DNA of 64,000 nt from Candidatus Eiseniibacteriota bacterium (GTDB lineage: Bacteria > Eisenbacteria > RBG-16-71-46): contig JANLWX010000007.1 of assembly GCA_031364845.1 (NCBI GenBank), positions 87,395 to 151,394 of the forward strand, in the 5' to 3' direction. The notes beneath the pieces were generated by a model. The model saw only the letters and a program-made list of their open reading frames with translations. It made no database searches and was not told the origin of the DNA. Numbering within the stretch: position 1 is the stretch's first letter; each line of letters starts with the position of its first letter. Below are positions 1 through 64,000 of the stretch, piece by piece. The position numbers were made by a program, and so were the translations under genes.

Positions 1-562
1 GCGTGTGCGCCTCGCCGGTCATTCGCTGGGCGGCGCGCTCGCGCAGCGCTGGACGCTCGCGCATCCGGAACGTGTGGCCGCACTCGTTCTTTCCAGCACG
101 TTCGCGCGCGTCACGAATCCGCGCGGCAACTGGTGGGCGCGCTTCGTCGAGCAGCCGGTGGTGCTCGCGGGCCAGCGCCTGCTGCCGGATGCGCTCGCGC
201 GACCGCTCGCGCGCCACGGCGCCGCGCGCGGCGCGTGGGTCTACGACGCGCGCTGCGACGATGCCGTGCTCGACTTCGTGCGCTTCTGCATGCGCGACCT
301 CGCGGTCGCCGACGCGCGCCAGACCGTGGCGCTCGCGATCGCGCACGACACGCGCGCCACGCTCGCGTCCTTGGCACCTCCAGTGCGCATCGTGGTCGGT
401 GAACTCGAGAGCGTGTTCTACCTCGAGGCACTCGCCGAGTTGCGCGCGCTGTTGCCGCGTGCCGACTTCGTCGAGTCGCCGGGCGTGAGCCACCTGCATC
501 TGCTCTCGAGCCCGCAGTGGCTCGCGGAGCGGATCGCCGAGTGGATGCGGGGGAGGACGTGA
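1..562 (+). CDS. alpha/beta hydrolase, 5' truncated by the window edge
   Basis: GHSLGG nucleophile elbow (GxSxG), C-terminal His (GVSH); stop overlaps next start (GTGA). Confidence 0.85.
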   Translation, partial: RVRLAGHSLGGALAQRWTLAHPERVAALVLSSTFARVTNPRGNWWARFVEQPVVLAGQRLLPDALARPLARHGAARGAWVYDARCDDAVLDFVRFCMRDLAVADARQTVALAIAHDTRATLASLAPPVRIVVGELESVFYLEALAELRALLPRADFVESPGVSHLHLLSSPQWLAERIAEWMRGRT

Positions 563-1833
563 CCGCGGCCACCGCGGCCGCGGACGACTTTCGCGATCGC
601 TTTCGCGCGCTGCGCCACCGCAACTTCCGGCTCTACTGGGGCGGTCAGCTCACGTCGCTGATCGGCACCTGGATGCAGAGCGTCGCACAGGGCTGGCTCA
701 TGCACCGGCTCACGTCCTCGGCGTTCATGCTGGGACTGCTCGTGTTCACGCAGTTCCTGCCGGTGCTGATTTTCAGCCTGTGGGCGGGCGTGATCGCCGA
801 CCGCGTCGACAAGCGGCGCATGCTGCTGATCACGCAGACGTGCGCGTTCGTCCAGGCGGTCGTGCTCGCAGTGGTCGTCACACTCGGCATCGCCGAGCCG
901 TGGATGGTGCTGGTGCTCGCGTTCGTGTACGGCACGTTCAACGCGTTCGACCTGCCGGCGCGCCAGTCGTATCTGGTGGAGTTGGTCGGCAAGGAGGACC
1001 TGCCGAACGGCATCGCGCTCAATTCGGCGGCGTTCAATACCGCGCGCGTGATCGGTCCCGCGATCGCCGGCATCCTGCTGGCGCGGGTCGGCGAGGCGGG
1101 ATGCTTCTGGATCAACGCGCTCTCCTATCTCGCGGTGATCTCGAGCCTGTGGCGCATCCGTGTGGATCGCGCAGCGGTGGCACCCGCGAACCGCTCGAAC
1201 TCGCTGATGGAAGGCGTGCGCTATGTCGTGAAGACGCGGCCGCTGCGCAATCTGCTCGTGCTGCTCATGTTCATGTCCGGGCTCGGATTCCAGTACTCCG
1301 TGTTGCTGCCGGTCTACACCAAGGACATCCTGCATGAGAACGCAGACACGTTCGGCTGGCTGATCTCGGCGTTCGGCGTGGGTTCGTTGGTGTCGGCGGT
1401 GCTGATGACGCGCCGGCTCGATCGCTGGGCGCTGCGGCGCAACCTCCAACTCGGCCTCGTCACCGCCGCGATCGGCATGGGTGTGTTCGCATGGTCGCGA
1501 TGGCTCACGCTCTCGCTCGCGATGGGTTACCTCGCGGGCTTCGGGCTCATCCTCTATGTCGCGAGCACCAACACGCTGATCCAGCTCACGACCGAGGACC
1601 GATTCCGCGGCCGCATCATGAGCTTCTATACGGTGATGTTCATTGGCTCGGCACCCTTCGGCGCGCTCATCAGCGGACTCGTTGCCCAGCACTTCGGAGC
1701 GCCGTGGGCCACGACGCTCAGTGCGGTGGTGCTCGCGGCGGGCGCGGTGTGGATCACGTATCGCCTGCGGTTGATCGCGGCGCGCGAAGCCGCCGCTCCG
1801 GCACCGCCGACGCACGTGGAGAAGCTGGGGTAA
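559..1833 (+). CDS. MFS transporter (H+ antiporter/MFS_3-like)
   Basis: RNFRLYWGGQLTSLIGTWMQ N-terminus, GVIADRVDKRR motif A, about 12 TM segments; GTG start after GGGAGG. Confidence 0.9.
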   Translation: MTAATAAADDFRDRFRALRHRNFRLYWGGQLTSLIGTWMQSVAQGWLMHRLTSSAFMLGLLVFTQFLPVLIFSLWAGVIADRVDKRRMLLITQTCAFVQAVVLAVVVTLGIAEPWMVLVLAFVYGTFNAFDLPARQSYLVELVGKEDLPNGIALNSAAFNTARVIGPAIAGILLARVGEAGCFWINALSYLAVISSLWRIRVDRAAVAPANRSNSLMEGVRYVVKTRPLRNLLVLLMFMSGLGFQYSVLLPVYTKDILHENADTFGWLISAFGVGSLVSAVLMTRRLDRWALRRNLQLGLVTAAIGMGVFAWSRWLTLSLAMGYLAGFGLILYVASTNTLIQLTTEDRFRGRIMSFYTVMFIGSAPFGALISGLVAQHFGAPWATTLSAVVLAAGAVWITYRLRLIAAREAAAPAPPTHVEKLG

Positions 1834-1848
1834 AGCCCGGCGCGGGCG

Positions 1849-2934
1849 TCAGTGGCCCGCGGGCGACTCCAACTGCGCGAACAGCCGCCGCACGCCCGCG
1901 CGCGTGTGGCCGCCGATCATGGCGCGCGTCGCGATGCGCTTCACCTCCGGGCGCGTGAGCTTCGGGCGCGTGTCGCCGCACGGAAACGCGGGATCGCGCC
2001 GCGCTTCACGCAGCGAAGCCAGCGCCCACAGCGCGGGCCACAGGCAGAACATCCGGTAGCGCCAGTGGCGTGCGGGAATGCGCTCGAGGTATTCCGGCAC
2101 TTCGCCGAGTGCCGCGCGCGCGAGCGCTTCGAGCCGCCGTGCCGCCGCCTTGGCCCCGACGCGCGACGGATCGACGAGTTCGTGCGGTTTCAGTTGGTAT
2201 TCGTCGAGCCACGCCGCCGGCACGTAACAGCGCCCGCGCCGCACGTCGCGCGGCCAGTCGAGCAGGATGTTCGTGAGCTGGAGCGCCTCGCCGACCGCGG
2301 GGGCGAGCTGGATCAATTCGGCGTCGGTGTCCGGTTCCTTCGCGGGCGCGCGCAGCGCGTGGAGCTGCGTCAGCATCACGCCGACGCAGCCCGCCACCAC
2401 GAAGCAGTAGTCGTGCAGCTCCGCCTCGGTGTCGAGGTAGGCGGGAAGCGCGGCCGGATCGCCTTCGCGTGCGGCGGCGCGCACGGCGTAGCGACGCATG
2501 CCGTTCGCCATCAGCGTGACTGCGCGCGCGACGATCATGCGATCGCCCGCATCGAGCCCCGCATAGACGCGCAGCACCGCGGGAAGATGGGCGACCAGCT
2601 CGAGGTCCGGTGAAGCCGCTCTGAGCGCGTGCGCGGAACGCGCGAGTTCATCCGCCGCCGCGCCATGCCCGCCGAGCGCTTCGACGAACAGATCGAAGCG
2701 CCCGCCGACTTCCGAAGGTGCTCCCGGCCACGAGTCCTCGAGCGCGTCCGCCGCCCGGCACAGGAGGTAGGCGATCTCGACCGTGTCGTGCATGGAGCCG
2801 CGCAGCACGCCGATGTTCGCTGCGAACGTGCGCGACACGCGCGGCAGCACCTCGTGACAATAGGCGCGATCGGCGGCGAGATTCGCACCACCCGCGACTT
2901 GCGGCGAGAAGGATTCCGCGCTCGGCGCCGTCAC
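1849..2934 (-). CDS. squalene/phytoene synthase family protein
   Basis: VSRTF, YLLCRAADALED (DxxED), DYCFVVAGCVG, LQLTNILLDWPRD..RGRCYVP motifs; GTG start overlaps upstream stop. Confidence 0.85.
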   Translation of the reverse strand: MTAPSAESFSPQVAGGANLAADRAYCHEVLPRVSRTFAANIGVLRGSMHDTVEIAYLLCRAADALEDSWPGAPSEVGGRFDLFVEALGGHGAAADELARSAHALRAASPDLELVAHLPAVLRVYAGLDAGDRMIVARAVTLMANGMRRYAVRAAAREGDPAALPAYLDTEAELHDYCFVVAGCVGVMLTQLHALRAPAKEPDTDAELIQLAPAVGEALQLTNILLDWPRDVRRGRCYVPAAWLDEYQLKPHELVDPSRVGAKAAARRLEALARAALGEVPEYLERIPARHWRYRMFCLWPALWALASLREARRDPAFPCGDTRPKLTRPEVKRIATRAMIGGHTRAGVRRLFAQLESPAGH

Positions 2935-3401
2935 GCGGCTTCGATCTCCTCGATCTCGGCGGTCCAGCGCACGGAGACCGCATTGCGGAGCGTCGCCGCG
3001 GTCGGGCATTTCTCCTGGTGCCGCGCGAGCGCGCGGTCCACCGTCTCGCGCGTGCCGGACGGGATGCGCAACCGGTAGTGGACGACGATCTCTGTAAGCA
3101 CCGGCATTCCCTCGCGCACCTCGTGCAATCCTTCGGCCTCGGCCGCGATCGCGTCGTTCGGAAGCTTGACCTGCCGCACATCCAGCGCGGCTTTCAGGGT
3201 TCCGAGCATTCAGCCCGCGGTGGCCGCGACGATGAAGTCGACGGGCAGCGGAAGCTCGCGCTCCGGATCGAGCCGGAACAGCTCGCGAACCGCGCCATGC
3301 ACTCCGAAGTCCACTTCGGGGCCGGATTCGAGATGCGCGCGGCGATGCAGCGGCCCCAGCACTTCGAGGCGTGAGCGCGACGTATAGAAAGGTTCGGTCA
3401 T
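2931..3401 (-). CDS. OsmC/Ohr-like selenoprotein, Sec at in-frame TGA 3212-3210, 156 aa
   Basis: Two in-frame ORFs joined by one TGA in DFIVAATAG-U-MLGT, the position of the OsmC first Cys; second Cys in EKCP; AGGAG RBS before ATG 3401; SECIS-like hairpin after the TGA. Confidence 0.8.
3169..3200 (-). promoter_or_regulatory. candidate bacterial SECIS element
   Basis: Stem GCCGCGC/GUGCGGC (3191-3185 with 3179-3173), loop UGGAU starting 26 nt after the UGA; lower stem ACC(C)U/AGGU. Confidence 0.65.
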
Positions 3402-3565
3402 GAAGTCACTCCTGGCGAGAGGTGGCGCGGCAAAGATAGGGAGAACGGTGGACACGCGCCAGCGCAGTCGGGTTCGAACGCCATCGATTAGAGCGCGTGT
3501 TGAACTTGCCTCGCATGCCGCCAAGTATGCTAGCTTTTCCGCCCCTGTCGTTTCCGGAGGTATCC

Positions 3566-4507
3566 GTGTCCCCGTCTCGCGCGTTCGCGATGGCCGCCCT
3601 GCTTGGCCGGACCACCGCGTTTCTCATGTTCGGACTGTTGGTGGTGGGGGCGGTCGTGCGGACGACCGGGTCCGGGCTCGCGTGCCCCGACTGGCCGCTG
3701 TGCGAAGGACGGCTGATCCCGCGCTTTCAGTTCAACGTGCTGATCGAGTGGGGCCACCGCATGGCCGCACTGCTCGTGAGCGTGATGTTGTTCGCGACTG
3801 CGGCATGGGTGTTGGCGCGGCGGGAGTTGCGCGCCCGGCTCGGCGGATTGATCGGGCTTTCGGTTCTGCTGCTGTTCGTTCAGATCCTGCTCGGCGCGCT
3901 CACCGTGTGGAAGCTGCTGAGCCCGGCGGTCGTGAGCAGCCACCTTGCGGTCGCGGTGCTGCTGTTCGTCACGCTGCTCGTGTTCTCGCTGCGGGCCGAC
4001 ACGCATGCGGACCTCGAGGAAGCAGGCGCGACGCCGGCCGTGCCGACTCCGGCGCCCGGTCTCACGGCGGCGTTCGCGGTCGTCGCGGTGCTCACGTATG
4101 CGCAGGTCGTGCTCGGCGGGCTCGTGAGCACGAATCACGCTTCGACCGCGTGTCCCGACTGGCCGACCTGCCGCGGGGAGTGGTTTCCGGCGATGACCGG
4201 GCTCATCGGGATCCACATGCTGCACCGGTTCGGCGGCTATCTGGTGGCGCTCTCGGTGCTGATGCTGGCGCTCGCCGCGCGCAGCGAGTCGCTGCCGGTG
4301 CTCGCCGGCGCGCGGGCGGCGTTCACACTGGTGGTGGCGCAGGTGATCCTCGGCGTGTGCAATGTCCTGCTGGCAGCCCCGGTGTGGGTATCGGCGATGC
4401 ATCTCGCGACCGCGGTCGCCCTGCTCGCCACGCTGGTCATCACCACCTACCGACTCGCTTCGGCGCCGGCGCCGCACCCGGCGATGGTGCCGGCGGAGGC
4501 GCGATGA
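3566..4507 (+). CDS. ctaA: heme A synthase (COX15/CtaA)
   Basis: GSGLACPDWPLC, EWGHR, second CPDWPTC, HMLHR; GGAGG RBS before GTG. Confidence 0.92.
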   Translation: MSPSRAFAMAALLGRTTAFLMFGLLVVGAVVRTTGSGLACPDWPLCEGRLIPRFQFNVLIEWGHRMAALLVSVMLFATAAWVLARRELRARLGGLIGLSVLLLFVQILLGALTVWKLLSPAVVSSHLAVAVLLFVTLLVFSLRADTHADLEEAGATPAVPTPAPGLTAAFAVVAVLTYAQVVLGGLVSTNHASTACPDWPTCRGEWFPAMTGLIGIHMLHRFGGYLVALSVLMLALAARSESLPVLAGARAAFTLVVAQVILGVCNVLLAAPVWVSAMHLATAVALLATLVITTYRLASAPAPHPAMVPAEAR

Positions 4508-5430
4508 GCACCGCGACCGTCGTGGCTCCGCGTCCGAACCTGTCGCGCCTGATCGCGGGGTACGTCGAGTTCACCAAACCGCGCATCGTCATGCTGGTCC
4601 TGGTCACCGGGGCTCCGGCGCTGCTGATCGCGGCACGCGGCCTTCCCGGCGCGCGCGTGGCACTCGCGGGCCTGATCGGCACGGCGCTCGCGGCGATGTC
4701 GGCCGCCTGCTTCAACCACTACTACGACCGCGACATCGACGCCCTGATGCGGCGCACCGCCTCGCGGCCGCTGCCCTCGGGGCTGATTCCGCCTTCGCAC
4801 GCCGTGATCCTCGGGTTCACGCTCGGCATCGCCGCCCTCGCGATTCTCGCGGCGTTCACGAATCTGCTCGCCGCCGGACTCGGACTGGCGTCGATCTTCT
4901 ACTACGCCGTCGTCTACACGGTGTGGCTCAAGCGGCGCACGCCGCAGAACATCGTGATCGGAGGGGCTGCCGGCGCTTCGGCGCCGATGATCGCGTGGGC
5001 CGCCGTGACCGGCGAGGTCAGCCTCGCCGCGGTGCTGTTGTCATCGATCGTGTTCCTGTGGACGCCGCCTCATTTTTGGGCGCTGTCGCTCTATCGCAGC
5101 GACGACTACGCGCGCGCCGGCATTCCGATGCTGCCGGTCACGCACGGGGAGGCGGAGACCCGCCGCCAGATCGTCCTCTATTCGTGGATCCTGGTACCCG
5201 GAACCCTCGCGCTGTGGCCGCTCGGGCTTATCGGCCCGGTGTACCTGATCCCGGCAGTGCTGCTCGGTGTGGAGTTCCTGCGCCGCGCCCACCGGCTGCA
5301 CGCGAGCGGCTCGATACCCGATGCGGTGGGCCTGTTCCGCTACTCGATCCTCTATCTGCTGCTGCTCTATCTCGCGCTCACTGCCGATGCGATCGTCCGC
5401 TACGTGGTGCCGGGATCCGCGGCAGGTTGA
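4504..5430 (+). CDS. ctaB: protoheme IX farnesyltransferase (heme O synthase)
   Basis: TKPRI, NHYYDRDIDALMRRTASRPLPSG, WLKRRTPQNIVIGG, WTPPHFWAL. Confidence 0.95.
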   Translation: MSTATVVAPRPNLSRLIAGYVEFTKPRIVMLVLVTGAPALLIAARGLPGARVALAGLIGTALAAMSAACFNHYYDRDIDALMRRTASRPLPSGLIPPSHAVILGFTLGIAALAILAAFTNLLAAGLGLASIFYYAVVYTVWLKRRTPQNIVIGGAAGASAPMIAWAAVTGEVSLAAVLLSSIVFLWTPPHFWALSLYRSDDYARAGIPMLPVTHGEAETRRQIVLYSWILVPGTLALWPLGLIGPVYLIPAVLLGVEFLRRAHRLHASGSIPDAVGLFRYSILYLLLLYLALTADAIVRYVVPGSAAG

Positions 5431-5526
5431 CGACTTCACACGCGTAGGAGGTCGTGGTAGTTTCCCGCGCGTTTGCTTCCAACACACTCGCGCAGTTCGC
5501 GCCGGACCGTTCAACCTGGGGAGTCT

Positions 5527-6552
5527 ATGGCAGGACGACTGCAAGCGAAGGTGCCGTTCGGCCGATACGCGCTGGCGGTGCTCGCATGCCTGCTGGCAGC
5601 GACCGGCTGCAAGCTCGAACAGTTCCCGCAGAGCACGCTGGATCCCAAGTCCGACTACGCGTGGGCGATCCAGCGACTGCTCGACCAGCAGGTGTTCTGG
5701 GTCGTCGTGATCTTCGTGCTGGTGCTGGTGGCGCAGTTGTTCATCCTCGTGAAGTTCCGCGCGCGGCCCGGCGCACCCGAGCCCAAGCATATCCACGGCA
5801 ACACGATGCTCGAGATCGCGTGGACGATCGCGCCCGCCATCATCCTCACGCTGGTCGCGGTTCCGACCGTCGTCACCATCTACAAGACTCAGGCGCCGGC
5901 GCCCGCCGGTTCCCTGCAGGTGCGCGCGATCGGGCATCAGTGGTGGTGGGAGTTCCAGTACCCCGAGCTGGGCGTGACGACCGCGAGCGAACTGTATGTG
6001 CCGGTCGGCCGCACTGTGTCGGTCGCCATCGAGACGGTGGACGTCATGCACAGCTTCTGGTTCCCCGCGATGGGCGGAAAGCGTGACGCGATTCCCGGAC
6101 GCGTGAACCACATGTTCTTCAAGCCCGACTCGACCGGCACCTACATGGGCCAGTGCGCGGAGTTGTGCGGCACGTCGCACGCGAACATGCGCATGAAGCT
6201 GGTGGTGAACGCCCCCGAGGAATTCGACGCATGGGTCGAGCGGCAGAAGGCGGCTCCGGTCCATCCGGATTCGACGTCGCTCGCGGCCCAGGGCAAGGCC
6301 ATCTTCTCGCAGGGCGCATGCATCGCGTGTCACTCGATTTCCGGCGTTTCGGCCGGCGTGATCGGGCCGAACCTGACGCACGTCGGCAGCCGATCGACGA
6401 TCGCGGGTGCGATCTACGAGAACACCCCCGAGAATCTCGGACACTGGCTCACGGATCCGCCGGCCCGCAAACCCGGCTCGCTCATGCCGAATCAGGCCCT
6501 GACCAAAGATCAGGTGGCCGCGCTGGTCGCCTACCTGACCAGCCTCAAGTAG
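5527..6552 (+). CDS. coxB: cytochrome c oxidase subunit II with fused cytochrome c (caa3 type)
   Basis: Lipobox-like LAATGC, HQWWWEF, DVMHSFW, CuA site CAELCGTSHANM, C-terminal CIACH heme motif. Confidence 0.95.
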   Translation: MAGRLQAKVPFGRYALAVLACLLAATGCKLEQFPQSTLDPKSDYAWAIQRLLDQQVFWVVVIFVLVLVAQLFILVKFRARPGAPEPKHIHGNTMLEIAWTIAPAIILTLVAVPTVVTIYKTQAPAPAGSLQVRAIGHQWWWEFQYPELGVTTASELYVPVGRTVSVAIETVDVMHSFWFPAMGGKRDAIPGRVNHMFFKPDSTGTYMGQCAELCGTSHANMRMKLVVNAPEEFDAWVERQKAAPVHPDSTSLAAQGKAIFSQGACIACHSISGVSAGVIGPNLTHVGSRSTIAGAIYENTPENLGHWLTDPPARKPGSLMPNQALTKDQVAALVAYLTSLK

Positions 6553-6568
6553 CGGGAAAGGAACCCAC

Positions 6569-8374
6569 ATGGCCACCACCGCCGCGACCGTTCACGCCGC
6601 TGCACCGTCCGAATCCGGACTGTGGAGCTGGCTGACGACGGTCGATCACAAGCGCATCGGCGTTCTCTATGGCGTGACCGCGTTCATCTTCTTCCTCATC
6701 GGCGGCATCGAGGCGTTGATGATCCGCATCCAGCTGATGCGTCCGGACATGAACTTCGTGAGCCCCGACGTCTACAACCAGCTGTTCACGATGCACGCCA
6801 CGACCATGATCTTCCTTGCGGTGATGCCGCTGTCGGCGAGCTTCTTCAACTTCCTGATCCCGCTCATGATCGGCGCGCGCGACGTCGCGTTCCCGCGCCT
6901 GAACGCGTTCAGCTACTGGGTGTTCCTGTTCGGCGCGATCTTCATCAACCTCAGCTTCGTGCTGGGTGGTGCGCCCGACGCCGGCTGGTTCGGCTATTCG
7001 AACCTGACGTCCAAACAGTACTCGCCCGGCCACGGCGTCGACTTCTGGGCGATCGGCCTCCAGATCCTCGGCATCGCATCACTGGCCGCCGGCTTCAACT
7101 TCATCGTGACGATCATCAACCTGCGCGCGCCCGGCATGAAGTTCATGCGGATGCCGGTGTTCGTGTGGATGACGCTCGTCACGTCGTTCCTGATCATCCT
7201 CGCGTTCCCGGTGATCACGGTCGCACTCGTGTTCCTGACGTTCGACCGCACCGTCGGCACCAACTTCTTCATCCCGACCGCCGGCGCCGACCCACTGCTG
7301 TGGCAGCATCTGTTCTGGCTGTTCGGGCACCCCGAGGTCTACATCCTGATCCTGCCCGCGATGGGCATCGTGTCCGAAGTGCTGCCGACGTTCTCGCGCA
7401 AGCCTCTGTTCGGCTATCCGGTGATCGTCTACTCGGGGATCTTCATCGGTTTCATGGGCTGGGGCGTGTGGAGCCATCACATGTTCTCGGTCGGGCTCGG
7501 GCCGCTCGCCGACTCGTTCTTCGCGCTGTCGACCATGCTGATCGCGATACCGACCGGCGTGAAGATCTTCAACTGGCTTGGCACGATGTGGGGCGGACGC
7601 CTCGAGTTGAAGAGCGCGATGCTGTTCGCGATCGGCTTCATCATCCTGTTCACGATGGGCGGGCTGTCGGGCTTCATGCACGCCTCGCCGCCGGCCGACC
7701 TGCAGCAGACCGACACCTACTTCGTCGTCGCGCACATCCACTACGTGCTGTTCGGCGGCGCGATCATGGGCATCTTCGCGGGCATCTACTACTGGTTCCC
7801 GAAGATGACCGGGCGCATGCTCGACGAGCGGCTCGGGAAGTGGCACTTCTGGCTGCAGATGATCGCGATGAATCTCGCGTTCTTCCCGATGCACTTCGTC
7901 GGCCTGCTCGGCATGCCGCGACGCGTCTACACCTACAGCGCGAACATGGGCTTCAACGAGATGAATTTCTGGTCGACGGTCGGCGCGCTGATGATCGCCC
8001 CCGCGATCCTGATCTTCATGTGGAACGTGCTGTCGAGCGTGCGCAACGGTAAGCCGGCCGGGAACGACCCGTGGGGCGGCGCGACACTCGAATGGGCGAT
8101 TCCGTCGCCTCCGCCGGTCTACAACTTCGCCTCGGTTCCCGAGGTCAAGAGCCTGGATCCGCTGTGGCATCCGGAGAGCCGCGAAGCAGCACTCGCCTCC
8201 AACCAAATGCACGGGCCCATCCACATGCCGCCGAGTTCTCACTGGCCGCTCGTGAGCGCGCTCGGAGTCGCAATGCTGCTCTCGGGCATCCTGTTCGGTT
8301 GGTACGTCGGAATTCCCGGCCTGATCCTCATGGTGGTCGGCATCTACTGCTGGGCCTTCGAGCCCTGCGACTGA
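6569..8374 (+). CDS. coxA: cytochrome c oxidase subunit I (A1 type)
   Basis: DHKRIG, HLFWLFGHPEVYIL, WSHHMF, VAHIHYV, GMPRR. Confidence 0.97.
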   Translation: MATTAATVHAAAPSESGLWSWLTTVDHKRIGVLYGVTAFIFFLIGGIEALMIRIQLMRPDMNFVSPDVYNQLFTMHATTMIFLAVMPLSASFFNFLIPLMIGARDVAFPRLNAFSYWVFLFGAIFINLSFVLGGAPDAGWFGYSNLTSKQYSPGHGVDFWAIGLQILGIASLAAGFNFIVTIINLRAPGMKFMRMPVFVWMTLVTSFLIILAFPVITVALVFLTFDRTVGTNFFIPTAGADPLLWQHLFWLFGHPEVYILILPAMGIVSEVLPTFSRKPLFGYPVIVYSGIFIGFMGWGVWSHHMFSVGLGPLADSFFALSTMLIAIPTGVKIFNWLGTMWGGRLELKSAMLFAIGFIILFTMGGLSGFMHASPPADLQQTDTYFVVAHIHYVLFGGAIMGIFAGIYYWFPKMTGRMLDERLGKWHFWLQMIAMNLAFFPMHFVGLLGMPRRVYTYSANMGFNEMNFWSTVGALMIAPAILIFMWNVLSSVRNGKPAGNDPWGGATLEWAIPSPPPVYNFASVPEVKSLDPLWHPESREAALASNQMHGPIHMPPSSHWPLVSALGVAMLLSGILFGWYVGIPGLILMVVGIYCWAFEPCD

Positions 8375-8391
8375 TCGGGGAGGACGCTCCA

Positions 8392-9000
8392 TTGTCGGGT
8401 ACTGCCGTAGCCGCCCACGATTCCGGGCACGAAGCGCATCCCACCAGCACCGGCCTCAACAGCCGGAAGATGGTGTTCTGGGCCTTCATCGGCTCCGAGT
8501 GCATGCTGTTCGGTTCACTGATCGCGACCTATCTCGTGTACCGGGGCCGCGACAAGGTCGGTCCGCATCCGCACGAGATCCTCAACATTCCGTTCACGTC
8601 GTTCAGCGCGTTCGTGCTGCTGATGAGCTCACTCACGATGGTGCTCGCGCTCGCGGCCGTTCAGCGCGGCAACAAGCGCGGCACGCAGATCTGGCTCGCC
8701 GCGACGGCACTGCTCGGCATGGTGTTCGTCGGGGGCCAGTGCTACGAGTTCACCGAGTTCTATCTGGAGGGGCTCAAGCTCCAGACGAATCTGTTCGGGG
8801 CGACGTTCTACGTCTTGACCGGATTCCACGGGACGCACGTGACGGTCGGCGTCATCTGGCTGTGGTCGCTGTTCATTCTGGCGGGGAAGGGCAAGCTCGG
8901 CCCCGGCCAGTCCCTCGACGTCGAGATCTGCGGTCTGTACTGGCACTTCGTCGACGTCGTGTGGATCGCGATCTTCACGCTGATCTACCTGATCCAGTAG
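8392..9000 (+). CDS. coxC: cytochrome c oxidase subunit III (short form)
   Basis: FIGSECMLF, TGFHGTHV, GLYWHFVDVVW; TTG start after GGAGG. Confidence 0.92.
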   Translation: MSGTAVAAHDSGHEAHPTSTGLNSRKMVFWAFIGSECMLFGSLIATYLVYRGRDKVGPHPHEILNIPFTSFSAFVLLMSSLTMVLALAAVQRGNKRGTQIWLAATALLGMVFVGGQCYEFTEFYLEGLKLQTNLFGATFYVLTGFHGTHVTVGVIWLWSLFILAGKGKLGPGQSLDVEICGLYWHFVDVVWIAIFTLIYLIQ

Positions 9001-9010
9001 GGAGAAGCCG

Positions 9011-9316
9011 ATGAGCGAGCACAAGGGCGCGCAGCCGGAAGGGCACGGACACCCGGGAGCCAAGGAATACCTCGGCATCGCCGTCATCCTCACCGTGATC
9101 ACCGCCATCGAAGTCGCGGTGTTCTACGTTCCGTCGCTGAAGCCGATCCTGATCCCGACGCTGCTGATCCTGTCGGCCATCAAGTTCGCGCTGGTCGTGA
9201 TGTTCTACATGCACCTCAAATTCGACCACAAGTTGTTCTCGTGGCTGTTCGTGGTGCCCATGCTGCTCGCCGTCGCCGTGATCACGGCGTTGCTCAAGCT
9301 GTTCGGAGTCTTCTAA
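9011..9316 (+). CDS. cytochrome c oxidase subunit IV family protein
   Basis: 3 TM segments, KFALVVMFYMHLKFD motif, last gene of the cox operon. Confidence 0.88.
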   Translation: MSEHKGAQPEGHGHPGAKEYLGIAVILTVITAIEVAVFYVPSLKPILIPTLLILSAIKFALVVMFYMHLKFDHKLFSWLFVVPMLLAVAVITALLKLFGVF

Positions 9317-9344
9317 GGCTCGCCTGGCGGACGCAGCGAAAGAC

Positions 9345-9386
9345 AAAAAAGAAAACGCCTCGAAGGACGGATCCCTCGAGGCGTTC
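9345..9386 (-). terminator. intrinsic terminator after tRNA-fMet, possibly bidirectional
   Basis: AACGCCTCGA/TCGAGGCGTT stem followed on the minus strand by TTCTTTTTT. Confidence 0.75.
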
Positions 9387-9392
9387 TAATTT

Positions 9393-9469
<77 letters not shown>

Positions 9470-9689
9470 ACGTGGAGCGGAATCTACGCGACACCATGGA
9501 CACTGTCAAACGCGAGGGCCGTTTGGAGTGTCCGGCTTTTGTCCCGGCGTATCTTCAAATGCGTCCATAACTCGGAGTCATCTGCGCGCCGTTGATCGAG
9601 TTGCGCGCATCGCGGGCCGTGACTATGCTGCGCCCTCGTTTCGCTGAGCACCGGGAACCTGATGCCGCATGCTGCGGAGGATCTAGACT

Positions 9690-10445
9690 TTGATTTCGAG
9701 CCGGTTCGCATGGATCTCGGGCCTCGCCGCCCTGCTCACCGTGTCGCTCGCCCCGGGCGAAGTGCGTGCTGCGGCCGAGGTCAGTCGCTGCAGCCTGGTC
9801 CTTTCGGGGATGCCCTCCTCGATCCAGGGCGGTGACTTCAACAAATTCATCGACTTCATCAACGAGACGCAGCTCACTTCGCGCGGCCTCGAGGGGCTGG
9901 AGAAGGTGGGCTCGGCGTGGATGTTCGAAGCCCAGTTGCGCTACTTCGTCCGTCCCAACATGGCGGTGAACGTGGGCGTCGGGCAGATCCGTGCAGTCAG
10001 CGATCGTGAATACCTTCCCGCCCTCAACCTCGCGATCCAGCTGCACAGCGAAGTCCTCTCGATCCCGGTGCACGTCGGCGGCGCCTACTATCTCGAGCCC
10101 TACAATCAGGGCGACTTTCAGGCGCGCGCCTATTTTGGCGCGGGTGTGGTGAGCCTGGTCTACAACCGCGCGCTGTTCCAGCAGGAAGGCGTCGGCATCC
10201 CGGATCTCGTGAACCTCAAGACGGTCGCGACGCAGGATTCGCCGGGCTACTACCTGGAGTTCGGCGGACACATGTTCTTCGCGTCCCGGTTCAACGTGCT
10301 GATGGGCGTCATGTACCGCAGCGCCAAGATCGATCGGCTCGTCGACAGTGAGACCGGCCTCCCGTATCCGACCCCGACCGGCGATCCGTACACGCTGGAT
10401 TTCTCGGGAGTGAGCGGACGCTTCGGACTGGGGATCGGCTTCTGA
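9690..10445 (+). CDS. outer-membrane beta-barrel protein
   Basis: Signal peptide, alternating amphipathic strands, C-terminal FGLGIGF; GGAGG RBS before TTG. Confidence 0.75.
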   Translation: MISSRFAWISGLAALLTVSLAPGEVRAAAEVSRCSLVLSGMPSSIQGGDFNKFIDFINETQLTSRGLEGLEKVGSAWMFEAQLRYFVRPNMAVNVGVGQIRAVSDREYLPALNLAIQLHSEVLSIPVHVGGAYYLEPYNQGDFQARAYFGAGVVSLVYNRALFQQEGVGIPDLVNLKTVATQDSPGYYLEFGGHMFFASRFNVLMGVMYRSAKIDRLVDSETGLPYPTPTGDPYTLDFSGVSGRFGLGIGF

Positions 10446-10467
10446 TTTCCCGCTGACGCGAAACGCT

Positions 10468-10507
10468 CGAGGCCCCGCATTCCGGCGTACCGGAGCGCGG
10501 GGCCTCG
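10468..10507. terminator. GC hairpin between convergent genes
   Basis: CGAGGCCCCGC/GCGGGGCCTCG inverted repeat, no U tract. Confidence 0.5.
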
Positions 10508-10540
10508 TCGCATCAGGGCCGATCGAGATGCTCGGACAAT

Positions 10541-10903
10541 CTAGCGCGTCGTGCTGTCGGTCCCCGACATCCGGTAGATGATCTCACCCGGTCGCGCCAT
10601 GCCCGTGCTGCGCAACTTGCGCTCGGCGAGTTCCTGCCGTGACCGCGGGTCCTTCGCATCCTTCTCGATGGCGAGAATCTCGGCGCGCGTGTGGTTCACC
10701 TCTTGTACCGTGCGCTGCTGCTCCTGACGCAGCCGCGACAGGCGGAAGAAGCTGTGGTCGCTGAGAAAGCCGACCCACGCGCACCACGCGATCGCGACGA
10801 GCCACGCCCAGTGCAAGCGGCGGCGGATGGGATCGGAGGGCATGGCATAGCGGGAGAGACGGTAACGACGGATGCGATTTCCGATGTCGCGCATGACGTC
10901 CAT
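10541..10903 (-). CDS. ftsB: septum formation initiator, FtsB/DivIC family
   Basis: One TM segment, coiled coil, ELAERKLRSTGMARPGEIIY; directly downstream of eno; start codon uncertain. Confidence 0.75.
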   Translation of the reverse strand: MDVMRDIGNRIRRYRLSRYAMPSDPIRRRLHWAWLVAIAWCAWVGFLSDHSFFRLSRLRQEQQRTVQEVNHTRAEILAIEKDAKDPRSRQELAERKLRSTGMARPGEIIYRMSGTDSTTR

Positions 10904-11022
10904 GTCCTCGGGACAAAGGGGATCATCGATGATGGCGCAGGCCCGAATCCTTGCGGGCGGCGCGCGGTGCACGGTGCTTCATCTGTTCCGACGATCGCCG
11001 TCTGAGCGCGATCGCGCGGCGT

Positions 11023-12330
<1,308 letters not shown>

Positions 12331-12392
12331 CTACGGGAGCCGCCGACTGTGGTCAAGGCGTCGGAGCTTGCAAGTTGCGATGCCTGAAGCCC

Positions 12393-12458
12393 TTGACCAC
12401 CCCGGAATCCGCCGCCTATGGTGCCTCCCCATGAAACTTTCGCCCCGTGCCGCGCGTA
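12393..12458 (+). promoter_or_regulatory. tandem sigma70-like and ECF-type promoters of the ECF sigma operon
   Basis: TTGACC-N18-TATGGT (12393-12422) and TGAAAC-N17-CGTA (12432-12458). Confidence 0.6.
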
Positions 12459-12483
12459 GGCGGGCTGTAGATGTGCCGCGCAC

Positions 12484-13053
12484 GTGACTGACGACGACGC
12501 CGAACTCGTACGGCGGTGCCTGGAGGGCGATGAGCGGGCCTACGGCCTCATCGTCGAACGCTATCAGGCTCGAATCTTCTCGCTGGCGTGGCGCATGGTT
12601 CGCCAGCGGGAGGATGCCGAGGATCTGACCCAGGAGACGTTCGTGCGGATGTTCCGCGCGGCGGCCCGATACGATCCGACGCGGCCGTTCGCGGCCTGGT
12701 TGTTCACGATCGCTTCACGGCTGTGCATCGACCACATTCGCAGGCGGCGGTTGCCGTCGGTCTCGCTCTCGATGTCGGAGCCCGGTTCGGGCGAAGAGCG
12801 GCAGATGGATATCGAAGATCCGGGGCTTGGGCCCGACGAAATCACGTCCCGGGAGGAAGAGGAGCGGAACACGCAGGATCTGATCGACAGCCTGCCGCCG
12901 CATTATCGAATTGTCGTGATGTTGAGACACCAGGAAGACCTGTCGTACGACGAGATCGCAGCCGCGCTCGAAATGCCGTTGGGCACGGTGAAGGCTCGAA
13001 TCCACCGGGCACGCGCACTGCTTCGGGGGCGCATCGAGGGAGAACACTCGTGA
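12484..13053 (+). CDS. ECF RNA polymerase sigma factor (SigW/RpoE-like)
   Basis: DAEDLTQETF, FAAWLFTIA, LSYDEIA..PLGTVKARIHRAR. Confidence 0.93.
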   Translation: MTDDDAELVRRCLEGDERAYGLIVERYQARIFSLAWRMVRQREDAEDLTQETFVRMFRAAARYDPTRPFAAWLFTIASRLCIDHIRRRRLPSVSLSMSEPGSGEERQMDIEDPGLGPDEITSREEEERNTQDLIDSLPPHYRIVVMLRHQEDLSYDEIAAALEMPLGTVKARIHRARALLRGRIEGEHS

Positions 13054-13676
13054 AGCCAGCATGCATCGAGACCCAGCGCGTCGAGGACTACCTCGACGAC
13101 GCGCTCGCTCCGGCCGAGGTCGCCGCGTTCCGCGAACACCTGCGTGGCTGCGCCGGATGCGCCGCAGAATTGGCCGCATGGACCCGCGTGTTCCATACCC
13201 TCGACTCGACCCCGCTGCTTGATCCCGGCCCCGCGCTCACCCAGCGCGTGCTCGCTGCCGTCGTCCCTTCCCGTATCCGCCAGCGCTGGCTGCGCACCGT
13301 GGGCTGGACCTACGCCGGTTCGCTCGCGGCAAGCGTGGCAGCGGCCGTGGTCGCGGCCAATCTGCCCGGCGCGCGACTGTGGCTCGATGTCGCCTCCGCG
13401 GAAGCGTCGCGCCACGTGGTCCAGTTGTTCATGTTCGTGCTCAACGCGCTCGCCTTCGCCACGCTCGGCATCGCCAACGGCTGGGGCGCGCTCGCCTCGC
13501 TCTTGAACCGCATTGCCCCGCTGCCGCGCGCACTGGCGTCGCTGCTTCAGCATCCGCCGGTGGAAGTGGCGCTGTGGGCGGCCGCGGTGATCTGCATCGC
13601 GCTGCTGTGGTGGCTTCATGGACGCGACCGCTCGGCGTCGCGCCGGATCGATCCGCTCGGACTGATGGGGGTGTGA
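13050..13676 (+). CDS. zinc-finger (ZAS) anti-sigma factor
   Basis: HLRGCAGC (HxxxCxxC) followed by TM segments; GTGA overlap with the sigma gene. Confidence 0.85.
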   Translation: MKPACIETQRVEDYLDDALAPAEVAAFREHLRGCAGCAAELAAWTRVFHTLDSTPLLDPGPALTQRVLAAVVPSRIRQRWLRTVGWTYAGSLAASVAAAVVAANLPGARLWLDVASAEASRHVVQLFMFVLNALAFATLGIANGWGALASLLNRIAPLPRALASLLQHPPVEVALWAAAVICIALLWWLHGRDRSASRRIDPLGLMGV

Positions 13677-13677
13677 C

Positions 13678-14892
13678 ATGAGGACGAATTCCGGGGCGCG
13701 ATCGCTCTCGAGGGTGCGGGGCACGCTGGCCCTGATGCTGATGACGGTCGCCACCGCGGCGTTCATCGCCGCGCTCCCGGCGCAGAGCCTCGCCCAGTCG
13801 AAGTCCCGGAGCGACTCGACGCGTCACGCGAAGAGCATCCGCATCAGCTCCGATGGAATTCGGATCGACGGCGGGAGCGGCGAATCCACCGAGCTCGACG
13901 TCAAGGGTGCGGTGAAGATCGGCGACGGTGTCATCCGCATCACCACCGACAGCGACACGCAGACGGTGCGCCGGCGCTCGGTCCACATCAATGGACCGGT
14001 CGTGGTGGTGGACGACGGCAGCGCGGGTCTCGTGCGCGTGTTCGCCGATGCCGAGGTCGCCAAGGACGAGCGGATCGAGGGTGATGTGGTCGCCGTGTTC
14101 GGATCCGTCCAGGTCGCGGGTCATGTCGCGGGAAACGTGGCCGCGGTGTTCGGTTCGGTCAGTCTCGAGCCGGGCGCGGTCGTGGACGGCGACGTGGTGG
14201 CGATCGGCGGCGCGCTCGATCAGGCCGCGGGTGCGATCGTCAATGGTGAGAGCGTGTCGCTCGGCCTCTTCTCGTGGCATCCCGGAGTTCCCACGCTGCG
14301 CGTCCTGCTGCTGTCGGTGCTCGGCAGCTGGATCATGACGCTGATCCTCGGCTGGATGCTGGCGCTCGTCTTCCCGCATCGCATGCGCCGCGTGGCGCTC
14401 ACCGCGTCGCAGCGGACCGCGGGCTCGTTCGTGCTCGGAGTGGCCTCGGGTCCGCTGGTCGTGATCGCCGTGGTCCTCATGCTCATCACCGTGGTCGGTA
14501 TCCCGTTCGCGCTCATGCTGCCGCTCGCCTACATCTTCATTGTGTGGGCCGGACAATTGACGACCTCGTACGTCCTCGGCTGCCGGTTGCTGCGCCGCAA
14601 GATCGGCGACGGCCAGCCGATGGCTCCGCTTGCTGCGGGAACGTTGTTCGTCGCGATGTTCTTCGCACTTGGCGCAATCCTCGCAGGACCCCAGGGCGCG
14701 GTACGCACGTTCGCGCTGTTCTTCACGCTGCTCGGGGCGCTCATGGTGCTCGGTCTGTCCGTGGTCGGCACCGGGGCGGTGCTGCTGTCGCGGCTCGGAT
14801 CGCGTCCTCGCGATGGTGCGATGCCGGCACCGGCGAACACCGTGTCGCCTCCCGCTGACCCGACCATCATTCCGGCGACTCCGGTCGCCTGA
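13678..14892 (+). CDS. membrane protein with bactofilin-like beta-helix repeats and multi-TM C-terminus
   Basis: Signal peptide, repeated GDVVAVFGSV/GNVAAVFGSV/GDVVAIGG units, about 5 TM segments. Confidence 0.7.
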   Translation: MRTNSGARSLSRVRGTLALMLMTVATAAFIAALPAQSLAQSKSRSDSTRHAKSIRISSDGIRIDGGSGESTELDVKGAVKIGDGVIRITTDSDTQTVRRRSVHINGPVVVVDDGSAGLVRVFADAEVAKDERIEGDVVAVFGSVQVAGHVAGNVAAVFGSVSLEPGAVVDGDVVAIGGALDQAAGAIVNGESVSLGLFSWHPGVPTLRVLLLSVLGSWIMTLILGWMLALVFPHRMRRVALTASQRTAGSFVLGVASGPLVVIAVVLMLITVVGIPFALMLPLAYIFIVWAGQLTTSYVLGCRLLRRKIGDGQPMAPLAAGTLFVAMFFALGAILAGPQGAVRTFALFFTLLGALMVLGLSVVGTGAVLLSRLGSRPRDGAMPAPANTVSPPADPTIIPATPVA

Positions 14893-15069
14893 ATCCGGGA
14901 CATCCCCCGGGGGAAACCCCGCTTTCAAAGGCGCCCGCTGGGTGGTCCGGCCCCGTTTCGATCGACGATCCCCGGCGAAGCGCGCTGAAGGCGGTGTGAG
15001 CGGGCATCGATCTTCATGTCCCGCAACAGGTTTCGCAGGCTGATCGAAACCCGACCCCGGGGGGGTCGG

Positions 15070-15085
15070 GGGCACGGATATGGCG
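15070..15085 (+). promoter_or_regulatory. possible sigma54 (-24/-12) promoter
   Basis: gGGCACG-GATA-TGGC, GG-N10-GC spacing, deviates from consensus at two positions. Confidence 0.35.
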
Positions 15086-15100
15086 TTATGACGTTCGTAT

Positions 15101-16096
15101 ATGAACGCTCTTCACGCCCTCCGTCCACTCGCCCTGGTGCTGTCGCTCGCGCCATTCATGAGCACCCCGCTGCCCGCACACGAGGTCGACGCCTCGGGTA
15201 CCGCTCAGGGGCTCGTCATCCACGACGCGGCGAGCACGTTGCGTGAATATTGTGCGCCGGACTCCGAAGGTCGGCTGTGGATCACGCTTCCCGGCGGGTG
15301 GCGCTTCGAGTTGATCACGTCGACCGACGATCCCGGCATCATCAACCCGGGAGACGGCGCCTTCCATCCGTTCGACGCCGCGGAAGTCACGGCGGCCCTC
15401 GCCCAGCTGAGCTTCCCGGTTGCGGGGATCTCGGCCGAAGTCTTCCTGCTGCCCTATCCGCGCCGCGCGCAGATCGAATCGGCAGCCGGCCCGCGGCTGA
15501 TCCTAATGTCGCCCGGTGTGCGTCCGCTCACGCGCGAACACCAGCATGCCGAGTTCGTTCACGAGCTGGGCCATGTCGTCCATCACGCGCTGATGCCGGA
15601 CGGTGACGGTCGCTGGGACACGTATCGCAGACTCCGCGAGATCGACGACGCACGCTACTCGCCGACGGCCCCGCACGCGGATCGTCCGCACGAGATTTTC
15701 GCCGAGGACTTCCGCGCGCTGTTCGGCGGACCGCGGGCGACCTATTCCGGCACGATCGAGAACTCGAGCCTCGCTTCGCCCGAGGATGTTCCCGGACTCT
15801 CGTCGTTCATGCTCGGGCTCGCCGGCGTCACGGCTCCGCTTCCGATTCTTGCTTCGCCGAACCCCACGCGCGGCGCGCTGCGGTTCACGCTGGCCGGCGC
15901 GAGCGAGGTGCCGCTCGACCTGTTCGATGCCGGCGGACGACGGATCGCGAGCCTCGCGCCCCGTGCGACCGCGGGCGCAATCGAATGGAATTTCGACGGC
16001 TTCGACGCGGCGGGACGCCCGGTGGCACCGGGCGTGCTGTTCGCGCGGCCGCGCGGCGCGCGTCACAGCGCTGCGCGCATCATCGTCGTCCCCTGA
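15101..16096 (+). CDS. secreted putative zinc metallopeptidase with FlgD-Ig-like C-terminal domain
   Basis: Signal peptide, HELGH plus HEIFAEDF, C-terminal ASPNP..LFDAGGRRI..WNFDG..GRPVAPGVLF. Confidence 0.7.
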   Translation: MNALHALRPLALVLSLAPFMSTPLPAHEVDASGTAQGLVIHDAASTLREYCAPDSEGRLWITLPGGWRFELITSTDDPGIINPGDGAFHPFDAAEVTAALAQLSFPVAGISAEVFLLPYPRRAQIESAAGPRLILMSPGVRPLTREHQHAEFVHELGHVVHHALMPDGDGRWDTYRRLREIDDARYSPTAPHADRPHEIFAEDFRALFGGPRATYSGTIENSSLASPEDVPGLSSFMLGLAGVTAPLPILASPNPTRGALRFTLAGASEVPLDLFDAGGRRIASLAPRATAGAIEWNFDGFDAAGRPVAPGVLFARPRGARHSAARIIVVP

Positions 16097-16137
16097 AGCC
16101 ACGCCTCGCGTCACCTCGCGCGGCGGCGCTGCGCGGT

Positions 16138-16791
16138 TCAGTGACGGAACAACGTCGACAACTCGAACTCGCCCGAGTTCGCGCGCGCGTGCTGATCACC
16201 GAATCCCGCGAAGTTACGCACCGCGTCGAACACCGAGCGCGGGAGGCCCGTGATCACGCCGAACCCTGAGCGGCGCTTCGACTCCACTTCGCCCGACAGC
16301 CAGCCTTCCCCTTCTTCGAGATCTTCGACGCTCAGCGGCTTGAGCGTCACCGAAACCGCGAGGTAGTAGCGGGCCCCGGCATCGATCTGCGCGATGCGGC
16401 CGACCGGCAACGACAGCGGCCTCGAAAGCACGATGCGCACCGAGTCGAGCGAGCTGAGCGTCATGCTCGCGGCCCCCGGACGCTCGATGTGAAAGTTCTC
16501 ACTCCAGACTTCGTAGCGGATCTTGAGCGGGGATTCGAACGTGCTCTCCAGACGGTCGAACCAACCGCTGCGACGACGCCACAGTTCGACGTGCAGCAGC
16601 AACGTCGCGGGCATTCCGCGCGACAGGCTCTGTTCGACGCGCGGCGGGAACAGATCGTCGAGCTGGAGGTCGACCCACAGGTAGCCCTCACGTTCACGCG
16701 GACGTTGCACGTCCACCGTGAGCGCATCCGCGGCCGGCGCGAGCACGACGAGCGCGAGCAGCGTGGCGGCGAGCCCGGGCATGCGAAACAT
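16138..16791 (-). CDS. DUF4390-like periplasmic protein
   Basis: Signal peptide, LSRGMPATL..ELWRRRSGWFD pattern; operon with NtrY/NtrX-like pair. Confidence 0.7.
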   Translation of the reverse strand: MFRMPGLAATLLALVVLAPAADALTVDVQRPREREGYLWVDLQLDDLFPPRVEQSLSRGMPATLLLHVELWRRRSGWFDRLESTFESPLKIRYEVWSENFHIERPGAASMTLSSLDSVRIVLSRPLSLPVGRIAQIDAGARYYLAVSVTLKPLSVEDLEEGEGWLSGEVESKRRSGFGVITGLPRSVFDAVRNFAGFGDQHARANSGEFELSTLFRH

Positions 16792-16809
16792 CGCGAGTAT
16801 GCCGGCCGT

Positions 16810-18111
16810 TCAGAACGGGCGCTTGAGCCGGAAGCTCACGACCGGATCGGAGCCGGACTCATGCAGGTTCTTTGCGACATAGATGCGCAGGTTGTCTTCG
16901 GACGTGCCGAGGCCGATGCCGGCGTCGGCGGCCAGGCGCTGGCGCCCTACGTCCCAGTGATGCGCGTCGTTCTGCCACGCGCGTCCCGCGTCGAGAAACG
17001 CGATCGCGTGCAGTCCACCTTGGAAGAAGTCGCTGCGCAGCCGCCACAGTCCGATCGTGTATTCGGTCTGCGTGAGCAGCAGCTGGTTGCCGCGATAGGT
17101 TCCGAAGGTGTGCGCGCGCAGACCGTCGACGCCGCCGGCGACGAAGATGCGTTGCGCGGGAATCGTCCCTTCGATTCCATGCCCCGCCGCGATCCGCAGC
17201 GCGAGCGTGCTGGCCGGCGACAGGCGGAATACGCTGCGCACGTCGGCGAGCAGCCGCGTGTATTCGAAGTCACCGCCCCGGCCGTGCCCCGCGCGCTCGA
17301 GATCGACCCAGTGCGTGAACCCGGCGCGCAGGCGCGCGCTGGTGTGTCCGCGCTGTTCGAGCCGCCATGAAATCGTGCGTGCCTCACCCGGATCGATCGC
17401 GGGATTGTCGCGCAGCTCGCGGTCACGCTGAAAGAACGAGCGCGTGCCGCGGTCCAGCGCGAGCGAGCGGTACTCGTCCTTGCGCAGGTGCACACTGAAC
17501 GTCGAGATGCCGGGCATGCGCACTGAGGCGTAGACGCCGCCGCCTTCGCGTTCGAAGTAATCGCGATAGTCCTGGCGGCCGAACAGCAGGGCGAAGCTGT
17601 TTTCGACGTCGGGAACCTGCTGAAGGTCGTTGTGATCGGTGCGCCGCGACACCGAGAAGCCGGCAGCAAAGCGCTCGGGGTCGACGATCGGCTGCTCCAC
17701 CTGCAGGCCGTAGAGCACGCGCTCGCGCTGGAACGCGTACTCGAGCCTGGCGCCGGCGCGCGGTCGCATCGTACCCAGGTCCTGGATCTCATAGCCCCAC
17801 CCGATGCGCAGCCGGTCGACCCGGTTGTAGTCGAGGATCACGTGCGAACGCGTGATGCCTCCGCGCTGCCGCCACGTATCGGGATCGGTGATGAGCTGCT
17901 CGCCGAACGGAGCGCGCGGCGAACGCGCTTCGTTGGGTGATGTCGCGCGGTCGAGCAGCGACTCGTCGGTCACATCGTCATCGGGCGCGAACGTGAGCGA
18001 ATCGGGCATCGGGATCGGCGACTCATCGGCGCTGGCGCGCACCGGGAGCATGCCCACCACGAAGGCCAGCGCGATCAGCCACATATAGCAACGCATGAGG
18101 CGGTGGGTCAC
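16810..18111 (-). CDS. Omp85/BamA-TamA-like outer-membrane barrel protein
   Basis: YNRVD, FVAGGVDGLRAH (VRGY-like loop), AFLDAGRAW, C-terminal Phe; GGAGG RBS before GTG 18111. Confidence 0.72.
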   Translation of the reverse strand: MTHRLMRCYMWLIALAFVVGMLPVRASADESPIPMPDSLTFAPDDDVTDESLLDRATSPNEARSPRAPFGEQLITDPDTWRQRGGITRSHVILDYNRVDRLRIGWGYEIQDLGTMRPRAGARLEYAFQRERVLYGLQVEQPIVDPERFAAGFSVSRRTDHNDLQQVPDVENSFALLFGRQDYRDYFEREGGGVYASVRMPGISTFSVHLRKDEYRSLALDRGTRSFFQRDRELRDNPAIDPGEARTISWRLEQRGHTSARLRAGFTHWVDLERAGHGRGGDFEYTRLLADVRSVFRLSPASTLALRIAAGHGIEGTIPAQRIFVAGGVDGLRAHTFGTYRGNQLLLTQTEYTIGLWRLRSDFFQGGLHAIAFLDAGRAWQNDAHHWDVGRQRLAADAGIGLGTSEDNLRIYVAKNLHESGSDPVVSFRLKRPF

Positions 18112-18137
18112 TGCGGTACCTCCGAGGGGTTCGCCAC

Positions 18138-19481
18138 TCACCGGCGGGCGATTCCGTACTTGCGCATCTTGCGGTGCAGATTCGTGCGATCGATGCCGAG
18201 GCCGGTCGCGGCTTGCGTGACATTCCCGTTCGCGCTTTCGAGCGCTTTGCGAATCGCCTCCGCCTCGCGTCGTTCGATCTCGCCACGCAGACCGACTCCA
18301 TCGCCGTGTTCCGCGCTGCGCTCGAGCCACGAGGTGAGATCCTCGGCGCGCACTTCAGTTCCTTCCACCAGGATCGCGGCGCGTTCCATGAGATTTCTCA
18401 ACTCACGTACGTTCCCCGGCCAGTGGTATTCCTCGAGCAACGTCTGCGCATCCGGCGTCAGGCGTTTCGGCGCATGTCCTTCCGTCGTGCAGAACTGGTT
18501 CAGAAAGTGTTCCGCGATCGGCGCGATGTCCGCTGGACGTTCGCGCAGCGGTGGCACGTGAAGGGGAAGCACGTTGAGCCGGTAGAACAGATCCTGCCGG
18601 AAGCTGCCGTCTTCGACCGCCGTGGCGAGGTCCTTGTTGGTCGCGGCGACGATGCGGACATCGAAGGTCTGCGTGCGGGTCGCGCCGACCTTCTCGACTT
18701 CGCCGGTTTCGATCACGCGCAGCAGTTTGGCCTGCGCGTCGAGTGCCAGGTCGCCGATCTCGTCGAGGAACAGCGTGCCGTGGTCCGCGAGTTCGAGGCG
18801 TCCCTTCTTGCTCTGAAGCGCGCCGGTGAACGCTCCGCGCTCGTAGCCGAACAGTTCGCTCTCGACCAGATCCTTGGGGATCGCGGCACAGTTGATCTTG
18901 ACGAACGGTCCCGACGCGCGCCGGGAGAGCACGTGGATCGCCTGCGCGACGAGTTCCTTGCCCGATCCGTTCTCGCCCGTGATCAGCACGCGTCCCTGCG
19001 AAGGAGCGACCCGTCGCACGCTCTCGATGAGTGCCGCGATCGCGGAACTCGATCCGAGAATCCCGAGGTCGTCGCCGGGTTTGGAATTCGCGGCGCGCCG
19101 CAGGCCGGTGATCTGCGCGGCCTGCATCACGACATCCAGGAGACGCTCGCGATCCGGTGGCTTCTCGATGAAATCGAACGCGCCGCGCTGGCCGGCGCGC
19201 ATCGCGTTGGCGATGGTCGCCTCGCCCGAGACCACGATCACGCCGACGTCGGGCGCGTTCTCTCGGATGCGTTCGAGCGCGTCGAGACCATGCATGCCGG
19301 GCATCGCGAGATCGAGCAGCACCACGTCGAAGCGGCGCTCCTCGAGCGTCGCGATCGCGCGTTCGCCGGTCTCCGCCTCGGCGACCGTGTGCCCCGCGTG
19401 TTCCAGCACCGCGCGCAGCGCGTCGCGGATGGCGGGATCATCGTCGACTACCAGCACGTCCAGCCGCCTGCTCATCGTCAT
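18138..19481 (-). CDS. sigma54-dependent response regulator (NtrX-like)
   Basis: REC domain, [29 protein letters not shown], Fis-type HTH. Confidence 0.93.
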
Positions 19482-19512
19482 CGTCCCTCGTTTCCTTTCA
19501 GAATTCCGCGCA

Positions 19513-21018
19513 TCATGCGCCTGCGGCCCGTGGCAGCGCGACCCGGGCCTCGGCGCCGCCGCCTTCGCGGTCGTCGAGCGTGATCGTACCGCCGTGCTGC
19601 TGGACGATGTCGCGCACCAGCGACAGGCCGAGTCCGCTGCCGCGCCTTTTCGTGCTCACGTACGGCTCGAACAGCCGGCCGCGCACTGCGGGCGGGAGAC
19701 CGGCACCCCGATCGAGCACCACGAGCGTGACCTGTTCCGCGTTCGCGCGGACTTCGATTTCGATCGCGGCGTGCGGCGGGCTGGCTTCGCGCGCATTGAG
19801 GACGAGGTTGTGGATCGCGCGCGTCAACAGCAACCGGTCGCCAAGGATCGGAGCAGCTTCGCACCGATACTCGACCGGGTCGAGCATGGCGGTGTTCGCC
19901 TGGAGGATCGCGCGCACGATTTCGTCCAGATCGAACGACTCGAACCGCGGTTCCGGCAGCCGCGCGTACTGTGAGAACTGCTCAGCGAGCCGATGCAGAT
20001 GGTCGACTTCGCGCAGCACGCTCGCGAGACTGCGGCGGAACGATTCACGCTCGGCTTCCGGCACCGCCGCGATCTGCGCCTCGACCAGCTGCAGCGAGAG
20101 CTGCATCGGCGTCAAGATATTGCGGAACTCATGCGCGAGTTTTCGCGCGACATCGCGCCACGCGGCTTCGCGTTCGGCCTGCTGGACCGCTTCACGCGCG
20201 GATTCGAGTCCCGCGGCCATTTGGTTGAACGACGACCCGAGCGATCGCAGCTCGAGCGCCCCGGCGGGCGCGACCCGTGCCGCGAGATCCCCCGCGGCGA
20301 CGCGCTCCAACGCTTCCGACAGCGTCTGAATCGGCCGCGCAGTGTCGCGCGCGATCGTGTGGGAGAGGAAGACCGCACCGGCGACCAGCATCACGACGAT
20401 CGCCGCGACCATGATCATGTAGACGCGGCGTTGCAGATCCACATACACACCGAGCTGGCGATAGTAACCGGTGCCGGTGCCGAGGTTTTCGATCTGCTCG
20501 AAGAATTCCGGGCTCACGCGCACACCGGCGACGACCGCATCACCGCCCGCCGCCTGGCTCACGCCCGCGATCGCGCCGGCCGGGAAACGCAGTACTTCGC
20601 CGGACTCGAGCGCGGGCGAAATCGCATTCGCGAGATCGAGCGGTGTGGCCTGGATCACGCCGCGCGGAGTCACCTGTGCGACCCGCTGCCATTGCCCGCT
20701 CGCATCGCGCCGGTACACCTGAAGGAAATCGACGCCCGCCGCCGCCAGCTGCGCGCTCCACGATTGCTCGGTCGCCAAGGACAGCGATCCCGTCCAGCGC
20801 GACGCCCACACGTCGGACTGGGTGAGCAGCGTGGATTCGAAGCGCGCGAGTGAACCCTTGCCGATCTCGAGTCCGGCTTCGAGCGCGCGGGCCACACCCG
20901 GTCGATACCAGCGATCGATGGAGCGTCCGAGCTGATCGAGTGTGAACCAGGTGAAGACCGCGGTGGGAAGCAGCGCCAGCGCGAGGAGCGCAACCAGGAG
21001 CCGGTTTCGGAGCGTCAT
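19513..21018 (-). CDS. HAMP sensor histidine kinase (NtrY-like)
   Basis: 2 TM segments, HAMP, AWRDVARKLAHE H-box, N/G1/F/G2 boxes. Confidence 0.9.
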   Translation of the reverse strand: MTLRNRLLVALLALALLPTAVFTWFTLDQLGRSIDRWYRPGVARALEAGLEIGKGSLARFESTLLTQSDVWASRWTGSLSLATEQSWSAQLAAAGVDFLQVYRRDASGQWQRVAQVTPRGVIQATPLDLANAISPALESGEVLRFPAGAIAGVSQAAGGDAVVAGVRVSPEFFEQIENLGTGTGYYRQLGVYVDLQRRVYMIMVAAIVVMLVAGAVFLSHTIARDTARPIQTLSEALERVAAGDLAARVAPAGALELRSLGSSFNQMAAGLESAREAVQQAEREAAWRDVARKLAHEFRNILTPMQLSLQLVEAQIAAVPEAERESFRRSLASVLREVDHLHRLAEQFSQYARLPEPRFESFDLDEIVRAILQANTAMLDPVEYRCEAAPILGDRLLLTRAIHNLVLNAREASPPHAAIEIEVRANAEQVTLVVLDRGAGLPPAVRGRLFEPYVSTKRRGSGLGLSLVRDIVQQHGGTITLDDREGGGAEARVALPRAAGA

Positions 21019-21043
21019 GCCCCGGCTGCGAAAGATTCCGAAC

Positions 21044-22111
21044 TCATGCTGCCGGGCTCAGGCCGCCGAGCTGTCCACACGCCGCCCAGATCTCGCCGCC
21101 CAGCGTGTTGCGCACGGTGACCGCGGGCGCCTTGGGATACAGCCACTCCGCGAACTGCCGGATTGAGTCCGGCGTCGGCCGCTTCCATTCGAGGCCCGGC
21201 ACCGGATTGTAGGGGATGATGTTGATCTTGCTCGGCAGCTCGCGCGCGAACGCGCTGAGGCGATCGGCATCGGCGAGCGAGTCGTTGACGCCTCCGAGCA
21301 GTGTGTATTCGAGGGTCACGCGCCTGCCGACTTTGTGGCCATAAGCGGCCGCCGCATCGAGCAGCGTGCGGATCGGCCAGCGCTTGTTCACCGGCACCAG
21401 TTGATCGCGAAGCGTGTCGGTGGTCGCGTGCAGTGAGATCGCGAGTCCCAGCGCCAAACCTTCCGTACCGAGCCGCTCGATCTGCGGCACCAGGCCGCTG
21501 GTCGAGACCGTGATGCGACGCGCCCCGATGTTGAGGCCGCGCGGCTCATGGAGGATGCGGATCGCGCTCATCACCGCATCGTAGTTGGCGAACGGCTCGC
21601 CCATGCCCATGAACACGAGGTTGAAGCGGTTGTCCTTCCAGCCGTGGTAGTCACCCATCGCCACGACTTGCGAGACGATCTCTGAGGGCTTGAGATTGCG
21701 CAGCAACCCCATCAACCCGGTCGCGCAGAACGAGCACTTGAGTGCGCATCCGACCTGGCTCGAGAGGCAGAATGTCAGGCGGCGGTCCGTGCGCATCGAG
21801 ACGCACTCGACCCGTGCGCCGTCCGCGAGCGTGAGCACGAACTTCTGAGTGAGGCCGTCCTTCGTCGAGTGGACCGAGATGTCCCCGGCGAGGCGCGTGT
21901 CGACGATTTCGTGCAGCCGTTCACGCAGGCTCGCCGACAGATTCGTCATCCGTTCCGGGGTGCGCTCGTGTTTCTGGTAGACCCACGCATAGATCTGATC
22001 CGCGCGATATTCGGCTTCTCCGGCCTCGGTCAGAACCCGGGCAAGATCGTCCCGGCTCATTCCATGGAAATTGGGAGGATGGAGTGCCGGCGAAGGCGTG
22101 CTCGGGAGCAT
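21044..22111 (-). CDS. rlmN: dual-specificity 23S rRNA/tRNA m2A methyltransferase RlmN
   Basis: SSQVGCALKCSFCATG radical SAM motif, VFMGMGEP, AACGQL. Confidence 0.95.
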   Translation of the reverse strand: MLPSTPSPALHPPNFHGMSRDDLARVLTEAGEAEYRADQIYAWVYQKHERTPERMTNLSASLRERLHEIVDTRLAGDISVHSTKDGLTQKFVLTLADGARVECVSMRTDRRLTFCLSSQVGCALKCSFCATGLMGLLRNLKPSEIVSQVVAMGDYHGWKDNRFNLVFMGMGEPFANYDAVMSAIRILHEPRGLNIGARRITVSTSGLVPQIERLGTEGLALGLAISLHATTDTLRDQLVPVNKRWPIRTLLDAAAAYGHKVGRRVTLEYTLLGGVNDSLADADRLSAFARELPSKINIIPYNPVPGLEWKRPTPDSIRQFAEWLYPKAPAVTVRNTLGGEIWAACGQLGGLSPAA

Positions 22112-22231
22112 GGCGGATCCGAATCGGGCTGAAGGGTGGGGGCGGGCGGCGTGCCGCTTCCGAATCGCATGGACGCTAGCAAAGCGAATCCTTTGCAGTC
22201 AATCGAGCCAGATGGTATGCATTGCGGCGCA

Positions 22232-22711
22232 ATGAATCCAGAATGGTTCAAATCTCAGCGCGTGCTGCAGTGTCTCGGGGACGGATCCCGGTTTCGGGTC
22301 ATGGCCGAACTCGTGCGCGGCGAACGATGCGTCACCGAGCTGGCGATGCTCGTCGGTCTCTCGCAGTCCTGCACCACCCGGCACCTTCAGGTGCTCGAGC
22401 GTGCGGGACTCGTTTCCAGCCGCCGATCGGGCAAGCGGGTGGTCTTCTGTGTTCGCGAGGACCCGCGCGTGGTGGCTCTGCTGGCGTGGGCGCTTCCGCT
22501 GGACGCGGGCCGCGATGACGCTCCCCTGTTCGACGTCCCGGCAATCCCGAGTGGGAACTCCCTGGATGCCGACCGCAATGGAGCGCAACGCATTGCGCCG
22601 GAACGCCTGAACCCGGCCCATGTCGCGAAGGAGCCCGCTGAGGATCCCGAACTGCAGCCCGTCGGGGGTTCGCGAGGAAGGGCCCGCGAGCTTGAGGACT
22701 TCCTCCTGTGA
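22232..22711 (+). CDS. ArsR/SmtB family transcription factor with disordered C-terminal tail
   Basis: LGDGSRFRVM..ERCVTELA..LSQSCTTRHLQVLERAGLV..RSGK; start uncertain. Confidence 0.8.
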   Translation: MNPEWFKSQRVLQCLGDGSRFRVMAELVRGERCVTELAMLVGLSQSCTTRHLQVLERAGLVSSRRSGKRVVFCVREDPRVVALLAWALPLDAGRDDAPLFDVPAIPSGNSLDADRNGAQRIAPERLNPAHVAKEPAEDPELQPVGGSRGRARELEDFLL

Positions 22712-23739
22712 AACACATGCGCGTCGGTGCAATTGATATCGGCTCGAACTCGATCCGGCTGCTCGTCGCCGATCTCCAGGACGGCGAGGACCGCGTGCTG
22801 ACGACCGTCTCCCGAGCGGGCGAGTCGTGCCGGCTGGGCCGCGACCTCGGGCGCACCGGCATGATCGAGAAGGCGCTGGCGGAGCGGGCTGCGGAGCTGA
22901 CCGCCGATTTCGCCAAACGCGCGCGATCGCTGGGTGCCACGCACACGCTGGCCGCGGCCACGGCTGCCCTGCGGAGCGCCAACAACGGACCCGAGACCGC
23001 TGCCTTGATTTCGGAGCGTTCCGGCGTGGCGGTCCGCATCCTCTCGGGCGACGAAGAGGCTCGCATGGTTTATGGAGCTGTGGTGCTGGGCCTGGGAGCC
23101 GCTGCCCGCCGCAGCCCGTGCATCGTGTTCGACATCGGCGGCGGCAGCACCGAGGTCGTGAGCGGGCTCGGCTCGGTTCCCGGACGCTGGACCAGCCTCA
23201 GTTTCGGCGCGGTGAGCCTCACCGAGCGATTCCTGCTCGGCAATCCTCCCACCGGGGATGAAATGGAAGCGCTGTGCCGTCACGTCGAGGCTGAAGTCAT
23301 GCACCACTGTGCATCCATGCCACCAGTAACCCCGGTTCTCGCAGGCGTAGGAGGCACCGTCACGGTCCTCGCCATGACCGACCGGGTGCTCTCGTCCTAC
23401 GAACCCACGTTGCTCGAAGGCTGGCGAATCCCCCGGGAACGCCTGATCGCGCTGGTCGATCGGCTGTCCCGCAGCACCGAGGACGAGCGCCGTCGGTGGC
23501 CGGCAATGGGTGAGGGCCGGGCCGACATCGTGATCGCCGGCGCGCTCGTGGTCCGGACTCTGATGGAGCGATTTCCGTCGACCGCGCTGGTCTGCTCCAC
23601 GCAGGGCCTCCGGTATGGACTCGCCCGTCTGGCCGCGGAAGAGTCGGTCGCCCTCGGGGCTGCGACCTCGGCTCCGATCGAATCTGCATCCGAGGCGAAC
23701 TTCCCCGTTGACCCGCCTTCGGGTACGGGCGGATACTGA
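22708..23739 (+). CDS. Ppx/GppA family phosphatase (short form)
   Basis: AIDIGSNSIRL, ATAALRSA, ILSGDEEAR, DIGGGSTE, GRADIVIAG, GLRYG. Confidence 0.92.
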   Translation: MKHMRVGAIDIGSNSIRLLVADLQDGEDRVLTTVSRAGESCRLGRDLGRTGMIEKALAERAAELTADFAKRARSLGATHTLAAATAALRSANNGPETAALISERSGVAVRILSGDEEARMVYGAVVLGLGAAARRSPCIVFDIGGGSTEVVSGLGSVPGRWTSLSFGAVSLTERFLLGNPPTGDEMEALCRHVEAEVMHHCASMPPVTPVLAGVGGTVTVLAMTDRVLSSYEPTLLEGWRIPRERLIALVDRLSRSTEDERRRWPAMGEGRADIVIAGALVVRTLMERFPSTALVCSTQGLRYGLARLAAEESVALGAATSAPIESASEANFPVDPPSGTGGY

Positions 23740-23875
23740 GCACCGGCAATCAAAAGTTTTGAGGTCCCCAGGTCTCACGCAGAGCTTTGATTACCGCAAC
23801 CGGCTCCCTCCGCCGGCAGCGGCTAGAAAACCTCTTTCCATTTCACTGAGGTTTCAAGAGGGGAGCGGCAACGCA

Positions 23876-24175
23876 ATGTTCAAAGTTCGCAACAGGCTCC
23901 TGATCGCCGTGATTCTGTTCGCGATCGCTTTCTGCGCCTGTCTGAACGCGGAAGCCGGAGCGCGCACGCTATTGCGCCCCGGATCGAACTCCTCGTACGG
24001 ACAACTGAAGCCAGGCGCGATGGCGAACGCAGGCGAGCCCGATGTGGGAGACAACGGGAAGAACGGTCCGCCGAGCACCGGCAACGGTTCCGGCGCAGCC
24101 ATCATTCCCACTCCGACGGGTTATCGCTGGATCATCGCGGCATGGGCAGCACGGTATCTCGGAGTGGGCTGGTAG
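23876..24175 (+). CDS. small exported protein (99 aa) of unknown function
   Basis: AGAGGGGAG RBS, Sec-type signal (KVRNR, hydrophobic core, AEA), G/N/P-rich middle with AGEPDVG, aromatic amphipathic C-terminus. Confidence 0.7.
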   Translation: MFKVRNRLLIAVILFAIAFCACLNAEAGARTLLRPGSNSSYGQLKPGAMANAGEPDVGDNGKNGPPSTGNGSGAAIIPTPTGYRWIIAAWAARYLGVGW

Positions 24176-24269
24176 TCGTCAGTACCCACTCGTCACCAGC
24201 AATGTGATCGTGCCCTGGAAAGGACAGCCAGGGTGCTCCGATGCGGTCGTGATCACCGAGGGTTGAAAA

Positions 24270-27200
24270 GTGCAGCGAGCGATCCCCCCCGATCTGGCTC
24301 AGGCCCGCCGCTCCGAAAGGAGCGGGGCGCCGCAGCATGAAGCGATCGGCGATCTTCATCTCGCGGCCGACAATTTCGTCGGTGCCGCCGAGGAATATGT
24401 CGCGGCTCTTCGCGAAGTCGGCGCGTCGGAGCCCGCGGAGCGGTGCCGCCTGCTCGAGCGGCTTGCCGAAGCCAATCGCCGCCGCGGAGACTTCGATGGC
24501 GCGATGACGGCGCTGATCGAAGCACGCGCGACCGCGCGACTGCTGATGGATTCGCGGTGGAACGCGCGGATTGCCGCCCGCTTCTCGCATGTGCTCGCCG
24601 ACCGCGGGCTCCATCGCCGCAGCCGCCGGTACGCGCACTACTGCTATCGCGTGCTGCGCGACACCGACGAACACCGCATCGTCGGACAGGTCAGTGTGAC
24701 GCTCGGTCTGTGCAGTGCGCGACTCGGTCAGAGCCAGGAGGCGATCGACTGGCTTCAGAGCGCGGCTGCCACGTTCCGCCGCATCGACGATGTCGAAGGC
24801 CTGGTGACCGCACTCAACAATCTCGGTCTCGTCTACAAGAACCTGCGCGAATGGCGTGAAGCGACCCGCTTCATCGAACAGGCGCTGCGCCTCGACGAGC
24901 GCGCCGGCCTCTACGCGCGGATGCGGGGCCACAATCAGAATCTCGGGTTGATCCGCTATCGTCTCGGCCAGTGGGATCTCGCTGAAGAAAACTTCCGCCA
25001 GTCGCTCAAGATCTCGCGCGACATCGGACATGCGCAGGGCGAGTCGGTTGCTTTGCTGGCGCTCGGCATGCTCTGCCGCCGACGCCGCCAGTTCGAGCGC
25101 GCCGATGAGCACTTCCAGCGCGCGCTCACGCTCTCGACGCGCGCCGGAGCGCGCCGCGAACAGATCCTGTCGCGCGAGTTCCTGGGAGAACTGGCACTCG
25201 ACCGCGGCGATGCGATCTCCGCCGAGCGCCACATCGCGCCGGCGCTCGAGGAGGCGATCGCGCTCGCGCCGCAGGGTGATCTCGTCGCGGAACTGGAGAC
25301 GCGCCTCGGCCTCACCTTCACCGCGCTCGGTCGCATCGACGAGGCGCAGTCGCATCTGCTGCGCGGCATGATGGTCGCGGAGCATATCGGTGATCGCGTG
25401 GAGCATGCGGTCGCCGAGCGTGGGCTCGCGCGCCTCGATGCGATCCGCGGGAATCCCGCCGCGCTCGAAGCCAAGATCCGCTCGGCGGCTCAGGTGTTCG
25501 AAGGACTCGGCGAGACCTATGAACTCGCCGTGACCCTGTCGATGTGGGGTGAGGCACTGCTCGACCTGCCGAAGAGCACCCGGTTGCGGGTGCCGCTCGA
25601 GGCAGTCGGTGATGCCGCCAAGCGTTCCGCCGCGCTGTTCCGCGAGCTCGGCGTGATCGCACTCGCGGCCGAGGCGCTCATCACGCTCGCGCGGCTCGAA
25701 AGCGAACGCGATCACTATGATCAGGCGCTGTCGCTGCTCGAGAAGGCGGAGCAATGGCTCGCCGATGCCGGATCCGCCGAGACCGAGGAGCGCGCGAAGG
25801 CGCTGCGCCGCGAACTCGAGCAGCAGTACGTCGCGGTTTCGCTTTCGACCTGCAACGAATTCCGGGCACTCGAGGAAGCCAACCGTCTGTTCCGCGAGAC
25901 CAGCGACATGGACGGCCTGCTCGCGGGCACCGTGCGCCTCGCGGTCGAGAGCGCGGGCGGCGATCGCGGATTTGTGGCGTTCAGCCACGGCGGTGGACGG
26001 CTCGAAGTCGTCGCGCAGTACGGGCTCGGCCGCGATCGCGCGCGCCGCATCCTGCGCGTGATCGAAGGTGTCGGCGGCAGCCGCATCGCCGAGAACGGAC
26101 CGGTGTTCTCGAGCCGGGTCACTGCCGATCCTCGCTTCGGCGCGGCGCTGACCGACGCGCTCGAGAACGTCGGATCGCTCGTGTGCGTGCCGCTCAATTT
26201 CCCGTCGCAGTCGGTCGGCATGGTCTACGTCGATCGCCTCAACGACAATCTGCTCGGCCCGTTCCGCCAGCGCGAATTGAATCTGCTCGCGGTACTCGCG
26301 AACAGCGCCGCGGTCGCGATCGTCGAAGCCCAGCGCTCGCTGCTGCTCGCCGAGAACAAGCAACTGCGCGACAAGCTCAAGCCGATGCCCGGCGTCGAGC
26401 GCGTCGTGACCGATTCACGCGAGATGACCTCGATCCTCAAGCTGATCGCGAAGGTCGGCGACAGCTCGGCGACCATTCTGTTCATGGGCGAGACCGGCAC
26501 CGGCAAGGGCCTGCTGGCTCAGGTCGTGCACGAGGTCTCCAACCGGCGCGACAAGGCGTTCGTGATGGTGAACTGCGCCGCACTGCCCGAGCAGCTGCTC
26601 GAGAGCGAGCTGTTCGGCTACGTCCAGGGTGCGTTCACGGGTGCCGTCCGCGACAAGGTCGGCCTGTTCGAGGAAGCGAGCGGCGGGACGATCTTCCTCG
26701 ACGAGATCGAGAAGGTTCCGGAGACGGTGCAGGCCAAGCTGCTCCACGTGCTCGACAGCGGCGAGATCCGCCCGGTCGGAGCGACGCGCAGCCGCAAGGT
26801 GGATGCGCGCGTGATCTGCGCCACCGGCTGCGATCTGCGAGAGCGGATCAAGGACGGCCGGTTCCTCGAGGATCTCTACTACCGCCTGAACGACATCTCG
26901 ATTCGCGTGCCCTCGTTGCGCGAGCGCCGCGAAGACGTGCCCGTGCTGGCGCAGCATTTCCTCGGCTACTACTCGAAGCAGATGGAGAAGCGGATCACGG
27001 GTTTCGCGCCGGGCGTGATGAAGGCGTTCCTGGACTACGAATGGCGCGGCAACGTGCGCGAACTCGAAAAGACCGTGAAGCGTCTCGTGGTGCTCGCGGA
27101 CGACGGCGACACGCTCGACACCACGCTTCTGCCTTCCGACATGCTGGAGACGATGCCTGCGGCCGGCGAGCGGGCACCGGGTATGAGCCTGCGCTCCAAC

Positions 27201-27353
27201 GTTTCGCAGCTCGAGAAGAAGATGATCGCCCAGGCACTCGAGCGCCATCATTGGAACAAGGCGCGTACCGCGCGGGAGCTGGGCCTCAGCTACCCGACGC
27301 TGCTCACCAAGATTCGGAGCTTCAAGATCGAGCGTCGCCCGGCCCACTCGTGA
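24270..27353 (+). CDS. TPR-GAF-AAA+ sigma54 enhancer-binding protein with HTH
   Basis: About 500 aa of TPR repeats (ALNNLGLVY, NLGLIRYRLGQW), GAF (SLVCVPL..VGMVYVD), GETGTGKG, GAFTGA, FLDEI, WRGNVREL, NKARTARELG. Confidence 0.93.
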   Translation: MQRAIPPDLAQARRSERSGAPQHEAIGDLHLAADNFVGAAEEYVAALREVGASEPAERCRLLERLAEANRRRGDFDGAMTALIEARATARLLMDSRWNARIAARFSHVLADRGLHRRSRRYAHYCYRVLRDTDEHRIVGQVSVTLGLCSARLGQSQEAIDWLQSAAATFRRIDDVEGLVTALNNLGLVYKNLREWREATRFIEQALRLDERAGLYARMRGHNQNLGLIRYRLGQWDLAEENFRQSLKISRDIGHAQGESVALLALGMLCRRRRQFERADEHFQRALTLSTRAGARREQILSREFLGELALDRGDAISAERHIAPALEEAIALAPQGDLVAELETRLGLTFTALGRIDEAQSHLLRGMMVAEHIGDRVEHAVAERGLARLDAIRGNPAALEAKIRSAAQVFEGLGETYELAVTLSMWGEALLDLPKSTRLRVPLEAVGDAAKRSAALFRELGVIALAAEALITLARLESERDHYDQALSLLEKAEQWLADAGSAETEERAKALRRELEQQYVAVSLSTCNEFRALEEANRLFRETSDMDGLLAGTVRLAVESAGGDRGFVAFSHGGGRLEVVAQYGLGRDRARRILRVIEGVGGSRIAENGPVFSSRVTADPRFGAALTDALENVGSLVCVPLNFPSQSVGMVYVDRLNDNLLGPFRQRELNLLAVLANSAAVAIVEAQRSLLLAENKQLRDKLKPMPGVERVVTDSREMTSILKLIAKVGDSSATILFMGETGTGKGLLAQVVHEVSNRRDKAFVMVNCAALPEQLLESELFGYVQGAFTGAVRDKVGLFEEASGGTIFLDEIEKVPETVQAKLLHVLDSGEIRPVGATRSRKVDARVICATGCDLRERIKDGRFLEDLYYRLNDISIRVPSLRERREDVPVLAQHFLGYYSKQMEKRITGFAPGVMKAFLDYEWRGNVRELEKTVKRLVVLADDGDTLDTTLLPSDMLETMPAAGERAPGMSLRSNVSQLEKKMIAQALERHHWNKARTARELGLSYPTLLTKIRSFKIERRPAHS

Positions 27354-27690
27354 GCGAGTGACGTCTTCGAGTTCTGCCTTAGAGGGGTCCATTCGTTCCT
27401 CGACCCCCGGCGATTGAAGACCCTTAAAGACGGCTGACCTCGCGAACCCGAGACCGCCCGTCTCTCCATCCTCGAAACACACAAGTTCTTTCCCTCACCA
27501 CCATAAAAACAATTGCTACCCAAGTCCCTTATTCGGCGCGGACTTAGATTCTGCCCTCGAAATCACGCAGAAGTCTTGTGTCACCCGAAACACCCGGGGC
27601 AAACTCAGGACTAAGAATGGCGAAGCGAATCGAACTCGATTCGATTGTGCGACATGGTGTTACGGGATTGTCTTGTCGCCGTCAGATCGC

Positions 27691-27706
27691 TGGCATGCAG
27701 GGTGCT
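27691..27706 (+). promoter_or_regulatory. sigma54 (-24/-12) promoter
   Basis: TGGCATG-CAGG-GTGCT, GG-N10-GC; predicts +1 near 27717. Confidence 0.7.
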
Positions 27707-27716
27707 TTAGTAATCA

Positions 27717-28142
27717 GGCGGAGGGGGGGGACCTCCAAACCAAGTTCAGCGAGCGATTGCTGGACGAACAAGACATCTGGGCTAGCCGGTTCCGTAGGAG
27801 TCGGTCAAGGGTTACGAGCCCCAGTCTCACAAGGACGAATGCACCGCCCTCTACGACCGGCTAGCTTGGAGTAACACTCCGAACATCGAACACCACCCAC
27901 GACTTTTCATATTCCCGGGGTGCTCCTGATACGACAGGCGGCGGGTCCGCTGACGACGAGGGCTCCTGATCCCGCTGCAAGTTGAGCGCCCCGGGGTATT
28001 CAAGGACACCGGTTTCTAGCAACTTCGGCCAGCATTGGGGGATGCCTCGGTCGACGCGGCTTAGCTCTTCGAAGCCGGTGTCCTCGTTTCGAGAAAGTGT
28101 GGCGCGGCTCACACACACGTGAGACCGCGCCGCACTGTTTTT
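27717..28142 (+). ncRNA. candidate novel ~425-nt structured ncRNA
   Basis: Bounded by a sigma54 promoter and an intrinsic terminator; three 82-90 nt domains closed by 10-14 bp stems, GNRA-capped hairpin, G-U pairs favour + strand; no convincing ORF. Confidence 0.7.
28096..28142 (+). terminator. intrinsic terminator
   Basis: AGTGTGGCGCGG-CTCAC/GTGAG-A-CCGCGCCGCACT stem followed by GTTTTT. Confidence 0.8.
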
Positions 28143-28274
28143 GCCGTCGTCGGTGTGGCGAAGACTGTGGATCCGCGATTCTCCGCCCGTCCCCGCCCCG
28201 TAACTTGTTGGCGCATAAGGATGGCCCCGTCCACTCGGAGCCCATCTACAATCTGCGCCTCACAAGGAAAGCGA

Positions 28275-28289
28275 TGGCACGGGCATTGC
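28275..28289 (+). promoter_or_regulatory. sigma54 (-24/-12) promoter, consensus match
   Basis: TGGCACG-GGCA-TTGC; partial IHF-like site (reverse CAA-CAAG-TTA) near 28201-28210. Confidence 0.8.
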
Positions 28290-28353
28290 CGTTGCTGTTC
28301 CGTTCGCGACTCGTAACCCCAAGGATCGCCTCGCTTACGGAAAGGACAGGCCC

Positions 28354-29178
28354 ATGAGATCCGCCCTGGTCATGACGTCGATGCTCGCCCTGGCAGGCTT
28401 GGTCGCCGGGTGCAACGACTCCACCGCACCCCGAGATCTCATCGCACCCGCGGCTCCGCGCGGCCTGGTGACGGTGACCGGGGACCACGTCGTGTACGTG
28501 AGCTGGCTCGCCAACACCGAAGGCGATGTGGCCGGCTACCGGATCTACGAGGCGCCGTGCCCTGACGGCGACGGGTGCCCCTACGATCCGGTCGGCGTCA
28601 CCTCGAGCACCCGATTCACGATCGAGGGGCTCACCAACGGCGAGACGCGCTTCTTCGCCGTCGCCGCATTCGATCATGCGGGCAACGAGAGCGCCCTATC
28701 CAAGGATCTCGCCTTCGACACGCCGCGACCTGAAGGATTCGACCAGTTCCTCAGTGACGCGACCGACCAGCCCGCGACGAGCGGCTGGGACTTCTCGGCC
28801 CGGGCGGTGCGCGCGTTCGATGATCCGGCGGTCGACGTTTACTATGTACGCTCGAGCGGGGTGGATCGGATCGTCGCGCCGTTCGTGGACACCGACATCC
28901 AGGACGCGGGTTACGCGACCACACTCGATGCCATCGACTTTGCGCCGACCGGCGGCTGGTCGCCGACCGGCGCCACGGAACTCGTGGTCGGGCACTGTTA
29001 CATCGTGCGGACGTTCGACGATCACTACGCCAAGCTGAGGGTCACGGGCCTCGCGGCGGGCCGCGCGCAGTTCGATTGGGCCTATCAAATCGATCCGGGC
29101 AACCGCGAGCTCAAGGCGCGGCCCGCCAATCGCGAAGGGGGCCGGGTCCGCCGGCACACCGTGGCGCTGGTGCCATGA
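28354..29178 (+). CDS. lipoprotein with fibronectin type III-like domain
   Basis: Lipobox LVAGC; PAAPRGL..VSW..DVAGYRIY..GLTNG..FAVAAFDHAGNES. Confidence 0.75.
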   Translation: MRSALVMTSMLALAGLVAGCNDSTAPRDLIAPAAPRGLVTVTGDHVVYVSWLANTEGDVAGYRIYEAPCPDGDGCPYDPVGVTSSTRFTIEGLTNGETRFFAVAAFDHAGNESALSKDLAFDTPRPEGFDQFLSDATDQPATSGWDFSARAVRAFDDPAVDVYYVRSSGVDRIVAPFVDTDIQDAGYATTLDAIDFAPTGGWSPTGATELVVGHCYIVRTFDDHYAKLRVTGLAAGRAQFDWAYQIDPGNRELKARPANREGGRVRRHTVALVP

Positions 29179-29192
29179 GGGGGTAAGAACAC

Positions 29193-29702
29193 ATGGGGTG
29201 GCAGCGGGCGATAGGTTTGTTCGTGGGGCTCGCAGTGCTGTTGTCAGGCTGCGTGCAAGCCTATCGGTCGGTGCGGCCGGAACCCCGGTTGTACGCGGCA
29301 GCGCGTCCGGCACCCGGTTACTACTGCTATGATTGTCACGGCTATCGGTTTCTGGACCCGTACTACGACTGGTGCCCCCCGAACGGCTATCGGTTCCAGT
29401 GGTCCCAGTCCCCGCAGCTCATGCGGGTGTACCGGGAACGCTATGTGGCTTTGAAGCAACGCGATCGCAACCTGGGAAAGTTCCGCTACTCGGACCGCTA
29501 CCGCTCCACGCGGCGCTATCGCGAGTCGCGGCCATACGAGGACGACGCGGAAGGGAAGCGCAGGCCCGGACAGGGCATCAAAGATTCTCGACGGGAGCAG
29601 GACGCCCCACGTCGGGGTAAGAGCGAACGAGCTCCGCGCGATTCGGACGATTCCCGGCCGAAGAAGTCGCGAGGCCAGAGGCCGCAAGGGACCGAATCAT
29701 GA
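29193..29702 (+). CDS. lipoprotein with CxxCH motif and charged disordered tail
   Basis: Lipobox LLSGC; YYCYDCHG..DPYYDWC; ATGA overlap with next gene. Confidence 0.65.
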   Translation: MGWQRAIGLFVGLAVLLSGCVQAYRSVRPEPRLYAAARPAPGYYCYDCHGYRFLDPYYDWCPPNGYRFQWSQSPQLMRVYRERYVALKQRDRNLGKFRYSDRYRSTRRYRESRPYEDDAEGKRRPGQGIKDSRREQDAPRRGKSERAPRDSDDSRPKKSRGQRPQGTES

Positions 29703-31096
29703 CTCGACGCCACGCCGTTCTCACCGCATTCGCGTTGCTTCTGCTCCCGGTGCTTCCGGGTGTCGTGGCCGCGCGCGGATTTTCGGTCGATGTCTGGACG
29801 AACCGCGGCAACGACGGAGTCTATAAGCCCGGCGAAGCCATCGACATCAAAGTGCGCCCGTCCGAAGACGCCTACGTCCTTCTCTACGAGATCGATGCCG
29901 AGGGCTACGTTCACAAGCTCTACCCATACGACCGCTCGAGCGGCATGCTCGAAGGGCGCCGCACCTACCGCCTCGGCGAGGATCAGGACGAGGCGGAACT
30001 CGTCGCACAGGGCCCGGTCGGACAGGGCTTCATCGTGGCGATCGCCTCGCTCGACCCATTCGAGCCGCTGCCCTGGTATCTGCGTTCGGTCGATCGGCAG
30101 GCCGAGGAACTCGGCTACGACGGCGCACCCGAAGACGAACGCGAAGGCATCACGGCCGAAGGACGCATCGTCGGAGATCCGTTCGTCGTCATGGAGCGCA
30201 TCCGCCGGCGCGTCGTCGCGGATCCCAACGACTCCGAGGGCTTCACGACCTCCTACACGAGCTACTACCTCCATCACGAAGTCCGCTATCCGCGCTACCT
30301 GTGCAACGATTGCCACCGTCCCGACCGCTACACGTTCTGGGACGGATACGATCCTTACTACGCCACGTGCAGCGTGTTCGACTTCCGCGTGAATTATCAC
30401 TGGAACTGGGGACCGTCGTACTGGTTCGGCAGCGTCCCCTACTTCGTCTACGTCTATCGCGACGACTGTCCGCCGCAGTTCCGCAATCCCGGCCGTCGTT
30501 CGTGGTCGTCATGGGATGGCTGGGGCCGCTGGCAGAATCTGTGGGGCGGAGGTCTCCGGCGCTTCAAGACGCCGCCGCCGACGGGCTACGTGCCTCCGAC
30601 CAAGTACGACGGCGAGTTCCGCCGTCCGGTGTCGCGCGCCCTTCCCCCGGGCTTCATCGCCTCGACACCCAAGGAGCGACTCGGACGGCGCATCGGAGTG
30701 CCCACGGGCCGCCAAACCGGCGATTTCGGCGATCGCGATTCGAAGGATCGTGGAGATCTCGGTGGCCGGCTGCGGCGCGACCAGCCGCTGAAGCCTCGTG
30801 GCGATGGCGAAGACGTCCGCGATCGCGGGTCGGTCCGCCGTGGCGCCGAACGTCCGGTGCCTGCACGCGAAGCGCCGCGTCCGGATCTGCCGGGCGGGCG
30901 TCGCGACCGCGACGAATCACCGGGACCGGATCGGATCGAGCGGCGTCAGTCGCCGCCGCCGCCGCCCGCGCCGAAGAGCGAACCCGAAGTTCAGCGCGCG
31001 CCGCGCAACGACCCGCCGCCCCGGACACCGGAGCCTCAGCGTTCTCCGCGCCCGCAGACGGAGCGCGAAGACAACGGATTCCGCGGACGCCGTTGA
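29699..31096 (+). CDS. DUF4384 domain protein with CxxCH motif and R/P-rich tail
   Basis: Signal peptide; VDVWTNRG..YKPGE..DAYVLLYEIDAEG..LYP; YLCNDCH..DPYYATC. Confidence 0.75.
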   Translation: MTRRHAVLTAFALLLLPVLPGVVAARGFSVDVWTNRGNDGVYKPGEAIDIKVRPSEDAYVLLYEIDAEGYVHKLYPYDRSSGMLEGRRTYRLGEDQDEAELVAQGPVGQGFIVAIASLDPFEPLPWYLRSVDRQAEELGYDGAPEDEREGITAEGRIVGDPFVVMERIRRRVVADPNDSEGFTTSYTSYYLHHEVRYPRYLCNDCHRPDRYTFWDGYDPYYATCSVFDFRVNYHWNWGPSYWFGSVPYFVYVYRDDCPPQFRNPGRRSWSSWDGWGRWQNLWGGGLRRFKTPPPTGYVPPTKYDGEFRRPVSRALPPGFIASTPKERLGRRIGVPTGRQTGDFGDRDSKDRGDLGGRLRRDQPLKPRGDGEDVRDRGSVRRGAERPVPAREAPRPDLPGGRRDRDESPGPDRIERRQSPPPPPAPKSEPEVQRAPRNDPPPRTPEPQRSPRPQTEREDNGFRGRR

Positions 31097-31238
31097 TTCG
31101 GGAACCTATCGCACTGGGTGGCGTCCCGCCCTCGGGATCGGCGAGAATGCGCCCGTTCGAATGGACGACGACCTTCGCATTCGCGGCGTGTGAGACACCA
31201 GTCTCACGCGCCGCGAATGCCACCTATCGGAGCTCCCC

Positions 31239-32189
31239 TTGATGCGACGCGTTCACCGCGGCACCCGTTTCCTGCGCCGTCTTGTCTTTGCCTTCGCGCT
31301 CGCGACCGGAGCGGGTCTCGGCACCTGGGCGCCGAATGCAACGGCGGCTCCGTCGGGGTTCGCGTTCCTCGAGATTCCGGCGGGCGCGCGTTCAGCGGCA
31401 CTCGGTGGGGCGCTCGCCACGATGACGTCCGGCGCCGAGGCGATGTTCGGCAACGTCGCCTCGATCGATCCGACCCGTGGAATCCAGGTGAGCGGCGGAC
31501 ACAGCGAGTTGATCCAGTCACTGCGCCACGACTACTTCTCCGTGTCCGGGCACGCCTGGGGCGGCGGGCTCGGTGCCTCGATGCGCGCGCTCTATTCGGA
31601 GCCGATCGACGAGCGCGACGAAGTCGGCAATCTGATCGGTACCTTCGGGGCGCACGATCTCGAATTTGCACTCGGCTATGGCGGACCCCTGATGCCGGAC
31701 GTGCGTTTCGGCGTCTCCGCCCAAATGATCCGCGAGCGCATCGCCAACGAGGCCGTGACGACTTACGGCATCGGCCTCGGTGCCCTGTGGGAGCCCGCGG
31801 GCCCGCTCGACTTCGGCCTCACGGTTCAGAACCTCGGCCCGGCCGCGCACTACAAGATCAACGGCATCGAAGGTGAAGCGGTCGGACTCCCTGCGGCCGT
31901 GCAGGGTGGCGCGTCCTATTCCATCGCGGCGGGTGCGCGCATGTCGGCGCGCGCGGCACTCGAAGGACGCTTCACTCGCGGGCGCGGCGGCATCGGGATT
32001 CTCGGTGCTGAGATCTCCGACGTCTCGGGAGCCGCGTTGCGCTTCGGCGTCCGCGCGAACGACGACGCTTCGACCTTCAGCGCCGGCGCCGGCTACGCGC
32101 TCACCGGGCTACAGTTCGACTACGCGTGGGTTCCGTTCAAGCTCGATCTCGGCGACACGCACCGGATTTCGTTCACCGCGAAGTTCTGA
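31239..32189 (+). CDS. PorV/PorQ-like (UPF0164) outer-membrane barrel protein
   Basis: AFLEIPAGARSAALGGA N-terminus and DYAW..LGDTHRISFTAKF C-terminus. Confidence 0.8.
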   Translation: MMRRVHRGTRFLRRLVFAFALATGAGLGTWAPNATAAPSGFAFLEIPAGARSAALGGALATMTSGAEAMFGNVASIDPTRGIQVSGGHSELIQSLRHDYFSVSGHAWGGGLGASMRALYSEPIDERDEVGNLIGTFGAHDLEFALGYGGPLMPDVRFGVSAQMIRERIANEAVTTYGIGLGALWEPAGPLDFGLTVQNLGPAAHYKINGIEGEAVGLPAAVQGGASYSIAAGARMSARAALEGRFTRGRGGIGILGAEISDVSGAALRFGVRANDDASTFSAGAGYALTGLQFDYAWVPFKLDLGDTHRISFTAKF

Positions 32190-32210
32190 AGTGCGCCCGG
32201 GTCGGGGCGG

Positions 32211-32966
32211 TCACTTGCGGCGCGGGTCTTCCCCCGCCATCGGCCAGGTTTCGAGGCGCAACCGGCCGTTTTCGAGCACGGCGTAGGTGAAGCGCTCGAT
32301 CCAGTCGCCGAGCACCATGAAGTCCCGTCCACTTTCGTGGTGCTCGAAGGCGTGATGAAAATGGCCGATCATCACGGCATCGTAGCCTTCCGCGAACCGG
32401 GGCCGGGCGATTTCGCGAACCAGCAGGTCGCCATCGAGTTTGCGCTGATCCCGCGAATGGCGGGATTGCCGCGACACCCACCCCGCGAGCGGAATGCCCA
32501 GATCGGGGTGGATCGCGCGGTAGAGGCCGATGCAGACGGGGTTTCTCAGCACCTTTTTCAAAACCTTGTAGCCGAGGTCGCCGCCGATCAATCCATCCCC
32601 ATGATGGATCCACAGCTTTCGGCCCTGGGCATCGAGCGTGAGCGGACCGTCATGGATGGTCACACCGAGTTCGTCCGCCAGGAACGTGCCGAGCCAGTGA
32701 TCGTGGTTGCCGCCGAGATACGTGATCGGAATGCCGGCCGCGCGAACGCGGCCGAGCGCGCACAGGGTGTGGAAGTGGCGGCGGGGGATCGTGGTGCCGT
32801 ACTCGAACCAGAAGTCGAACAGATCGCCGACGATGGTGAGCGAGCCAGCCCGTCCCGGCAGCGAGGCGAGAAACGAATGCAGATGGGATTCACGGGCGGC
32901 CTCACGGTCTCTCGACTCCGCGCCAAGGTGTGCGTCGGAGATGAAGAACGCGGCGTCCGGGACCAT
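32211..32966 (-). CDS. lpxH: UDP-2,3-diacylglucosamine diphosphatase (LpxH-like)
   Basis: FISDAHLG, GDLFDFWFEY, GNHD, HGDG, GHFH, LGDWI. Confidence 0.85.
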   Translation of the reverse strand: MVPDAAFFISDAHLGAESRDREAARESHLHSFLASLPGRAGSLTIVGDLFDFWFEYGTTIPRRHFHTLCALGRVRAAGIPITYLGGNHDHWLGTFLADELGVTIHDGPLTLDAQGRKLWIHHGDGLIGGDLGYKVLKKVLRNPVCIGLYRAIHPDLGIPLAGWVSRQSRHSRDQRKLDGDLLVREIARPRFAEGYDAVMIGHFHHAFEHHESGRDFMVLGDWIERFTYAVLENGRLRLETWPMAGEDPRRK

Positions 32967-33285
32967 GGCGGCAGTCTACGAGCACCCAACCAAACCCGCA
33001 ACGCACACCGCGTCCGGCATGTTCGAATCCGCGCACGGGACTTGAGCGGGCAACGCGATGAGGTTGGGGAGCATCCTAGTGCGGACGGCCTGACTCACGG
33101 ACGGCAGGCCATGATGCAACGGAACATCGGATGGAATCGAACGCTATCGCGGGGCGGAAATCCGCGGGGAATTTTGCGGGTTGGTGACAGACGGTCCGAT
33201 CAGGTCGATAACCTGACCTAGGGAACGATCTGAGTCGTGTTATCCGGACGGCTTCCGTCCGCAGGATGGCAACTGGGAGGAGTAC

Positions 33286-34794
33286 ATGAGCAATCATCCG
33301 TTCACGTCGCAGAAGCCTCGTGGATATTTCACGGGGGCGGCCCTGCTGGTCGCCGTCGGACTCGTCATCGGCCTGGGACTGTCGGCGGGTCTCGATTTCC
33401 AGAAGACCTCCACCGCTCAGAAGACGACAATGGTTCCGGCGGCGAGCACGATGGCCGCGGTGCCCGAAAGCCCGTTCGTGTCGGTCGTCGAGCAGGCGCT
33501 TCCCGCCGTCGTGTTCATCGATGTTCGCAAGAACGCCGCGAGCAGCCGGACCGGCGATCCGCAGGCCGATCTGTTCCGCCGCTTCTTCGGCGAAGAGGCC
33601 CCGCGCCGCCAGCAGCAGGCTCCGCCCAGCTCGGGCTCCGGCTTCATCGTCGATACGGACGGCCACATCCTCACCAACAATCACGTGGTGCGTGACGCCA
33701 GCGACATCACGGTGACGCTCAACGACCGCCGTTCGTTCAAGGCGAAGGTCGTCGGCGCCGACCCCGAGACCGACGTCGCGGTCATCAAGATCGAAGGCGA
33801 AAACCTGCCAGTGCTGCGTCTCGGCGACTCGGGCCAGGTGCGCATCGGCGACTGGGCGATCGCGATCGGCAACCCGCTCGGCATGCTGCGCGGCTCCGTC
33901 ACGGTCGGCATCATCAGTGCGCAGGGTCGCTCGGATCTCAACATCTACGGCGGGACGCCGCAGTACCAGGACTTCATCCAGACCGACGCCTCGATCAACT
34001 TCGGCAACTCGGGCGGACCGCTGTGCAATATCCGCGGCGAGGCGATCGGCATCAACACCGCGATCAACCCGAGCGGCCAGGGCATCGGCTTCGCGATTCC
34101 GATCAACCTCGCGAAGCACGTTTCGGATCAACTGATCGCCCACGGCACGGTGAAGCGCGCGATGCTGGGTGTGTTCCTCGCGGAACTGACACCCGAAATC
34201 GCAGAAGGCTTCGGCCTTGGACGCACCGACCAGGGCGTGATCATCCGCGACGTTCAGGATGGTTCGCCCGCCGCGCGCGCGGGGCTCAAGCGCAACGATG
34301 TGGTGGTCGAATTCGACGGGCAGCCGGTCACCGAGTTGCAGAAGTTCCGCATTCGCGTTGCCGATACCCCGGTGGGCAGGAGTGTCCCGGTCACCGTGCT
34401 GCGCGACGGCAAGCGTGAGAAGTTGAACGTGACGCTCACGAGCAAGGAAGATGACCCGGTCGCCTCCGGCGATCCCGCAGCGCGGACCCCGGAGACCGTC
34501 TCGGAGCTGGTGGGCGGACTCAAGGTGCGCACGTTGAGCGAGGAAGAGCGCGCCGCGTCCAAGCTGACCGGCGGTGTGGCGGTCGCCGATGTCGCCGAGG
34601 GCAGTGCGGCCAGCGACGCCGGAATCCAGGCCGGTGACATCATCCAGGAAGTCGGCGGAAAGGACGTGAAGTCCGCCGCGGACTTCGCCAGACTGATCCG
34701 TGAATCGAAGAGCCAGAGGAAGCATGTCGTTCTGCTGGTCAGCAGCCCGAACGAAGCGCCGCGATTCGTGGCGCTCCGACTCGAAACACGTTGA
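33286..34794 (+). CDS. degP: Do/DegP/HtrA family serine protease with two PDZ domains
   Basis: GSGFI, TNNHVV, DVAVIK, IQTDASINFGNSGGPL; GGAGG RBS. Confidence 0.92.
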   Translation: MSNHPFTSQKPRGYFTGAALLVAVGLVIGLGLSAGLDFQKTSTAQKTTMVPAASTMAAVPESPFVSVVEQALPAVVFIDVRKNAASSRTGDPQADLFRRFFGEEAPRRQQQAPPSSGSGFIVDTDGHILTNNHVVRDASDITVTLNDRRSFKAKVVGADPETDVAVIKIEGENLPVLRLGDSGQVRIGDWAIAIGNPLGMLRGSVTVGIISAQGRSDLNIYGGTPQYQDFIQTDASINFGNSGGPLCNIRGEAIGINTAINPSGQGIGFAIPINLAKHVSDQLIAHGTVKRAMLGVFLAELTPEIAEGFGLGRTDQGVIIRDVQDGSPAARAGLKRNDVVVEFDGQPVTELQKFRIRVADTPVGRSVPVTVLRDGKREKLNVTLTSKEDDPVASGDPAARTPETVSELVGGLKVRTLSEEERAASKLTGGVAVADVAEGSAASDAGIQAGDIIQEVGGKDVKSAADFARLIRESKSQRKHVVLLVSSPNEAPRFVALRLETR

Positions 34795-34862
34795 ACCCGG
34801 ATTTGGGAGGCGGCCGCAGGCTGCCTCCCACTCCGAGTCACAGCCGATGCCCGCGGCCAACC

Positions 34863-34938
34863 GGCAGGCTGATGAAGAACCCGAGTGCAGCGAGGAGCGA
34901 CCGAGCAACGCAGCAATCGGGTTTTTCATCAGCCTGCC
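34863..34938. repeat. REP/MITE-like palindromic element, short copy
   Basis: 22-nt terminal inverted repeats GGCAGGCTGATGAAGAACCCGA/TCGGGTTTTTCATCAGCCTGCC; core shared with 36259-36381. Confidence 0.8.
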
Positions 34939-35003
34939 AAGGCGCGGGCACCGTGCTTAGGGTCTCCGGGTCAGTCCCGGCCGAAAAAAGAGGACGATCG
35001 ATC

Positions 35004-36221
35004 GTGCGAAGGACTCGCCGTCTGATGTCGTTTGTGACAACGCTGCTGATCGCGACCTCCGCGTCGTTCGCCGCCGTGCGTGCGGACGGTCCGGTCGCCA
35101 CACCGGGCGTGACCACGCTCACCGGCCTGCGTTCGTGGTCGGCTCCTTCGAACACTCGTGTGGTTCTCGCCTTTTCGGCGATGGTGACGCCGGTGGCGCC
35201 TGACTCCGGCAAGAGCCGCGAGTTGGTGGTCGCGTTCCCGGGCGAGACGCTGCCGCGCGCGGCCGACGTTCCCTCGATGCTCGCCGTTCGCGACGGGCTC
35301 ATCGACTCGGTCGTCGTGCAGGATTCGCCGACCGGCGCGCGCGTGCTCATCACCTTCCGCGACACGGTCAAGTTCCGCGTGTTCCCGTTGCCGGGCGAGG
35401 CGGACAAGCAGTACCGCCTGGTCGTGGACGTGGCGCGCCCGGGTGGCGCGGCGGCCGAAGAGAAACGACTCGCAGGCATCGCGAACGCGAAGAAGCGCGA
35501 CCGCGTCCGCATCGTCACGGTCGATGCCGGACACGGAGGCGACGACACCGGAGCGCGCGGCCCGCGCAACGTGCTCGAGAAGCGCGTCACGCTCGGCGTC
35601 GCCAAGGCGCTGGTCGAGGAGCTCAACAAGATTCCCGGCATTCGCGCGGTCAACACGCGCGACGGCGATTTCTTCATCCCGCTGCGCGAGCGCTATCGAA
35701 TCGCCGAACGCATGAACGCCGATCTGTTCGTGAGCATCCACGCGAACTCCTCACGGCGTCGCGGGAGCGGCAAGGGCACGGAGGTCTACTTTCTGTCGGT
35801 GCGCGGCGCGAGCGATCAGGCCACGCAGGATCTGGCTGACATCGAAAACGCGGCCGATCAGCTGGGCGGCGTGCCTTCGCAGGCCGAGGATGATCTCGTG
35901 AACATCCTCTACGACGTGAAGCGCAGCTCAGCCCAGCAGCAGAGTCAGTTGCTGGCGGAAACGCTGCTCGACCACCTGGGCGAAGACCGCCGCCTCGAGC
36001 AGCGCGGCGTGAAGCAGGCGGGATTCGCCGTGCTCAAGTCGGTCGAATTCCCGTCCGTACTGGTTGAGACCGCGTTCATCAACAACCCGGTCGAAGCCAA
36101 ACTGCTCGGAAATCCGGAGTTCCAGAAGCAGCTCGGCCGCCAGCTCGCCGCCGGCGTGAAGATGTACTTCCAACGGGCGGGAGTCACGCTTGGCTCGGAG
36201 ACCTCGCAGGCGAGGCCATAG
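35004..36221 (+). CDS. N-acetylmuramoyl-L-alanine amidase (AMIN + Amidase_3)
   Basis: VDAGHGGDDTGA, LEK, DLFVSIHAN, PSVLVETAFINN; start uncertain. Confidence 0.9.
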   Translation: MRRTRRLMSFVTTLLIATSASFAAVRADGPVATPGVTTLTGLRSWSAPSNTRVVLAFSAMVTPVAPDSGKSRELVVAFPGETLPRAADVPSMLAVRDGLIDSVVVQDSPTGARVLITFRDTVKFRVFPLPGEADKQYRLVVDVARPGGAAAEEKRLAGIANAKKRDRVRIVTVDAGHGGDDTGARGPRNVLEKRVTLGVAKALVEELNKIPGIRAVNTRDGDFFIPLRERYRIAERMNADLFVSIHANSSRRRGSGKGTEVYFLSVRGASDQATQDLADIENAADQLGGVPSQAEDDLVNILYDVKRSSAQQQSQLLAETLLDHLGEDRRLEQRGVKQAGFAVLKSVEFPSVLVETAFINNPVEAKLLGNPEFQKQLGRQLAAGVKMYFQRAGVTLGSETSQARP

Positions 36222-36258
36222 CGCTAGCTATGCGTTTTCTCAGGACATTCTTGCCACC

Positions 36259-36381
36259 GGCAGGCTGCTGAGAAGTCCGAGTGCAAGGCGCGAGGAAGCG
36301 AGGAGCGAGACGTGTCCGCAGGACACTTCGCAGCGACGAGCGCCTGAGCAACGCAGCAATCGGGCTTCTCAGCGGCCTGCC
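36259..36381. repeat. REP/MITE-like palindromic element, long copy
   Basis: GGCAGGCTGCTGAGAAGTCCGA/TCGGGCTTCTCAGCGGCCTGCC ends; shared GAGTGCA, GCGAGGAGCGA and GAGCAACGCAGCAATCGGG blocks. Confidence 0.8.
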
Positions 36382-39300
36382 TTTTCGATCCGCTTCTCGG
36401 GCGCATAGTCGATCTGCTTGCCGTCCTTCGTGAGCTTGATCACGAACTGCTCGATCGCATCGCGAACCCGGGCATCGGTCTCGAGGCGGTTGCGCCCACC
36501 CGACAGCACCGAATAGTCGTCACCGCCGGTCGCCATGAAGTCGTTGCACGCGACCTTGTAGAGGCGCTGCGGATCGAGCGGCTTGCCGTCTGCCAGCGTC
36601 AGTGACACCACACGCTCCCCGGCGGGTGCCGTCAGGTCGAATGAATATCGGATGCCGCTCACCTGCGTTACCCGTTCGCCGCGCAGCCCCTGCTCGAGTG
36701 CCGTCTTCACATCGGCGCCCGTGATCTCCAGCGTGAACACGCGATTGTCGAACGGCATCACCTCGTAGACCGTGCCCTTGGTCACCGGGCCTTCCGCGAG
36801 GTCGGCGCGCAGTCCGCCGCTGTTCTGCATCGCCACGTCGACACCGCTCGCTGCGCGAATCGCGTCGGTCACGAAGTTGCCGAGCGTCGATTCACCGCCG
36901 CGGTTGCGCGTGAGGCGCCGCACGTTGGTGCCGAGGCGCTGATCGGCGATCGGAGCCACCGCTGCGTTCCACATCGCCACGCGCGCCTGCACGGCAGGAT
37001 CGGCCGTCACTTCATCGGCATACGTGGTGCGCAGATCGCAACGGCGCTCGATGACGCTACGCGTTACCGGATCGGTCACGAGGTCGCACACCGCGATCGT
37101 TCCGCCGTGCGAACCCGCGATCGCGATCGGGATGCCGTCCACTTCGTCGAGCACCAGATTGTGGCTGTGCCCTCCGAACACCGCATCGAATCCCGGGACG
37201 CGCGCAACGCGGTTCAGGTCGCCGCCGCGTGACTTGCGGTTGGAATCGCTCTCGGACGGGACATGGCCGACGCCAAGCACCACGTCGGAGAGCGGCCGCA
37301 GACGCGGAACCACTTCCGCCGCGGCGGTCGAGTCGTCGATGAACTGCAGATGAGCGACGTACTTCGACAGCGTCACCGACGGCGTATAGCGATACGAGAG
37401 GCCGACCACACCCACGCGCGCGCCTCGGCGTGTGAACGAGGTGTCGGACCGCACCCAGTCCGGAAGCCGGCCGGTCTTGCGTTCGCGCATGTTGGCACTC
37501 AGCACCGCGAAGTTCATCTCGCGTGTGCGCTGCACCAGCGTGTCCGGGCCCCAGTCGAATTCGTGATTGCCGACCGCTGCCGCCGCGTAGCCGAGCGCAT
37601 TCATCTGCGCAGCGACCGGCCGGCCGAACTGGAGGTTCGAGATCATCGTGCCCTGGAACATGTCGCCACCGTCGATCAGCACGGTGCCCTCGGGATTCTC
37701 CGCGCGCAGCTTCTCGACCCACGCCGCGAGCACCACCGAACCGCCGGACGAGCGATTGTTGCGCGGGGCGCCCGGCAGGATCGCGCCGTGGAAGTCGGTG
37801 GTCTCGAGCACGCGGAGGGTGGGGAAGCGGGCATTGGCAATCATGCCGAGCGCCTGTGCCCGCGTCGGAGCCGGGCCAATCGTCGAGACACCGGTGAGCA
37901 GCGCGCGCCGGAACGACGCGATCGCTTCGTCCTTCGATACGCCGGGGGCGGACTCGAGCCCTGCGTAGTGCGAACGCAACGCCGCCTGCGTGCAGGCTTC
38001 AGCGATCGCGTCGCGGGTGACGGGATCGCGAACGGAGATCCCCGCGCGACGCGTTGCCGCCGCCCAGTTCTGCGACGCGTCCGCGCGATCCGCCGTGCTG
38101 TCGGAGCGCCACCCGTAAGCGCGCGCGATCCACTCCTCGACTTCGATTCCGAGCGCCGGCGCATCCGCCCGCAGTCCCCGCACGGACTCCGGCGTCATCA
38201 CGTCGCGCCGCACGAGCAGGTCGATCAGCGGGCGCTCGGCTGACGTCGCATGATCGGGCCGCAGCGACCACGCGTTCGGCGCAGCACCTTCGTAAGTACC
38301 GGCGCTCGCGATTTGGCGCGCCATCGCCTCGCGCACCGTGAGGCCGATCGAGCGCAGGCGCCGCGCGCGGCGCACCGCATCGAAACCGCCGCCGCCGTTC
38401 ATGCGGTAGCTGTTCACGACCACCTTGAAGCGCTGGGCCGGTTCCACCGCCACGCCCCGGAATTTCAGATCCAGGATCCGCTCACCCGCGGGCCGCGTGA
38501 GATCGATCGCGTACTCGACTCCGGACGCGGTGTCGAAGTTGTAGCCCGGGAACGCGGGATCGAACAGCGGCGTGCCCGCCGCGTAGCGATATTCCGTGAA
38601 CGCCCGTGCCGACTGCTCGAGAGCTTCCCGCAACTCGGACCCGGTCATCTCGACCACGCCGAGTGAGTTGGCGTAGGGGTAGACCCGCAGCAAATCGCCG
38701 CGCGTGACGCGTCCGGCCGCGATCCGCGTCGCAGGGTCGGGCAGCGCCGCGAGCGAGACGTCGGCGCCCGAAGCCGCGAGCTGTGCGCGATGGATCAGCT
38801 CCCACAACGAGCCGTTCGCCAGCCGGCCGCGCGGCGCATCGAGATCGGCGCTCGTGAGCCCGACTTCCTGCGCCAGCAAAGCCAGCGCTTCGTCGTGCCA
38901 CGGTTTCGCGAGCGCCGACAACGCCGGATCGTCCGAGACCGTGTCGGTGACCGCGGCCATGTATCCGCGATTCTGACTGATGCGCCACGGACTGTCCGGA
39001 GTCTCGCGCGTGAACGTCAGCTCCACGCGCCCGAGCTGCTCACCGTTCTTTCCGGCCTGCGTCACGAGCACGCCCTGAATGCGCGCGAACGGAATCACCG
39101 CATGCGAGTGTCCGAGCACCAGCACGTCGATCCCCGGCACCTGCGTCGCGAGCCGGTGGCCCCAGTTCTCGTCGGGCGTGTCGCCGCGGCGCTCGATGCC
39201 GGTGACCGGGTCGCGCTCGAGTCCGGTGTGCGCCACCAGCACGACCGCATCGCAGCGTTCCTGAGTGCGCAGACGGTCGGCTTCCTGGCGCGCCGCCACA

Positions 39301-39881
39301 ACCGGATCGTCGAAGCGCACGCCCTTCACATTGGTGGTGTCCATGAAGCGCGGCACGGCCGGCGTGCAGATTCCGATCAGGCCGATCCGCAGCGGGCCCG
39401 CCACCTTCACGATCGACGGCACCAGCAGCGAGCGCCCATCGCGCGATCGCACGACGTTCGCACCGAGCCAGGGGAATCGCGACGTCTTGCGCGCGCGCTC
39501 GAGCATGTTCCAGCCGTAATCGAATTCGTGATTGCCGGCCACCATCGCGTCGTATCCGAGCGCGTTCATGGCCGTGATCATCGGATCGGGCCGCCGCTGC
39601 GGTCCCATGCGATACGCGGCCTCGACGCCGCCTTCGATCGCATCGCCCGCATCGACCAGAATCGTCGGAGCTTCACCCGCGCGCGCCGCGCGGATCAGCG
39701 TGGCGAGTTTCACGAGCCCGCGGTTGGATGGCTTGCCGACGGCGTAGTCCCACGACGTGAGTGCGCCGTGCAGATCGGTGGTGTGGAGCAGAGAGACTTT
39801 GGCCTGTTCGGCGGCGGTCGCGGGCAGCGCGAGGGCGAACGTGATCAGCGAGATCAGCGAGGCGTAACGGAGAGTGCGCAT
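36369..39881 (-). CDS. tandem 2',3'-cyclic-nucleotide phosphodiesterase / 5'-nucleotidase
   Basis: Signal peptide; two metallophosphoesterase modules (TTDLHG and TTDFHG, GNHEFD twice, GHSH twice), each with a 5'-nucleotidase C-domain. Confidence 0.9.
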   Translation of the reverse strand: MRTLRYASLISLITFALALPATAAEQAKVSLLHTTDLHGALTSWDYAVGKPSNRGLVKLATLIRAARAGEAPTILVDAGDAIEGGVEAAYRMGPQRRPDPMITAMNALGYDAMVAGNHEFDYGWNMLERARKTSRFPWLGANVVRSRDGRSLLVPSIVKVAGPLRIGLIGICTPAVPRFMDTTNVKGVRFDDPVVAARQEADRLRTQERCDAVVLVAHTGLERDPVTGIERRGDTPDENWGHRLATQVPGIDVLVLGHSHAVIPFARIQGVLVTQAGKNGEQLGRVELTFTRETPDSPWRISQNRGYMAAVTDTVSDDPALSALAKPWHDEALALLAQEVGLTSADLDAPRGRLANGSLWELIHRAQLAASGADVSLAALPDPATRIAAGRVTRGDLLRVYPYANSLGVVEMTGSELREALEQSARAFTEYRYAAGTPLFDPAFPGYNFDTASGVEYAIDLTRPAGERILDLKFRGVAVEPAQRFKVVVNSYRMNGGGGFDAVRRARRLRSIGLTVREAMARQIASAGTYEGAAPNAWSLRPDHATSAERPLIDLLVRRDVMTPESVRGLRADAPALGIEVEEWIARAYGWRSDSTADRADASQNWAAATRRAGISVRDPVTRDAIAEACTQAALRSHYAGLESAPGVSKDEAIASFRRALLTGVSTIGPAPTRAQALGMIANARFPTLRVLETTDFHGAILPGAPRNNRSSGGSVVLAAWVEKLRAENPEGTVLIDGGDMFQGTMISNLQFGRPVAAQMNALGYAAAAVGNHEFDWGPDTLVQRTREMNFAVLSANMRERKTGRLPDWVRSDTSFTRRGARVGVVGLSYRYTPSVTLSKYVAHLQFIDDSTAAAEVVPRLRPLSDVVLGVGHVPSESDSNRKSRGGDLNRVARVPGFDAVFGGHSHNLVLDEVDGIPIAIAGSHGGTIAVCDLVTDPVTRSVIERRCDLRTTYADEVTADPAVQARVAMWNAAVAPIADQRLGTNVRRLTRNRGGESTLGNFVTDAIRAASGVDVAMQNSGGLRADLAEGPVTKGTVYEVMPFDNRVFTLEITGADVKTALEQGLRGERVTQVSGIRYSFDLTAPAGERVVSLTLADGKPLDPQRLYKVACNDFMATGGDDYSVLSGGRNRLETDARVRDAIEQFVIKLTKDGKQIDYAPEKRIEKAGR

Positions 39882-40048
39882 ATTAAGGAAGGAACGCTAG
39901 CACCGGCGCGAAACCAGCGTCAATAATTCGGGTGGAGATTTGCGGCGGTCCGGTGTCCCGCGCTTCGTGGCCTGGCGACCGCGCGAATGTCCGCGTTTCG
40001 CAAGCCCGCGGCTTGCCCGTCACGCACACGTACTCCTAGTATCGCGCC

Positions 40049-40882
40049 GTGAGCGAACTCATCGCGTGCCCCGACTGTGGCCATCGCAATCCTTCCGGAG
40101 CGCGAAGCTGCGAGCACTGCAACTTCCCGCTCGTGCCTCCGCAGCACGCGGATGCCGACGCGCTTCCCGAGCCGGCGCCCGCCGCCACCACGGGACCCGT
40201 TCCGCCGCACGTCGTCGAACCCGAGACGCCGCTTGCGGCACCCGCCCCCGAAGTGGTGCCGCCGGTCGTGCTGCGCCGGCCGACGCCACCGCGCCCGCGC
40301 GGCAACACGCAGATCGTTTCACTTTGGCTGATGTTCGCGGTGGTCGCGGCGATGGCGCTGGTGTGGCTCGCGATCAAGACCAACCTCGACCGGCAGAATG
40401 CGCCGATCGAAGGGGCCAAGCCGGATCAACAGGAGCGCGCCAACGAGATGCGCGCGATCCTCGCCAAGGACTCGACCGACATCGCGGCCCATGTCGGGCT
40501 CGCGGACGTGCTCTACGACTCCGGAAACTGGCCCGAAGCGATCGTTCACTACCGCGCCGCCGTGAGCCGCGATTCGAGTCTGACCACGGCACTGGTCGAT
40601 CTCGGCGTGTGCTACTACAACCTCGGAAAATCCGATGAAGCGGAGCGGCACTTCGAACTCGCGCTCAAGCGCGAGCCGAACCAGCCGATCGCGTTGTTCA
40701 ACCTCGGCATCGTCCATGAGCGTCGCGAAGACTTCGAAGGAGCGCTCCAGTATTTCCATCGCGCGATGCAGAGTGCGCCGCCCGAAACCATGCAGCCCGC
40801 GCTGATGGAGGCGATGCAGCGGTTGCAGGAGAAGACGGGCAAGACGCCGCCGCCGCTGCCGGAAGGCCGCACGACGCCGTAG
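40049..40882 (+). CDS. zinc-ribbon, single-TM, TPR protein
   Basis: CPDC..CEHC, Pro-rich linker, one TM segment, three TPRs. Confidence 0.8.
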   Translation: MSELIACPDCGHRNPSGARSCEHCNFPLVPPQHADADALPEPAPAATTGPVPPHVVEPETPLAAPAPEVVPPVVLRRPTPPRPRGNTQIVSLWLMFAVVAAMALVWLAIKTNLDRQNAPIEGAKPDQQERANEMRAILAKDSTDIAAHVGLADVLYDSGNWPEAIVHYRAAVSRDSSLTTALVDLGVCYYNLGKSDEAERHFELALKREPNQPIALFNLGIVHERREDFEGALQYFHRAMQSAPPETMQPALMEAMQRLQEKTGKTPPPLPEGRTTP

Positions 40883-40896
40883 TCGCCGCGGTTCGT

Positions 40897-41592
40897 TCAA
40901 CTCCGCGAGGGCAGCAACCCCATATCGATCAGCGCCGCGCGTGTGTGTTCCGCGCCGTCGGGATCGCGCAGCGCCCGGCGAATGCAATCGACGACATCGG
41001 CGGGCTCATCGACATCGGACTCCTCGGGCAGCAGCTCGACGGAGAGTCCCGCCGATCGAATGCTCCCGAGCATCGAGTCACCCGCGCGCTCGGTGCTCCA
41101 CGGGATACTGTCGAACAGCGCGGGCAGGCACCGCGCGGCGCCCGGTCCCAGCCCGATCAGATAGAAGCCGCCGTCCTCCGCCGGACCGAGCACCGCGTCG
41201 CGGCGCTCCAGCGCTTCGAACGCGCGATCGATCGCCGCCGCATCGAGCCACGGGCAATCGGACCCGATCACGATCACACGCGCGTCCGGCGCGCCGTGCA
41301 GTGTGGCGAATGCGTGCGCGAGCCGCGCGCCGAGATCGCCGCGCCCCTGATCGAGGACTTCGAAATCGTCCGGCGCCGGGAACGCTTTGCGATCCTCAGG
41401 CGCCCCAGCCCACCACAGCGTGCGCCGCTCGGCGCACGACGCGCACATCGCAGCGAACGCATCGTTCAGCATCGCCACATGCAGCCGATGCGCGAGTGTT
41501 GCCGTAAACGCCGGAGCGAGCCGCGTCTTCGCATGCCCCAACAACGGCCACCGGGCGAACACCGCGGCAATCCGGGCGGCGCGGGGGATCAT
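40897..41592 (-). CDS. TIGR04282/DUF2064 glycosyltransferase-like protein
   Basis: AKTRL, QGRGDLGARL, IGSDCP, VLGPAEDGGFYLIG, IPWST, DVD. Confidence 0.85.
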   Translation of the reverse strand: MIPRAARIAAVFARWPLLGHAKTRLAPAFTATLAHRLHVAMLNDAFAAMCASCAERRTLWWAGAPEDRKAFPAPDDFEVLDQGRGDLGARLAHAFATLHGAPDARVIVIGSDCPWLDAAAIDRAFEALERRDAVLGPAEDGGFYLIGLGPGAARCLPALFDSIPWSTERAGDSMLGSIRSAGLSVELLPEESDVDEPADVVDCIRRALRDPDGAEHTRAALIDMGLLPSRS

Positions 41593-41838
41593 GACAGGAC
41601 CTCGCGATAAGGAAGCACGGGGAATTGCACCACTGCTGAATCTTACGTCGGCCAATCCGATCATGCGTCCGTTCGGCGGGCTCGGCAATCGGGGAGCCGG
41701 ATTTGACGATGCCTCCGACCCGCTCCTAGAGTCCCTGCAAACGTCATGATCGAGGCGCGTTCGAGATGGTGGCGCGCCCCGGGATGCCCGCGTCCGTCGC
41801 GCGTCCCCGACCGGTACTCAACCGAAAGACAGAACCCC

Positions 41839-43257
41839 ATGCCCGAGAATCCTCATTATCAGGTCGTCGTGATCGGAACCGGCCCCGGCGGCTACGTGGC
41901 CGCGATCAAGGCCGCGCAGCTCGGCTTGAAGACCGCCGTCATCGAGAAGGACGAACTCGGCGGCACCTGTCTCAACTGGGGCTGCATTCCGACCAAGGCA
42001 TGGATCGTCACCGCCCATCTCTATGAGCAGATCAAGCGGGCGAAGGAGTACGGCATCGACGTCGGCGAGCCGACGATCAACTGGCCGTTGCTGGTCGAAC
42101 GCAAGAACAAGGTCGTGAAGCAGCTCACCGGTGGTGTGAAGACGCTGCTGGCCGGGCGCTCGGTCGACATCATCAAAGGCACCGCCAAGCTGGTGGCGGC
42201 CAACCGCATCGCCGTGACCGCGGGCGGCAAGACCTCGGAAGTCACCTGCGACAACGTGATCCTCGCGACCGGCGCCTACGCGTCGATGCCGCCCGGATTC
42301 ACGCTCGATGGCGAGCGCGTGATCGGCAGCAAGGAAGCGCTCGACTTGAAGAAGCAGCCCAAGCGGGTCGCGGTGCTGGGCGGCGGCGTGGTCGGCACCG
42401 AGTTCGCGTGCTTCTTCGCCGCGATCGGCACGCAGGTCACGCTCATCGAAATGCTGCCGCGGCTGGTTCCGGCCGAGGACGACGAGATCGCGCAGACGCT
42501 CGAGCGCGAGCTGAAGAAGCAGAAGATCGACCTCAACCTCGGCACCAAGGTCGACGGCATGAAGGACGGTGCCAAGGGTTCGGTGATCCTCACGCTGGCC
42601 GGCGGCAAGACGGTCGAAGTCGACACGGTGCTGGTCGCGACCGGCCGGCGGCCTTACACCACCGACCTCGGGCTCGAGGGGATCGGTGTGGCGCGCGGCG
42701 ATCGGGGCAAGATCGCCGTGAACGACAAGCTCCAGACCTCGGTCAAAGGCGTGTGGGCGATCGGCGACGTCACCGACATCAAGCAGCTTGCGCACTTCGC
42801 CTCGGCGCAAGGCAAGGCGGCGGCCGAGCTGATCGCGGGCCATCCGGCGCAGACCAACTGGCGCGCCGTGCCCGCCGCGACCTTCACGAACCCCGAGATC
42901 GCGAGCGTCGGGCTCACCGAGCGCGAGGCGAAGGAGCAGGGGCGGACGGTCAAGATCGGGCGCTTCCCGTTCCGCGCCCACGGCCGCAACATCGCCGACG
43001 GCGAGACCACCGGCTTCGTGAAGATCGTCGGCGACGCCGGGACCGATCAGGTGCTCGGCGCCCACATCATCGGGGCCAAGGCCAGCGAGTTGATCCACGA
43101 GTGCTCGCTCGCGATCGCGGCCGACTTGAACGTGCGCGACCTGGCCCACGCGATCCACGCCCACCCCACCGTCACCGAGGCGCTCGGCGAGGCCGCCGAG
43201 GACGCCGACGGCGTGGCGATCCACCTCATGCGCCAGGAGGCGAAGGCGGTTCGCTGA
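41839..43257 (+). CDS. lpdA: dihydrolipoamide dehydrogenase
   Basis: GTGPGGY, GGTCLNWGCIPTK redox disulfide, HAHPTVTE. Confidence 0.93.
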   Translation: MPENPHYQVVVIGTGPGGYVAAIKAAQLGLKTAVIEKDELGGTCLNWGCIPTKAWIVTAHLYEQIKRAKEYGIDVGEPTINWPLLVERKNKVVKQLTGGVKTLLAGRSVDIIKGTAKLVAANRIAVTAGGKTSEVTCDNVILATGAYASMPPGFTLDGERVIGSKEALDLKKQPKRVAVLGGGVVGTEFACFFAAIGTQVTLIEMLPRLVPAEDDEIAQTLERELKKQKIDLNLGTKVDGMKDGAKGSVILTLAGGKTVEVDTVLVATGRRPYTTDLGLEGIGVARGDRGKIAVNDKLQTSVKGVWAIGDVTDIKQLAHFASAQGKAAAELIAGHPAQTNWRAVPAATFTNPEIASVGLTEREAKEQGRTVKIGRFPFRAHGRNIADGETTGFVKIVGDAGTDQVLGAHIIGAKASELIHECSLAIAADLNVRDLAHAIHAHPTVTEALGEAAEDADGVAIHLMRQEAKAVR

Positions 43258-43572
43258 TCTCCGGAACCGCATTCAGGGTCACGACTTCAGGGAGCCACGC
43301 TGTCCGCTTTCGGGCACGCGGAACTCCAGGACCTCCGCCGCGCTCGTGTCCCGTCGAGCGGCTCCCGGCGGCCATGACAAGAAACCCCAAAATAGTGGTG
43401 CCTCGTGCCGGGACGTTCTGCGATAATCGGGCCTCGTTCCAGCCTTACCCGATCGCGGCACAGCGCCCCCTTGCCGGGCCCGTCGGCTCTTGCGTTGTAA
43501 CTTCTTGTCTCCCAAGATGTTTCTGGCCATTTGGTCGAGACATCCCGATGGCTTCTTCGTTCTGGAGGACGA

Positions 43573-46500
43573 ATGATCGTGCGCCCGACAGTTCCCGCAC
43601 GCGCTCCACTGATGGTGTGGACAGCGCTTGCACTGACCCTGGCAGCGTCCGCATGGGCGGCCGCCCCTGCCGGCCGCTCGCTGAGCGCCAAACTCATTGG
43701 GCCCGATGAAGGTGTCGTCGCGTCCGAGCTCGGTCTGCGCTTTGCGTGGACGCCGCCTGCCGGCGCGCGCCGCAATGTGCTGGTCGCCTCGAAGACGCCG
43801 TTCGACGCACGCAACTGGAACCGGCTGCCCGGAGGCGATGCCTTCCGCGTCGTCGAGCTGGCCAAGCCGTTCGCGGGATTCTCGGACCTCGGCCTCAAGA
43901 TCGAAGGCGAGCAGCCGTTGTACTGGGCGGTCGGAAGCGCGCAGTCGCGTTCGGGGCAGCTGAGCTTCAGCGAAACCCGGACCGTGCGGGTCATTCCGAA
44001 GTTCTCGAACCGCATCACGCCGACCCCTTATCTCGCGGCCTCGCCGATCGGCAAGGCCACGCCGTCCGCCGACGCGGCTCCGCATCGCATCCGCCTCGCG
44101 GCCGGCTACACGATCGATCCGGGGCAGGGCGAACCAGCGCTGCCGATGTCGCTCAAGTCCTCGCCGGCCGGGCGTGAATCCCAGCGCACCGTCCTCATGT
44201 ACTACGGCGATGCCGATCCCGAGCAGGTGCGCCAGCAGATCAACGCGGCGGGCGGAACGATCGTTTCGTACATTCCGGATCACACCTACCTCGTGCGCCA
44301 GAAGAGCGGCGGCATCACGATCGACGCCCCCGGTGTGTGGGTCGGCGCGTATCAGCCGGCGTACAAGCTCGCCGAGGAAATCGATGTGAACTCAGGCCTC
44401 GCGCGTGACGTCACGGTGCTCGCGTTCCTCGATGGCGACATGGCCTCGATCGAAGCCGCCGCGGTCGCCGCGGGCGGAACCGTCGTCAAGCGCTCCAGCA
44501 ATGGCATCAACAAGATCCTGCGCGTGAACCTGCCGGGAACCGCGACCACCGTGCTCGCACAGCATCCCGACATCGCGTGGATCGAGCCGCACATTCAGCC
44601 CCAGCTCGACAACAGCCAGGCGACATGGGTGGTGCAGACCAACGTCGCCAACAACCGACGGCTTTGGGACAAGGGCCTCAAGGGCGAAGGCCAGGTCATC
44701 CACCACTCCGACAGCGGCATCGACATGACCCACGAGATGTTCCGGGACTCGGTCCTGTCGGTGACGGGATACGGCTCCTACCCCACCCACCGCAAGGTGA
44801 TCGCGTACGAAAACGGATCGGATGATCCCGCCGCTGCGTTCGGCGACCACGCGGGAGCATCGTTCCACGGGTCGCACACCTCGGGAACGGCGGCCGGCCA
44901 GGACGTCTACTTCCCGGTCAATGTCAGCGGAGAGGGCCTGTCGAAGTTGGGTCGCATCTGGCACTCGGATCTCGCGGGCCCGACGATGGGATCCGGCCTC
45001 GCACCGTTCGAGGATCTGAACGACCTCTATCAGCCCTCGTTCACCGGCAACGCCGGTGGCGCGGCGCGCATCTCCACGAACTCGTGGGGTTCAGCCGCGG
45101 CGGGTGCGTACACGGTGAACTCGCTGTCGCTTGACCAGTTCATGTGGAATCACCAGGACTACTTGATCTTCTTCTCGAACGGCAATTCCGCCGCCGCGAA
45201 CACGGTCGGCGCGCCGGCGAGTGCGAAGAGCTGCGTCAGTGTCGGCGGTGTGCGTAACGGAACTTCGTCCAACCTTATCTACAGTTCGACCAGTCGCGGT
45301 CCGACGGTCGACGGGCGTCGTAAGCCCACGATCGCGGCCCCCGCTCAGAATCTGACCTCGGCGAATGTGGGCCCGGCCTCCTACGCCGCGCTCGCCGGAA
45401 CCTCGATGGCGTGCCCGGCCGCTGCCGGTGTCGCCGGCCTCATGCGCCAGTACTGCACCGAAGGCTGGTACCCGACCGGCACCAAGGTGCCGGCCAACGG
45501 CTTCACGCCGTCGGCGGCACTGCTCAAGGCGATCGTCGTCAACTCCGGCGTGAATCAGGTCACCGGATTCAACGCGCCCGACATGAACATCGGATACGGC
45601 CGCATCAACGCCGACAGCGTGCTGTACTTCGCGGGCGACAAGCGTCGGCTCCTGATGGTCGATCAGACCGAGGGTCTGGGTCACGGCCAGATGATCGAGT
45701 ACCAGGTCTACGTCCAGAACGACTCGTCGGCGCTCGAAGCGACGCTGGTGTGGACCGACTACCCGGGCAACCCGGCGGCATTCGTTCAGCTCGTCAACAA
45801 CCTCGACCTCACGGTCACCAACGGAATCTCCACCTTCAAGGGCAACATCTACTCGGCCGGCTTCTCGGTCACCGGCGGCGCCTATGACGTGCTGAACGTC
45901 GAAGAAGCCGTGCTGGTCAAGGTCCCCACGCCGGGTCTCTGGACGATCCGCGTCGAGGGCACCAACATTCCCGTCGGACCGCAGCCGTTCGGACTCGTGG
46001 TCACGGGTGGAGTGGGCACCAACGCCGGAGCGGTCACGCTCGATCGCGCGAGCTACGGCTCGACGAGCACCGTTCAGCTCGAGGTCGTCGACACCAACGC
46101 CGGCGGATCGGTCAACGTGACCGTGACGTCTCCGACGGAGCCGGGCGGCGAAGTGGTCACGCTCGCCGGCGCCAACGGCGTCTACAACGGCTCGTTGACG
46201 CTCTCGCCGTACCCCGGCGTGAACAACGACGGCACGCTCCAGGTGGCGAACGGCGACGTGTTCACCGCGACCTACAGCGATGCGAGTCCGGTCGCGAACG
46301 TTGCCCGCACCGCGGTCGTCTCGTTCAATCCGCCGGTGATCACGAACGTGTCCGCCTCGAGCCCGGCGTCGGGCAGTGCGACGGTCGTGTGGACCACCGA
46401 CAAGAACGCGACCTCGCGCGTCTACTACGGCACCACGCCCGCGCGCGGCAGCTCGACCGCGTTCGATGCGACCGCCGTGTTCTCCCACAGCGCGACCATC

Positions 46501-48303
46501 ACCGGTGTGGTCGTGGAGCAGGACTACTACTACGCCGTCGAGTCGCAGGACCTGAACGGCAATGTGACGCTCGACGACAACGGCGGGCAGAACTACCGCT
46601 TCCGGTTCTCGACGCGGCCTCCGAGCGATCTGCTGATCATGTACGGTGGCACCGAATTCGAACGTTTCGGGCGTTATGACGCCGCACTCTCGGAGCTCGG
46701 CTGGCTCTACGATTCGTGGGTCGGCTCGCAGTCCGAGCAGCCCGAACTCGGCAACTTGAGCCAGGGCCTGCGCCACTATGCGGGTGTCTGGTACCAGCCG
46801 GAGCTCGATCTCTACCCGCCGGTTTCGGATTCGGCGCGGGTCGCGATCGACCAGTACTTCGCCGGCGGCGGACGGCTTGCGATGACCGGTCACGACATCA
46901 TCTGGTCGAACTGCGATCCGACGTCTCCTTACTACTCACCCGAGCGTTGCACGTGGACGACCACGACGCTCAAGAGCACGTTCGTCGCCGATCCCGCCGG
47001 CTGGAGCCAGGTGGTGGGCATCGCATCGGATCCGATCAGCGATCCCTACACGCTGGGGGTCTCTTATACGGAGCACCGGTTCGGCGCGGCGGGTGACGAG
47101 ATCGACGTGATTCCCCCGGCCGTGGCGTCGTGGATGAGCAACGACGGATCGCCGGACGAAGCCGGTCTGCGCTGGGAGAGCCCGACGACGGTCGGCAATC
47201 CGGCCGATGCGCGCTGGGGTGGCAAGACCTCGCGTCTCGCCGGAATGTGGTTCGAGTGGTCGGGCATCGACAACGCCGCCGAAGTCTCGAGCGCCACGCG
47301 CACCGAAATCATGCGGCGCACGCTGGTGTGGCTGATGGGCCGCGACAAGCCTTACGTCACGGTCACGGCACCCAACGGCGGCGAAGTCCTCACCGGCAAC
47401 TCGGTCAACATCACGTGGACCGAATCCACCGACGGCACCAACGTCGCGCAGCGCATCGTCGAGTACTCGCTCGACGGCGGGCTCGCGTGGACCGTGCTGT
47501 CCGCGGCGGCGGGACCGAGTCCCTACAACTGGAACCTCACCACGGTGCCGAACACGCTGACCGCCAAGGTGCGCGTGCGTCTGACCGACGATGGCGACCC
47601 GGCACTGAGCGGCGTCGATGTCAGCAACGCCACGTTCAAGATCCAGCGCGCGGGCGGTGATGCGATCGGACCGGTCGTGGTCGCGGGCTCGATCCAGACC
47701 AATCCGAATCCGGTCGTCAACACCGGCACCACGGCGATCGCCGCGACGATCAACGACCTGCTCGCGGGCGGCTCGAACATCCAGAGTGCCGAGTGGAGCG
47801 CGGGTGCGGCTCCGGCAGCGGCGGGCAGCGGCCAGCCGATGTCCGGCACGTTCACCTCGGCGACGGTCAACGTGAGCGCGACGATTCCGGTCGGAGCCTT
47901 CACGCCGGCGACGATCAAGCTGTGGGTGCGCGGTCGCGATGCGGCCGGCAACTGGGGCAATGCCTCCCAGCTGACGGTGGTCGTGAACGGCGACGCGGCG
48001 GTTGCGGTGGAGGGTGCGCTGCCGAAGACGGTCGAGCTCCGTCAGAACGCGCCGAACCCGGTTCAGCGGACCACGAACATCGCCTTCGCGCTGCCGCAGT
48101 CGGCGAAGGTGAAGCTCGACATCTTCGACATCGGCGGCCGCAAGGTGCGCTCGCTCGCGTCGGGATCGCTCGCGGCCGGACGTCACCAGGTGCAGTGGGA
48201 TCGTTCGGACGAGCACGGTCGCATCGTGCAGCCGGGCGTCTACTACACGCGTCTCGAAGTCGATGGCAAGGCGTACCAGCGGAAGATCGTCACCCTGAAC
48301 TGA
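43573..48303 (+). CDS. large secreted S8 subtilase with Ig/FN3-like modules and FlgD-Ig-like C-terminal domain
   Basis: Catalytic SDSG, HGSHTSG, GTSMACP; NSWG; PSAALLKA; C-terminal QNAPNP..IFDIGGRKV..WDR..PGVYY; GGAGG RBS. Confidence 0.9.
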   Translation: MIVRPTVPARAPLMVWTALALTLAASAWAAAPAGRSLSAKLIGPDEGVVASELGLRFAWTPPAGARRNVLVASKTPFDARNWNRLPGGDAFRVVELAKPFAGFSDLGLKIEGEQPLYWAVGSAQSRSGQLSFSETRTVRVIPKFSNRITPTPYLAASPIGKATPSADAAPHRIRLAAGYTIDPGQGEPALPMSLKSSPAGRESQRTVLMYYGDADPEQVRQQINAAGGTIVSYIPDHTYLVRQKSGGITIDAPGVWVGAYQPAYKLAEEIDVNSGLARDVTVLAFLDGDMASIEAAAVAAGGTVVKRSSNGINKILRVNLPGTATTVLAQHPDIAWIEPHIQPQLDNSQATWVVQTNVANNRRLWDKGLKGEGQVIHHSDSGIDMTHEMFRDSVLSVTGYGSYPTHRKVIAYENGSDDPAAAFGDHAGASFHGSHTSGTAAGQDVYFPVNVSGEGLSKLGRIWHSDLAGPTMGSGLAPFEDLNDLYQPSFTGNAGGAARISTNSWGSAAAGAYTVNSLSLDQFMWNHQDYLIFFSNGNSAAANTVGAPASAKSCVSVGGVRNGTSSNLIYSSTSRGPTVDGRRKPTIAAPAQNLTSANVGPASYAALAGTSMACPAAAGVAGLMRQYCTEGWYPTGTKVPANGFTPSAALLKAIVVNSGVNQVTGFNAPDMNIGYGRINADSVLYFAGDKRRLLMVDQTEGLGHGQMIEYQVYVQNDSSALEATLVWTDYPGNPAAFVQLVNNLDLTVTNGISTFKGNIYSAGFSVTGGAYDVLNVEEAVLVKVPTPGLWTIRVEGTNIPVGPQPFGLVVTGGVGTNAGAVTLDRASYGSTSTVQLEVVDTNAGGSVNVTVTSPTEPGGEVVTLAGANGVYNGSLTLSPYPGVNNDGTLQVANGDVFTATYSDASPVANVARTAVVSFNPPVITNVSASSPASGSATVVWTTDKNATSRVYYGTTPARGSSTAFDATAVFSHSATITGVVVEQDYYYAVESQDLNGNVTLDDNGGQNYRFRFSTRPPSDLLIMYGGTEFERFGRYDAALSELGWLYDSWVGSQSEQPELGNLSQGLRHYAGVWYQPELDLYPPVSDSARVAIDQYFAGGGRLAMTGHDIIWSNCDPTSPYYSPERCTWTTTTLKSTFVADPAGWSQVVGIASDPISDPYTLGVSYTEHRFGAAGDEIDVIPPAVASWMSNDGSPDEAGLRWESPTTVGNPADARWGGKTSRLAGMWFEWSGIDNAAEVSSATRTEIMRRTLVWLMGRDKPYVTVTAPNGGEVLTGNSVNITWTESTDGTNVAQRIVEYSLDGGLAWTVLSAAAGPSPYNWNLTTVPNTLTAKVRVRLTDDGDPALSGVDVSNATFKIQRAGGDAIGPVVVAGSIQTNPNPVVNTGTTAIAATINDLLAGGSNIQSAEWSAGAAPAAAGSGQPMSGTFTSATVNVSATIPVGAFTPATIKLWVRGRDAAGNWGNASQLTVVVNGDAAVAVEGALPKTVELRQNAPNPVQRTTNIAFALPQSAKVKLDIFDIGGRKVRSLASGSLAAGRHQVQWDRSDEHGRIVQPGVYYTRLEVDGKAYQRKIVTLN

Positions 48304-48326
48304 CGTCGCATTCAGATAGTGATACG

Positions 48327-48365
48327 AAGGCGGGCGGACCTCACGGTTCGCCCGCCTTTTATTTT
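48327..48365 (+). terminator. intrinsic terminator
   Basis: AAGGCGGGCGGACC/GGTTCGCCCGCCTT stem plus TTATTTT. Confidence 0.85.
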
Positions 48366-48413
48366 CGGCGAACACGCGCCGCGACGTTGAAATCCATTCG
48401 TTGAACCCACACA

Positions 48414-49166
48414 ATGCCGACCATGAACGTCCATGTGAATGCTCGAACCGATATCGGCCTGCGTCGCACCCAGAACGAGGACCATCATGCGTGGTGGGTC
48501 TCCAACGGCGGCGCCCCGTCCGTGCTCGCGGTGCTCGTGGTGGCGGACGGCATGGGCGGTGCCCGCGCGGGCGAAGTCGCGAGCCAGATCACGGCCGACT
48601 CCGTGATGGCCGCCGCTCGTGAACTCGAGCCCGCCGCCACGCCCGACGATCTGCGGAGCATCGTCGAGTCCGCGAACCACACCGTGCACCAGGAGTCTCT
48701 CGCCAATCCCGATCGCCACGGCATGGGCACCACGTGCACCGCGATGATCGTGCGCGGCGGTGAAGCGGTGTTCGCGCACGTCGGCGACAGCCGCGCGTAT
48801 CTCGTGCGCGACGGCGCCATCCGCCAGCTCACGCGCGATCATTCACTGGTGGCCCAGTTGGTCGAGTTCCAGCACCTGACGCCCGAGCAGGCGAAGGTCG
48901 ATCCACGGCGCAATGTCGTGACGAGGAGCCTCGGCGTCGGGCCGACGGTCGATGTCGACACCGGAACGACCGCACTCGAAGACGGCGATACGCTGCTGCT
49001 GTCGTCCGACGGCCTGCACGGACTCGTCGAGGACGACGAGTTGCTGCAGCACGCATTGGATGCCGACCTCGACCGCGCCTGTGGCGCGCTCATCGATCTG
49101 GCGAAGGCGCGCGGCGGTCACGACAACATCACGGTGATTCTCGCGCGCATCACCGGCACCACGTGA
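48414..49166 (+). CDS. PP2C/Stp1 family Ser/Thr phosphatase
   Basis: RRTQNED, VADGMGG, GMGTT, HVGDSRAY, SDGL, GGHDNIT. Confidence 0.93.
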   Translation: MPTMNVHVNARTDIGLRRTQNEDHHAWWVSNGGAPSVLAVLVVADGMGGARAGEVASQITADSVMAAARELEPAATPDDLRSIVESANHTVHQESLANPDRHGMGTTCTAMIVRGGEAVFAHVGDSRAYLVRDGAIRQLTRDHSLVAQLVEFQHLTPEQAKVDPRRNVVTRSLGVGPTVDVDTGTTALEDGDTLLLSSDGLHGLVEDDELLQHALDADLDRACGALIDLAKARGGHDNITVILARITGTT

Positions 49167-49179
49167 CCGGAACTCCGTC

Positions 49180-49656
49180 ATGACGCTCGACTCTCCGCAG
49201 TCAGGCTCCAGGCCCGCGACCGGCACCGCCGCGATTGTGGCGATCCATCTGTTTCCGGGCCCGCGCAGCCGCGGTGAAGCGAAGTCCGTCGAGCGCGCGA
49301 CCGTGCTCGAAGACCGCGGGCTCGAAGGCGACCGTCACGCACGCAAGGGTAGCCATCGCCAGATCCTGTTCGTCGAGTCCGAAGTGCTCGAAGGCCTGGG
49401 GCTCGCCCCGGGCGCGATTCGCGAACAGGTGACGGTGAGCGGCCTGCGGCTTCCGGCGCTCGCGGACGGCGCGCGGTTCCGCGTCGGGGACGCGGTGCTC
49501 GAGGTCGAAGAGTTGTGCGAGCCGTGCGGGCGTATGGACGAGATCCGCCCGGGCTTGAAGGACGTGCTCGGCGAGCAGCGCGGACGCTTCATGAGGGTCG
49601 TCAGCGGCGGGACGTTCGCGGTGGGCGATACGCTGGTGGCCGAAACCCCCGACTGA
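49180..49656 (+). CDS. MOSC domain protein
   Basis: GLEGDRH, RQI, PGAIREQVT, CEPC, GTFAVGD. Confidence 0.85.
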   Translation: MTLDSPQSGSRPATGTAAIVAIHLFPGPRSRGEAKSVERATVLEDRGLEGDRHARKGSHRQILFVESEVLEGLGLAPGAIREQVTVSGLRLPALADGARFRVGDAVLEVEELCEPCGRMDEIRPGLKDVLGEQRGRFMRVVSGGTFAVGDTLVAETPD

Positions 49657-49775
49657 ACGGGCGCGGTCGCAGCGTTGCGCGGGACGCCGTCGGCGCGGTG
49701 GCCTCCGCCTCCATGCGATGCAGCACACGAATTCCGTGACGCAGCGTTCGCTTCCCTGACTCCACGGAGGGAGTT

Positions 49776-51101
49776 CTGCAGCGCATCATCGTCGCCACCG
49801 TTCTGTTCACCGCGTTCGCGGTATTGATCACCGGCTCCGTCACGTTCCTCGCGTACCGGACCGTGCGCGATGCGCTCGCGGGTGAATTTCGCAGCCGCCT
49901 CACCGGCATCGCGGGCACCGCCGCGTCCCAGATCAGCCCCGAGGATCTCGCCGACGCCGAACTGTTCGGCGAGGACGGCTCGGGCTACGGGAACATCCAG
50001 GTGCTGCTCGCCGAGCTGCGCGCGACCACCGGCGTGCTCAACGCTTCGGTGATCGACACCGCGCGCAACGTCGTCTACGACGCGCGCGCCTCGGAAGCGC
50101 AGCGCCTGCCGAGCCCGCTCGCCGCCCGCGCACCGCTCGAACTCGACCGCGCGTTGCGGGGCACGCTGTCGGTGTCGTCGCCGATCGCCGCCGAAGATTC
50201 CGCCGCGGGCACTGCGCGCGAGCCGGTGCAGGTCGCACTGGCGCCCGTGCTCACCGACTCGCAATCGGTCGCCGGCGTGGTGGCGATCGAAGCGCACGTC
50301 GACTACCTTCCGGTGCTGGGCGACTTTCAGCGGTCTTTGGCACTCATCACGACCGTGATCCTGATCGCGATGACGGTGCTCGCGCTGCTGGTGGTGCGCA
50401 CGGCGTGGTCGTCTGCGCGGCTCGAACGGCGGCTGTCGCGCGCCGAAAATCTTGCCGCGATGGGGCGGCTCACGGCGACACTCGCGCACGAGATCAAGAA
50501 TCCGCTGGCGATCATCCGCGGCTCAGCCGCGCGCCTCGGCAAGCTCGAACCCGAAGCACAGCGCATGAGCGAGTTCGTGATCGAGGAGGTGGACCGCCTC
50601 ACGCACACGGTCGGGCGCTACCTCTCGTTCGCGCGCGGGGAGGAGGCGCCGGGCGACGCCGGCGATGCGGGCGCGGCATTGCGGGCGACACTCGATCTGC
50701 TGGAGGGCGAGCTGCGCGCGCGGTCGGTGACGCTCGCGGTGAACGACGCGGATCTCGCGGCGGCCGAGGTCGCACTGGACTCCGAGTCGCTCAAGCAGGT
50801 GTATCTGAATCTCATATTGAACGCAGTCGAAGCGATGCCCGGAGGCGGCAGCATCACGATCGAGCGCGCCGAGCGCGGCGGCCACGTGCAGTTCTCGATC
50901 ACCGACTCCGGACCCGGAATGAGCCTCGAAATGCTCGAGAAGATCCGCCAGCCGTTCTACACGACGAAAGCACAGGGTTCGGGGCTCGGACTGTTCCTTA
51001 CACGCCGGCTGATCCAGTCGGCGGGAGGGACGCTCGAGATCGAAAGCGAACCCGGCCGCGGCACGACGTGCACGGTGCGGTTCCCGAGGCATCGGCGATG
51101 A
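49776..51101 (+). CDS. sensor histidine kinase, probable CTG start
   Basis: 2 TM segments, LAHEIKNPL H-box, N/G boxes; GGAGG 5 nt before in-frame CTG 49776, in-frame stop at 49737. Confidence 0.85.
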   Translation: MQRIIVATVLFTAFAVLITGSVTFLAYRTVRDALAGEFRSRLTGIAGTAASQISPEDLADAELFGEDGSGYGNIQVLLAELRATTGVLNASVIDTARNVVYDARASEAQRLPSPLAARAPLELDRALRGTLSVSSPIAAEDSAAGTAREPVQVALAPVLTDSQSVAGVVAIEAHVDYLPVLGDFQRSLALITTVILIAMTVLALLVVRTAWSSARLERRLSRAENLAAMGRLTATLAHEIKNPLAIIRGSAARLGKLEPEAQRMSEFVIEEVDRLTHTVGRYLSFARGEEAPGDAGDAGAALRATLDLLEGELRARSVTLAVNDADLAAAEVALDSESLKQVYLNLILNAVEAMPGGGSITIERAERGGHVQFSITDSGPGMSLEMLEKIRQPFYTTKAQGSGLGLFLTRRLIQSAGGTLEIESEPGRGTTCTVRFPRHRR

Positions 51102-51174
51102 GACGCGACGGGGGCGCCGACGCGGAGAATCACATGCGGCGTGACACACGAGACCCGCGCGAGGGGATGACAGC

Positions 51175-52617
<1,443 letters not shown>

Positions 52618-52624
52618 GAGCCCG

Positions 52625-53302
52625 ATGCTTAGCTTCCTGCGAAGCATGTTGTTCGACAATCTCGGCATCAAGTTCGTGGCGCTGCTGCTGGCGCTCGCGC
52701 TCTATCTCCATGTCTACACCGAGCGCCCGGCCACGATGATCGTGGCGTTCCCGCTCGAGATCACCGACCTCGCCGATTCGCTGTCGCTCACCGGTGGGGC
52801 GCCCGAACCCGTGCGCGCCGAGCTGCGCGGCACCGGCAAGCAGCTGATCCGCCTGCGGCTCACCGAGCCGCGGATCAAGGTCTCGCTCGCCGGCGTGAGG
52901 GCCGGGCACTACGAGCGCACGGTGGTCGCCGACGACCTGCCGCTGCTGCACGACGAGGCGCTGGAGGTGCAGCGGCTCATCAGCCCGCGCGTCGTGAGCC
53001 TCGACATCGATGCGCGGATGCGCCGCCGGGTGCCGGTGGTGGCCAGGGTCGCCGGCGTGCCGCGCCCGGGATGGGCGTGGAACGGTGCCGTCACGGCGCA
53101 GCCCACGAACGTGCTGATCGAAGGCCCACGGCGGACGGTCGCGCGCATCGACACGGTGCGCCTGATACCGCTTCAGATCGACGGCCGCGTCGACACGCTG
53201 AGCGCCGAGGTCGGGCCGGACTCGCTGCCGAGGTGGTGCACGATCGACCCGGCGAAGGTGCGGGTCGCCGTCGCGCTGCAGCGCACACCCGTCGCGCGCT
53301 GA
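52625..53302 (+). CDS. YbbR/CdaR-like protein
   Basis: DNLGIKFVALLLALALY N-terminal anchor, YbbR-like repeats (PTNVLIEGP, IDPAKVRV). Confidence 0.75.
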   Translation: MLSFLRSMLFDNLGIKFVALLLALALYLHVYTERPATMIVAFPLEITDLADSLSLTGGAPEPVRAELRGTGKQLIRLRLTEPRIKVSLAGVRAGHYERTVVADDLPLLHDEALEVQRLISPRVVSLDIDARMRRRVPVVARVAGVPRPGWAWNGAVTAQPTNVLIEGPRRTVARIDTVRLIPLQIDGRVDTLSAEVGPDSLPRWCTIDPAKVRVAVALQRTPVAR

Positions 53303-53324
53303 GCCGGTACTCGCCCCCAGGAAC

Positions 53325-53360
53325 AAAAAAAGCGCTCCGGCCGTGATGGCACCGGAGCGC
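53325..53360 (-). terminator. intrinsic terminator of a minus-strand transcript
   Basis: GCGCTCCGG/CCGGAGCGC stem followed by T7 on the minus strand. Confidence 0.8.
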
Positions 53361-53555
53361 AGTCCAAGGAGATAGGCGGGGTTGGAAGCCGCGCCGGAGA
53401 TGGCAGGCTGGGCTGGGTAGGACACGACCTCTCGCGCCCCGCTTGATCATGATGTAGGGCAACCCGCATGCCATGCGCCCCTGGCCCGGCCGCATCGTCA
53501 TCAACCCCACGCCAAATGGAGCTTTTCGAAGACGGCAGGGGTTCGAACCCCCGCG
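53325..53555 (-). ncRNA. candidate structured ncRNA divergent from rho, class unassigned
   Basis: ~160-nt rod (53363-53520) with nested stems whose G-U pairs only work on the minus strand, plus its own terminator; 5' end uncertain. Confidence 0.5.
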
Positions 53556-53632
53556 AAGTCGAAGCTGGAACGTGGCCCAGAGCCCGATTTCGCACGCTCA
53601 GACGTTGCACCGAGCCGGATCCCGATCCTGTA

Positions 53633-53670
53633 AATCAATGTCTTGACATGCCGCAGGGGCCGGACATAAC
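53633..53670 (+). promoter_or_regulatory. sigma70-like promoter of rho overlapped by an IHF consensus
   Basis: TTGACA-N16-CATAAC (53643-53670); AATCAA-TGTC-TTG (53633-53645). Confidence 0.5.
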
Positions 53671-54001
53671 CTTCTCTCCGTGAGCCGTGGGCAGGCCGCT
53701 CACCAACCCGCCCGAACGCTCCGCGGTGATCCCTTCGTCAGACCCCTGGGATTCGCCTCTCTCCAAAGCATCTTGATTGAAGTCCTGAAATCTCCCGCCG
53801 CTCGCCGGCGTTCGCGTTTCCAATCCACGGCAGGCATCTCCCAGCCCGACATCCCCTAGCCTTCTTTCAAGCCTCCCGGAAACCGTTCACCTCGCTGCCG
53901 ATCCCACGACCGGCTGCGCCACCCACACCACCTGCCAGCGCCGCGCCCCTTCCGGGGTGGCACCGCCTGCAGCACCGCCCCACCGCAAGGCGAGATCCTC
54001 G

Positions 54002-55297
<1,296 letters not shown>

Positions 55298-55329
55298 CAC
55301 CAACGAATGCGTCCCTCGCCGCGGCCGCT

Positions 55330-55908
55330 TTGATCCACCATGCCCCCGGGAGTTCGACGCTGACTGCACCCGAATTCATCCTGAATACCGAGCGCCCGCT
55401 GCGCGACGCGGCGGTGCTCGTGCCGCTCTACCGCGACGCCGAAGACGAACTGCGCCTGGTACTCATCCGGCGCGGCGAAGGCGGTGCCCACGGCGGCCAG
55501 CTCGCGTTCCCCGGCGGCAAGCGCGATCCCGGCGAGACGCTGCTCGAGACCGTGCTGCGCGAAGTCCACGAAGAAGTCGGACTTCCGAGCGACGCGGTCC
55601 AAGTGCTGGCCGAGCTCGAGCCCTTCGAGACGCGCTCGACCGGCTTTCGCATCCATCCGTTCCTCGCGCGAGTCGAACGTCCGAAGACCTGGATCGTCGC
55701 CGCCGACGAAGTAGCCGAAGTGCTGGAGCCGCCGCTCGCCGCGTTCGGACCCGAGTCCCACGCGACCGAAGAGTGGCAGCTCGCCGGCTGGCCGCGGGCC
55801 CACAAGATCTCGTTCTATCGGATCGGCGAGCACCAGCTGTGGGGCGCGACGTATCGGATCTTCCACCCGCTGCTGCCGAGGCTGAGGGCTGGGGAGTGGG
55901 ACCTGTGA
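55330..55908 (+). CDS. Nudix hydrolase, CoA pyrophosphatase type
   Basis: AAVLVPL, HGGQLAFPGG, LREVHEEVGL Nudix box, LWGAT; start uncertain. Confidence 0.88.
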   Translation: MIHHAPGSSTLTAPEFILNTERPLRDAAVLVPLYRDAEDELRLVLIRRGEGGAHGGQLAFPGGKRDPGETLLETVLREVHEEVGLPSDAVQVLAELEPFETRSTGFRIHPFLARVERPKTWIVAADEVAEVLEPPLAAFGPESHATEEWQLAGWPRAHKISFYRIGEHQLWGATYRIFHPLLPRLRAGEWDL

Positions 55909-56609
55909 CGGGCGATCGATCCGTGGCTCGCTTGAAAGACCGAACGAAGGTCCGATCTGCTCGCGTCGGAGGTGGCGCGCTCGCGCTGATCGGCATCCTC
56001 TCGTGCGCTCATGGCGAACCCACCGTGGTTCCTTTGCCGCGCGGAATCGATCCCGCGAGCGTCGAACTTGCGCTGGGAAAGTCACAGCAATTTACCGCGA
56101 CGGGTGCGAGCGAATACACGCACTGGCGGGTCGATGACGCCGGAGATGGAATTGTCTCATCGAGCGGTTTCTACGAGGCACCTTTCGCTTATGCCGGCGC
56201 CCCGCGAACTTTGACGCTGCACGCGGAGCCTGGTGGCCGTACCGCTTCGATCACGTTGCTTGCCGGCGCTCCTGATCCCCGCGATTGCTGCGGGAGCGGA
56301 CAGGACGCGCTGCCCGCCTTCACCGACGCAGTGGGGTTCGATGAGGCTCCGGTCGTCCTGTCTCGGGTCGAGCCGCAGTATCCTGAACTCGCAAGAGAGG
56401 CGCGTGTCACCGGAACGATTCAAATGCGGGTCCTGATCTGCAAGAATGGATTGATCTACGACATAAAGGTCGTTCCCGGGAGAACCGTCCCCATGCTGGA
56501 GGCAGCCGCAATAAGCTCCGTCGAAAAGTGGCGCTTCAAACCCGCGCGAGCGAATGGTCTTCCGGTGGCCGCTTGGACCGTAGTCGACGTGAAGTTCGAA
56601 CTGCCTTAG
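55905..56609 (+). CDS. TonB C-terminal domain protein with Ig-like N-terminal part
   Basis: PQYPELAREARVTG..AAISSVEKWRFKPA..VKFEL; possible lipobox ILSC. Confidence 0.75.
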   Translation: MTGDRSVARLKDRTKVRSARVGGGALALIGILSCAHGEPTVVPLPRGIDPASVELALGKSQQFTATGASEYTHWRVDDAGDGIVSSSGFYEAPFAYAGAPRTLTLHAEPGGRTASITLLAGAPDPRDCCGSGQDALPAFTDAVGFDEAPVVLSRVEPQYPELAREARVTGTIQMRVLICKNGLIYDIKVVPGRTVPMLEAAAISSVEKWRFKPARANGLPVAAWTVVDVKFELP

Positions 56610-56780
56610 TCGGCGCTTTTCATTGCGTGATGTGCACACGCCGCGACGTACGCCTTAGGAGTCAATCGCCTCGACCCGCTTGCAAGTTCGCCCTGCCCTC
56701 GCGCGCGTGTGTCTTCGCAGTGATCTACCTCGGCGCCGTGTTCGCGGTAGCGTTCATGAGTGGCGGAAGGACAGGTGAAC

Positions 56781-57239
56781 ATGCGTCAGTTTGTCGGCGG
56801 GACGTGGCTCATCGCCGTGCTGTTCGCGGTGCCAATTCTCAGCTTGGAGTTGTACGGCTGGGCCATGACCGGCTCTCTCGACGGGTTCCTGATCGATGGA
56901 TGGGCGACACTCCCGATCATTGCGCTGGTCTGCGCCTCGTTTGTCTGGTGGGTCCAAGTGGCCCGTAGGAACTCACGGAGCGTCCTTCGCGGAGCTGTGG
57001 CAGGTGCGACAAGCTCCGCACTGATTCTTGCCATCCCGACTTGGAAATTGGTTACTGAGATATCGCGACACGAACCAAGCCCTGAAGGCGGGCTGGTTGC
57101 CGCTGCCGTTCAATTCTCATTTGCGTTCTTCTGGTTCGTCGGAGTTCCCCTGGGAGCCGCTCTCGGTGCCGTCCTGATTGCGTTCCAGCGTTGGCGTTCG
57201 CGATGGCGAACAGACAGCGGCGTGCCCCTTCGCGGCTAG
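56781..57239 (+). CDS. hypothetical 4-TM membrane protein
   Basis: Four hydrophobic segments, AGGA/AGGT RBS-like sequence before ATG. Confidence 0.55.
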   Translation: MRQFVGGTWLIAVLFAVPILSLELYGWAMTGSLDGFLIDGWATLPIIALVCASFVWWVQVARRNSRSVLRGAVAGATSSALILAIPTWKLVTEISRHEPSPEGGLVAAAVQFSFAFFWFVGVPLGAALGAVLIAFQRWRSRWRTDSGVPLRG

Positions 57240-57258
57240 ACGCCGTCCGCCATAGGCC

Positions 57259-58440
57259 TCAACCCGCGATCCGCACTCTCCGCGGCGTGCCGCCTCCCAG
57301 ATCCAACGGCTCGACCGGGGCATCCTTCGCGGACTGCAGTGCCCTCTGCAGCAACGAGCGCCGCTCCGCGTCCTTGGCCTGATCGAGCAGCTTCTCGATC
57401 GAACTGACGTGCGCGGTCTTGAATGCTTCGTCGGCACTCACCTTCACGTCGGGCGCAACACCGACGCCTTCCCAGTTGGTCTTCGTGATCGGACTGATGG
57501 CGCGGCCGTCCGAGATGAACGCGGCGAAGTGCTCGTTGAGACGCACGAGTCCGCCGGGATTGGCGCCGCCGGCGCTGGTCTCACCGATCAGCGTGCCGCG
57601 CTTGAGGTTCTTGATGTCGTACGCGAATTCCTCCGCGGCCGAGCCCGTTCGCGAGCTCGTGAGCACGTAGACTTCCTTGCCCGCGTAGCGCGGGATCGGC
57701 AGCGTGGTCAGCGTCCAGAATTGCTCGGTGCGGTCGCCGTCGCGCATGTAGAAATCGTTCACGTGCACGCGCTCGCCGGCGGGGAACAGCCAGCTCAAGA
57801 GCAGCGTGATCATGTTGGGACTGCCCCCACCGTTGCGCCGGAGGTCGACGATCAGGGCGTCGGTGTTGTTGAGCAGCGTCATCGCTGCCATCGCGACCGC
57901 GCCGCCTTCGGGCGTGTCGTCGAACATGCGCAGGTCGAGATAGCCGACGTTGCCGGCGAGACGCTGGATGCGCTCGAAGCCATAGTTGCGATAGCGCGAC
58001 TGGTCGGCGGCGCGGAGACGTTCGTCATCGGAGGGACCTTCATCCGTGAACGAGGCGACCGGCAGCGACCGCTCGTAGTAGAGAACCCGGAAGTGCCCGT
58101 CCTTGCCGATCGCGTGCAGATCCGCCGTCAGCGATTCCGCAAACGCCATCGAGGTGTTCACGCCGTCGTAACCGCCCTTGCGCACCTTGGCGCGTAGCGC
58201 CTGCGCGGTGCGCTTGCCGACATCCGGGAATACGTAGCGCCCTTCGAGTGCCGCGGCCAGGCTGTCGATCGTGAGCGTCCGCATGCGCGCATCGACCGGC
58301 ATGTCCGCTTGGTTGGCGGCAGGCGCACCGAACTGTGCATGCGCGACTGGCGGCAGCCCCGCAATGGACAGCATCAACGCCATGACAAACGCAGCGGGCA
58401 TCACGTGGTGCACGGACGGTCTCATCGGAACACTCCTCAT
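57259..58440 (-). CDS. S41 family peptidase
   Basis: Signal peptide, GNVGYL, IVDLRRNGGG, TGSAAEEF, IGETSAGGA, WEGVGVAPD. Confidence 0.9.
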   Translation of the reverse strand: MRSVPMRPSVHHVMPAAFVMALMLSIAGLPPVAHAQFGAPAANQADMPVDARMRTLTIDSLAAALEGRYVFPDVGKRTAQALRAKVRKGGYDGVNTSMAFAESLTADLHAIGKDGHFRVLYYERSLPVASFTDEGPSDDERLRAADQSRYRNYGFERIQRLAGNVGYLDLRMFDDTPEGGAVAMAAMTLLNNTDALIVDLRRNGGGSPNMITLLLSWLFPAGERVHVNDFYMRDGDRTEQFWTLTTLPIPRYAGKEVYVLTSSRTGSAAEEFAYDIKNLKRGTLIGETSAGGANPGGLVRLNEHFAAFISDGRAISPITKTNWEGVGVAPDVKVSADEAFKTAHVSSIEKLLDQAKDAERRSLLQRALQSAKDAPVEPLDLGGGTPRRVRIAG

Positions 58441-59120
58441 CGGGTTCGTCGCGGTCGGGAACGGGCAAGGATTCGTGGGATTTCGAGTCCGCGCAGCAGA
58501 AGATCGGCGATCGATCCGGCACGACGTTCGATCTCGGCGCGCTGGCCGAGTTCGTGGACTCCGAGGCTGTACGGCAACAAAGCGTTGGTGGCGATCACCA
58601 GCGAATAGGCAGTCTCGTGCGGATCTTCGGCGTTCATGAGTCCGGCGCGCCGCGCTTCGGCGATCACTCCTGCGATCACGCCGGCCTCCGCTCTGAAATA
58701 GCCTGCGCGCCGCTCGAGCAGCCGCGGCCTCAGCGTGGCGAGCAGCTCATCGATGCTGGTCGAGTGGGGCTGAGCGTAGTCGAAGCGGTGGAGCACGCGC
58801 GTGATCAGCATCGCGCGCACGCGGCCGGCGGGTTGATCGGTGGCCGACGCGATCGCGCGCAGGCGCTCGAGCAGCCGCTCGACCATCCGGTCGATGCACG
58901 CGAGCGCCACGCTCTCCTTGCTCTCGAACGAAAGGTAGACGGTGCCCTTGCCGATCCCCGCCTCGCGCGCCAGATCCTCAACCGTCATGCGCCGATAGCC
59001 ATGCCGGATGATCAGCCGGTCGGCGGCATCGAGGATTTGATCCGCGGTTTCGGTGGGATGGGAGCGCAGGGGCAAGCGGGGCCTCGGTCGGGTCGGTGAC
59101 TGGATCCGCGATCCGGTCAC
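58437..59120 (-). CDS. TetR/AcrR family regulator
   Basis: ILDAA..GYRRMTVEDLAREAGIGKGTVYLSFESKE; overlaps S41 start. Confidence 0.9.
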   Translation of the reverse strand: MTGSRIQSPTRPRPRLPLRSHPTETADQILDAADRLIIRHGYRRMTVEDLAREAGIGKGTVYLSFESKESVALACIDRMVERLLERLRAIASATDQPAGRVRAMLITRVLHRFDYAQPHSTSIDELLATLRPRLLERRAGYFRAEAGVIAGVIAEARRAGLMNAEDPHETAYSLVIATNALLPYSLGVHELGQRAEIERRAGSIADLLLRGLEIPRILARSRPRRTR

Positions 59121-59215
59121 TCATTGGACCGCAAGCGCGGCCGAAAGGTTGGAATCCCTGATTTGCCCTATGCTCACGTCCTTCTCGCCCCGACGTTCGC
59201 CCCGCAGGAGGTTCG

Positions 59216-61774
59216 ATGCCCATTGCCGATGCCGCGTCCCCGCTGTCCATCAGATCTCGCATCGAGCGGCTCAGGCTAATCGGATTCCCTCTGGCGGCGG
59301 CGCCCGTCCGGTTCATCGTGCTCATGGCGCTCGCCTTCCCGCTGACCGCCAACGCCCAGTTGCTCGATCGCGACCTGTGGACGACCGATGGGAGAGTGGA
59401 CGCGATCACGACCTCCGCCGGCAGGATCTACATCGGAGGCTCGTTCACCCGGGTTTCGCCGATGGTCGGGGGTGCAGCGCTTCTCGATGGCACCACCGGT
59501 GCGCCGATCGAAGTGTACGGGCGCGTCAACGGGCAGGTGCTCGCCGCGGTCGGCGATGGCAGCGGAGGATGGTTCCTGGGCGGCGGATTCACGTCGGTGC
59601 GAGGCGTGACCCGCAACAACCTCGCGCACGTCGACGCATCGGGCAATCTGACCTCGTGGAATCCGGGCGCCAACGGCGTGGTCCGCTCCCTCGCCTATGA
59701 CGGCGCCGTGTTCGTCGGCGGCGAGTTCAGCACGCTCGGTGGCCAGCCGCGCGCCTACATCGGCGCGGTCGATGCGGGCGCAGGCGGCGCGACCGGCTGG
59801 AATCCCGGGAGCAACGGCACCGTGTATTCGATGGTCGTGAACGGCGCCAACCTCCTCGTGGGCGGCAACTACTCCATCATCGGCGGTCAGGCGCGCGGCT
59901 GCATCGCGGCACTTGGCATCGCCACCGGGGTGCCGACCTCGTGGAACCCCATTGCGAACAACGTGGTCACGACCATGGCCTTCCGGGGGAACACCTTGTA
60001 TGCGGGCGGCTATTTCACCGAATTCGGTGGCCAGCCACGGAGCTATCTCGCGGCCGTCGATCTCACGAGCGGTGCCTTGGGTTCATGGAATCCCGGCGCC
60101 GATCAGCCCGTATTCGCCCTGCGCACGACCCAGCGCCTCGTGCCGCCCGGAACGATCACGGTGTTCGCGGGCGGATACTTCGCGAACATCGGGGGTCAGG
60201 CGCGCAATTATCTCGCCGCGCTCGACGGCGTGACCGGTGCCGCCACCGCCTGGAATCCCAACGCCGACGATGCCGTCAACGCGATCGCGGTCCGCGCCAG
60301 CAACGTCACCGGTGAGGCGACGACAATCTATGTGGGCGGCGATTTCCAGAATGTCGCCGGCCAGCCGCGGCATCATCTCGCGGCCCTGACTCCGGCGGGT
60401 GCGGCCACCGCGTGGGATCCGTCGCCGGACGAGGCCGTCACCTCGCTCGCACTCGGCACCGGCACGGTTCACGTCGGAGGCTCCTTCAATGCCATCGGCG
60501 GGCAGCCGCGCAATCGAATCGCCGCCCTGGACGCCGCGAGCGGTGCCGTGACCGCATGGAATCCCAACGCTAATGGAGACGTGCGCGCCCTGGCATTCTT
60601 CGGGAGCACGTTGTTCGTGGGCGGCGTCTTCAGCAACATCGGCGGACAGGCTCGATACAGCATCGCGGCCCTCGACACGATCACCGGAGCCGCGACCGCG
60701 TGGGATGGGGGCGCAGTCGACCCGCCGCGGCCGTTCGCCGAAGTCAACGCGATCGCTGTGCGCGCGGGGGTCGTCTATGCCGGCGGACGGTTCTCGATCA
60801 TCGGCGGACCAAACGCATTTCGGAACAACATCGCCGGGCTCGACGCCGTGACCGGAGCACCCACGAACTTCAACGCGAATGCCGATGGCGTCGTCAGCGC
60901 TCTCGCGACCACGCAGCGGATCACGTTCCCGAACCTCGTCACCGTCTATGCAGCCGGTGAGTTCTTCGCGATCGGAGGACAACCCCGATTCCAGATCGCG
61001 GCACTCGACGGCGAAACCGGTGCCGCGACCACCTTCAACCCCAGCGCCGATTATCCGGTTCGCTCGCTCGCGGTGAGAACCAGCAACATCACCGGGGCGG
61101 CGACGACCATCTATGCCGGCGGCGAATTCCTGAACATCGGTGGTCAGCCGCGCCGTCAGATCGCAGCTCTCACCCCCGCGGGTGCGGCGACCAGCTGGAA
61201 TCCCGATGCGGCTGGGAGCGTCACCGCGCTTGCCTTCAAGAGCACGGGCATCGTGGCGGGCGGATTCTTCTCTACGATCGGCGGCGCGACCCGAAGCAGC
61301 CTCGCCGAGATCGATCTGGGAACCGGGCTCGCCACCGCGTGGAATCCGACCCCCAACGGCCAGGTCACGGCCGTCGCGTCGGCCGGGGGGCTGATCTACT
61401 TCGGCGGATCCTTCGCCAAGGTGCTCGGAGAGGCGCGTCCCAAATTCGCAGCCGTCACCGATCAGACCGTTGCGGTCGAAGCGCCGGTCGCGATCCCGCC
61501 CGGGCTGTCTTTGAGTGCCGCCCCCAATCCATCCCGGAGTGGCGTGGCACTCACCCTCACGCTCGCCGAGCCGGGCGATGCCGAACTCGGTGTCTACGAC
61601 CTCGCCGGGCGTCTCGTCCGACGCGTGCACCGCGGCCCGCTCGCAGCCGGGGTTGCGCGGCTGAACTGGGATGGCCGCGACGACCGGGGCCGGGCGCTGA
61701 CCGCAGGGATCTACTTCGCGCGGGCCCATGCGGGAACGCAGGGGGCGAGCCTCAAGCTGCTCCGGCTCGAATAG
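59216..61774 (+). CDS. secreted beta-propeller-like repeat protein with FlgD-Ig-like C-terminal domain
   Basis: 14 repeats of about 48 aa (V.A+...+YVGG.F..IGG..R..IAALD...G..T.WNP); C-terminal AAPNP..VYDLAGRLV..WDGRDD.G..AGIYF; AGGAGG RBS. Confidence 0.8.
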   Translation: MPIADAASPLSIRSRIERLRLIGFPLAAAPVRFIVLMALAFPLTANAQLLDRDLWTTDGRVDAITTSAGRIYIGGSFTRVSPMVGGAALLDGTTGAPIEVYGRVNGQVLAAVGDGSGGWFLGGGFTSVRGVTRNNLAHVDASGNLTSWNPGANGVVRSLAYDGAVFVGGEFSTLGGQPRAYIGAVDAGAGGATGWNPGSNGTVYSMVVNGANLLVGGNYSIIGGQARGCIAALGIATGVPTSWNPIANNVVTTMAFRGNTLYAGGYFTEFGGQPRSYLAAVDLTSGALGSWNPGADQPVFALRTTQRLVPPGTITVFAGGYFANIGGQARNYLAALDGVTGAATAWNPNADDAVNAIAVRASNVTGEATTIYVGGDFQNVAGQPRHHLAALTPAGAATAWDPSPDEAVTSLALGTGTVHVGGSFNAIGGQPRNRIAALDAASGAVTAWNPNANGDVRALAFFGSTLFVGGVFSNIGGQARYSIAALDTITGAATAWDGGAVDPPRPFAEVNAIAVRAGVVYAGGRFSIIGGPNAFRNNIAGLDAVTGAPTNFNANADGVVSALATTQRITFPNLVTVYAAGEFFAIGGQPRFQIAALDGETGAATTFNPSADYPVRSLAVRTSNITGAATTIYAGGEFLNIGGQPRRQIAALTPAGAATSWNPDAAGSVTALAFKSTGIVAGGFFSTIGGATRSSLAEIDLGTGLATAWNPTPNGQVTAVASAGGLIYFGGSFAKVLGEARPKFAAVTDQTVAVEAPVAIPPGLSLSAAPNPSRSGVALTLTLAEPGDAELGVYDLAGRLVRRVHRGPLAAGVARLNWDGRDDRGRALTAGIYFARAHAGTQGASLKLLRLE

Positions 61775-61983
61775 CCCGGTCGCCCCGGGGGACGGGGCAA
61801 CCGTGAAGCGACGCCGGCGCCCGTTCATGCCCCGGTTTGGCCCCCACTTGCGCCCTGTGGCATACTCCGTCGCCGCTTCGACAGCGGGTCCTCTGCCGGA
61901 TGTGCCGGCCCCTGGGCTCGCGTCTCCGCTTCGGGCCACCGGACAGTTCCCGTGGCATTCGACGGCGCAGAAAGGAACTTCCG

Positions 61984-62286
61984 ATGAAGGCTGGAATCCA
62001 TCCCATCTACGAATTGCGTGTCTTCCACTGTTACGGCTGCAACCACGAGTGGTCCACGCGCACCACGATCAAGCCTGCGACCGCTGACGGCAAGGTCCAT
62101 CTCGACATCTGCAACAACTGCCACCCGTTCTTCACGGGCAAGCAGCGCCTGGTCGACAAGGCCGGCCGTGTCGAGCGCTTCCGCAAGCGGTACGAGAATA
62201 CCGAAGGCGGGATCGAAAAGGCTGCGGTTGCTGCCGCCGCCGCTGCCGCCGCCGCAAAGGCTGAGACTGCCGACGCGAAGTCCTAG
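61984..62286 (+). CDS. rpmE: 50S ribosomal protein L31 (Cys-containing type)
   Basis: MKAGIHP, CYGC, DICNNCHPFFTGKQ..GRVERF. Confidence 0.95.
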   Translation: MKAGIHPIYELRVFHCYGCNHEWSTRTTIKPATADGKVHLDICNNCHPFFTGKQRLVDKAGRVERFRKRYENTEGGIEKAAVAAAAAAAAAKAETADAKS

Positions 62287-62363
62287 CGAGCGCTTCTGAA
62301 CGACGGCCTCCCGGCCGGGACTTAGACGTCCCCCATGGGAGGCCGTTTCACGTGGAGGGTTCC

Positions 62364-63338
62364 ATGCCGTTTCTGCCGGTGGGCGGACAGGCCGTGATCG
62401 AGGGCGTGATGATGCGTTCACCGACGCTCATCGCGGTCGCGGTGCGCCGTGCCGACGGATCGCTCGGAATGCTCGAGAAGCCGTTCGAGTCGATCACGCG
62501 CCGCGTGAAGGTGCTTGGCCTGCCCGTGATCCGCGGGGCGGTCTCGCTGTTCGAGACCCTCTATCTCGGCATCACCGCACTCAACTTCAGCGCGGACGAA
62601 GCGGTGAAAGAGACTCCGGTCGCGGGCGAAGCCGGCGCCGCCGCGGCGACTGACACGACCGCGAAGTCCGGCGAAGGCGGCCTGGGACTCGCGGCTCAGA
62701 TGCTCACGCTCGTGATCTCGTTCGGGCTCGGGCTCCTGATGTTCGTCGTGCTGCCCGCCAAGCTCACGGGCTGGCTCGGGTTCCACGACCGCATCGGCTT
62801 CGGCCTGGTCGACGGCCTGTTCCGCCTGATCGCGTTCGTGCTCTATCTGCTGCTCATCAGCCAGTGGAAGGAAATGGCGCGCGTGCTGGGCTACCACGGT
62901 GCCGAGCACAAGGCGATCCATGCGCTCGAGCGCCGCGCGCCGCTCACGCCCGAAAGTGTGCAGAGCTTCAGCCGCTTCCATCCGCGCTGTGGCACGTCGT
63001 TCCTGTTCCTGGTCGTGGTGGTGAGCATCGTGGTGTTCACGTTCATCGGTAAGCCGCGCGGCATCGGCGATCACCTGCTGCGCATCGCGTGCATGCCGCT
63101 GATCGCGGGCGTGGCATTCGAATTCATCCGCATCTCCGGCAAGTACGCCGACCGTCCGCTCGTGAAAGTGCTGACGTGGCCCGGCATGCAGTTCCAGCGG
63201 CTGACCACGCGCGAACCCGATCTCGAGATGTGCGAGGTCGCGATCGCGGCGCTCGAGAAGGTGCGCGTCGATGCGACGGTCGTGGCGCTCGAGCAGGCCG
63301 GTGACCAGGTGCGCGCGGACGTGGCGTTCGTGCAGTAG
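62364..63338 (+). CDS. DUF1385 (YqhQ-like) membrane protein
   Basis: [44 protein letters not shown]. Confidence 0.9.
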
Positions 63339-63426
63339 CCGTCGCAACGCGCTTCACGCGACACCAACGCCCAAGCCGCGCAACTCTGCGGACCCGAACC
63401 GACACACTCCACCCGGCGGCCCGACC

Positions 63427-64000
63427 ATGTGGGAAGCACTCAAGACCATCGCAGCGCGCTACGACGAGCTGACCGCCCAACTGTCGGATCCGCAGGTCGC
63501 GAGCGACCTCAAGCGCATGCGCGATCTGTCGCGCGAGCGCTCGCGGCTGGAAGAAACCATCCGCACGCTCGCCGACTACCGGCGCACCGAACGCACCGTG
63601 CTCGATGACGAGGCCGCGATCGCCTCGGGTGATCCCGAACTGGCCGAACTCGCGGGCGCCGAGTTGCCGGCGCTGCGCGAGCAACTCGCGGCACTCGAAG
63701 CCGAACTGCGCCGGTTGCTGCTGCCGCGCGATCCCGACGACGACAAGAACGTGATCGTCGAAATTCGCGGCGGCGTAGGCGGCGAGGAGGCATCGCTGTT
63801 CGCGGCCAACCTCTACCGCATGTACACCAAGTTCGCCGAGCGCATGGGCTGGAAGCAGGAGCTGATGAACACGAGCCCGTCCGATTCCGGTGGCCTCAAA
63901 GACATCACGTTTCTGCTGACCGGCGAAGATGTCTACAAGCGCATGAAGTTCGAAAGCGGCGTGCATCGCGTGCAGCGCGTGCCGGCGACCGAAGCTTCGG
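63427..64000 (+). CDS. prfA: peptide chain release factor 1, 3' truncated, absent from the ORF track
   Basis: LLLPRDPDDDKNVIVEIRGGVGGEEASLFA, KFESGVHRVQRVPATE (PxT motif of RF1). Confidence 0.95.
   Translation, partial: MWEALKTIAARYDELTAQLSDPQVASDLKRMRDLSRERSRLEETIRTLADYRRTERTVLDDEAAIASGDPELAELAGAELPALREQLAALEAELRRLLLPRDPDDDKNVIVEIRGGVGGEEASLFAANLYRMYTKFAERMGWKQELMNTSPSDSGGLKDITFLLTGEDVYKRMKFESGVHRVQRVPATEAS

Follow-up and report, generated by a model that had tools for sequence, protein, structure and literature searches.

A candidate sigma-54 regulatory module of Candidatus Eisenbacteria combining a TPR-GAF activator, a structured RNA, and an envelope operon

Organization and conservation of the locus

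The window analyzed here is a 64-kb stretch of contig JANLWX010000007.1 (assembly GCA_031364845.1) from an uncultured sediment member of Candidatus Eisenbacteria, and the locus of interest spans positions 23876-32189 within it (Table 1). It contains, in order, the genes for a small secreted protein and a sigma-54 activator, a 1-kb spacer free of open reading frames (ORFs), and fn3, CxxCH, DUF4384, and PorV/PorQ-family genes. A preliminary description had presented these as a co-oriented, self-contained cassette that couples an extracellular cue to an RNA regulator and to surface components. Every gene is indeed on the plus strand, and ORF, profile, conservation, and fold analyses confirm the gene content, the -24/-12 sites, and the structured RNA. 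Linkage, whose loss in relatives was the refuting condition set by that description itself, also holds up, with activator, spacer, and fn3 together in all 20 family-to-class loci (in one of which, L031, the contig end falls within the activator) and in every surveyed Eisenbacteria-type locus whose contig extends far enough upstream. The "self-contained" part of the description is not supported, however: the entire neighborhood, including an NtrC-type activator and kinase at 18138-21018, is collinear out to class level. The earlier interpretation as a whole is partly supported, and on balance we favor, with some reserve, the explanation that RNA, activator, and envelope operon work together as a sigma-54 regulatory module conserved in Candidatus Eisenbacteria.

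Table 1. Features of the locus (positions within the 64-kb window)
Feature	Position	Strand	Basis
Small secreted protein, 99 aa	23876..24175	+	ORF list; signal peptide
Conserved hairpin in activator 5' leader	24210..24236	+	Alignment of 44 leaders
TPR-GAF-AAA+(sigma-54)-HTH_8 enhancer-binding protein, 1027 aa	24270..27353	+	Pfam
C7 run, codons 5-7 (Ile-Pro-Pro); candidate pairing site for RNA G-rich loops	24284..24290	+	Leader alignment
P1, sigma-54-type, TGGCATGCAGGGTGC (TGGCAT-N5-GTGC)	27691..27705	+	Conservation in register
Structured noncoding RNA, ~374 nt	27718..28092	+	Alignments A2/A3, RNAalifold, pair counts, CM R1
RNA 5' hairpin GGAGG-G8A-CCTCC	27720-27736	+	Alignment; invariant
RNA module 1 (preceded by a variable, covarying hairpin)	27777-27869	+	Covariation
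RNA module 2 (separated from module 1 by a linker); apical loop UUGGGGGA, G-run 28037-28041	28004-28083	+	Covariation
Conserved block GGTGTGGCGC..CGCACACC..GCGCACACC	28097..28142	+	Consensus
P2, sigma-54 consensus TGGCACGGGCATTGC, 79 nt before fn3 start	28275..28289	+	Consensus match and conservation
FN3 + beta-sandwich lipoprotein (fn3)	28354..29178	+	Pfam fn3, weak (23 bits; cutoff 25)
Small lipoprotein, YYCYDCHGY, basic disordered tail	29193..29702	+	ORF list
DUF4384 protein, Pro/Arg-rich tail	29699..31096	+	Pfam, 54 bits
PorV/PorQ-family outer-membrane beta-barrel	31239..32189	+	NF033709, 107.1 bits (cutoff 90)

The activator consists of TPR repeats, a GAF domain (residues 546-684), a Sigma54_activat domain (residues 713-878; PF00158, 215.9 bits, E = 3.8e-64), AAA_lid_14, and HTH_8 (46 bits). 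With its AAA+ domain, a Walker A motif (GETGTGKG), a GAFTGA loop, and a C-terminal Fis-type HTH, it is a bacterial enhancer-binding protein of the NtrC/NifA class; it has no receiver domain and no transmembrane segment, and because it scores below every NCBIfam equivalog cutoff it belongs to no named subfamily. Counterparts of its N-terminal 530 residues are present in 146 of 151 sampled Eisenbacteria genomes, most of the ORFs listed being ~1030-1100 aa and some split or cut, and the TPR form was not found in five genomes of other FCB phyla that were searched whole. The leader hairpin is followed by a ACCGGGTG-like stretch and a Shine-Dalgarno (SD) sequence, GAGGG (24258-24262).

The fold model of the fn3 product comprises an FN3 domain and a second beta-sandwich (pLDDT 81.9), the best fold match being a DUF4466 lipoprotein with a TM score of only 0.41. 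The gene was found in 39 of 41 related genomes, and at least 568 relatives are among at least 599 pattern-matched stretches listed, including some from WOR-3, TA06, Ignavibacteria, Bacteroidota, and Cloacimonadota. The small CxxCH lipoprotein is an optional operon member: an ORF bearing its motif, Y(Y/F)CYDCHG(Y/D)R, is present in 18 of 55 loci, and it has no Pfam or NCBIfam match. In the DUF4384 protein, for which no solved relative was found, a C-x-D-C-H block (usually YPRY-x-C-x-DCHRP) is present in 55/55 orthologues; the block, which has the CxxCH form of the heme-attachment motif of c-type cytochromes, also occurs in the small lipoprotein, and neither protein matches a cytochrome family in Pfam or NCBIfam. 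The barrel exceeds the NCBIfam PorV/PorQ family cutoff and falls under both equivalog cutoffs (PorV, 17 versus 250 bits; PorQ, 62 versus 220 bits). As for PorV/PorQ of type IX secretion, the genome possesses a type IX secretion system, encoding SprA (564 bits) and many proteins with C-terminal secretion domains (CTDs; 81 Por_Secre_tail matches, ~35 over cutoff), but here the barrel gene is in an operon with non-type IX proteins, in which Pfam finds no CTD.

Two sigma-54-type promoters

P1 and P2 had been singled out as the two best -24/-12 matches of the window. P2 is indeed the only site in the 64 kb that fits TGGCAC-N5-TTGC without a mismatch, and both sites are conserved, but P1 has two mismatches and is thus not among the top two by mismatch count. 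Nor is the number of matches above chance, as there are six with no more than one mismatch compared to 3.5 expected, and 15 of 100 shuffled windows reach six. The case for P1 is made instead by its conservation in register across loci. Both promoters are in register as sigma-54-type sites in 13/13 aligned spacers, each with GG-N10-GC, and in 76 locus rows (63 distinct), in all of which P1 is 27 to 28 nt upstream of the invariant 5' hairpin; the predicted transcription start is near 27717-27718. P2 lies 52 to 237 nt before the matched fn3 start across the surveyed loci. In eight further families, a pattern search recovered a P1-like motif within ~0.7 kb of the activator stop in 17 of 20 loci, and a hairpin of the form GGAGG-G6-7-A-CCTCC within that distance, also in 17; the two occur together in 14, ~27 nt apart. 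The genome has a single rpoN and ~21 sigma-54 activators. Because the RNA and the operon each sit behind their own conserved sigma-54 promoter, the apparently empty 1-kb gap is best viewed as a regulatory RNA gene.

A structured RNA in the spacer

That the spacer encodes a structured RNA is borne out by fold energy, covariation, and contigs from RNA libraries. The region 27716-28150 folds at -203.5 kcal/mol (z = -6.2), a value equaled by none of 100 shuffles. In module 1, 97.4% of cells pair, compared to 30 to 55% when partners are slid, with double changes in 10 of 34 pairs; in module 2, 91.8% pair (31 to 40% when slid), with double changes in 16 of 24 pairs. Neither covariation score was matched in 500 shuffles. 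The RNA is ~345 to 375 nt overall, with a median of 344 nt in 53 relatives, and a covariance model (CM R1) has one match in this genome (115 bits) and matches 70 of 151 genomes in a phylum sample, with one copy in each, including every member of families f1 (59/59), f2 (3/3), and f3 (6/6). The spacer has no conserved ORF, its chance ORFs having matches in at most ~10 of 100 other loci, all of them partial. CrcZ, Qrr, GlmY, Pxr, and other Rfam families were considered as identities for the RNA and rejected, as their covariance models give no match; no family reaches its gathering score, and relaxing the search to E ≤ 10 yields just three microRNA/lncRNA matches, all at chance level (11.6 to 20 bits against gathering scores of 60 to 90). 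Altogether, it is very probable that the gap contains a genuine gene, present in one copy, for a ~345- to 375-nt structured RNA outside catalogued families.

An alternative is that the conserved blocks are DNA-level enhancer or operator sites that give rise to no stable RNA. Some blocks, and the 5' hairpin, show no variation at all, and activator sites are typically palindromic; indeed, a DNA palindrome at +3 to +19 would account for the invariant 5' hairpin equally well. Nonetheless, the compensatory double changes in both modules and the confinement of RNA-library contigs to the element make this explanation highly improbable.

Downstream of module 2, the conserved block at 28097..28142 folds here into a long hairpin with a T-run, and may be a back-up terminator, an enhancer site for P2, or both. 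A strict terminator is predicted at the block in 18 of 53 loci, and the motif GCACACC/CACACCT occurs in 32 to 36 of 53 regions upstream of P2 and in 0 to 2 of 53 upstream of P1.

Evidence for expression of the RNA

Sixteen short contigs (127 to 346 nt) from four metatranscriptome runs in four studies cover only 27733-28029, with none on the activator 3' end or on fn3, although such contigs reveal neither strand nor true ends and the libraries can carry DNA. One has a single mismatch in 171 nt at a depth of 18. Loose contig ends never pass the predicted start, and the longest extends to ~28089, the end of module 2. We consider it likely that the RNA is transcribed from P1, with its start near 27717.

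The RNA could in principle be a cis-acting leader of the fn3 operon, such as a riboswitch or attenuator, with P1 reading through and P2 an internal promoter. RNA and operon share an orientation, a strict terminator is present anywhere between module 2 and P2 in only 19 of 53 loci, and the block GGTGTGGCG / CGCACACC / CGCACACC could form alternative pairings. However, P2 is conserved and has a better consensus than P1, and module 2 closes with a helix and a U-run where the longest RNA contig stops. Moreover, the RNA of f7 loci remains beside the activator, and fn3 is 3.4 to 3.6 kb away or was not found. We therefore regard a leader function as improbable, and favor an independent RNA.

Which activator acts at P1 and P2?

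An sRNA gene adjacent to an activator gene and with its own -24/-12 promoter is the arrangement of CbrB-CrcZ and LuxO-Qrr1, and the present locus shares it. In Pseudomonas, crcZ is directly downstream of and co-oriented with cbrB, has its own -24/-12 promoter, and requires CbrB and RpoN, as described in PMC5113210. CbrB is a response regulator, whereas the activator here has TPR and GAF domains and no receiver; CrcZ has no sequence or structure similarity to our RNA (with no CrcZ match in Rfam even at E ≤ 10) and sequesters Hfq/Crc through A-rich motifs, in contrast to the two G-rich loops conserved here. CrcZ is of a similar size class, at a few hundred nucleotides. GlrR-GlmY of enterobacteria and Nla19-Pxr of Myxococcus likewise have a sigma-54-dependent sRNA beside the activator gene, but those activators are response regulators and the RNAs are unrelated to this one by Rfam search. 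The preliminary assertion that no described system has this composition therefore stands for the composition, and not for its core, which is of known design; the elements not previously described are the envelope operon, the family to which the RNA belongs, and the TPR-GAF sensor together with the secreted protein paired to it.

By analogy with CbrB at crcZ and LuxO at qrr1, the cytoplasmic TPR-GAF-AAA+ activator would sense a ligand or partner through its TPR/GAF domains and then open P1, for which we think the chances are good. That it would also open P2, and so drive fn3-(CxxCH)-DUF4384-porV/Q, we favor only slightly. Synteny cannot name which of the ~21 activators fires P1 and P2, because the whole neighborhood is collinear to class level, and either or both could be driven by another, most plausibly the NtrC-type response regulator (18138-19481) with its HAMP histidine kinase (19513-21018). 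The regulator and kinase together would provide a true periplasmic sensor, leaving the TPR-GAF protein to control other targets or to act only as a modulator. Synteny of these two genes with the locus extends to 10/10 family/order loci and to each of the two class-level genomes checked. Additionally, apart from GC-rich noise, no 7-mer is common to the sequences preceding P1 and P2, and thus no common enhancer site backs a single activator for both. In other FCB-group phyla, 11 of 19 fn3 operons surveyed have a sigma-54-type site, whereas none of the 19 has the activator within 8 kb or a recognizable RNA hairpin before fn3, and the TPR form was not found in the five of these genomes searched whole; P2 may thus answer to an older activator. 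On the other hand, the TPR-GAF gene ends ~340 nt upstream of P1 here, and the P1 motif and the hairpin each lie 3' of its stop codon in most deeper-family loci (see above), a pattern that extends to f7 loci lacking an adjacent fn3. The C-run link described below is to the TPR-GAF mRNA, and the start region of the response regulator has no such run. We consider control by another activator unlikely, and the TPR-GAF protein the better candidate.

Potential targets of the RNA

We propose that the RNA would act in trans by way of two hairpin loops that are G-rich and invariant. Within this order of Eisenbacteria, it may pair with the C7 run in codons 5-7 of the activator mRNA and block initiation, generating negative feedback, a proposal we hold tentatively. 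A run of at least six C's is present in 43 of 44 aligned leaders, and C7 runs are scarce (only 160 in 9.2 Mb, both strands). Pro6 is CCC in 41 of 42 sequences and Pro7 in 36 of 42, whereas nine of ten other invariant proline columns of the activator prefer CCG; the run is thus conserved at synonymous sites, although part of its conservation is at the coding level because Pro-Pro is also invariant as protein. The hairpins form predicted duplexes with the start region at -28.1 and -38.8 kcal/mol, compared to means of -20.4 and -26.9 for shuffled sequences (P = 0.038 and 0.006), and the duplex score of the whole RNA with this region is not unusual (P = 0.11). In f2, f6, and f9, the run of C's has shifted to the leader or to the interval between the SD and ATG. 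L022 retains both G loops with the C-run absent, and L090 has an interrupted C-run and unchanged loops. In deeper families, a run of at least five C's near the activator start is present in only 3 of 20 loci, one of them at the start site, with the hairpin kept in 17. Sequence comparison thus appears to support the pairing in this order, and the pairing fails in most deeper families, which have the hairpin without the C-run. The RNA would need an additional partner, or more than one, older than this pairing: C-rich mRNAs, or a protein, of which CsrA is an example.

The proposed feedback resembles that in Vibrio, where LuxO~P and sigma-54 produce Qrr sRNAs that repress luxO, as described in PMC3730234, although here it is conjectural and is not conserved across the class. 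Our RNA is ~350 nt, single-copy, and highly structured. The Qrr sRNAs, by comparison, are ~100 nt, Hfq dependent, and multicopy, with qrr1 adjoining luxO.

Could the RNA instead work mainly by binding protein, with one RNA holding one CsrA dimer or another RNA-binding protein? The two invariant loops each have a G-run followed by A, offering GGA at the 3' side of the loop, and are invariant where the activator C-run is absent. The module 2 sequence ACA-YUGGGGGA-UGU resembles the CsrA selection consensus, RUACARGGAUGU, and the genome encodes CsrA (90 bits). However, GGA is barely enriched (9.7 observed versus 7.1 expected per RNA in 53 RNAs), unlike in the CsrB/RsmZ sponges, and the two loops are ~300 nt apart. 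Furthermore, csrA adjoins a flgM-like gene, which suggests a flagellar FliW-type circuit. Protein binding as the main function seems rather unlikely to us. A CsrB/RsmZ-type sponge, which carries numerous GGA motifs located mainly in hairpin loops, was rejected, the RNA of this genome having eight GGA versus 7.0 expected and only two conserved GGA-bearing loops.

The small secreted protein

The first gene of the locus is conserved as far as class level: 48 of 50 loci have a counterpart 83 to 243 nt upstream of the activator gene (≤146 nt in 47 of the 48). Its product has a signal peptide, a P/G/S-rich linker, an invariant G-(E/D)-P-D motif (G53, P55, and D56 are invariant in alignment A4), and a W/R-rich C-terminal amphipathic segment, and it matches no Pfam or NCBIfam family. 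Its first description as a "signal," and that of the cue as extracellular, are pure inference. In the full form of that reading, the protein is a self-made signal that is exported, perhaps processed at G-E-P-D, and sensed by the TPR domain in a circuit resembling RRNPP systems. The consistent pairing with the activator fits, as does fast evolution everywhere except the signal peptide, G(E/D)PD, and C-terminal helix, and TPR domains are known to bind peptides. Against this, a secreted peptide would have to re-enter the cell, because the activator has no membrane segment, and no importer or processing enzyme is linked to the locus. In the RRNPP systems of Firmicutes, the gene for a cytoplasmic TPR regulator is next to one for a small secreted pro-peptide, which is matured and re-imported to bind the TPR receptor; their output is an HTH or phosphatase, whereas here it is AAA+/sigma-54 in a diderm host, and the partner here is 99 aa with a conserved middle motif. 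The likeness seen is in the gene pairing. We thus find a self-made peptide signal doubtful.

More doubtful still is an Eisenbacteria peptide-sensing loop in which the protein, cut at G-E-P-D, would report back to the TPR-GAF activator, either directly or via the sigma-54-induced FN3 lipoprotein, CxDCH/DUF4384 protein, and PorV-like barrel, with the RNA setting a threshold by feedback on the activator mRNA. If true, this would be self-contained cell-cell or envelope-state signaling through sigma-54 and an sRNA, and we know of no peptide-sensing circuit of this kind outside Firmicutes. We note that the nearest Atlas clusters to the small secreted protein are hypothetical proteins of Eiseniibacteriota.

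Organization of the locus

Every gene between positions 23876 and 32189 of this window (G+C about 67%) lies on the forward strand. We compared the locus with 20 loci from related genomes and 80 from a public genome collection, and the spacer between the activator gene and fn3, the FN3 lipoprotein gene, is 761 to 1427 nt long in all 19 complete loci. Chance open reading frames of the spacer region (27578-27874+, 27861-28118-, 28000-28245-, 28097-28357+, and 27290-27523-) have only partial matches, each in about 10 or fewer of the 100 other loci; none is conserved, and they were rejected as genes. An AmiC-type amidase gene (34791-36221), together with the Omp85-RlmN block and the LpxH-like gene, makes this a region rich in envelope genes; a tRNA gene (9396-9469, reverse strand) is the sole match to Rfam at gathering score in the window. 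Eisenbacteria-type genes also occur on contigs titled Saccharimonadaceae, Limnocylindria, Verrucomicrobiia, or Krumholzibacteriia (loci L039, L056, L079, and L043, with the full arrangement in L039), probably through mis-binning or mislabelling of MAG contigs.

Features of the locus, its predicted RNA, and its flanks
Feature	Position	Strand	Description
Omp85-family protein, NtrC-type response-regulator activator, HAMP histidine kinase, RlmN	16810-22111	-	
Ppx/GppA	22708-23739		one flank of the locus
Small protein	23876-24175	+	first gene of the locus; 99 aa, signal peptide
Leader hairpin to Shine-Dalgarno sequence	24210-24262		in the 95-nt gap before the activator gene
Activator	24270-27353	+	1027 aa; TPR repeats, GAF, sigma-54 interaction AAA+ (E 3.8e-64), lid, Fis-type HTH
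C-run	24284-24290		C7 at activator codons 5-7
Activator-fn3 spacer		+	1000 bases, no conserved open reading frame
P1	27691-27705		sigma-54-type site
RNA	27718-28092		3' of P1: 5' hairpin, variable hairpin, module 1, linker, module 2
Module 1			~140 nt; closing stem GGGCTAGCCGG/CCGGCTAGCTT
Linker			~115 nt, between modules 1 and 2
Module 2			~78 nt; closing stem GGACACCGG/CCGGTGTCC, then U-rich stretch
Conserved block	28097-28142		long hairpin + TGTTTTT
P2	28275-28289		TGGCACGGGCATTGC
fn3 product	28354-29178	+	lipoprotein, FN3 domain
Small (CxxCH) lipoprotein	29193-29702	+	YYCYDCHGY
DUF4384 protein	29699-31096	+	family match
PorV/PorQ-family barrel	31239-32189	+	above NCBIfam family cut-off, 107 vs 90 bits
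LpxH-like phosphoesterase	32211-32966	convergent	other flank; scores under cut-offs

Two sigma-54-type promoters are conserved in register

P1 and P2 had been described from the sequence as the two best -24/-12 matches of the window, with a perfect consensus at P2. The latter is borne out, as P2 matches TGGCAC-N5-TTGC perfectly and no other site in the window does, but P1 carries G, C, or A in place of the first T of the consensus TTGC and so falls outside the best matches by mismatch count. Sites with at most one mismatch number six, against 3.5 expected, and six were reached in 15 of 100 shuffles; this is chance level, and the motif count by itself is thus no proof of promoters. Besides P2, the one-mismatch matches are at 372, 16023, 51221, 53459 (reverse strand), and 59488, of which that at 51221 sits at the start of a further activator gene and that at 53459 is a good TGGCAT-N5-TTGC. 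A generic promoter and terminator scan gave no signal over shuffles.

It is the in-register conservation across loci that argues for P1 and P2 as promoters. Both GG-N10-GC elements are kept in a 13-genus alignment of the spacer, and P1 is found in 76 rows (63 distinct) from 101 sources, 27-28 nt 5' of an invariant CGGAGGGGGGG(G)ACCTCC. Nearly all of these rows also have P2, 52-237 nt 5' of the matched fn3 start, and most Eisenbacteria-type sources that yielded no row either have contigs that end too soon on the upstream side or depart from the pattern (locus L022).

A structured RNA is predicted downstream of P1

The segment at 27716-28150 folds with a z score of -6.2 relative to shuffles, and the RNA, measured from its predicted start through module 2, would be 374 nt long in this genome (median, 344 nt in 53 relatives). 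Compensatory double changes occur in 10 of the 34 predicted pairs of module 1 (56 sequences) and in 16 of the 24 pairs of module 2 (53 sequences). Pairing holds in 97.4% of cells for module 1, compared with 30-55% when partners are slid, and in 91.8% for module 2, compared with 31-40%. The covariation score of each module was matched by none of 500 shuffles, a control that is inflated by the kinship of the sequences, and the slid-partner control is the fairer of the two.

No Rfam family was matched by the RNA, either at gathering score or at E<=10. A covariance model of module 1 has a single match in this genome and one match each in 70 of the 151 genomes of a phylum sample; the order's three families account for 59/59, 3/3, and 6/6 genomes, and a fourth family for 1/32. 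This model is too narrow for deeper families, which were sampled through 20 loci of eight further families. There, the P1 motif and a hairpin of the form GGAGG-G6-7-A-CCTCC are each present in 17 of 20 loci, within about 0.7 kb 3' of the activator stop, and occur together, spaced by about 27 nt, in 14; five have the loop of module 2 (ATGGGGGATGTCCAGGC or a near variant). Because these elements follow the activator in deeper families, and the N-terminal half of the activator has a counterpart in 146 of the 151 genomes, the predicted activator-RNA pair is, judging from sequence comparison, close to class-wide.

Exact words of the stretch are present in six metatranscriptome runs, a few in each. 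When contigs from four runs of four studies were mapped at 80% likeness, 16 contigs of 127-346 nt were placed, all within 27733-28029, including one of 171 nt with one mismatch (depth 18) and one of 283 nt with seven mismatches. None covered the 330 nt preceding the predicted start at P1, nor the 470 nt past 28030 that include the start of fn3, and this emptiness over fn3 carries no information on P2 activity. On the upstream side, the longest unmatched contig ends span 36 nt from 27774 and 90 nt from 27813, neither passing the predicted start; on the downstream side, the longest spans 217 nt from 27872 and stops at about 28089, where module 2 ends. These contigs, in which strand, true ends, and levels are invisible, and which come from runs chosen via matches to the same stretch, with relatives' flanks possibly too diverged for mapping, moderately support a discrete RNA of high abundance.

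A conserved block, GGTGTGGCGC-N4-CGCACACCTGAGTC-N5-GCGCACACC, separates the RNA from P2 and is followed by a GC hairpin and a T-run; in this genome a long hairpin is formed by the block's own sequence. A strict terminator occupies its place in 18 of 53 loci, and is found anywhere between module 2 and P2 in 19. The block motif is upstream of P2 in 32-36 of the 53 loci, versus upstream of P1 in 0-2, and lies about 120-165 nt 5' of P2, a distance at which enhancer sites are usually located. The block may be a terminator, an enhancer site, or both. A 7-mer coverage comparison of the P1- and P2-upstream regions found no common enhancer motif.

The activator-RNA arrangement has design parallels in two described systems, namely CbrB-CrcZ (PMC5113210) and LuxO-Qrr (PMC3730234), the latter including negative feedback of the kind proposed here. 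The Eisenbacteria RNA differs in lying outside both the CrcZ and Qrr families (no Rfam match), and an activator gene with its own adjacent sigma-54 sRNA would be a design that recurs far beyond the Proteobacteria. The literature searched describes no regulatory RNA in Eisenbacteria, and a full-text search gave no paper joining 'Eisenbacteria' and 'sigma-54'; the analysis thereby gives this candidate phylum, which lacks cultured members, a large and well-supported family of structured RNAs whose promoter is defined and whose target is open to testing.

Which activator serves P1 and P2?

The genome encodes one rpoN and about 21 sigma-54 activators. A probable driver of P1 and P2 is the TPR-GAF activator, whose stop codon is about 340 nt 5' of P1 and whose gene stays linked to the RNA across the class, including loci of family f7 in which fn3 is 3.4-3.6 kb away or was not detected in the fetched stretch. 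The alternative to an exclusive role is the NtrC-type response regulator (18138-19481) with its HAMP kinase (19513-21018); the genes for Omp85, response regulator, HAMP kinase, and RlmN are collinear in 10 of 10 family- and order-level loci, as they are in the two genomes compared at class level. Because this pair is equally syntenic, synteny is unable to decide which activator serves the two promoters. The self-contained cassette of the preliminary description is upheld in the linkage of activator, spacer, and fn3 among relatives, but not in the assignment of the promoters to that activator.

Loci from other phyla bear on the history of P2. In 19 such loci (among L086-L112; WOR-3, TA06, Ignavibacteria, Bacteroidota, Cloacimonadota, and others), fn3 has no adjoining activator; a DUF4384 gene is present in 11, and TGGCA(C/T)-N5-NTGC lies 39-133 nt 5' of fn3 in 11. 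Five of the genomes concerned yielded no TPR form of the activator, only GAF-AAA+-HTH relatives. Since sigma-54-type sites precede fn3 in these loci, and the five genomes gave no TPR form, control of fn3 from P2-type sites looks older than the TPR-GAF/RNA pair.

Possible roles of the RNA

One proposal is that the two G-rich loops of the RNA, in the 5' hairpin and module 2, pair with the C-run at the activator's start and so feed back on the activator. The start GTG-CAG-CGA-GCG-ATC-CCC-CCC-GAT is near-invariant in 44 leaders, 43 of which have at least six C's. Pro6 is CCC in 41 of 42 sequences and Pro7 in 36 of 42; CCG is preferred at nine of the ten other invariant proline codons, and among 81 invariant four-fold columns just 6 reach the constancy of the C-run prolines. 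C7 runs are rare, numbering 160 in 9.2 Mb with both strands counted. Local duplexes between the G loops and the start region score better than duplexes with shuffled versions of that region (p 0.038 and 0.006); the duplex of the whole RNA with the start region was uninformative when compared with random genome windows (p 0.11). A pairing extended past the G/C core (GGCCAG with CUGGCU) was rejected, as it occurs in this genome only and is not conserved. Feedback on the activator is plausible within this order, if tentative.

In favor of it, the C-run of families f2, f6, and f9 is in the leader or between the Shine-Dalgarno sequence and ATG. Against it, a C-run of at least five near the activator start is found in only 3 of the 20 deeper-family loci, just one of them at the initiation site, although the hairpin is kept in 17. 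L022 has both G loops and no C-run. Because the hairpin is kept in deeper-family loci that mostly lack the C-run, feedback on the activator cannot, as far as sequence conservation indicates, be the ancestral role of the loops. The RNA could alternatively work by binding a protein such as CsrA, for which the genome has a gene: each G loop shows GGA at its 3' side and module 2 resembles the CsrA consensus, although GGA is hardly enriched in the RNA. The CsrA gene (contig C20 of the host genome, 6747-6905; locus L114) adjoins a FlgM-like small protein gene and has a further sigma-54 activator gene some 2 kb off, a neighborhood that suggests a flagellar CsrA circuit.

With respect to pairing with C-runs, 9 of the 178 TCCCCCC sites in the genome are near putative starts. 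C6 runs between a Shine-Dalgarno-like sequence and the start codon, or in the first codons of long open reading frames, are candidate further G-loop targets (contig positions C193:9444(-), C225:14994(+), C61:61909(+), and C55:13718(-)).

A small secreted protein precedes the activator

In 48 of 50 loci, with class-level relatives included, an open reading frame with a signal peptide lies 83-243 nt 5' of the activator, and within 146 nt in 47. In its product, G-(E/D)-P-D is invariant and the C-terminal segment is rich in W and R; the protein matched no family, and the nearest Atlas clusters are hypothetical proteins of Eiseniibacteriota. The protein is a putative signal for the cytoplasmic TPR domain. 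The gap between the two genes contains a conserved hairpin (relatives have the CCGGAA-CGAACC-GCCGG type) and, 3' of it, ACCGGGTG and a Shine-Dalgarno sequence; this hairpin may function in attenuation or as a second contact for the RNA.

The envelope operon

The four genes downstream of P2 are closely packed: a gap of 14 nt follows the first, the second and third overlap by 4 nt, and 142 nt precede the last. The CxxCH lipoprotein is optional (18 of 55 loci, with a paralogous Y(Y/F)CYDCHG(Y/D)R), and C-x-D-C-H, a haem c attachment pattern, is present in all 55 DUF4384 orthologues, usually inside YPRY-x-C-x-DCHRP. Neither the DUF4384 protein nor the CxxCH lipoprotein matched cytochrome families. 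A model of the FN3 lipoprotein has FN3 and a second beta-sandwich (pLDDT 81.9), and a fold search with it returned generic FN3 tandems and a DUF4466 lipoprotein (TM 0.41), with no informative neighbor. The DUF4384 and PorV-like proteins had no match in a PDB sequence search, and the Atlas search gave hypothetical clusters only. The genome encodes a type IX secretion system. Among the DUF4384 papers found in a full-text search, no title or abstract opening has this operon as its topic.

Given the sites found upstream of fn3 in other phyla, fn3-DUF4384 is flagged here as an apparent sigma-54 envelope cassette with a wide distribution across FCB-group phyla. The CxDCH motif and the activator-paired secreted protein are starting points for heterologous work. 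In L098, one of the other-phylum loci (7998-10373), the gene after fn3 encodes a Trp/Tyr-rich membrane protein, and the next a DUF4384(-PEGA) protein.

Follow-up and report, generated by a model that had tools for sequence, protein, structure and literature searches.

A Previously Undescribed, Strongly Folded RNA Encoded After a Sigma-54 Activator Gene in Candidatus Eisenbacteria

In Candidatus Eisenbacteria, the gene of a sigma-54 activator is followed by that of a previously undescribed, strongly folded RNA of approximately 370-430 nt. This RNA is noncoding, has a conserved secondary structure and probably fulfills a regulatory function, and the region that encodes it is very probably an independent gene driven by sigma-54. 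The conserved core of the RNA extends from 27717 to ~28090 and its full span in this genome probably reaches 28142 (coordinates are those of the window, that is, the whole 64-kb stretch of DNA that was analyzed). The complete explanation proposed here, namely that the RNA is made from a sigma-54 promoter, acts in trans through its G-rich loops and feeds back on the activator mRNA, appears to have an even chance of being correct.

Genomic Context and Promoters

The RNA gene is embedded in a compact locus with the following features:

24270..27353, plus strand, gene of a sigma-54 enhancer-binding protein of 1027 aa (Pfam matches: Sigma54_activat, 3.8e-64; TPR_12; GAF; HTH_8)
27645..27663, plus strand, promoter element situated ~45-50 nt upstream of the -24 box, recognized in the alignment of relatives
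27691..27705, plus strand, sigma-54 promoter of the RNA, TGGCATG-N4-GTGC (-24/-12), with the predicted start at 27717
28275..28289, plus strand, second sigma-54 promoter, that of the downstream operon, located 460-640 nt past the start of the RNA in 50 of the 64 sequences, with the majority of the remaining 14 loci ending too early to include it
28354..29178, plus strand, first gene of the downstream operon, encoding an Fn3-like lipoprotein (weak Pfam fn3 match; signal peptide and lipobox identified by eye)

The activator combines TPR repeats, a GAF domain, an AAA+ sigma-54 interaction domain and a Fis-type HTH domain, and each of the 50 genomes with flanks read encodes its C-terminal 299 aa adjacent to the RNA. 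The -24/-12 pattern occurs seven times in the window against 1.15 expected. Its strict version detects the RNA promoter in this position in 58 of 64 sequences, and the relaxed version does so in all 64. Two proposals of the sequence-only reading, a sigma-54 promoter ahead of the RNA and an RNA adjoining the gene of a TPR-containing activator, hold in the relatives so compared. In these relatives, the upstream element is a near-palindrome followed by a CAA-N4-5-TTG core; 41 of 64 sequences have the core between -60 and -18 at the RNA promoter (5 and 8 of 64 in control windows) and at the second promoter in 14 of 50 (0 and 3 in the controls). Presumably, the element may be an IHF-type bending site. 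The downstream operon continues with a 169-aa ORF and then a DUF4384 protein (Pfam 1.5e-14), and relatives are found downstream in 45 of 50 genomes; three of the five genomes without one run out at the edge of the contig or locus. The RNA of one relative, L069, is followed by another gene.

The position of the RNA gene, together with the type of its promoter, suggests that the RNA would depend on the adjacent activator. Once switched on, the activator would enable the sigma-54 RNA polymerase to transcribe the RNA and the lipoprotein operon from their separate sigma-54 promoters, and the RNA, being the product of an independent gene, would act in trans.

Structure and Conservation of the RNA

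The RNA consists of two 5' hairpins followed by three domains:

27720..27736, plus strand, P1, the 5'-terminal hairpin (GGAGG, loop GGGGGGA, CCUCC), invariant in 66 of 66 aligned sequences
27744..27765, plus strand, P2, a variable 9-bp hairpin with tetraloops that differ in sequence among relatives; 4 of 4 modeled pairs change on both sides
27776..27870, plus strand, domain 1, a multi-branch core with conserved hairpins, closed by a 14-bp helix (27776-27789 with 27857-27870)
27868-27880, plus strand, a small hairpin in the minimum-free-energy fold
27913..27996, plus strand, domain 2, variable in length and sequence
28003..28084, plus strand, domain 3, a long hairpin with the G-run GGGGGAU in its apical loop (28037-28043)

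The segment 27717-28142 folds on the plus strand with an energy of -196.2 kcal/mol (z = -6.19), which none of 100 shuffled sequences equaled; the minus strand yields a z-score of -3.23 relative to shuffles. Relatives preserve the helices through compensatory changes, which puts the fold beyond chance. Of the 2446 alignment cells in the 5' half, 97.8% are paired, compared to 31-55% in slid controls, and both sides change in 17 of 38 pairs; none of 500 shuffles reached these values. Within domain 1, helices 3 to 6 are paired in 99.0, 96.4, 94.1, and 98.9% of the cells, respectively, with both sides changed in 13 of 29 pairs, and the multi-branch junction contains long unpaired stretches that are invariant. 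In domain 3, compensatory changes are found in 14 of 21 pairs. For domain 2, the closing helix is present in 37 of 52 single-sequence folds and is made of many different letter pairs, this being a count over folds rather than over an alignment; in one relative (L111), domain 2 is almost missing. Many relatives have a U-rich stretch after domain 3, and short complementary segments are repeated in and after this domain, so that alternative pairings are possible in principle.

Read from the opposite strand, the fixed G-U pairs in the closing helix of domain 1 would become A-C; they include U-G in all 66 sequences and G-U in 55 of the 66. The length of domain 1 modulo 3 is distributed as 30/26/10 over 66 sequences and, accordingly, the frame is conserved nowhere; the longest ORFs, with a median length of 58 aa whichever strand is read, are uninformative at 66% G+C. 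The sequence-only reading had listed the structural elements, argued that G-U pairs favor the plus strand, saw no credible ORF and suggested a search for compensatory changes in relatives. All the listed elements are indeed present both in the sequence and in the minimum-free-energy fold; the strand assignment agrees with the fixed G-U pairs and the two z-scores, and the noncoding assignment with the shifting length of domain 1; and double-sided changes turned out to be abundant in the 5' half and in domain 3.

Contigs from RNA libraries of four studies align on 27733-28029, including one of 144 nt with a single difference and one of 271 nt with seven differences and a gap; such contigs, which may contain DNA and cannot show transcript ends, weakly suggest transcription of the RNA. 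The contigs extend neither over 28030-28142 nor over the activator gene or the operon. Two contigs from two studies both start at 27733, just past the run of eight G, where a technical break is likely; neither uncovered segments nor contig ends count as evidence here.

Distribution and Novelty

The model of the 5' half matches 96 of the 102 genomes of the order, once in each, including all 53 of high quality, and it matches in every one of the 34 genera. In the class beyond this order, 104 genomes yield just two weak matches, both to a form of ~140 nt in the same gene neighborhood. A paralogue search of the genome under study detected none, so the gene is single-copy. The short form keeps P1 and one long hairpin only and lacks domain 1, which therefore is not the minimal functional unit. 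At ~127-131 nt, the short form ends in a stem followed by at least five T in 10 of 11 short-form sequences (16 inspected); the eleventh has an interrupted T-run there, and two of the ten have runs of 8-9 T. Several long forms have a terminator hairpin directly after domain 3. No element of the superfamily is more conserved than P1, which also occurs in families f2, f3, and f11, and a sigma-54 promoter lies just upstream of 73 of the 119 matches to the exact P1 pattern in the genome collection.

At the Rfam gathering thresholds, the sole match in the window is a tRNA. When the search of 27300-28400 was relaxed to E = 10, three matches appeared, one to a lncRNA region of fly and the others to two microRNA families of animals; each has an E-value of at least 0.86 and a score far below its cut-off, and they are attributable to chance. 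RNase P RNA, tmRNA and 6S RNA are each found elsewhere in the genome above the respective cut-off and were rejected as identities of this RNA, in agreement with the initial remark that it shows no tmRNA or RNase P hallmarks. The search of the full-text literature on Candidatus Eisenbacteria revealed no described regulatory RNA. The earlier proposal of a new large ncRNA class, for which a search against Rfam had been suggested as the check, is thus supported both by the absence of a match to a known family and by the compensatory changes. Of the outcomes that the sequence-only reading named as refuting, none was encountered.

The G-Rich Loops and the Activator mRNA

Two loops of the RNA carry an invariant G-run ending in A, namely those of P1 and of the domain 3 tip. 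The short-stretch fold of P1 puts its G-run in the loop, and the domain 3 motif is kept in 51 of 51 sequences except for three single-base variants at its 5' edge. These loops are likely to be functional sites of the RNA. A candidate target lies at the start of the activator gene:

24277..24300, plus strand, predicted hairpin with a C6 loop in the region where translation of the activator starts (short-stretch fold, -8.2 kcal/mol)

A C7 run at 24284-24290, corresponding to +15..+21 of the activator ORF (codons 5-7), is complementary to both G-rich loops. The motif AT followed by at least six C is present within +1..+30 of the activator gene in 21 of 21 genomes of family f1, and a run of 6-7 C occurs at the activator start in 5 of 5 genomes of family f3. 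The identity at third codon positions is 0.96 for codons 1-8 vs 0.60 for codons 9-30, and in each of the 21 genera the C-run stretch has its synonymous sites frozen. In the 4.6-Mb genome, a run of six or more C flanked by GAT and GATC is unique, and there are just 87 runs of C7 or longer; T followed by C6 is found in five plausible start regions genome-wide, one of which is that of the activator and another a tRNA-like false positive. The leader of the fn3 gene contains C5 or longer in just 4 of 49 cases.

Taken together, these features single out the C-rich hairpin loop of the activator mRNA as the most likely target. Loop-loop pairing through 6-8 G-C pairs in the ribosome-binding window would alter translation of the activator, most likely downward, and lowered translation would close a feedback loop. 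The chance that the RNA feeds back on the activator mRNA in this manner falls at or slightly short of even; the dependence of the RNA on the activator, the contact between loop and target inside the cell and the direction of the effect are all inferences. Because the G-loops and the C-run are both invariant, no compensatory change connects the loop with its target. The calculated duplex energy of the whole RNA with the activator start, -65.1 kcal/mol against a background of -62.7 +/- 6.8 kcal/mol with 36% of random windows as good, ignores accessibility and is uninformative because GC-rich sequence yields long artificial duplexes.

In some relatives, the correspondence between loop and target loosens. 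In genus g28 of family f3, the base 5' of the C-run is A, not U, with no matching change in P1. In L070, the one short-form genome for which the activator start was read, the C-run is missing from the start region and P1 is intact. Among three genomes of family f2, one has C8 just past the start codon, another has it ~100 nt upstream of the open frame, and the third has none. Given that P1 stays intact where the activator C-run is missing, it must have another or an additional partner.

This observation bears on two alternatives. One is that the RNA is a structured, trans-acting molecule with a different partner or activity (other mRNAs, a protein, or an RNP or catalytic role), with domain 1 as its core and the G-loops providing tertiary contacts. 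The invariant unpaired junction of domain 1 exceeds the needs of a simple base-pairing sRNA, the presence of the RNA in all 53 high-quality genomes of the order is reminiscent of housekeeping RNAs, and the outlasting of the activator C-run by P1 fits as well. However, the short form does without domain 1, the signal-dependent sigma-54 promoter speaks against a housekeeping role, and RNase P, tmRNA and 6S RNA are all encoded elsewhere. On balance, we consider such an activity rather unlikely.

The other alternative, which appears quite improbable, is that the RNA sequesters a protein, whereby the GGA loops of P1 and of the domain 3 tip would bind CsrA or another RNA-binding protein and the C-run of the activator would be unrelated. 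CsrA prefers loops with GGA adjoining the stem, and GGA is located next to the stem ends in both invariant loops; the size and multi-hairpin build of the RNA resemble CsrB; and the persistence of P1 in genomes in which the activator lacks the C-run is readily accommodated. A CsrA gene is present in this genome and in 55 of the 56 genomes of the order that are at least 90% complete, but CsrA is so widespread that this co-occurrence tells little. Known CsrA sponges carry many more GGA motifs than found here, where just two GGA loops are invariant and the median is 10 GGA per RNA vs 7.3 in shuffles, and the short form has a single GGA loop. Furthermore, the Rfam CsrB/Rsm families give no match, and sequestration offers no reason why synonymous sites at the start of the activator should be frozen.

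The 3' Element

The region immediately after domain 3 contains an element of apparently dual character:

28097..28142, plus strand, inverted repeat and T-run; in the fold, a 16-17-bp hairpin (28097-28135) followed by TGTTTTT

This segment is likely to be the intrinsic terminator of the RNA in this genome, as judged from the modeled hairpin and T-run. A simple terminator scan did not flag it because the scan takes loops of 3-8 bases only and no bulge. The terminator assigned here by the sequence-only reading has its hairpin in the fold and is followed by the T-run; most of the segment, however, is a family-wide element tied to the downstream promoter. The distance from the core of this element to the second promoter has a median of 134 nt with a standard deviation of 13.5, vs 24-169 nt with a standard deviation of 33 for the distance between domain 3 and the element; the tie to the downstream promoter implies that the conserved RNA core ends at ~28090. 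In this genome, it is the only copy of the element with a sigma-54 promoter downstream. The element is probably also the enhancer, a candidate binding site of the activator. A search for a consistent copy upstream of the RNA's own promoter found none, and no activator-binding site was identified there. Covariation does not support pairing of the first arm with the central block, the observed values being attained by 90-468 of 500 shuffles; for the first arm with the last in a fixed register, they are attained by 52-212 of 500, which likewise falls short of significance. On visual inspection, the element's variable extension pairs in shifting registers.

With its invariant inverted-repeat core, lack of significant covariation and fixed distance to the second promoter, the 3' element acts DNA-like, and one could ask if the entire region is a series of conserved inverted repeats that serve as DNA-level protein-binding sites and do not encode any RNA. 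This is extremely unlikely for 27717-28084, where helices vary in sequence with pairing kept, fixed G-U pairs mark one strand, P2 is capped by stable tetraloop types, and RNA-library contigs map to the region. It is also very unlikely that the RNA is a cis-acting leader, i.e., a long 5' UTR of the lipoprotein operon subject to regulated terminator read-through. The RNA does share the strand of the operon and lie immediately upstream of it, and the complementary segments in and after domain 3 might pair alternatively; but past the RNA and ahead of its first gene, the operon has a consensus sigma-54 promoter of its own, RNA and operon are set apart by terminator hairpins and their T-runs, the alternative pairing lacks covariation support (the 90-468 of 500 shuffles mentioned above), and in L069 the gene after the RNA is a different one.

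Returning to the independent RNA gene, a more elaborate version of the proposed module can be put forward tentatively, as a possibility that we do not expect to hold in full. In this version, one enhancer located after the RNA gene would serve two promoters (~400 bp upstream and ~135 bp downstream), the two G-loops of the RNA would clamp the C6 loop of the activator mRNA in a double kissing complex and so set the activator level, and P1 would be the core of a phylum-wide superfamily of RNAs ranging from 140 nt to 480 nt.

Relation to Known Systems

The functional kind to which this RNA probably belongs is known, with CrcZ/CbrB and Qrr/LuxO as precedents, but the RNA family is new. CrcZ and CrcY of Pseudomonas, which depend on CbrB, are RNAs of ~400 nt transcribed from a sigma-54 promoter directly downstream of the activator gene, and CrcZ captures Hfq/Crc via repeated A-rich motifs. 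The comparison with CrcZ drawn in the sequence-only reading is apt with regard to architecture, a large sigma-54 RNA adjoining the gene of its enhancer-binding activator, and does not extend to kinship in sequence or structure: the present RNA has two invariant G-run loops in a highly paired, multi-domain fold and no Rfam match, and its activator is a TPR-GAF protein, not a response regulator like CbrB.

In Vibrio, the Qrr sRNAs depend on sigma-54 and LuxO, adjoin the activator gene and pair with the activator mRNA in a negative feedback. The circuit logic is the same as that proposed here, where the feedback is only deduced; however, Qrr are Hfq-dependent RNAs of ~100 nt with a linear seed, in contrast to 370-430 nt and a proposed loop-loop contact. 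In Sinorhizobium meliloti, NtrC of the NtrBC system represses NfeR1, a small RNA unrelated in sequence, within a double-negative loop. GlmY/GlrR of enterobacteria and Pxr/Nla19 of Myxococcus are further cases of sigma-54-dependent small RNAs encoded beside activator genes, but GlmY (a protein decoy) and Pxr (a developmental repressor) are much smaller and have other folds, and neither matches here in Rfam. CsrB/RsmZ are similar in size and in GGA located in hairpin loops, and a CsrA gene is present in this genome; these RNAs have a GacA-type promoter, whereas the present one has a sigma-54 promoter, two invariant GGA loops, weak GGA enrichment and no Rfam match.

Implications

Candidatus Eisenbacteria, common soil and sediment bacteria, have no cultured member. 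The large, multi-domain family supported by covariation that is described here joins the short list of bacterial RNAs longer than 300 nt whose mechanism is unknown, and the match between its G-loops and the C-loop of the activator mRNA is a precisely testable hypothesis. On the practical side, the invariant P1 combined with the promoter is a marker for contigs of Eisenbacteria, a number of which are filed publicly under other phyla. The RNA resembles housekeeping RNAs in its universality and yet is under a signal-dependent promoter, which suggests that one conserved sensory pathway of these bacteria probably has this RNA as its chief output.

Structure and identity of the RNA

The features that the sequence-only reading had listed for this candidate RNA are all present at positions 27691-28142 of the window, both in the sequence and in the minimum-free-energy fold of 27717-28142.

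Features of the RNA and the promoter that follows it (hairpins and domains from the minimum-free-energy fold)
27691-27705, + strand: sigma-54 promoter of the RNA, -24/-12 match with the right spacing, predicted start 27717
27720-27736, + strand: P1, the 5' hairpin
27744-27765, + strand: P2, a 9-bp hairpin
27776-27789 with 27857-27870, + strand: 14-bp closing helix of domain 1, which is multi-branched
27913-27996, + strand: domain 2
28003-28084, + strand: domain 3, a long hairpin
28097-28142, + strand: final 16-17-bp hairpin, then TGTTTTT
28275-28289, + strand: second sigma-54 promoter, consensus pattern match, 5' of the lipoprotein operon

The folding energy of 27717-28142 on the + strand is -196.2 kcal/mol (z -6.19; none of 100 shuffles as good), compared with z -3.23 for the - strand; these scores, together with the G-U pairs that are fixed on the + strand in 66 aligned sequences, support the earlier choice of strand. 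The claim that there is no credible ORF holds as well: the length of domain 1 modulo 3 is distributed 30/26/10, and therefore no reading frame is kept. With Rfam 15, the sole match in the window at the gathering thresholds is a tRNA and none falls on the RNA, and the E-value mode yields three chance matches only (E >= 0.86), as expected for a novel RNA. Identity with the RNase P RNA, tmRNA or 6S RNA of this genome was rejected, all three being located elsewhere above cut-offs. The stretch has a single copy in its 4.6-Mb genome. Sigma-54-dependent regulatory RNAs encoded beside their activators are a known kind (CrcZ/CbrB, Qrr/LuxO, GlmY/GlrR, Pxr/Nla19). The RNA is like CrcZ, Qrr, GlmY and Pxr in its predicted sigma-54 control beside an activator but differs in motifs, size and fold, and assignment to any of these families was rejected on these differences and the lack of an Rfam match. 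The kind is known, then, and the RNA family is new to Rfam 15; full-text searches outside subscription journals on Eisenbacteria RNA motifs, sigma-54 and noncoding RNA found nothing on this RNA.

Distribution and covariation

Of 102 genomes from the order that includes this one, 96 have one match each to a covariance model of the 5' half of the RNA (R1), built from 20 genera; all 53 genomes with completeness >=90% and contamination <=5% are among them, and 34 of 34 genera are matched. The six order genomes without a match are 53-81% complete, and a further genome, 79% complete, is matched twice, on separate contigs. Within a sample of the class, the model matches each of the 46 other order members, compared with 2 of 104 genomes outside the order, both weakly. 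All these tallies count one unpublished genome (G026), for match presence only.

Among 66 distinct sequences aligned to R1, a procedure that leans towards structure because the alignment is fitted to the model, 97.8% of 2446 cells are standard pairs. None of 500 shuffles of this alignment attains any of five measures, and pairing falls to 31-55% when the partners are slid. The compensatory changes anticipated in homologues are found at 17 of 38 pairs of the 5' half (both sides changed in 164 cells) and, in a MAFFT alignment of 51 sequences, at 14 of 21 pairs of domain 3; an independent MAFFT/RNAalifold analysis of 20 full-length sequences gives 63 pairs, with compensatory changes at 27. Domain 2 varies in length and is almost missing in one relative; of 52 single-sequence folds, 37 show a putative closing helix for it, built from letter pairs that differ widely.

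P1 (GGAGG, then 5-6 G and an A as the loop, then CCUCC) is invariant in all 66 aligned sequences and is the sole element common to all forms of the RNA. Other families of the class have, in the same gene neighbourhood, a short form of ~140 nt (L069, L070, L075, L101, L112, L117, L123, L127, L130, L131, L145, L150 and L180) that consists of the sigma-54 promoter, P1 and one long hairpin, and ends about 127-131 nt in with a stem and a run of 5-9 T. This terminator, unmistakable in the sequences, indicates that the RNA is very probably an independent gene and unlikely to be a leader. In a third form, L072, L119, L136 and L146 combine P1 and a domain-3-like G-run tip with a different body. An exact-pattern scan for P1, with one genome per species, found at least 119 stretches; among the matches listed, most titles name Candidatus Eisenbacteria MAGs, 73 have a sigma-54 promoter directly 5' of the hairpin, and the 46 that have neither promoter nor domain 1 are chance matches in unrelated taxa. 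Several contigs with the promoter-plus-hairpin unit (L073, L074, L080, L112, L123, L131, L178 and L180) are titled in public records as Gemmatimonadetes, Bacteroidota, Alphaproteobacteria, Hyphomicrobiales, Saccharimonadales or Acidobacteriota and may be mislabelled or mis-binned Eisenbacteria.

Soil and sediment RNA libraries contain the sequence of the RNA. In an index of public runs, 14 RNA libraries contain small shares of the words of the stretch, and contigs of 127-346 nt from four of these libraries, of four studies, map on 27733-28029. One contig of 144 nt has 1 difference, and another, 271 nt long, differs at 7 positions and by a gap; others come from relatives and continue into the adjacent hairpins as these relatives have them. 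Such contigs, which cannot prove transcription, ends or strand, hint at transcription.

Gene neighbourhood, promoters and the 3' element

The ORF 5' of the RNA (24270-27353) encodes a TPR-GAF-AAA+ (sigma-54 interaction)-HTH_8 protein, the activator, and the downstream operon begins with an Fn3-like lipoprotein gene and also holds a DUF4384 protein. Gene order is conserved as Ppx/GppA - activator - RNA - Fn3 lipoprotein: in each of the 50 genomes read, the C-terminus of the activator adjoins the RNA (61 loci, of which 11 repeat a place already counted), and in 45 the RNA is followed by the Fn3 gene, with three of the five misses stopping at a contig or locus edge. At L007 / L046 (G016:C121), the C-terminal part of the activator gives two matches on opposite strands near a contig end, which looks like an assembly artefact or rearrangement. 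The sigma-54 promoter recognized before the RNA is kept in 64 of 64 homologous sequences by a relaxed pattern (58 by a strict one). In 50 of them the second promoter follows, 460-640 nt after the RNA start, most of the others being loci too short to reach it. Common to both promoters is an upstream CAA-N4-5-TTG core at about -60 to -18 (41/64 at the RNA promoter vs 5 and 8 in control windows; 14/50 at the second promoter vs 0 and 3), which presumably would suit a DNA-bending protein. Overall, the earlier observation is confirmed, and its interpretation as a new large ncRNA class that would be the output of the TPR activator is supported.

Between the activator gene and the promoter of the RNA, the spacer at 27500-27600 contains a further conserved hairpin (AAGTCC 27522-27527 with GGACTT 27540-27545), which may be the terminator of the activator gene or a further element; in the alignment its stem letters differ by genus with complementarity kept, its loop keeps the motif ACTTAG, and A/T-rich conserved blocks lie on both flanks. 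The window has 7 matches to the sigma-54 -24/-12 pattern vs 1.15 expected from shuffles, the other five being at 372-386, 16023-16037, 51221-51235, 53459-53473 (-) and 59488-59502. At 18138-21018 (-), 3 kb upstream of the TPR-GAF activator, a HAMP histidine kinase is encoded along with another sigma-54 activator, which is of the NtrC type and has a receiver domain. After the lipoprotein operon, 33286-36221 (+) encodes an HtrA/DegP-type protease (two PDZ domains) and an AmiC-type amidase (AMIN domain), which suggests an envelope theme for the locus.

The inverted repeat at 28097-28142, the 3' element, had been taken for a terminator (28096-28142). Judged by its fold and T-run it is a good candidate intrinsic terminator in this genome; the conserved core, two inverted-repeat arms and a central block that recur in relatives, keeps its spacing to the second promoter and not to the RNA. 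The distance to the second promoter is nearly fixed (median 134 nt, sd 13.5, n = 44), whereas the gap after domain 3 varies between 24 and 169 nt (sd 33), with extra sequence in between in 13 genomes and a terminator-like hairpin in several. Covariation under two pairing schemes is significant for neither. The combination of the element with a downstream sigma-54 promoter occurs once in the genome. The 3' element is interpreted here as acting at the DNA level and belonging with the second promoter; it is most likely a binding site of the activator and in this genome would also end the RNA. Since no similar element is found upstream of the RNA's own promoter, one enhancer may serve both promoters.

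Possible feedback on the activator

The same invariant motif, a G-run ending in A, occupies two loops, P1 (27723-27731), where the fold displays it in a 7-nt loop, and the tip of domain 3 (28037-28043). The start of the activator ORF holds C7 at 24284-24290 (codons 5-7). Codons 1-8 hardly differ in nucleotides across the genera of the family (21 of 21): third-position identity is 0.96 compared with 0.60 in codons 9-30, positions +12 to +20 are 99% identical, and a normally unpreferred Asp codon is kept. In a second family, a C6-7 run is found at the same place in 5 of 5 genomes. Runs of C7 or longer number only 87 in the genome, both strands counted, and the flanked motif of the activator is unique; in a crude screen, T+C6 occurs within 30 nt of a plausible start at five places only, among them the activator and one tRNA-like false positive. 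Folded alone, the activator start region gives a hairpin (-8.2 kcal/mol) whose loop is C6, and the C-run falls inside the ribosome's footprint or at its border. A contact of six to eight G-C pairs from loop to loop would equal known kissing complexes in size. Because of this possible loop-loop pairing and the position of the site, it can be proposed that the RNA, once induced, would bind the mRNA of its own activator via the G-run loops and most likely lower its translation. The Qrr/LuxO circuit has the same logic. The NfeR1/NtrBC circuit is akin to it (PMC10746234).

The activator leader contains a further hairpin at 24213-24236, directly 5' of the ribosome-binding site; in most relatives it lies within the 60 nt before the start and reads CCGG-A-CGAACCG-CCGG, its loop being conserved, and CAACCGGGTG comes next. 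Nearly invariant, too, is the Shine-Dalgarno region GAGGGTTCGAAAA.

Several observations weigh against the feedback proposal. No covariation links the G-loops and the C-run because both are invariant, and one genus has A, not U, before the C-run without a matching change in P1. Among three genomes of a third family, the C-run follows the start codon in one, is upstream of it in one and is absent in one. In the one short-form genome whose activator start was read, the start region has no C-run; therefore P1 must have another or additional partner. The whole-molecule duplex calculation for the RNA and the activator start region is uninformative. Capture of CsrA by the GGA-ending loops is a live rival, given that both G-run loops end in GGA and that 55 of 56 genomes of the order have CsrA; however, the RNA shows hardly any enrichment of GGA (median 10 vs 7.3 in shuffles) and invariant GGA-ending loops number two only.

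Altogether, this RNA is of interest because it is large and universal in an uncultured phylum and because the model in which it would feed back on its own activator is sharply testable.
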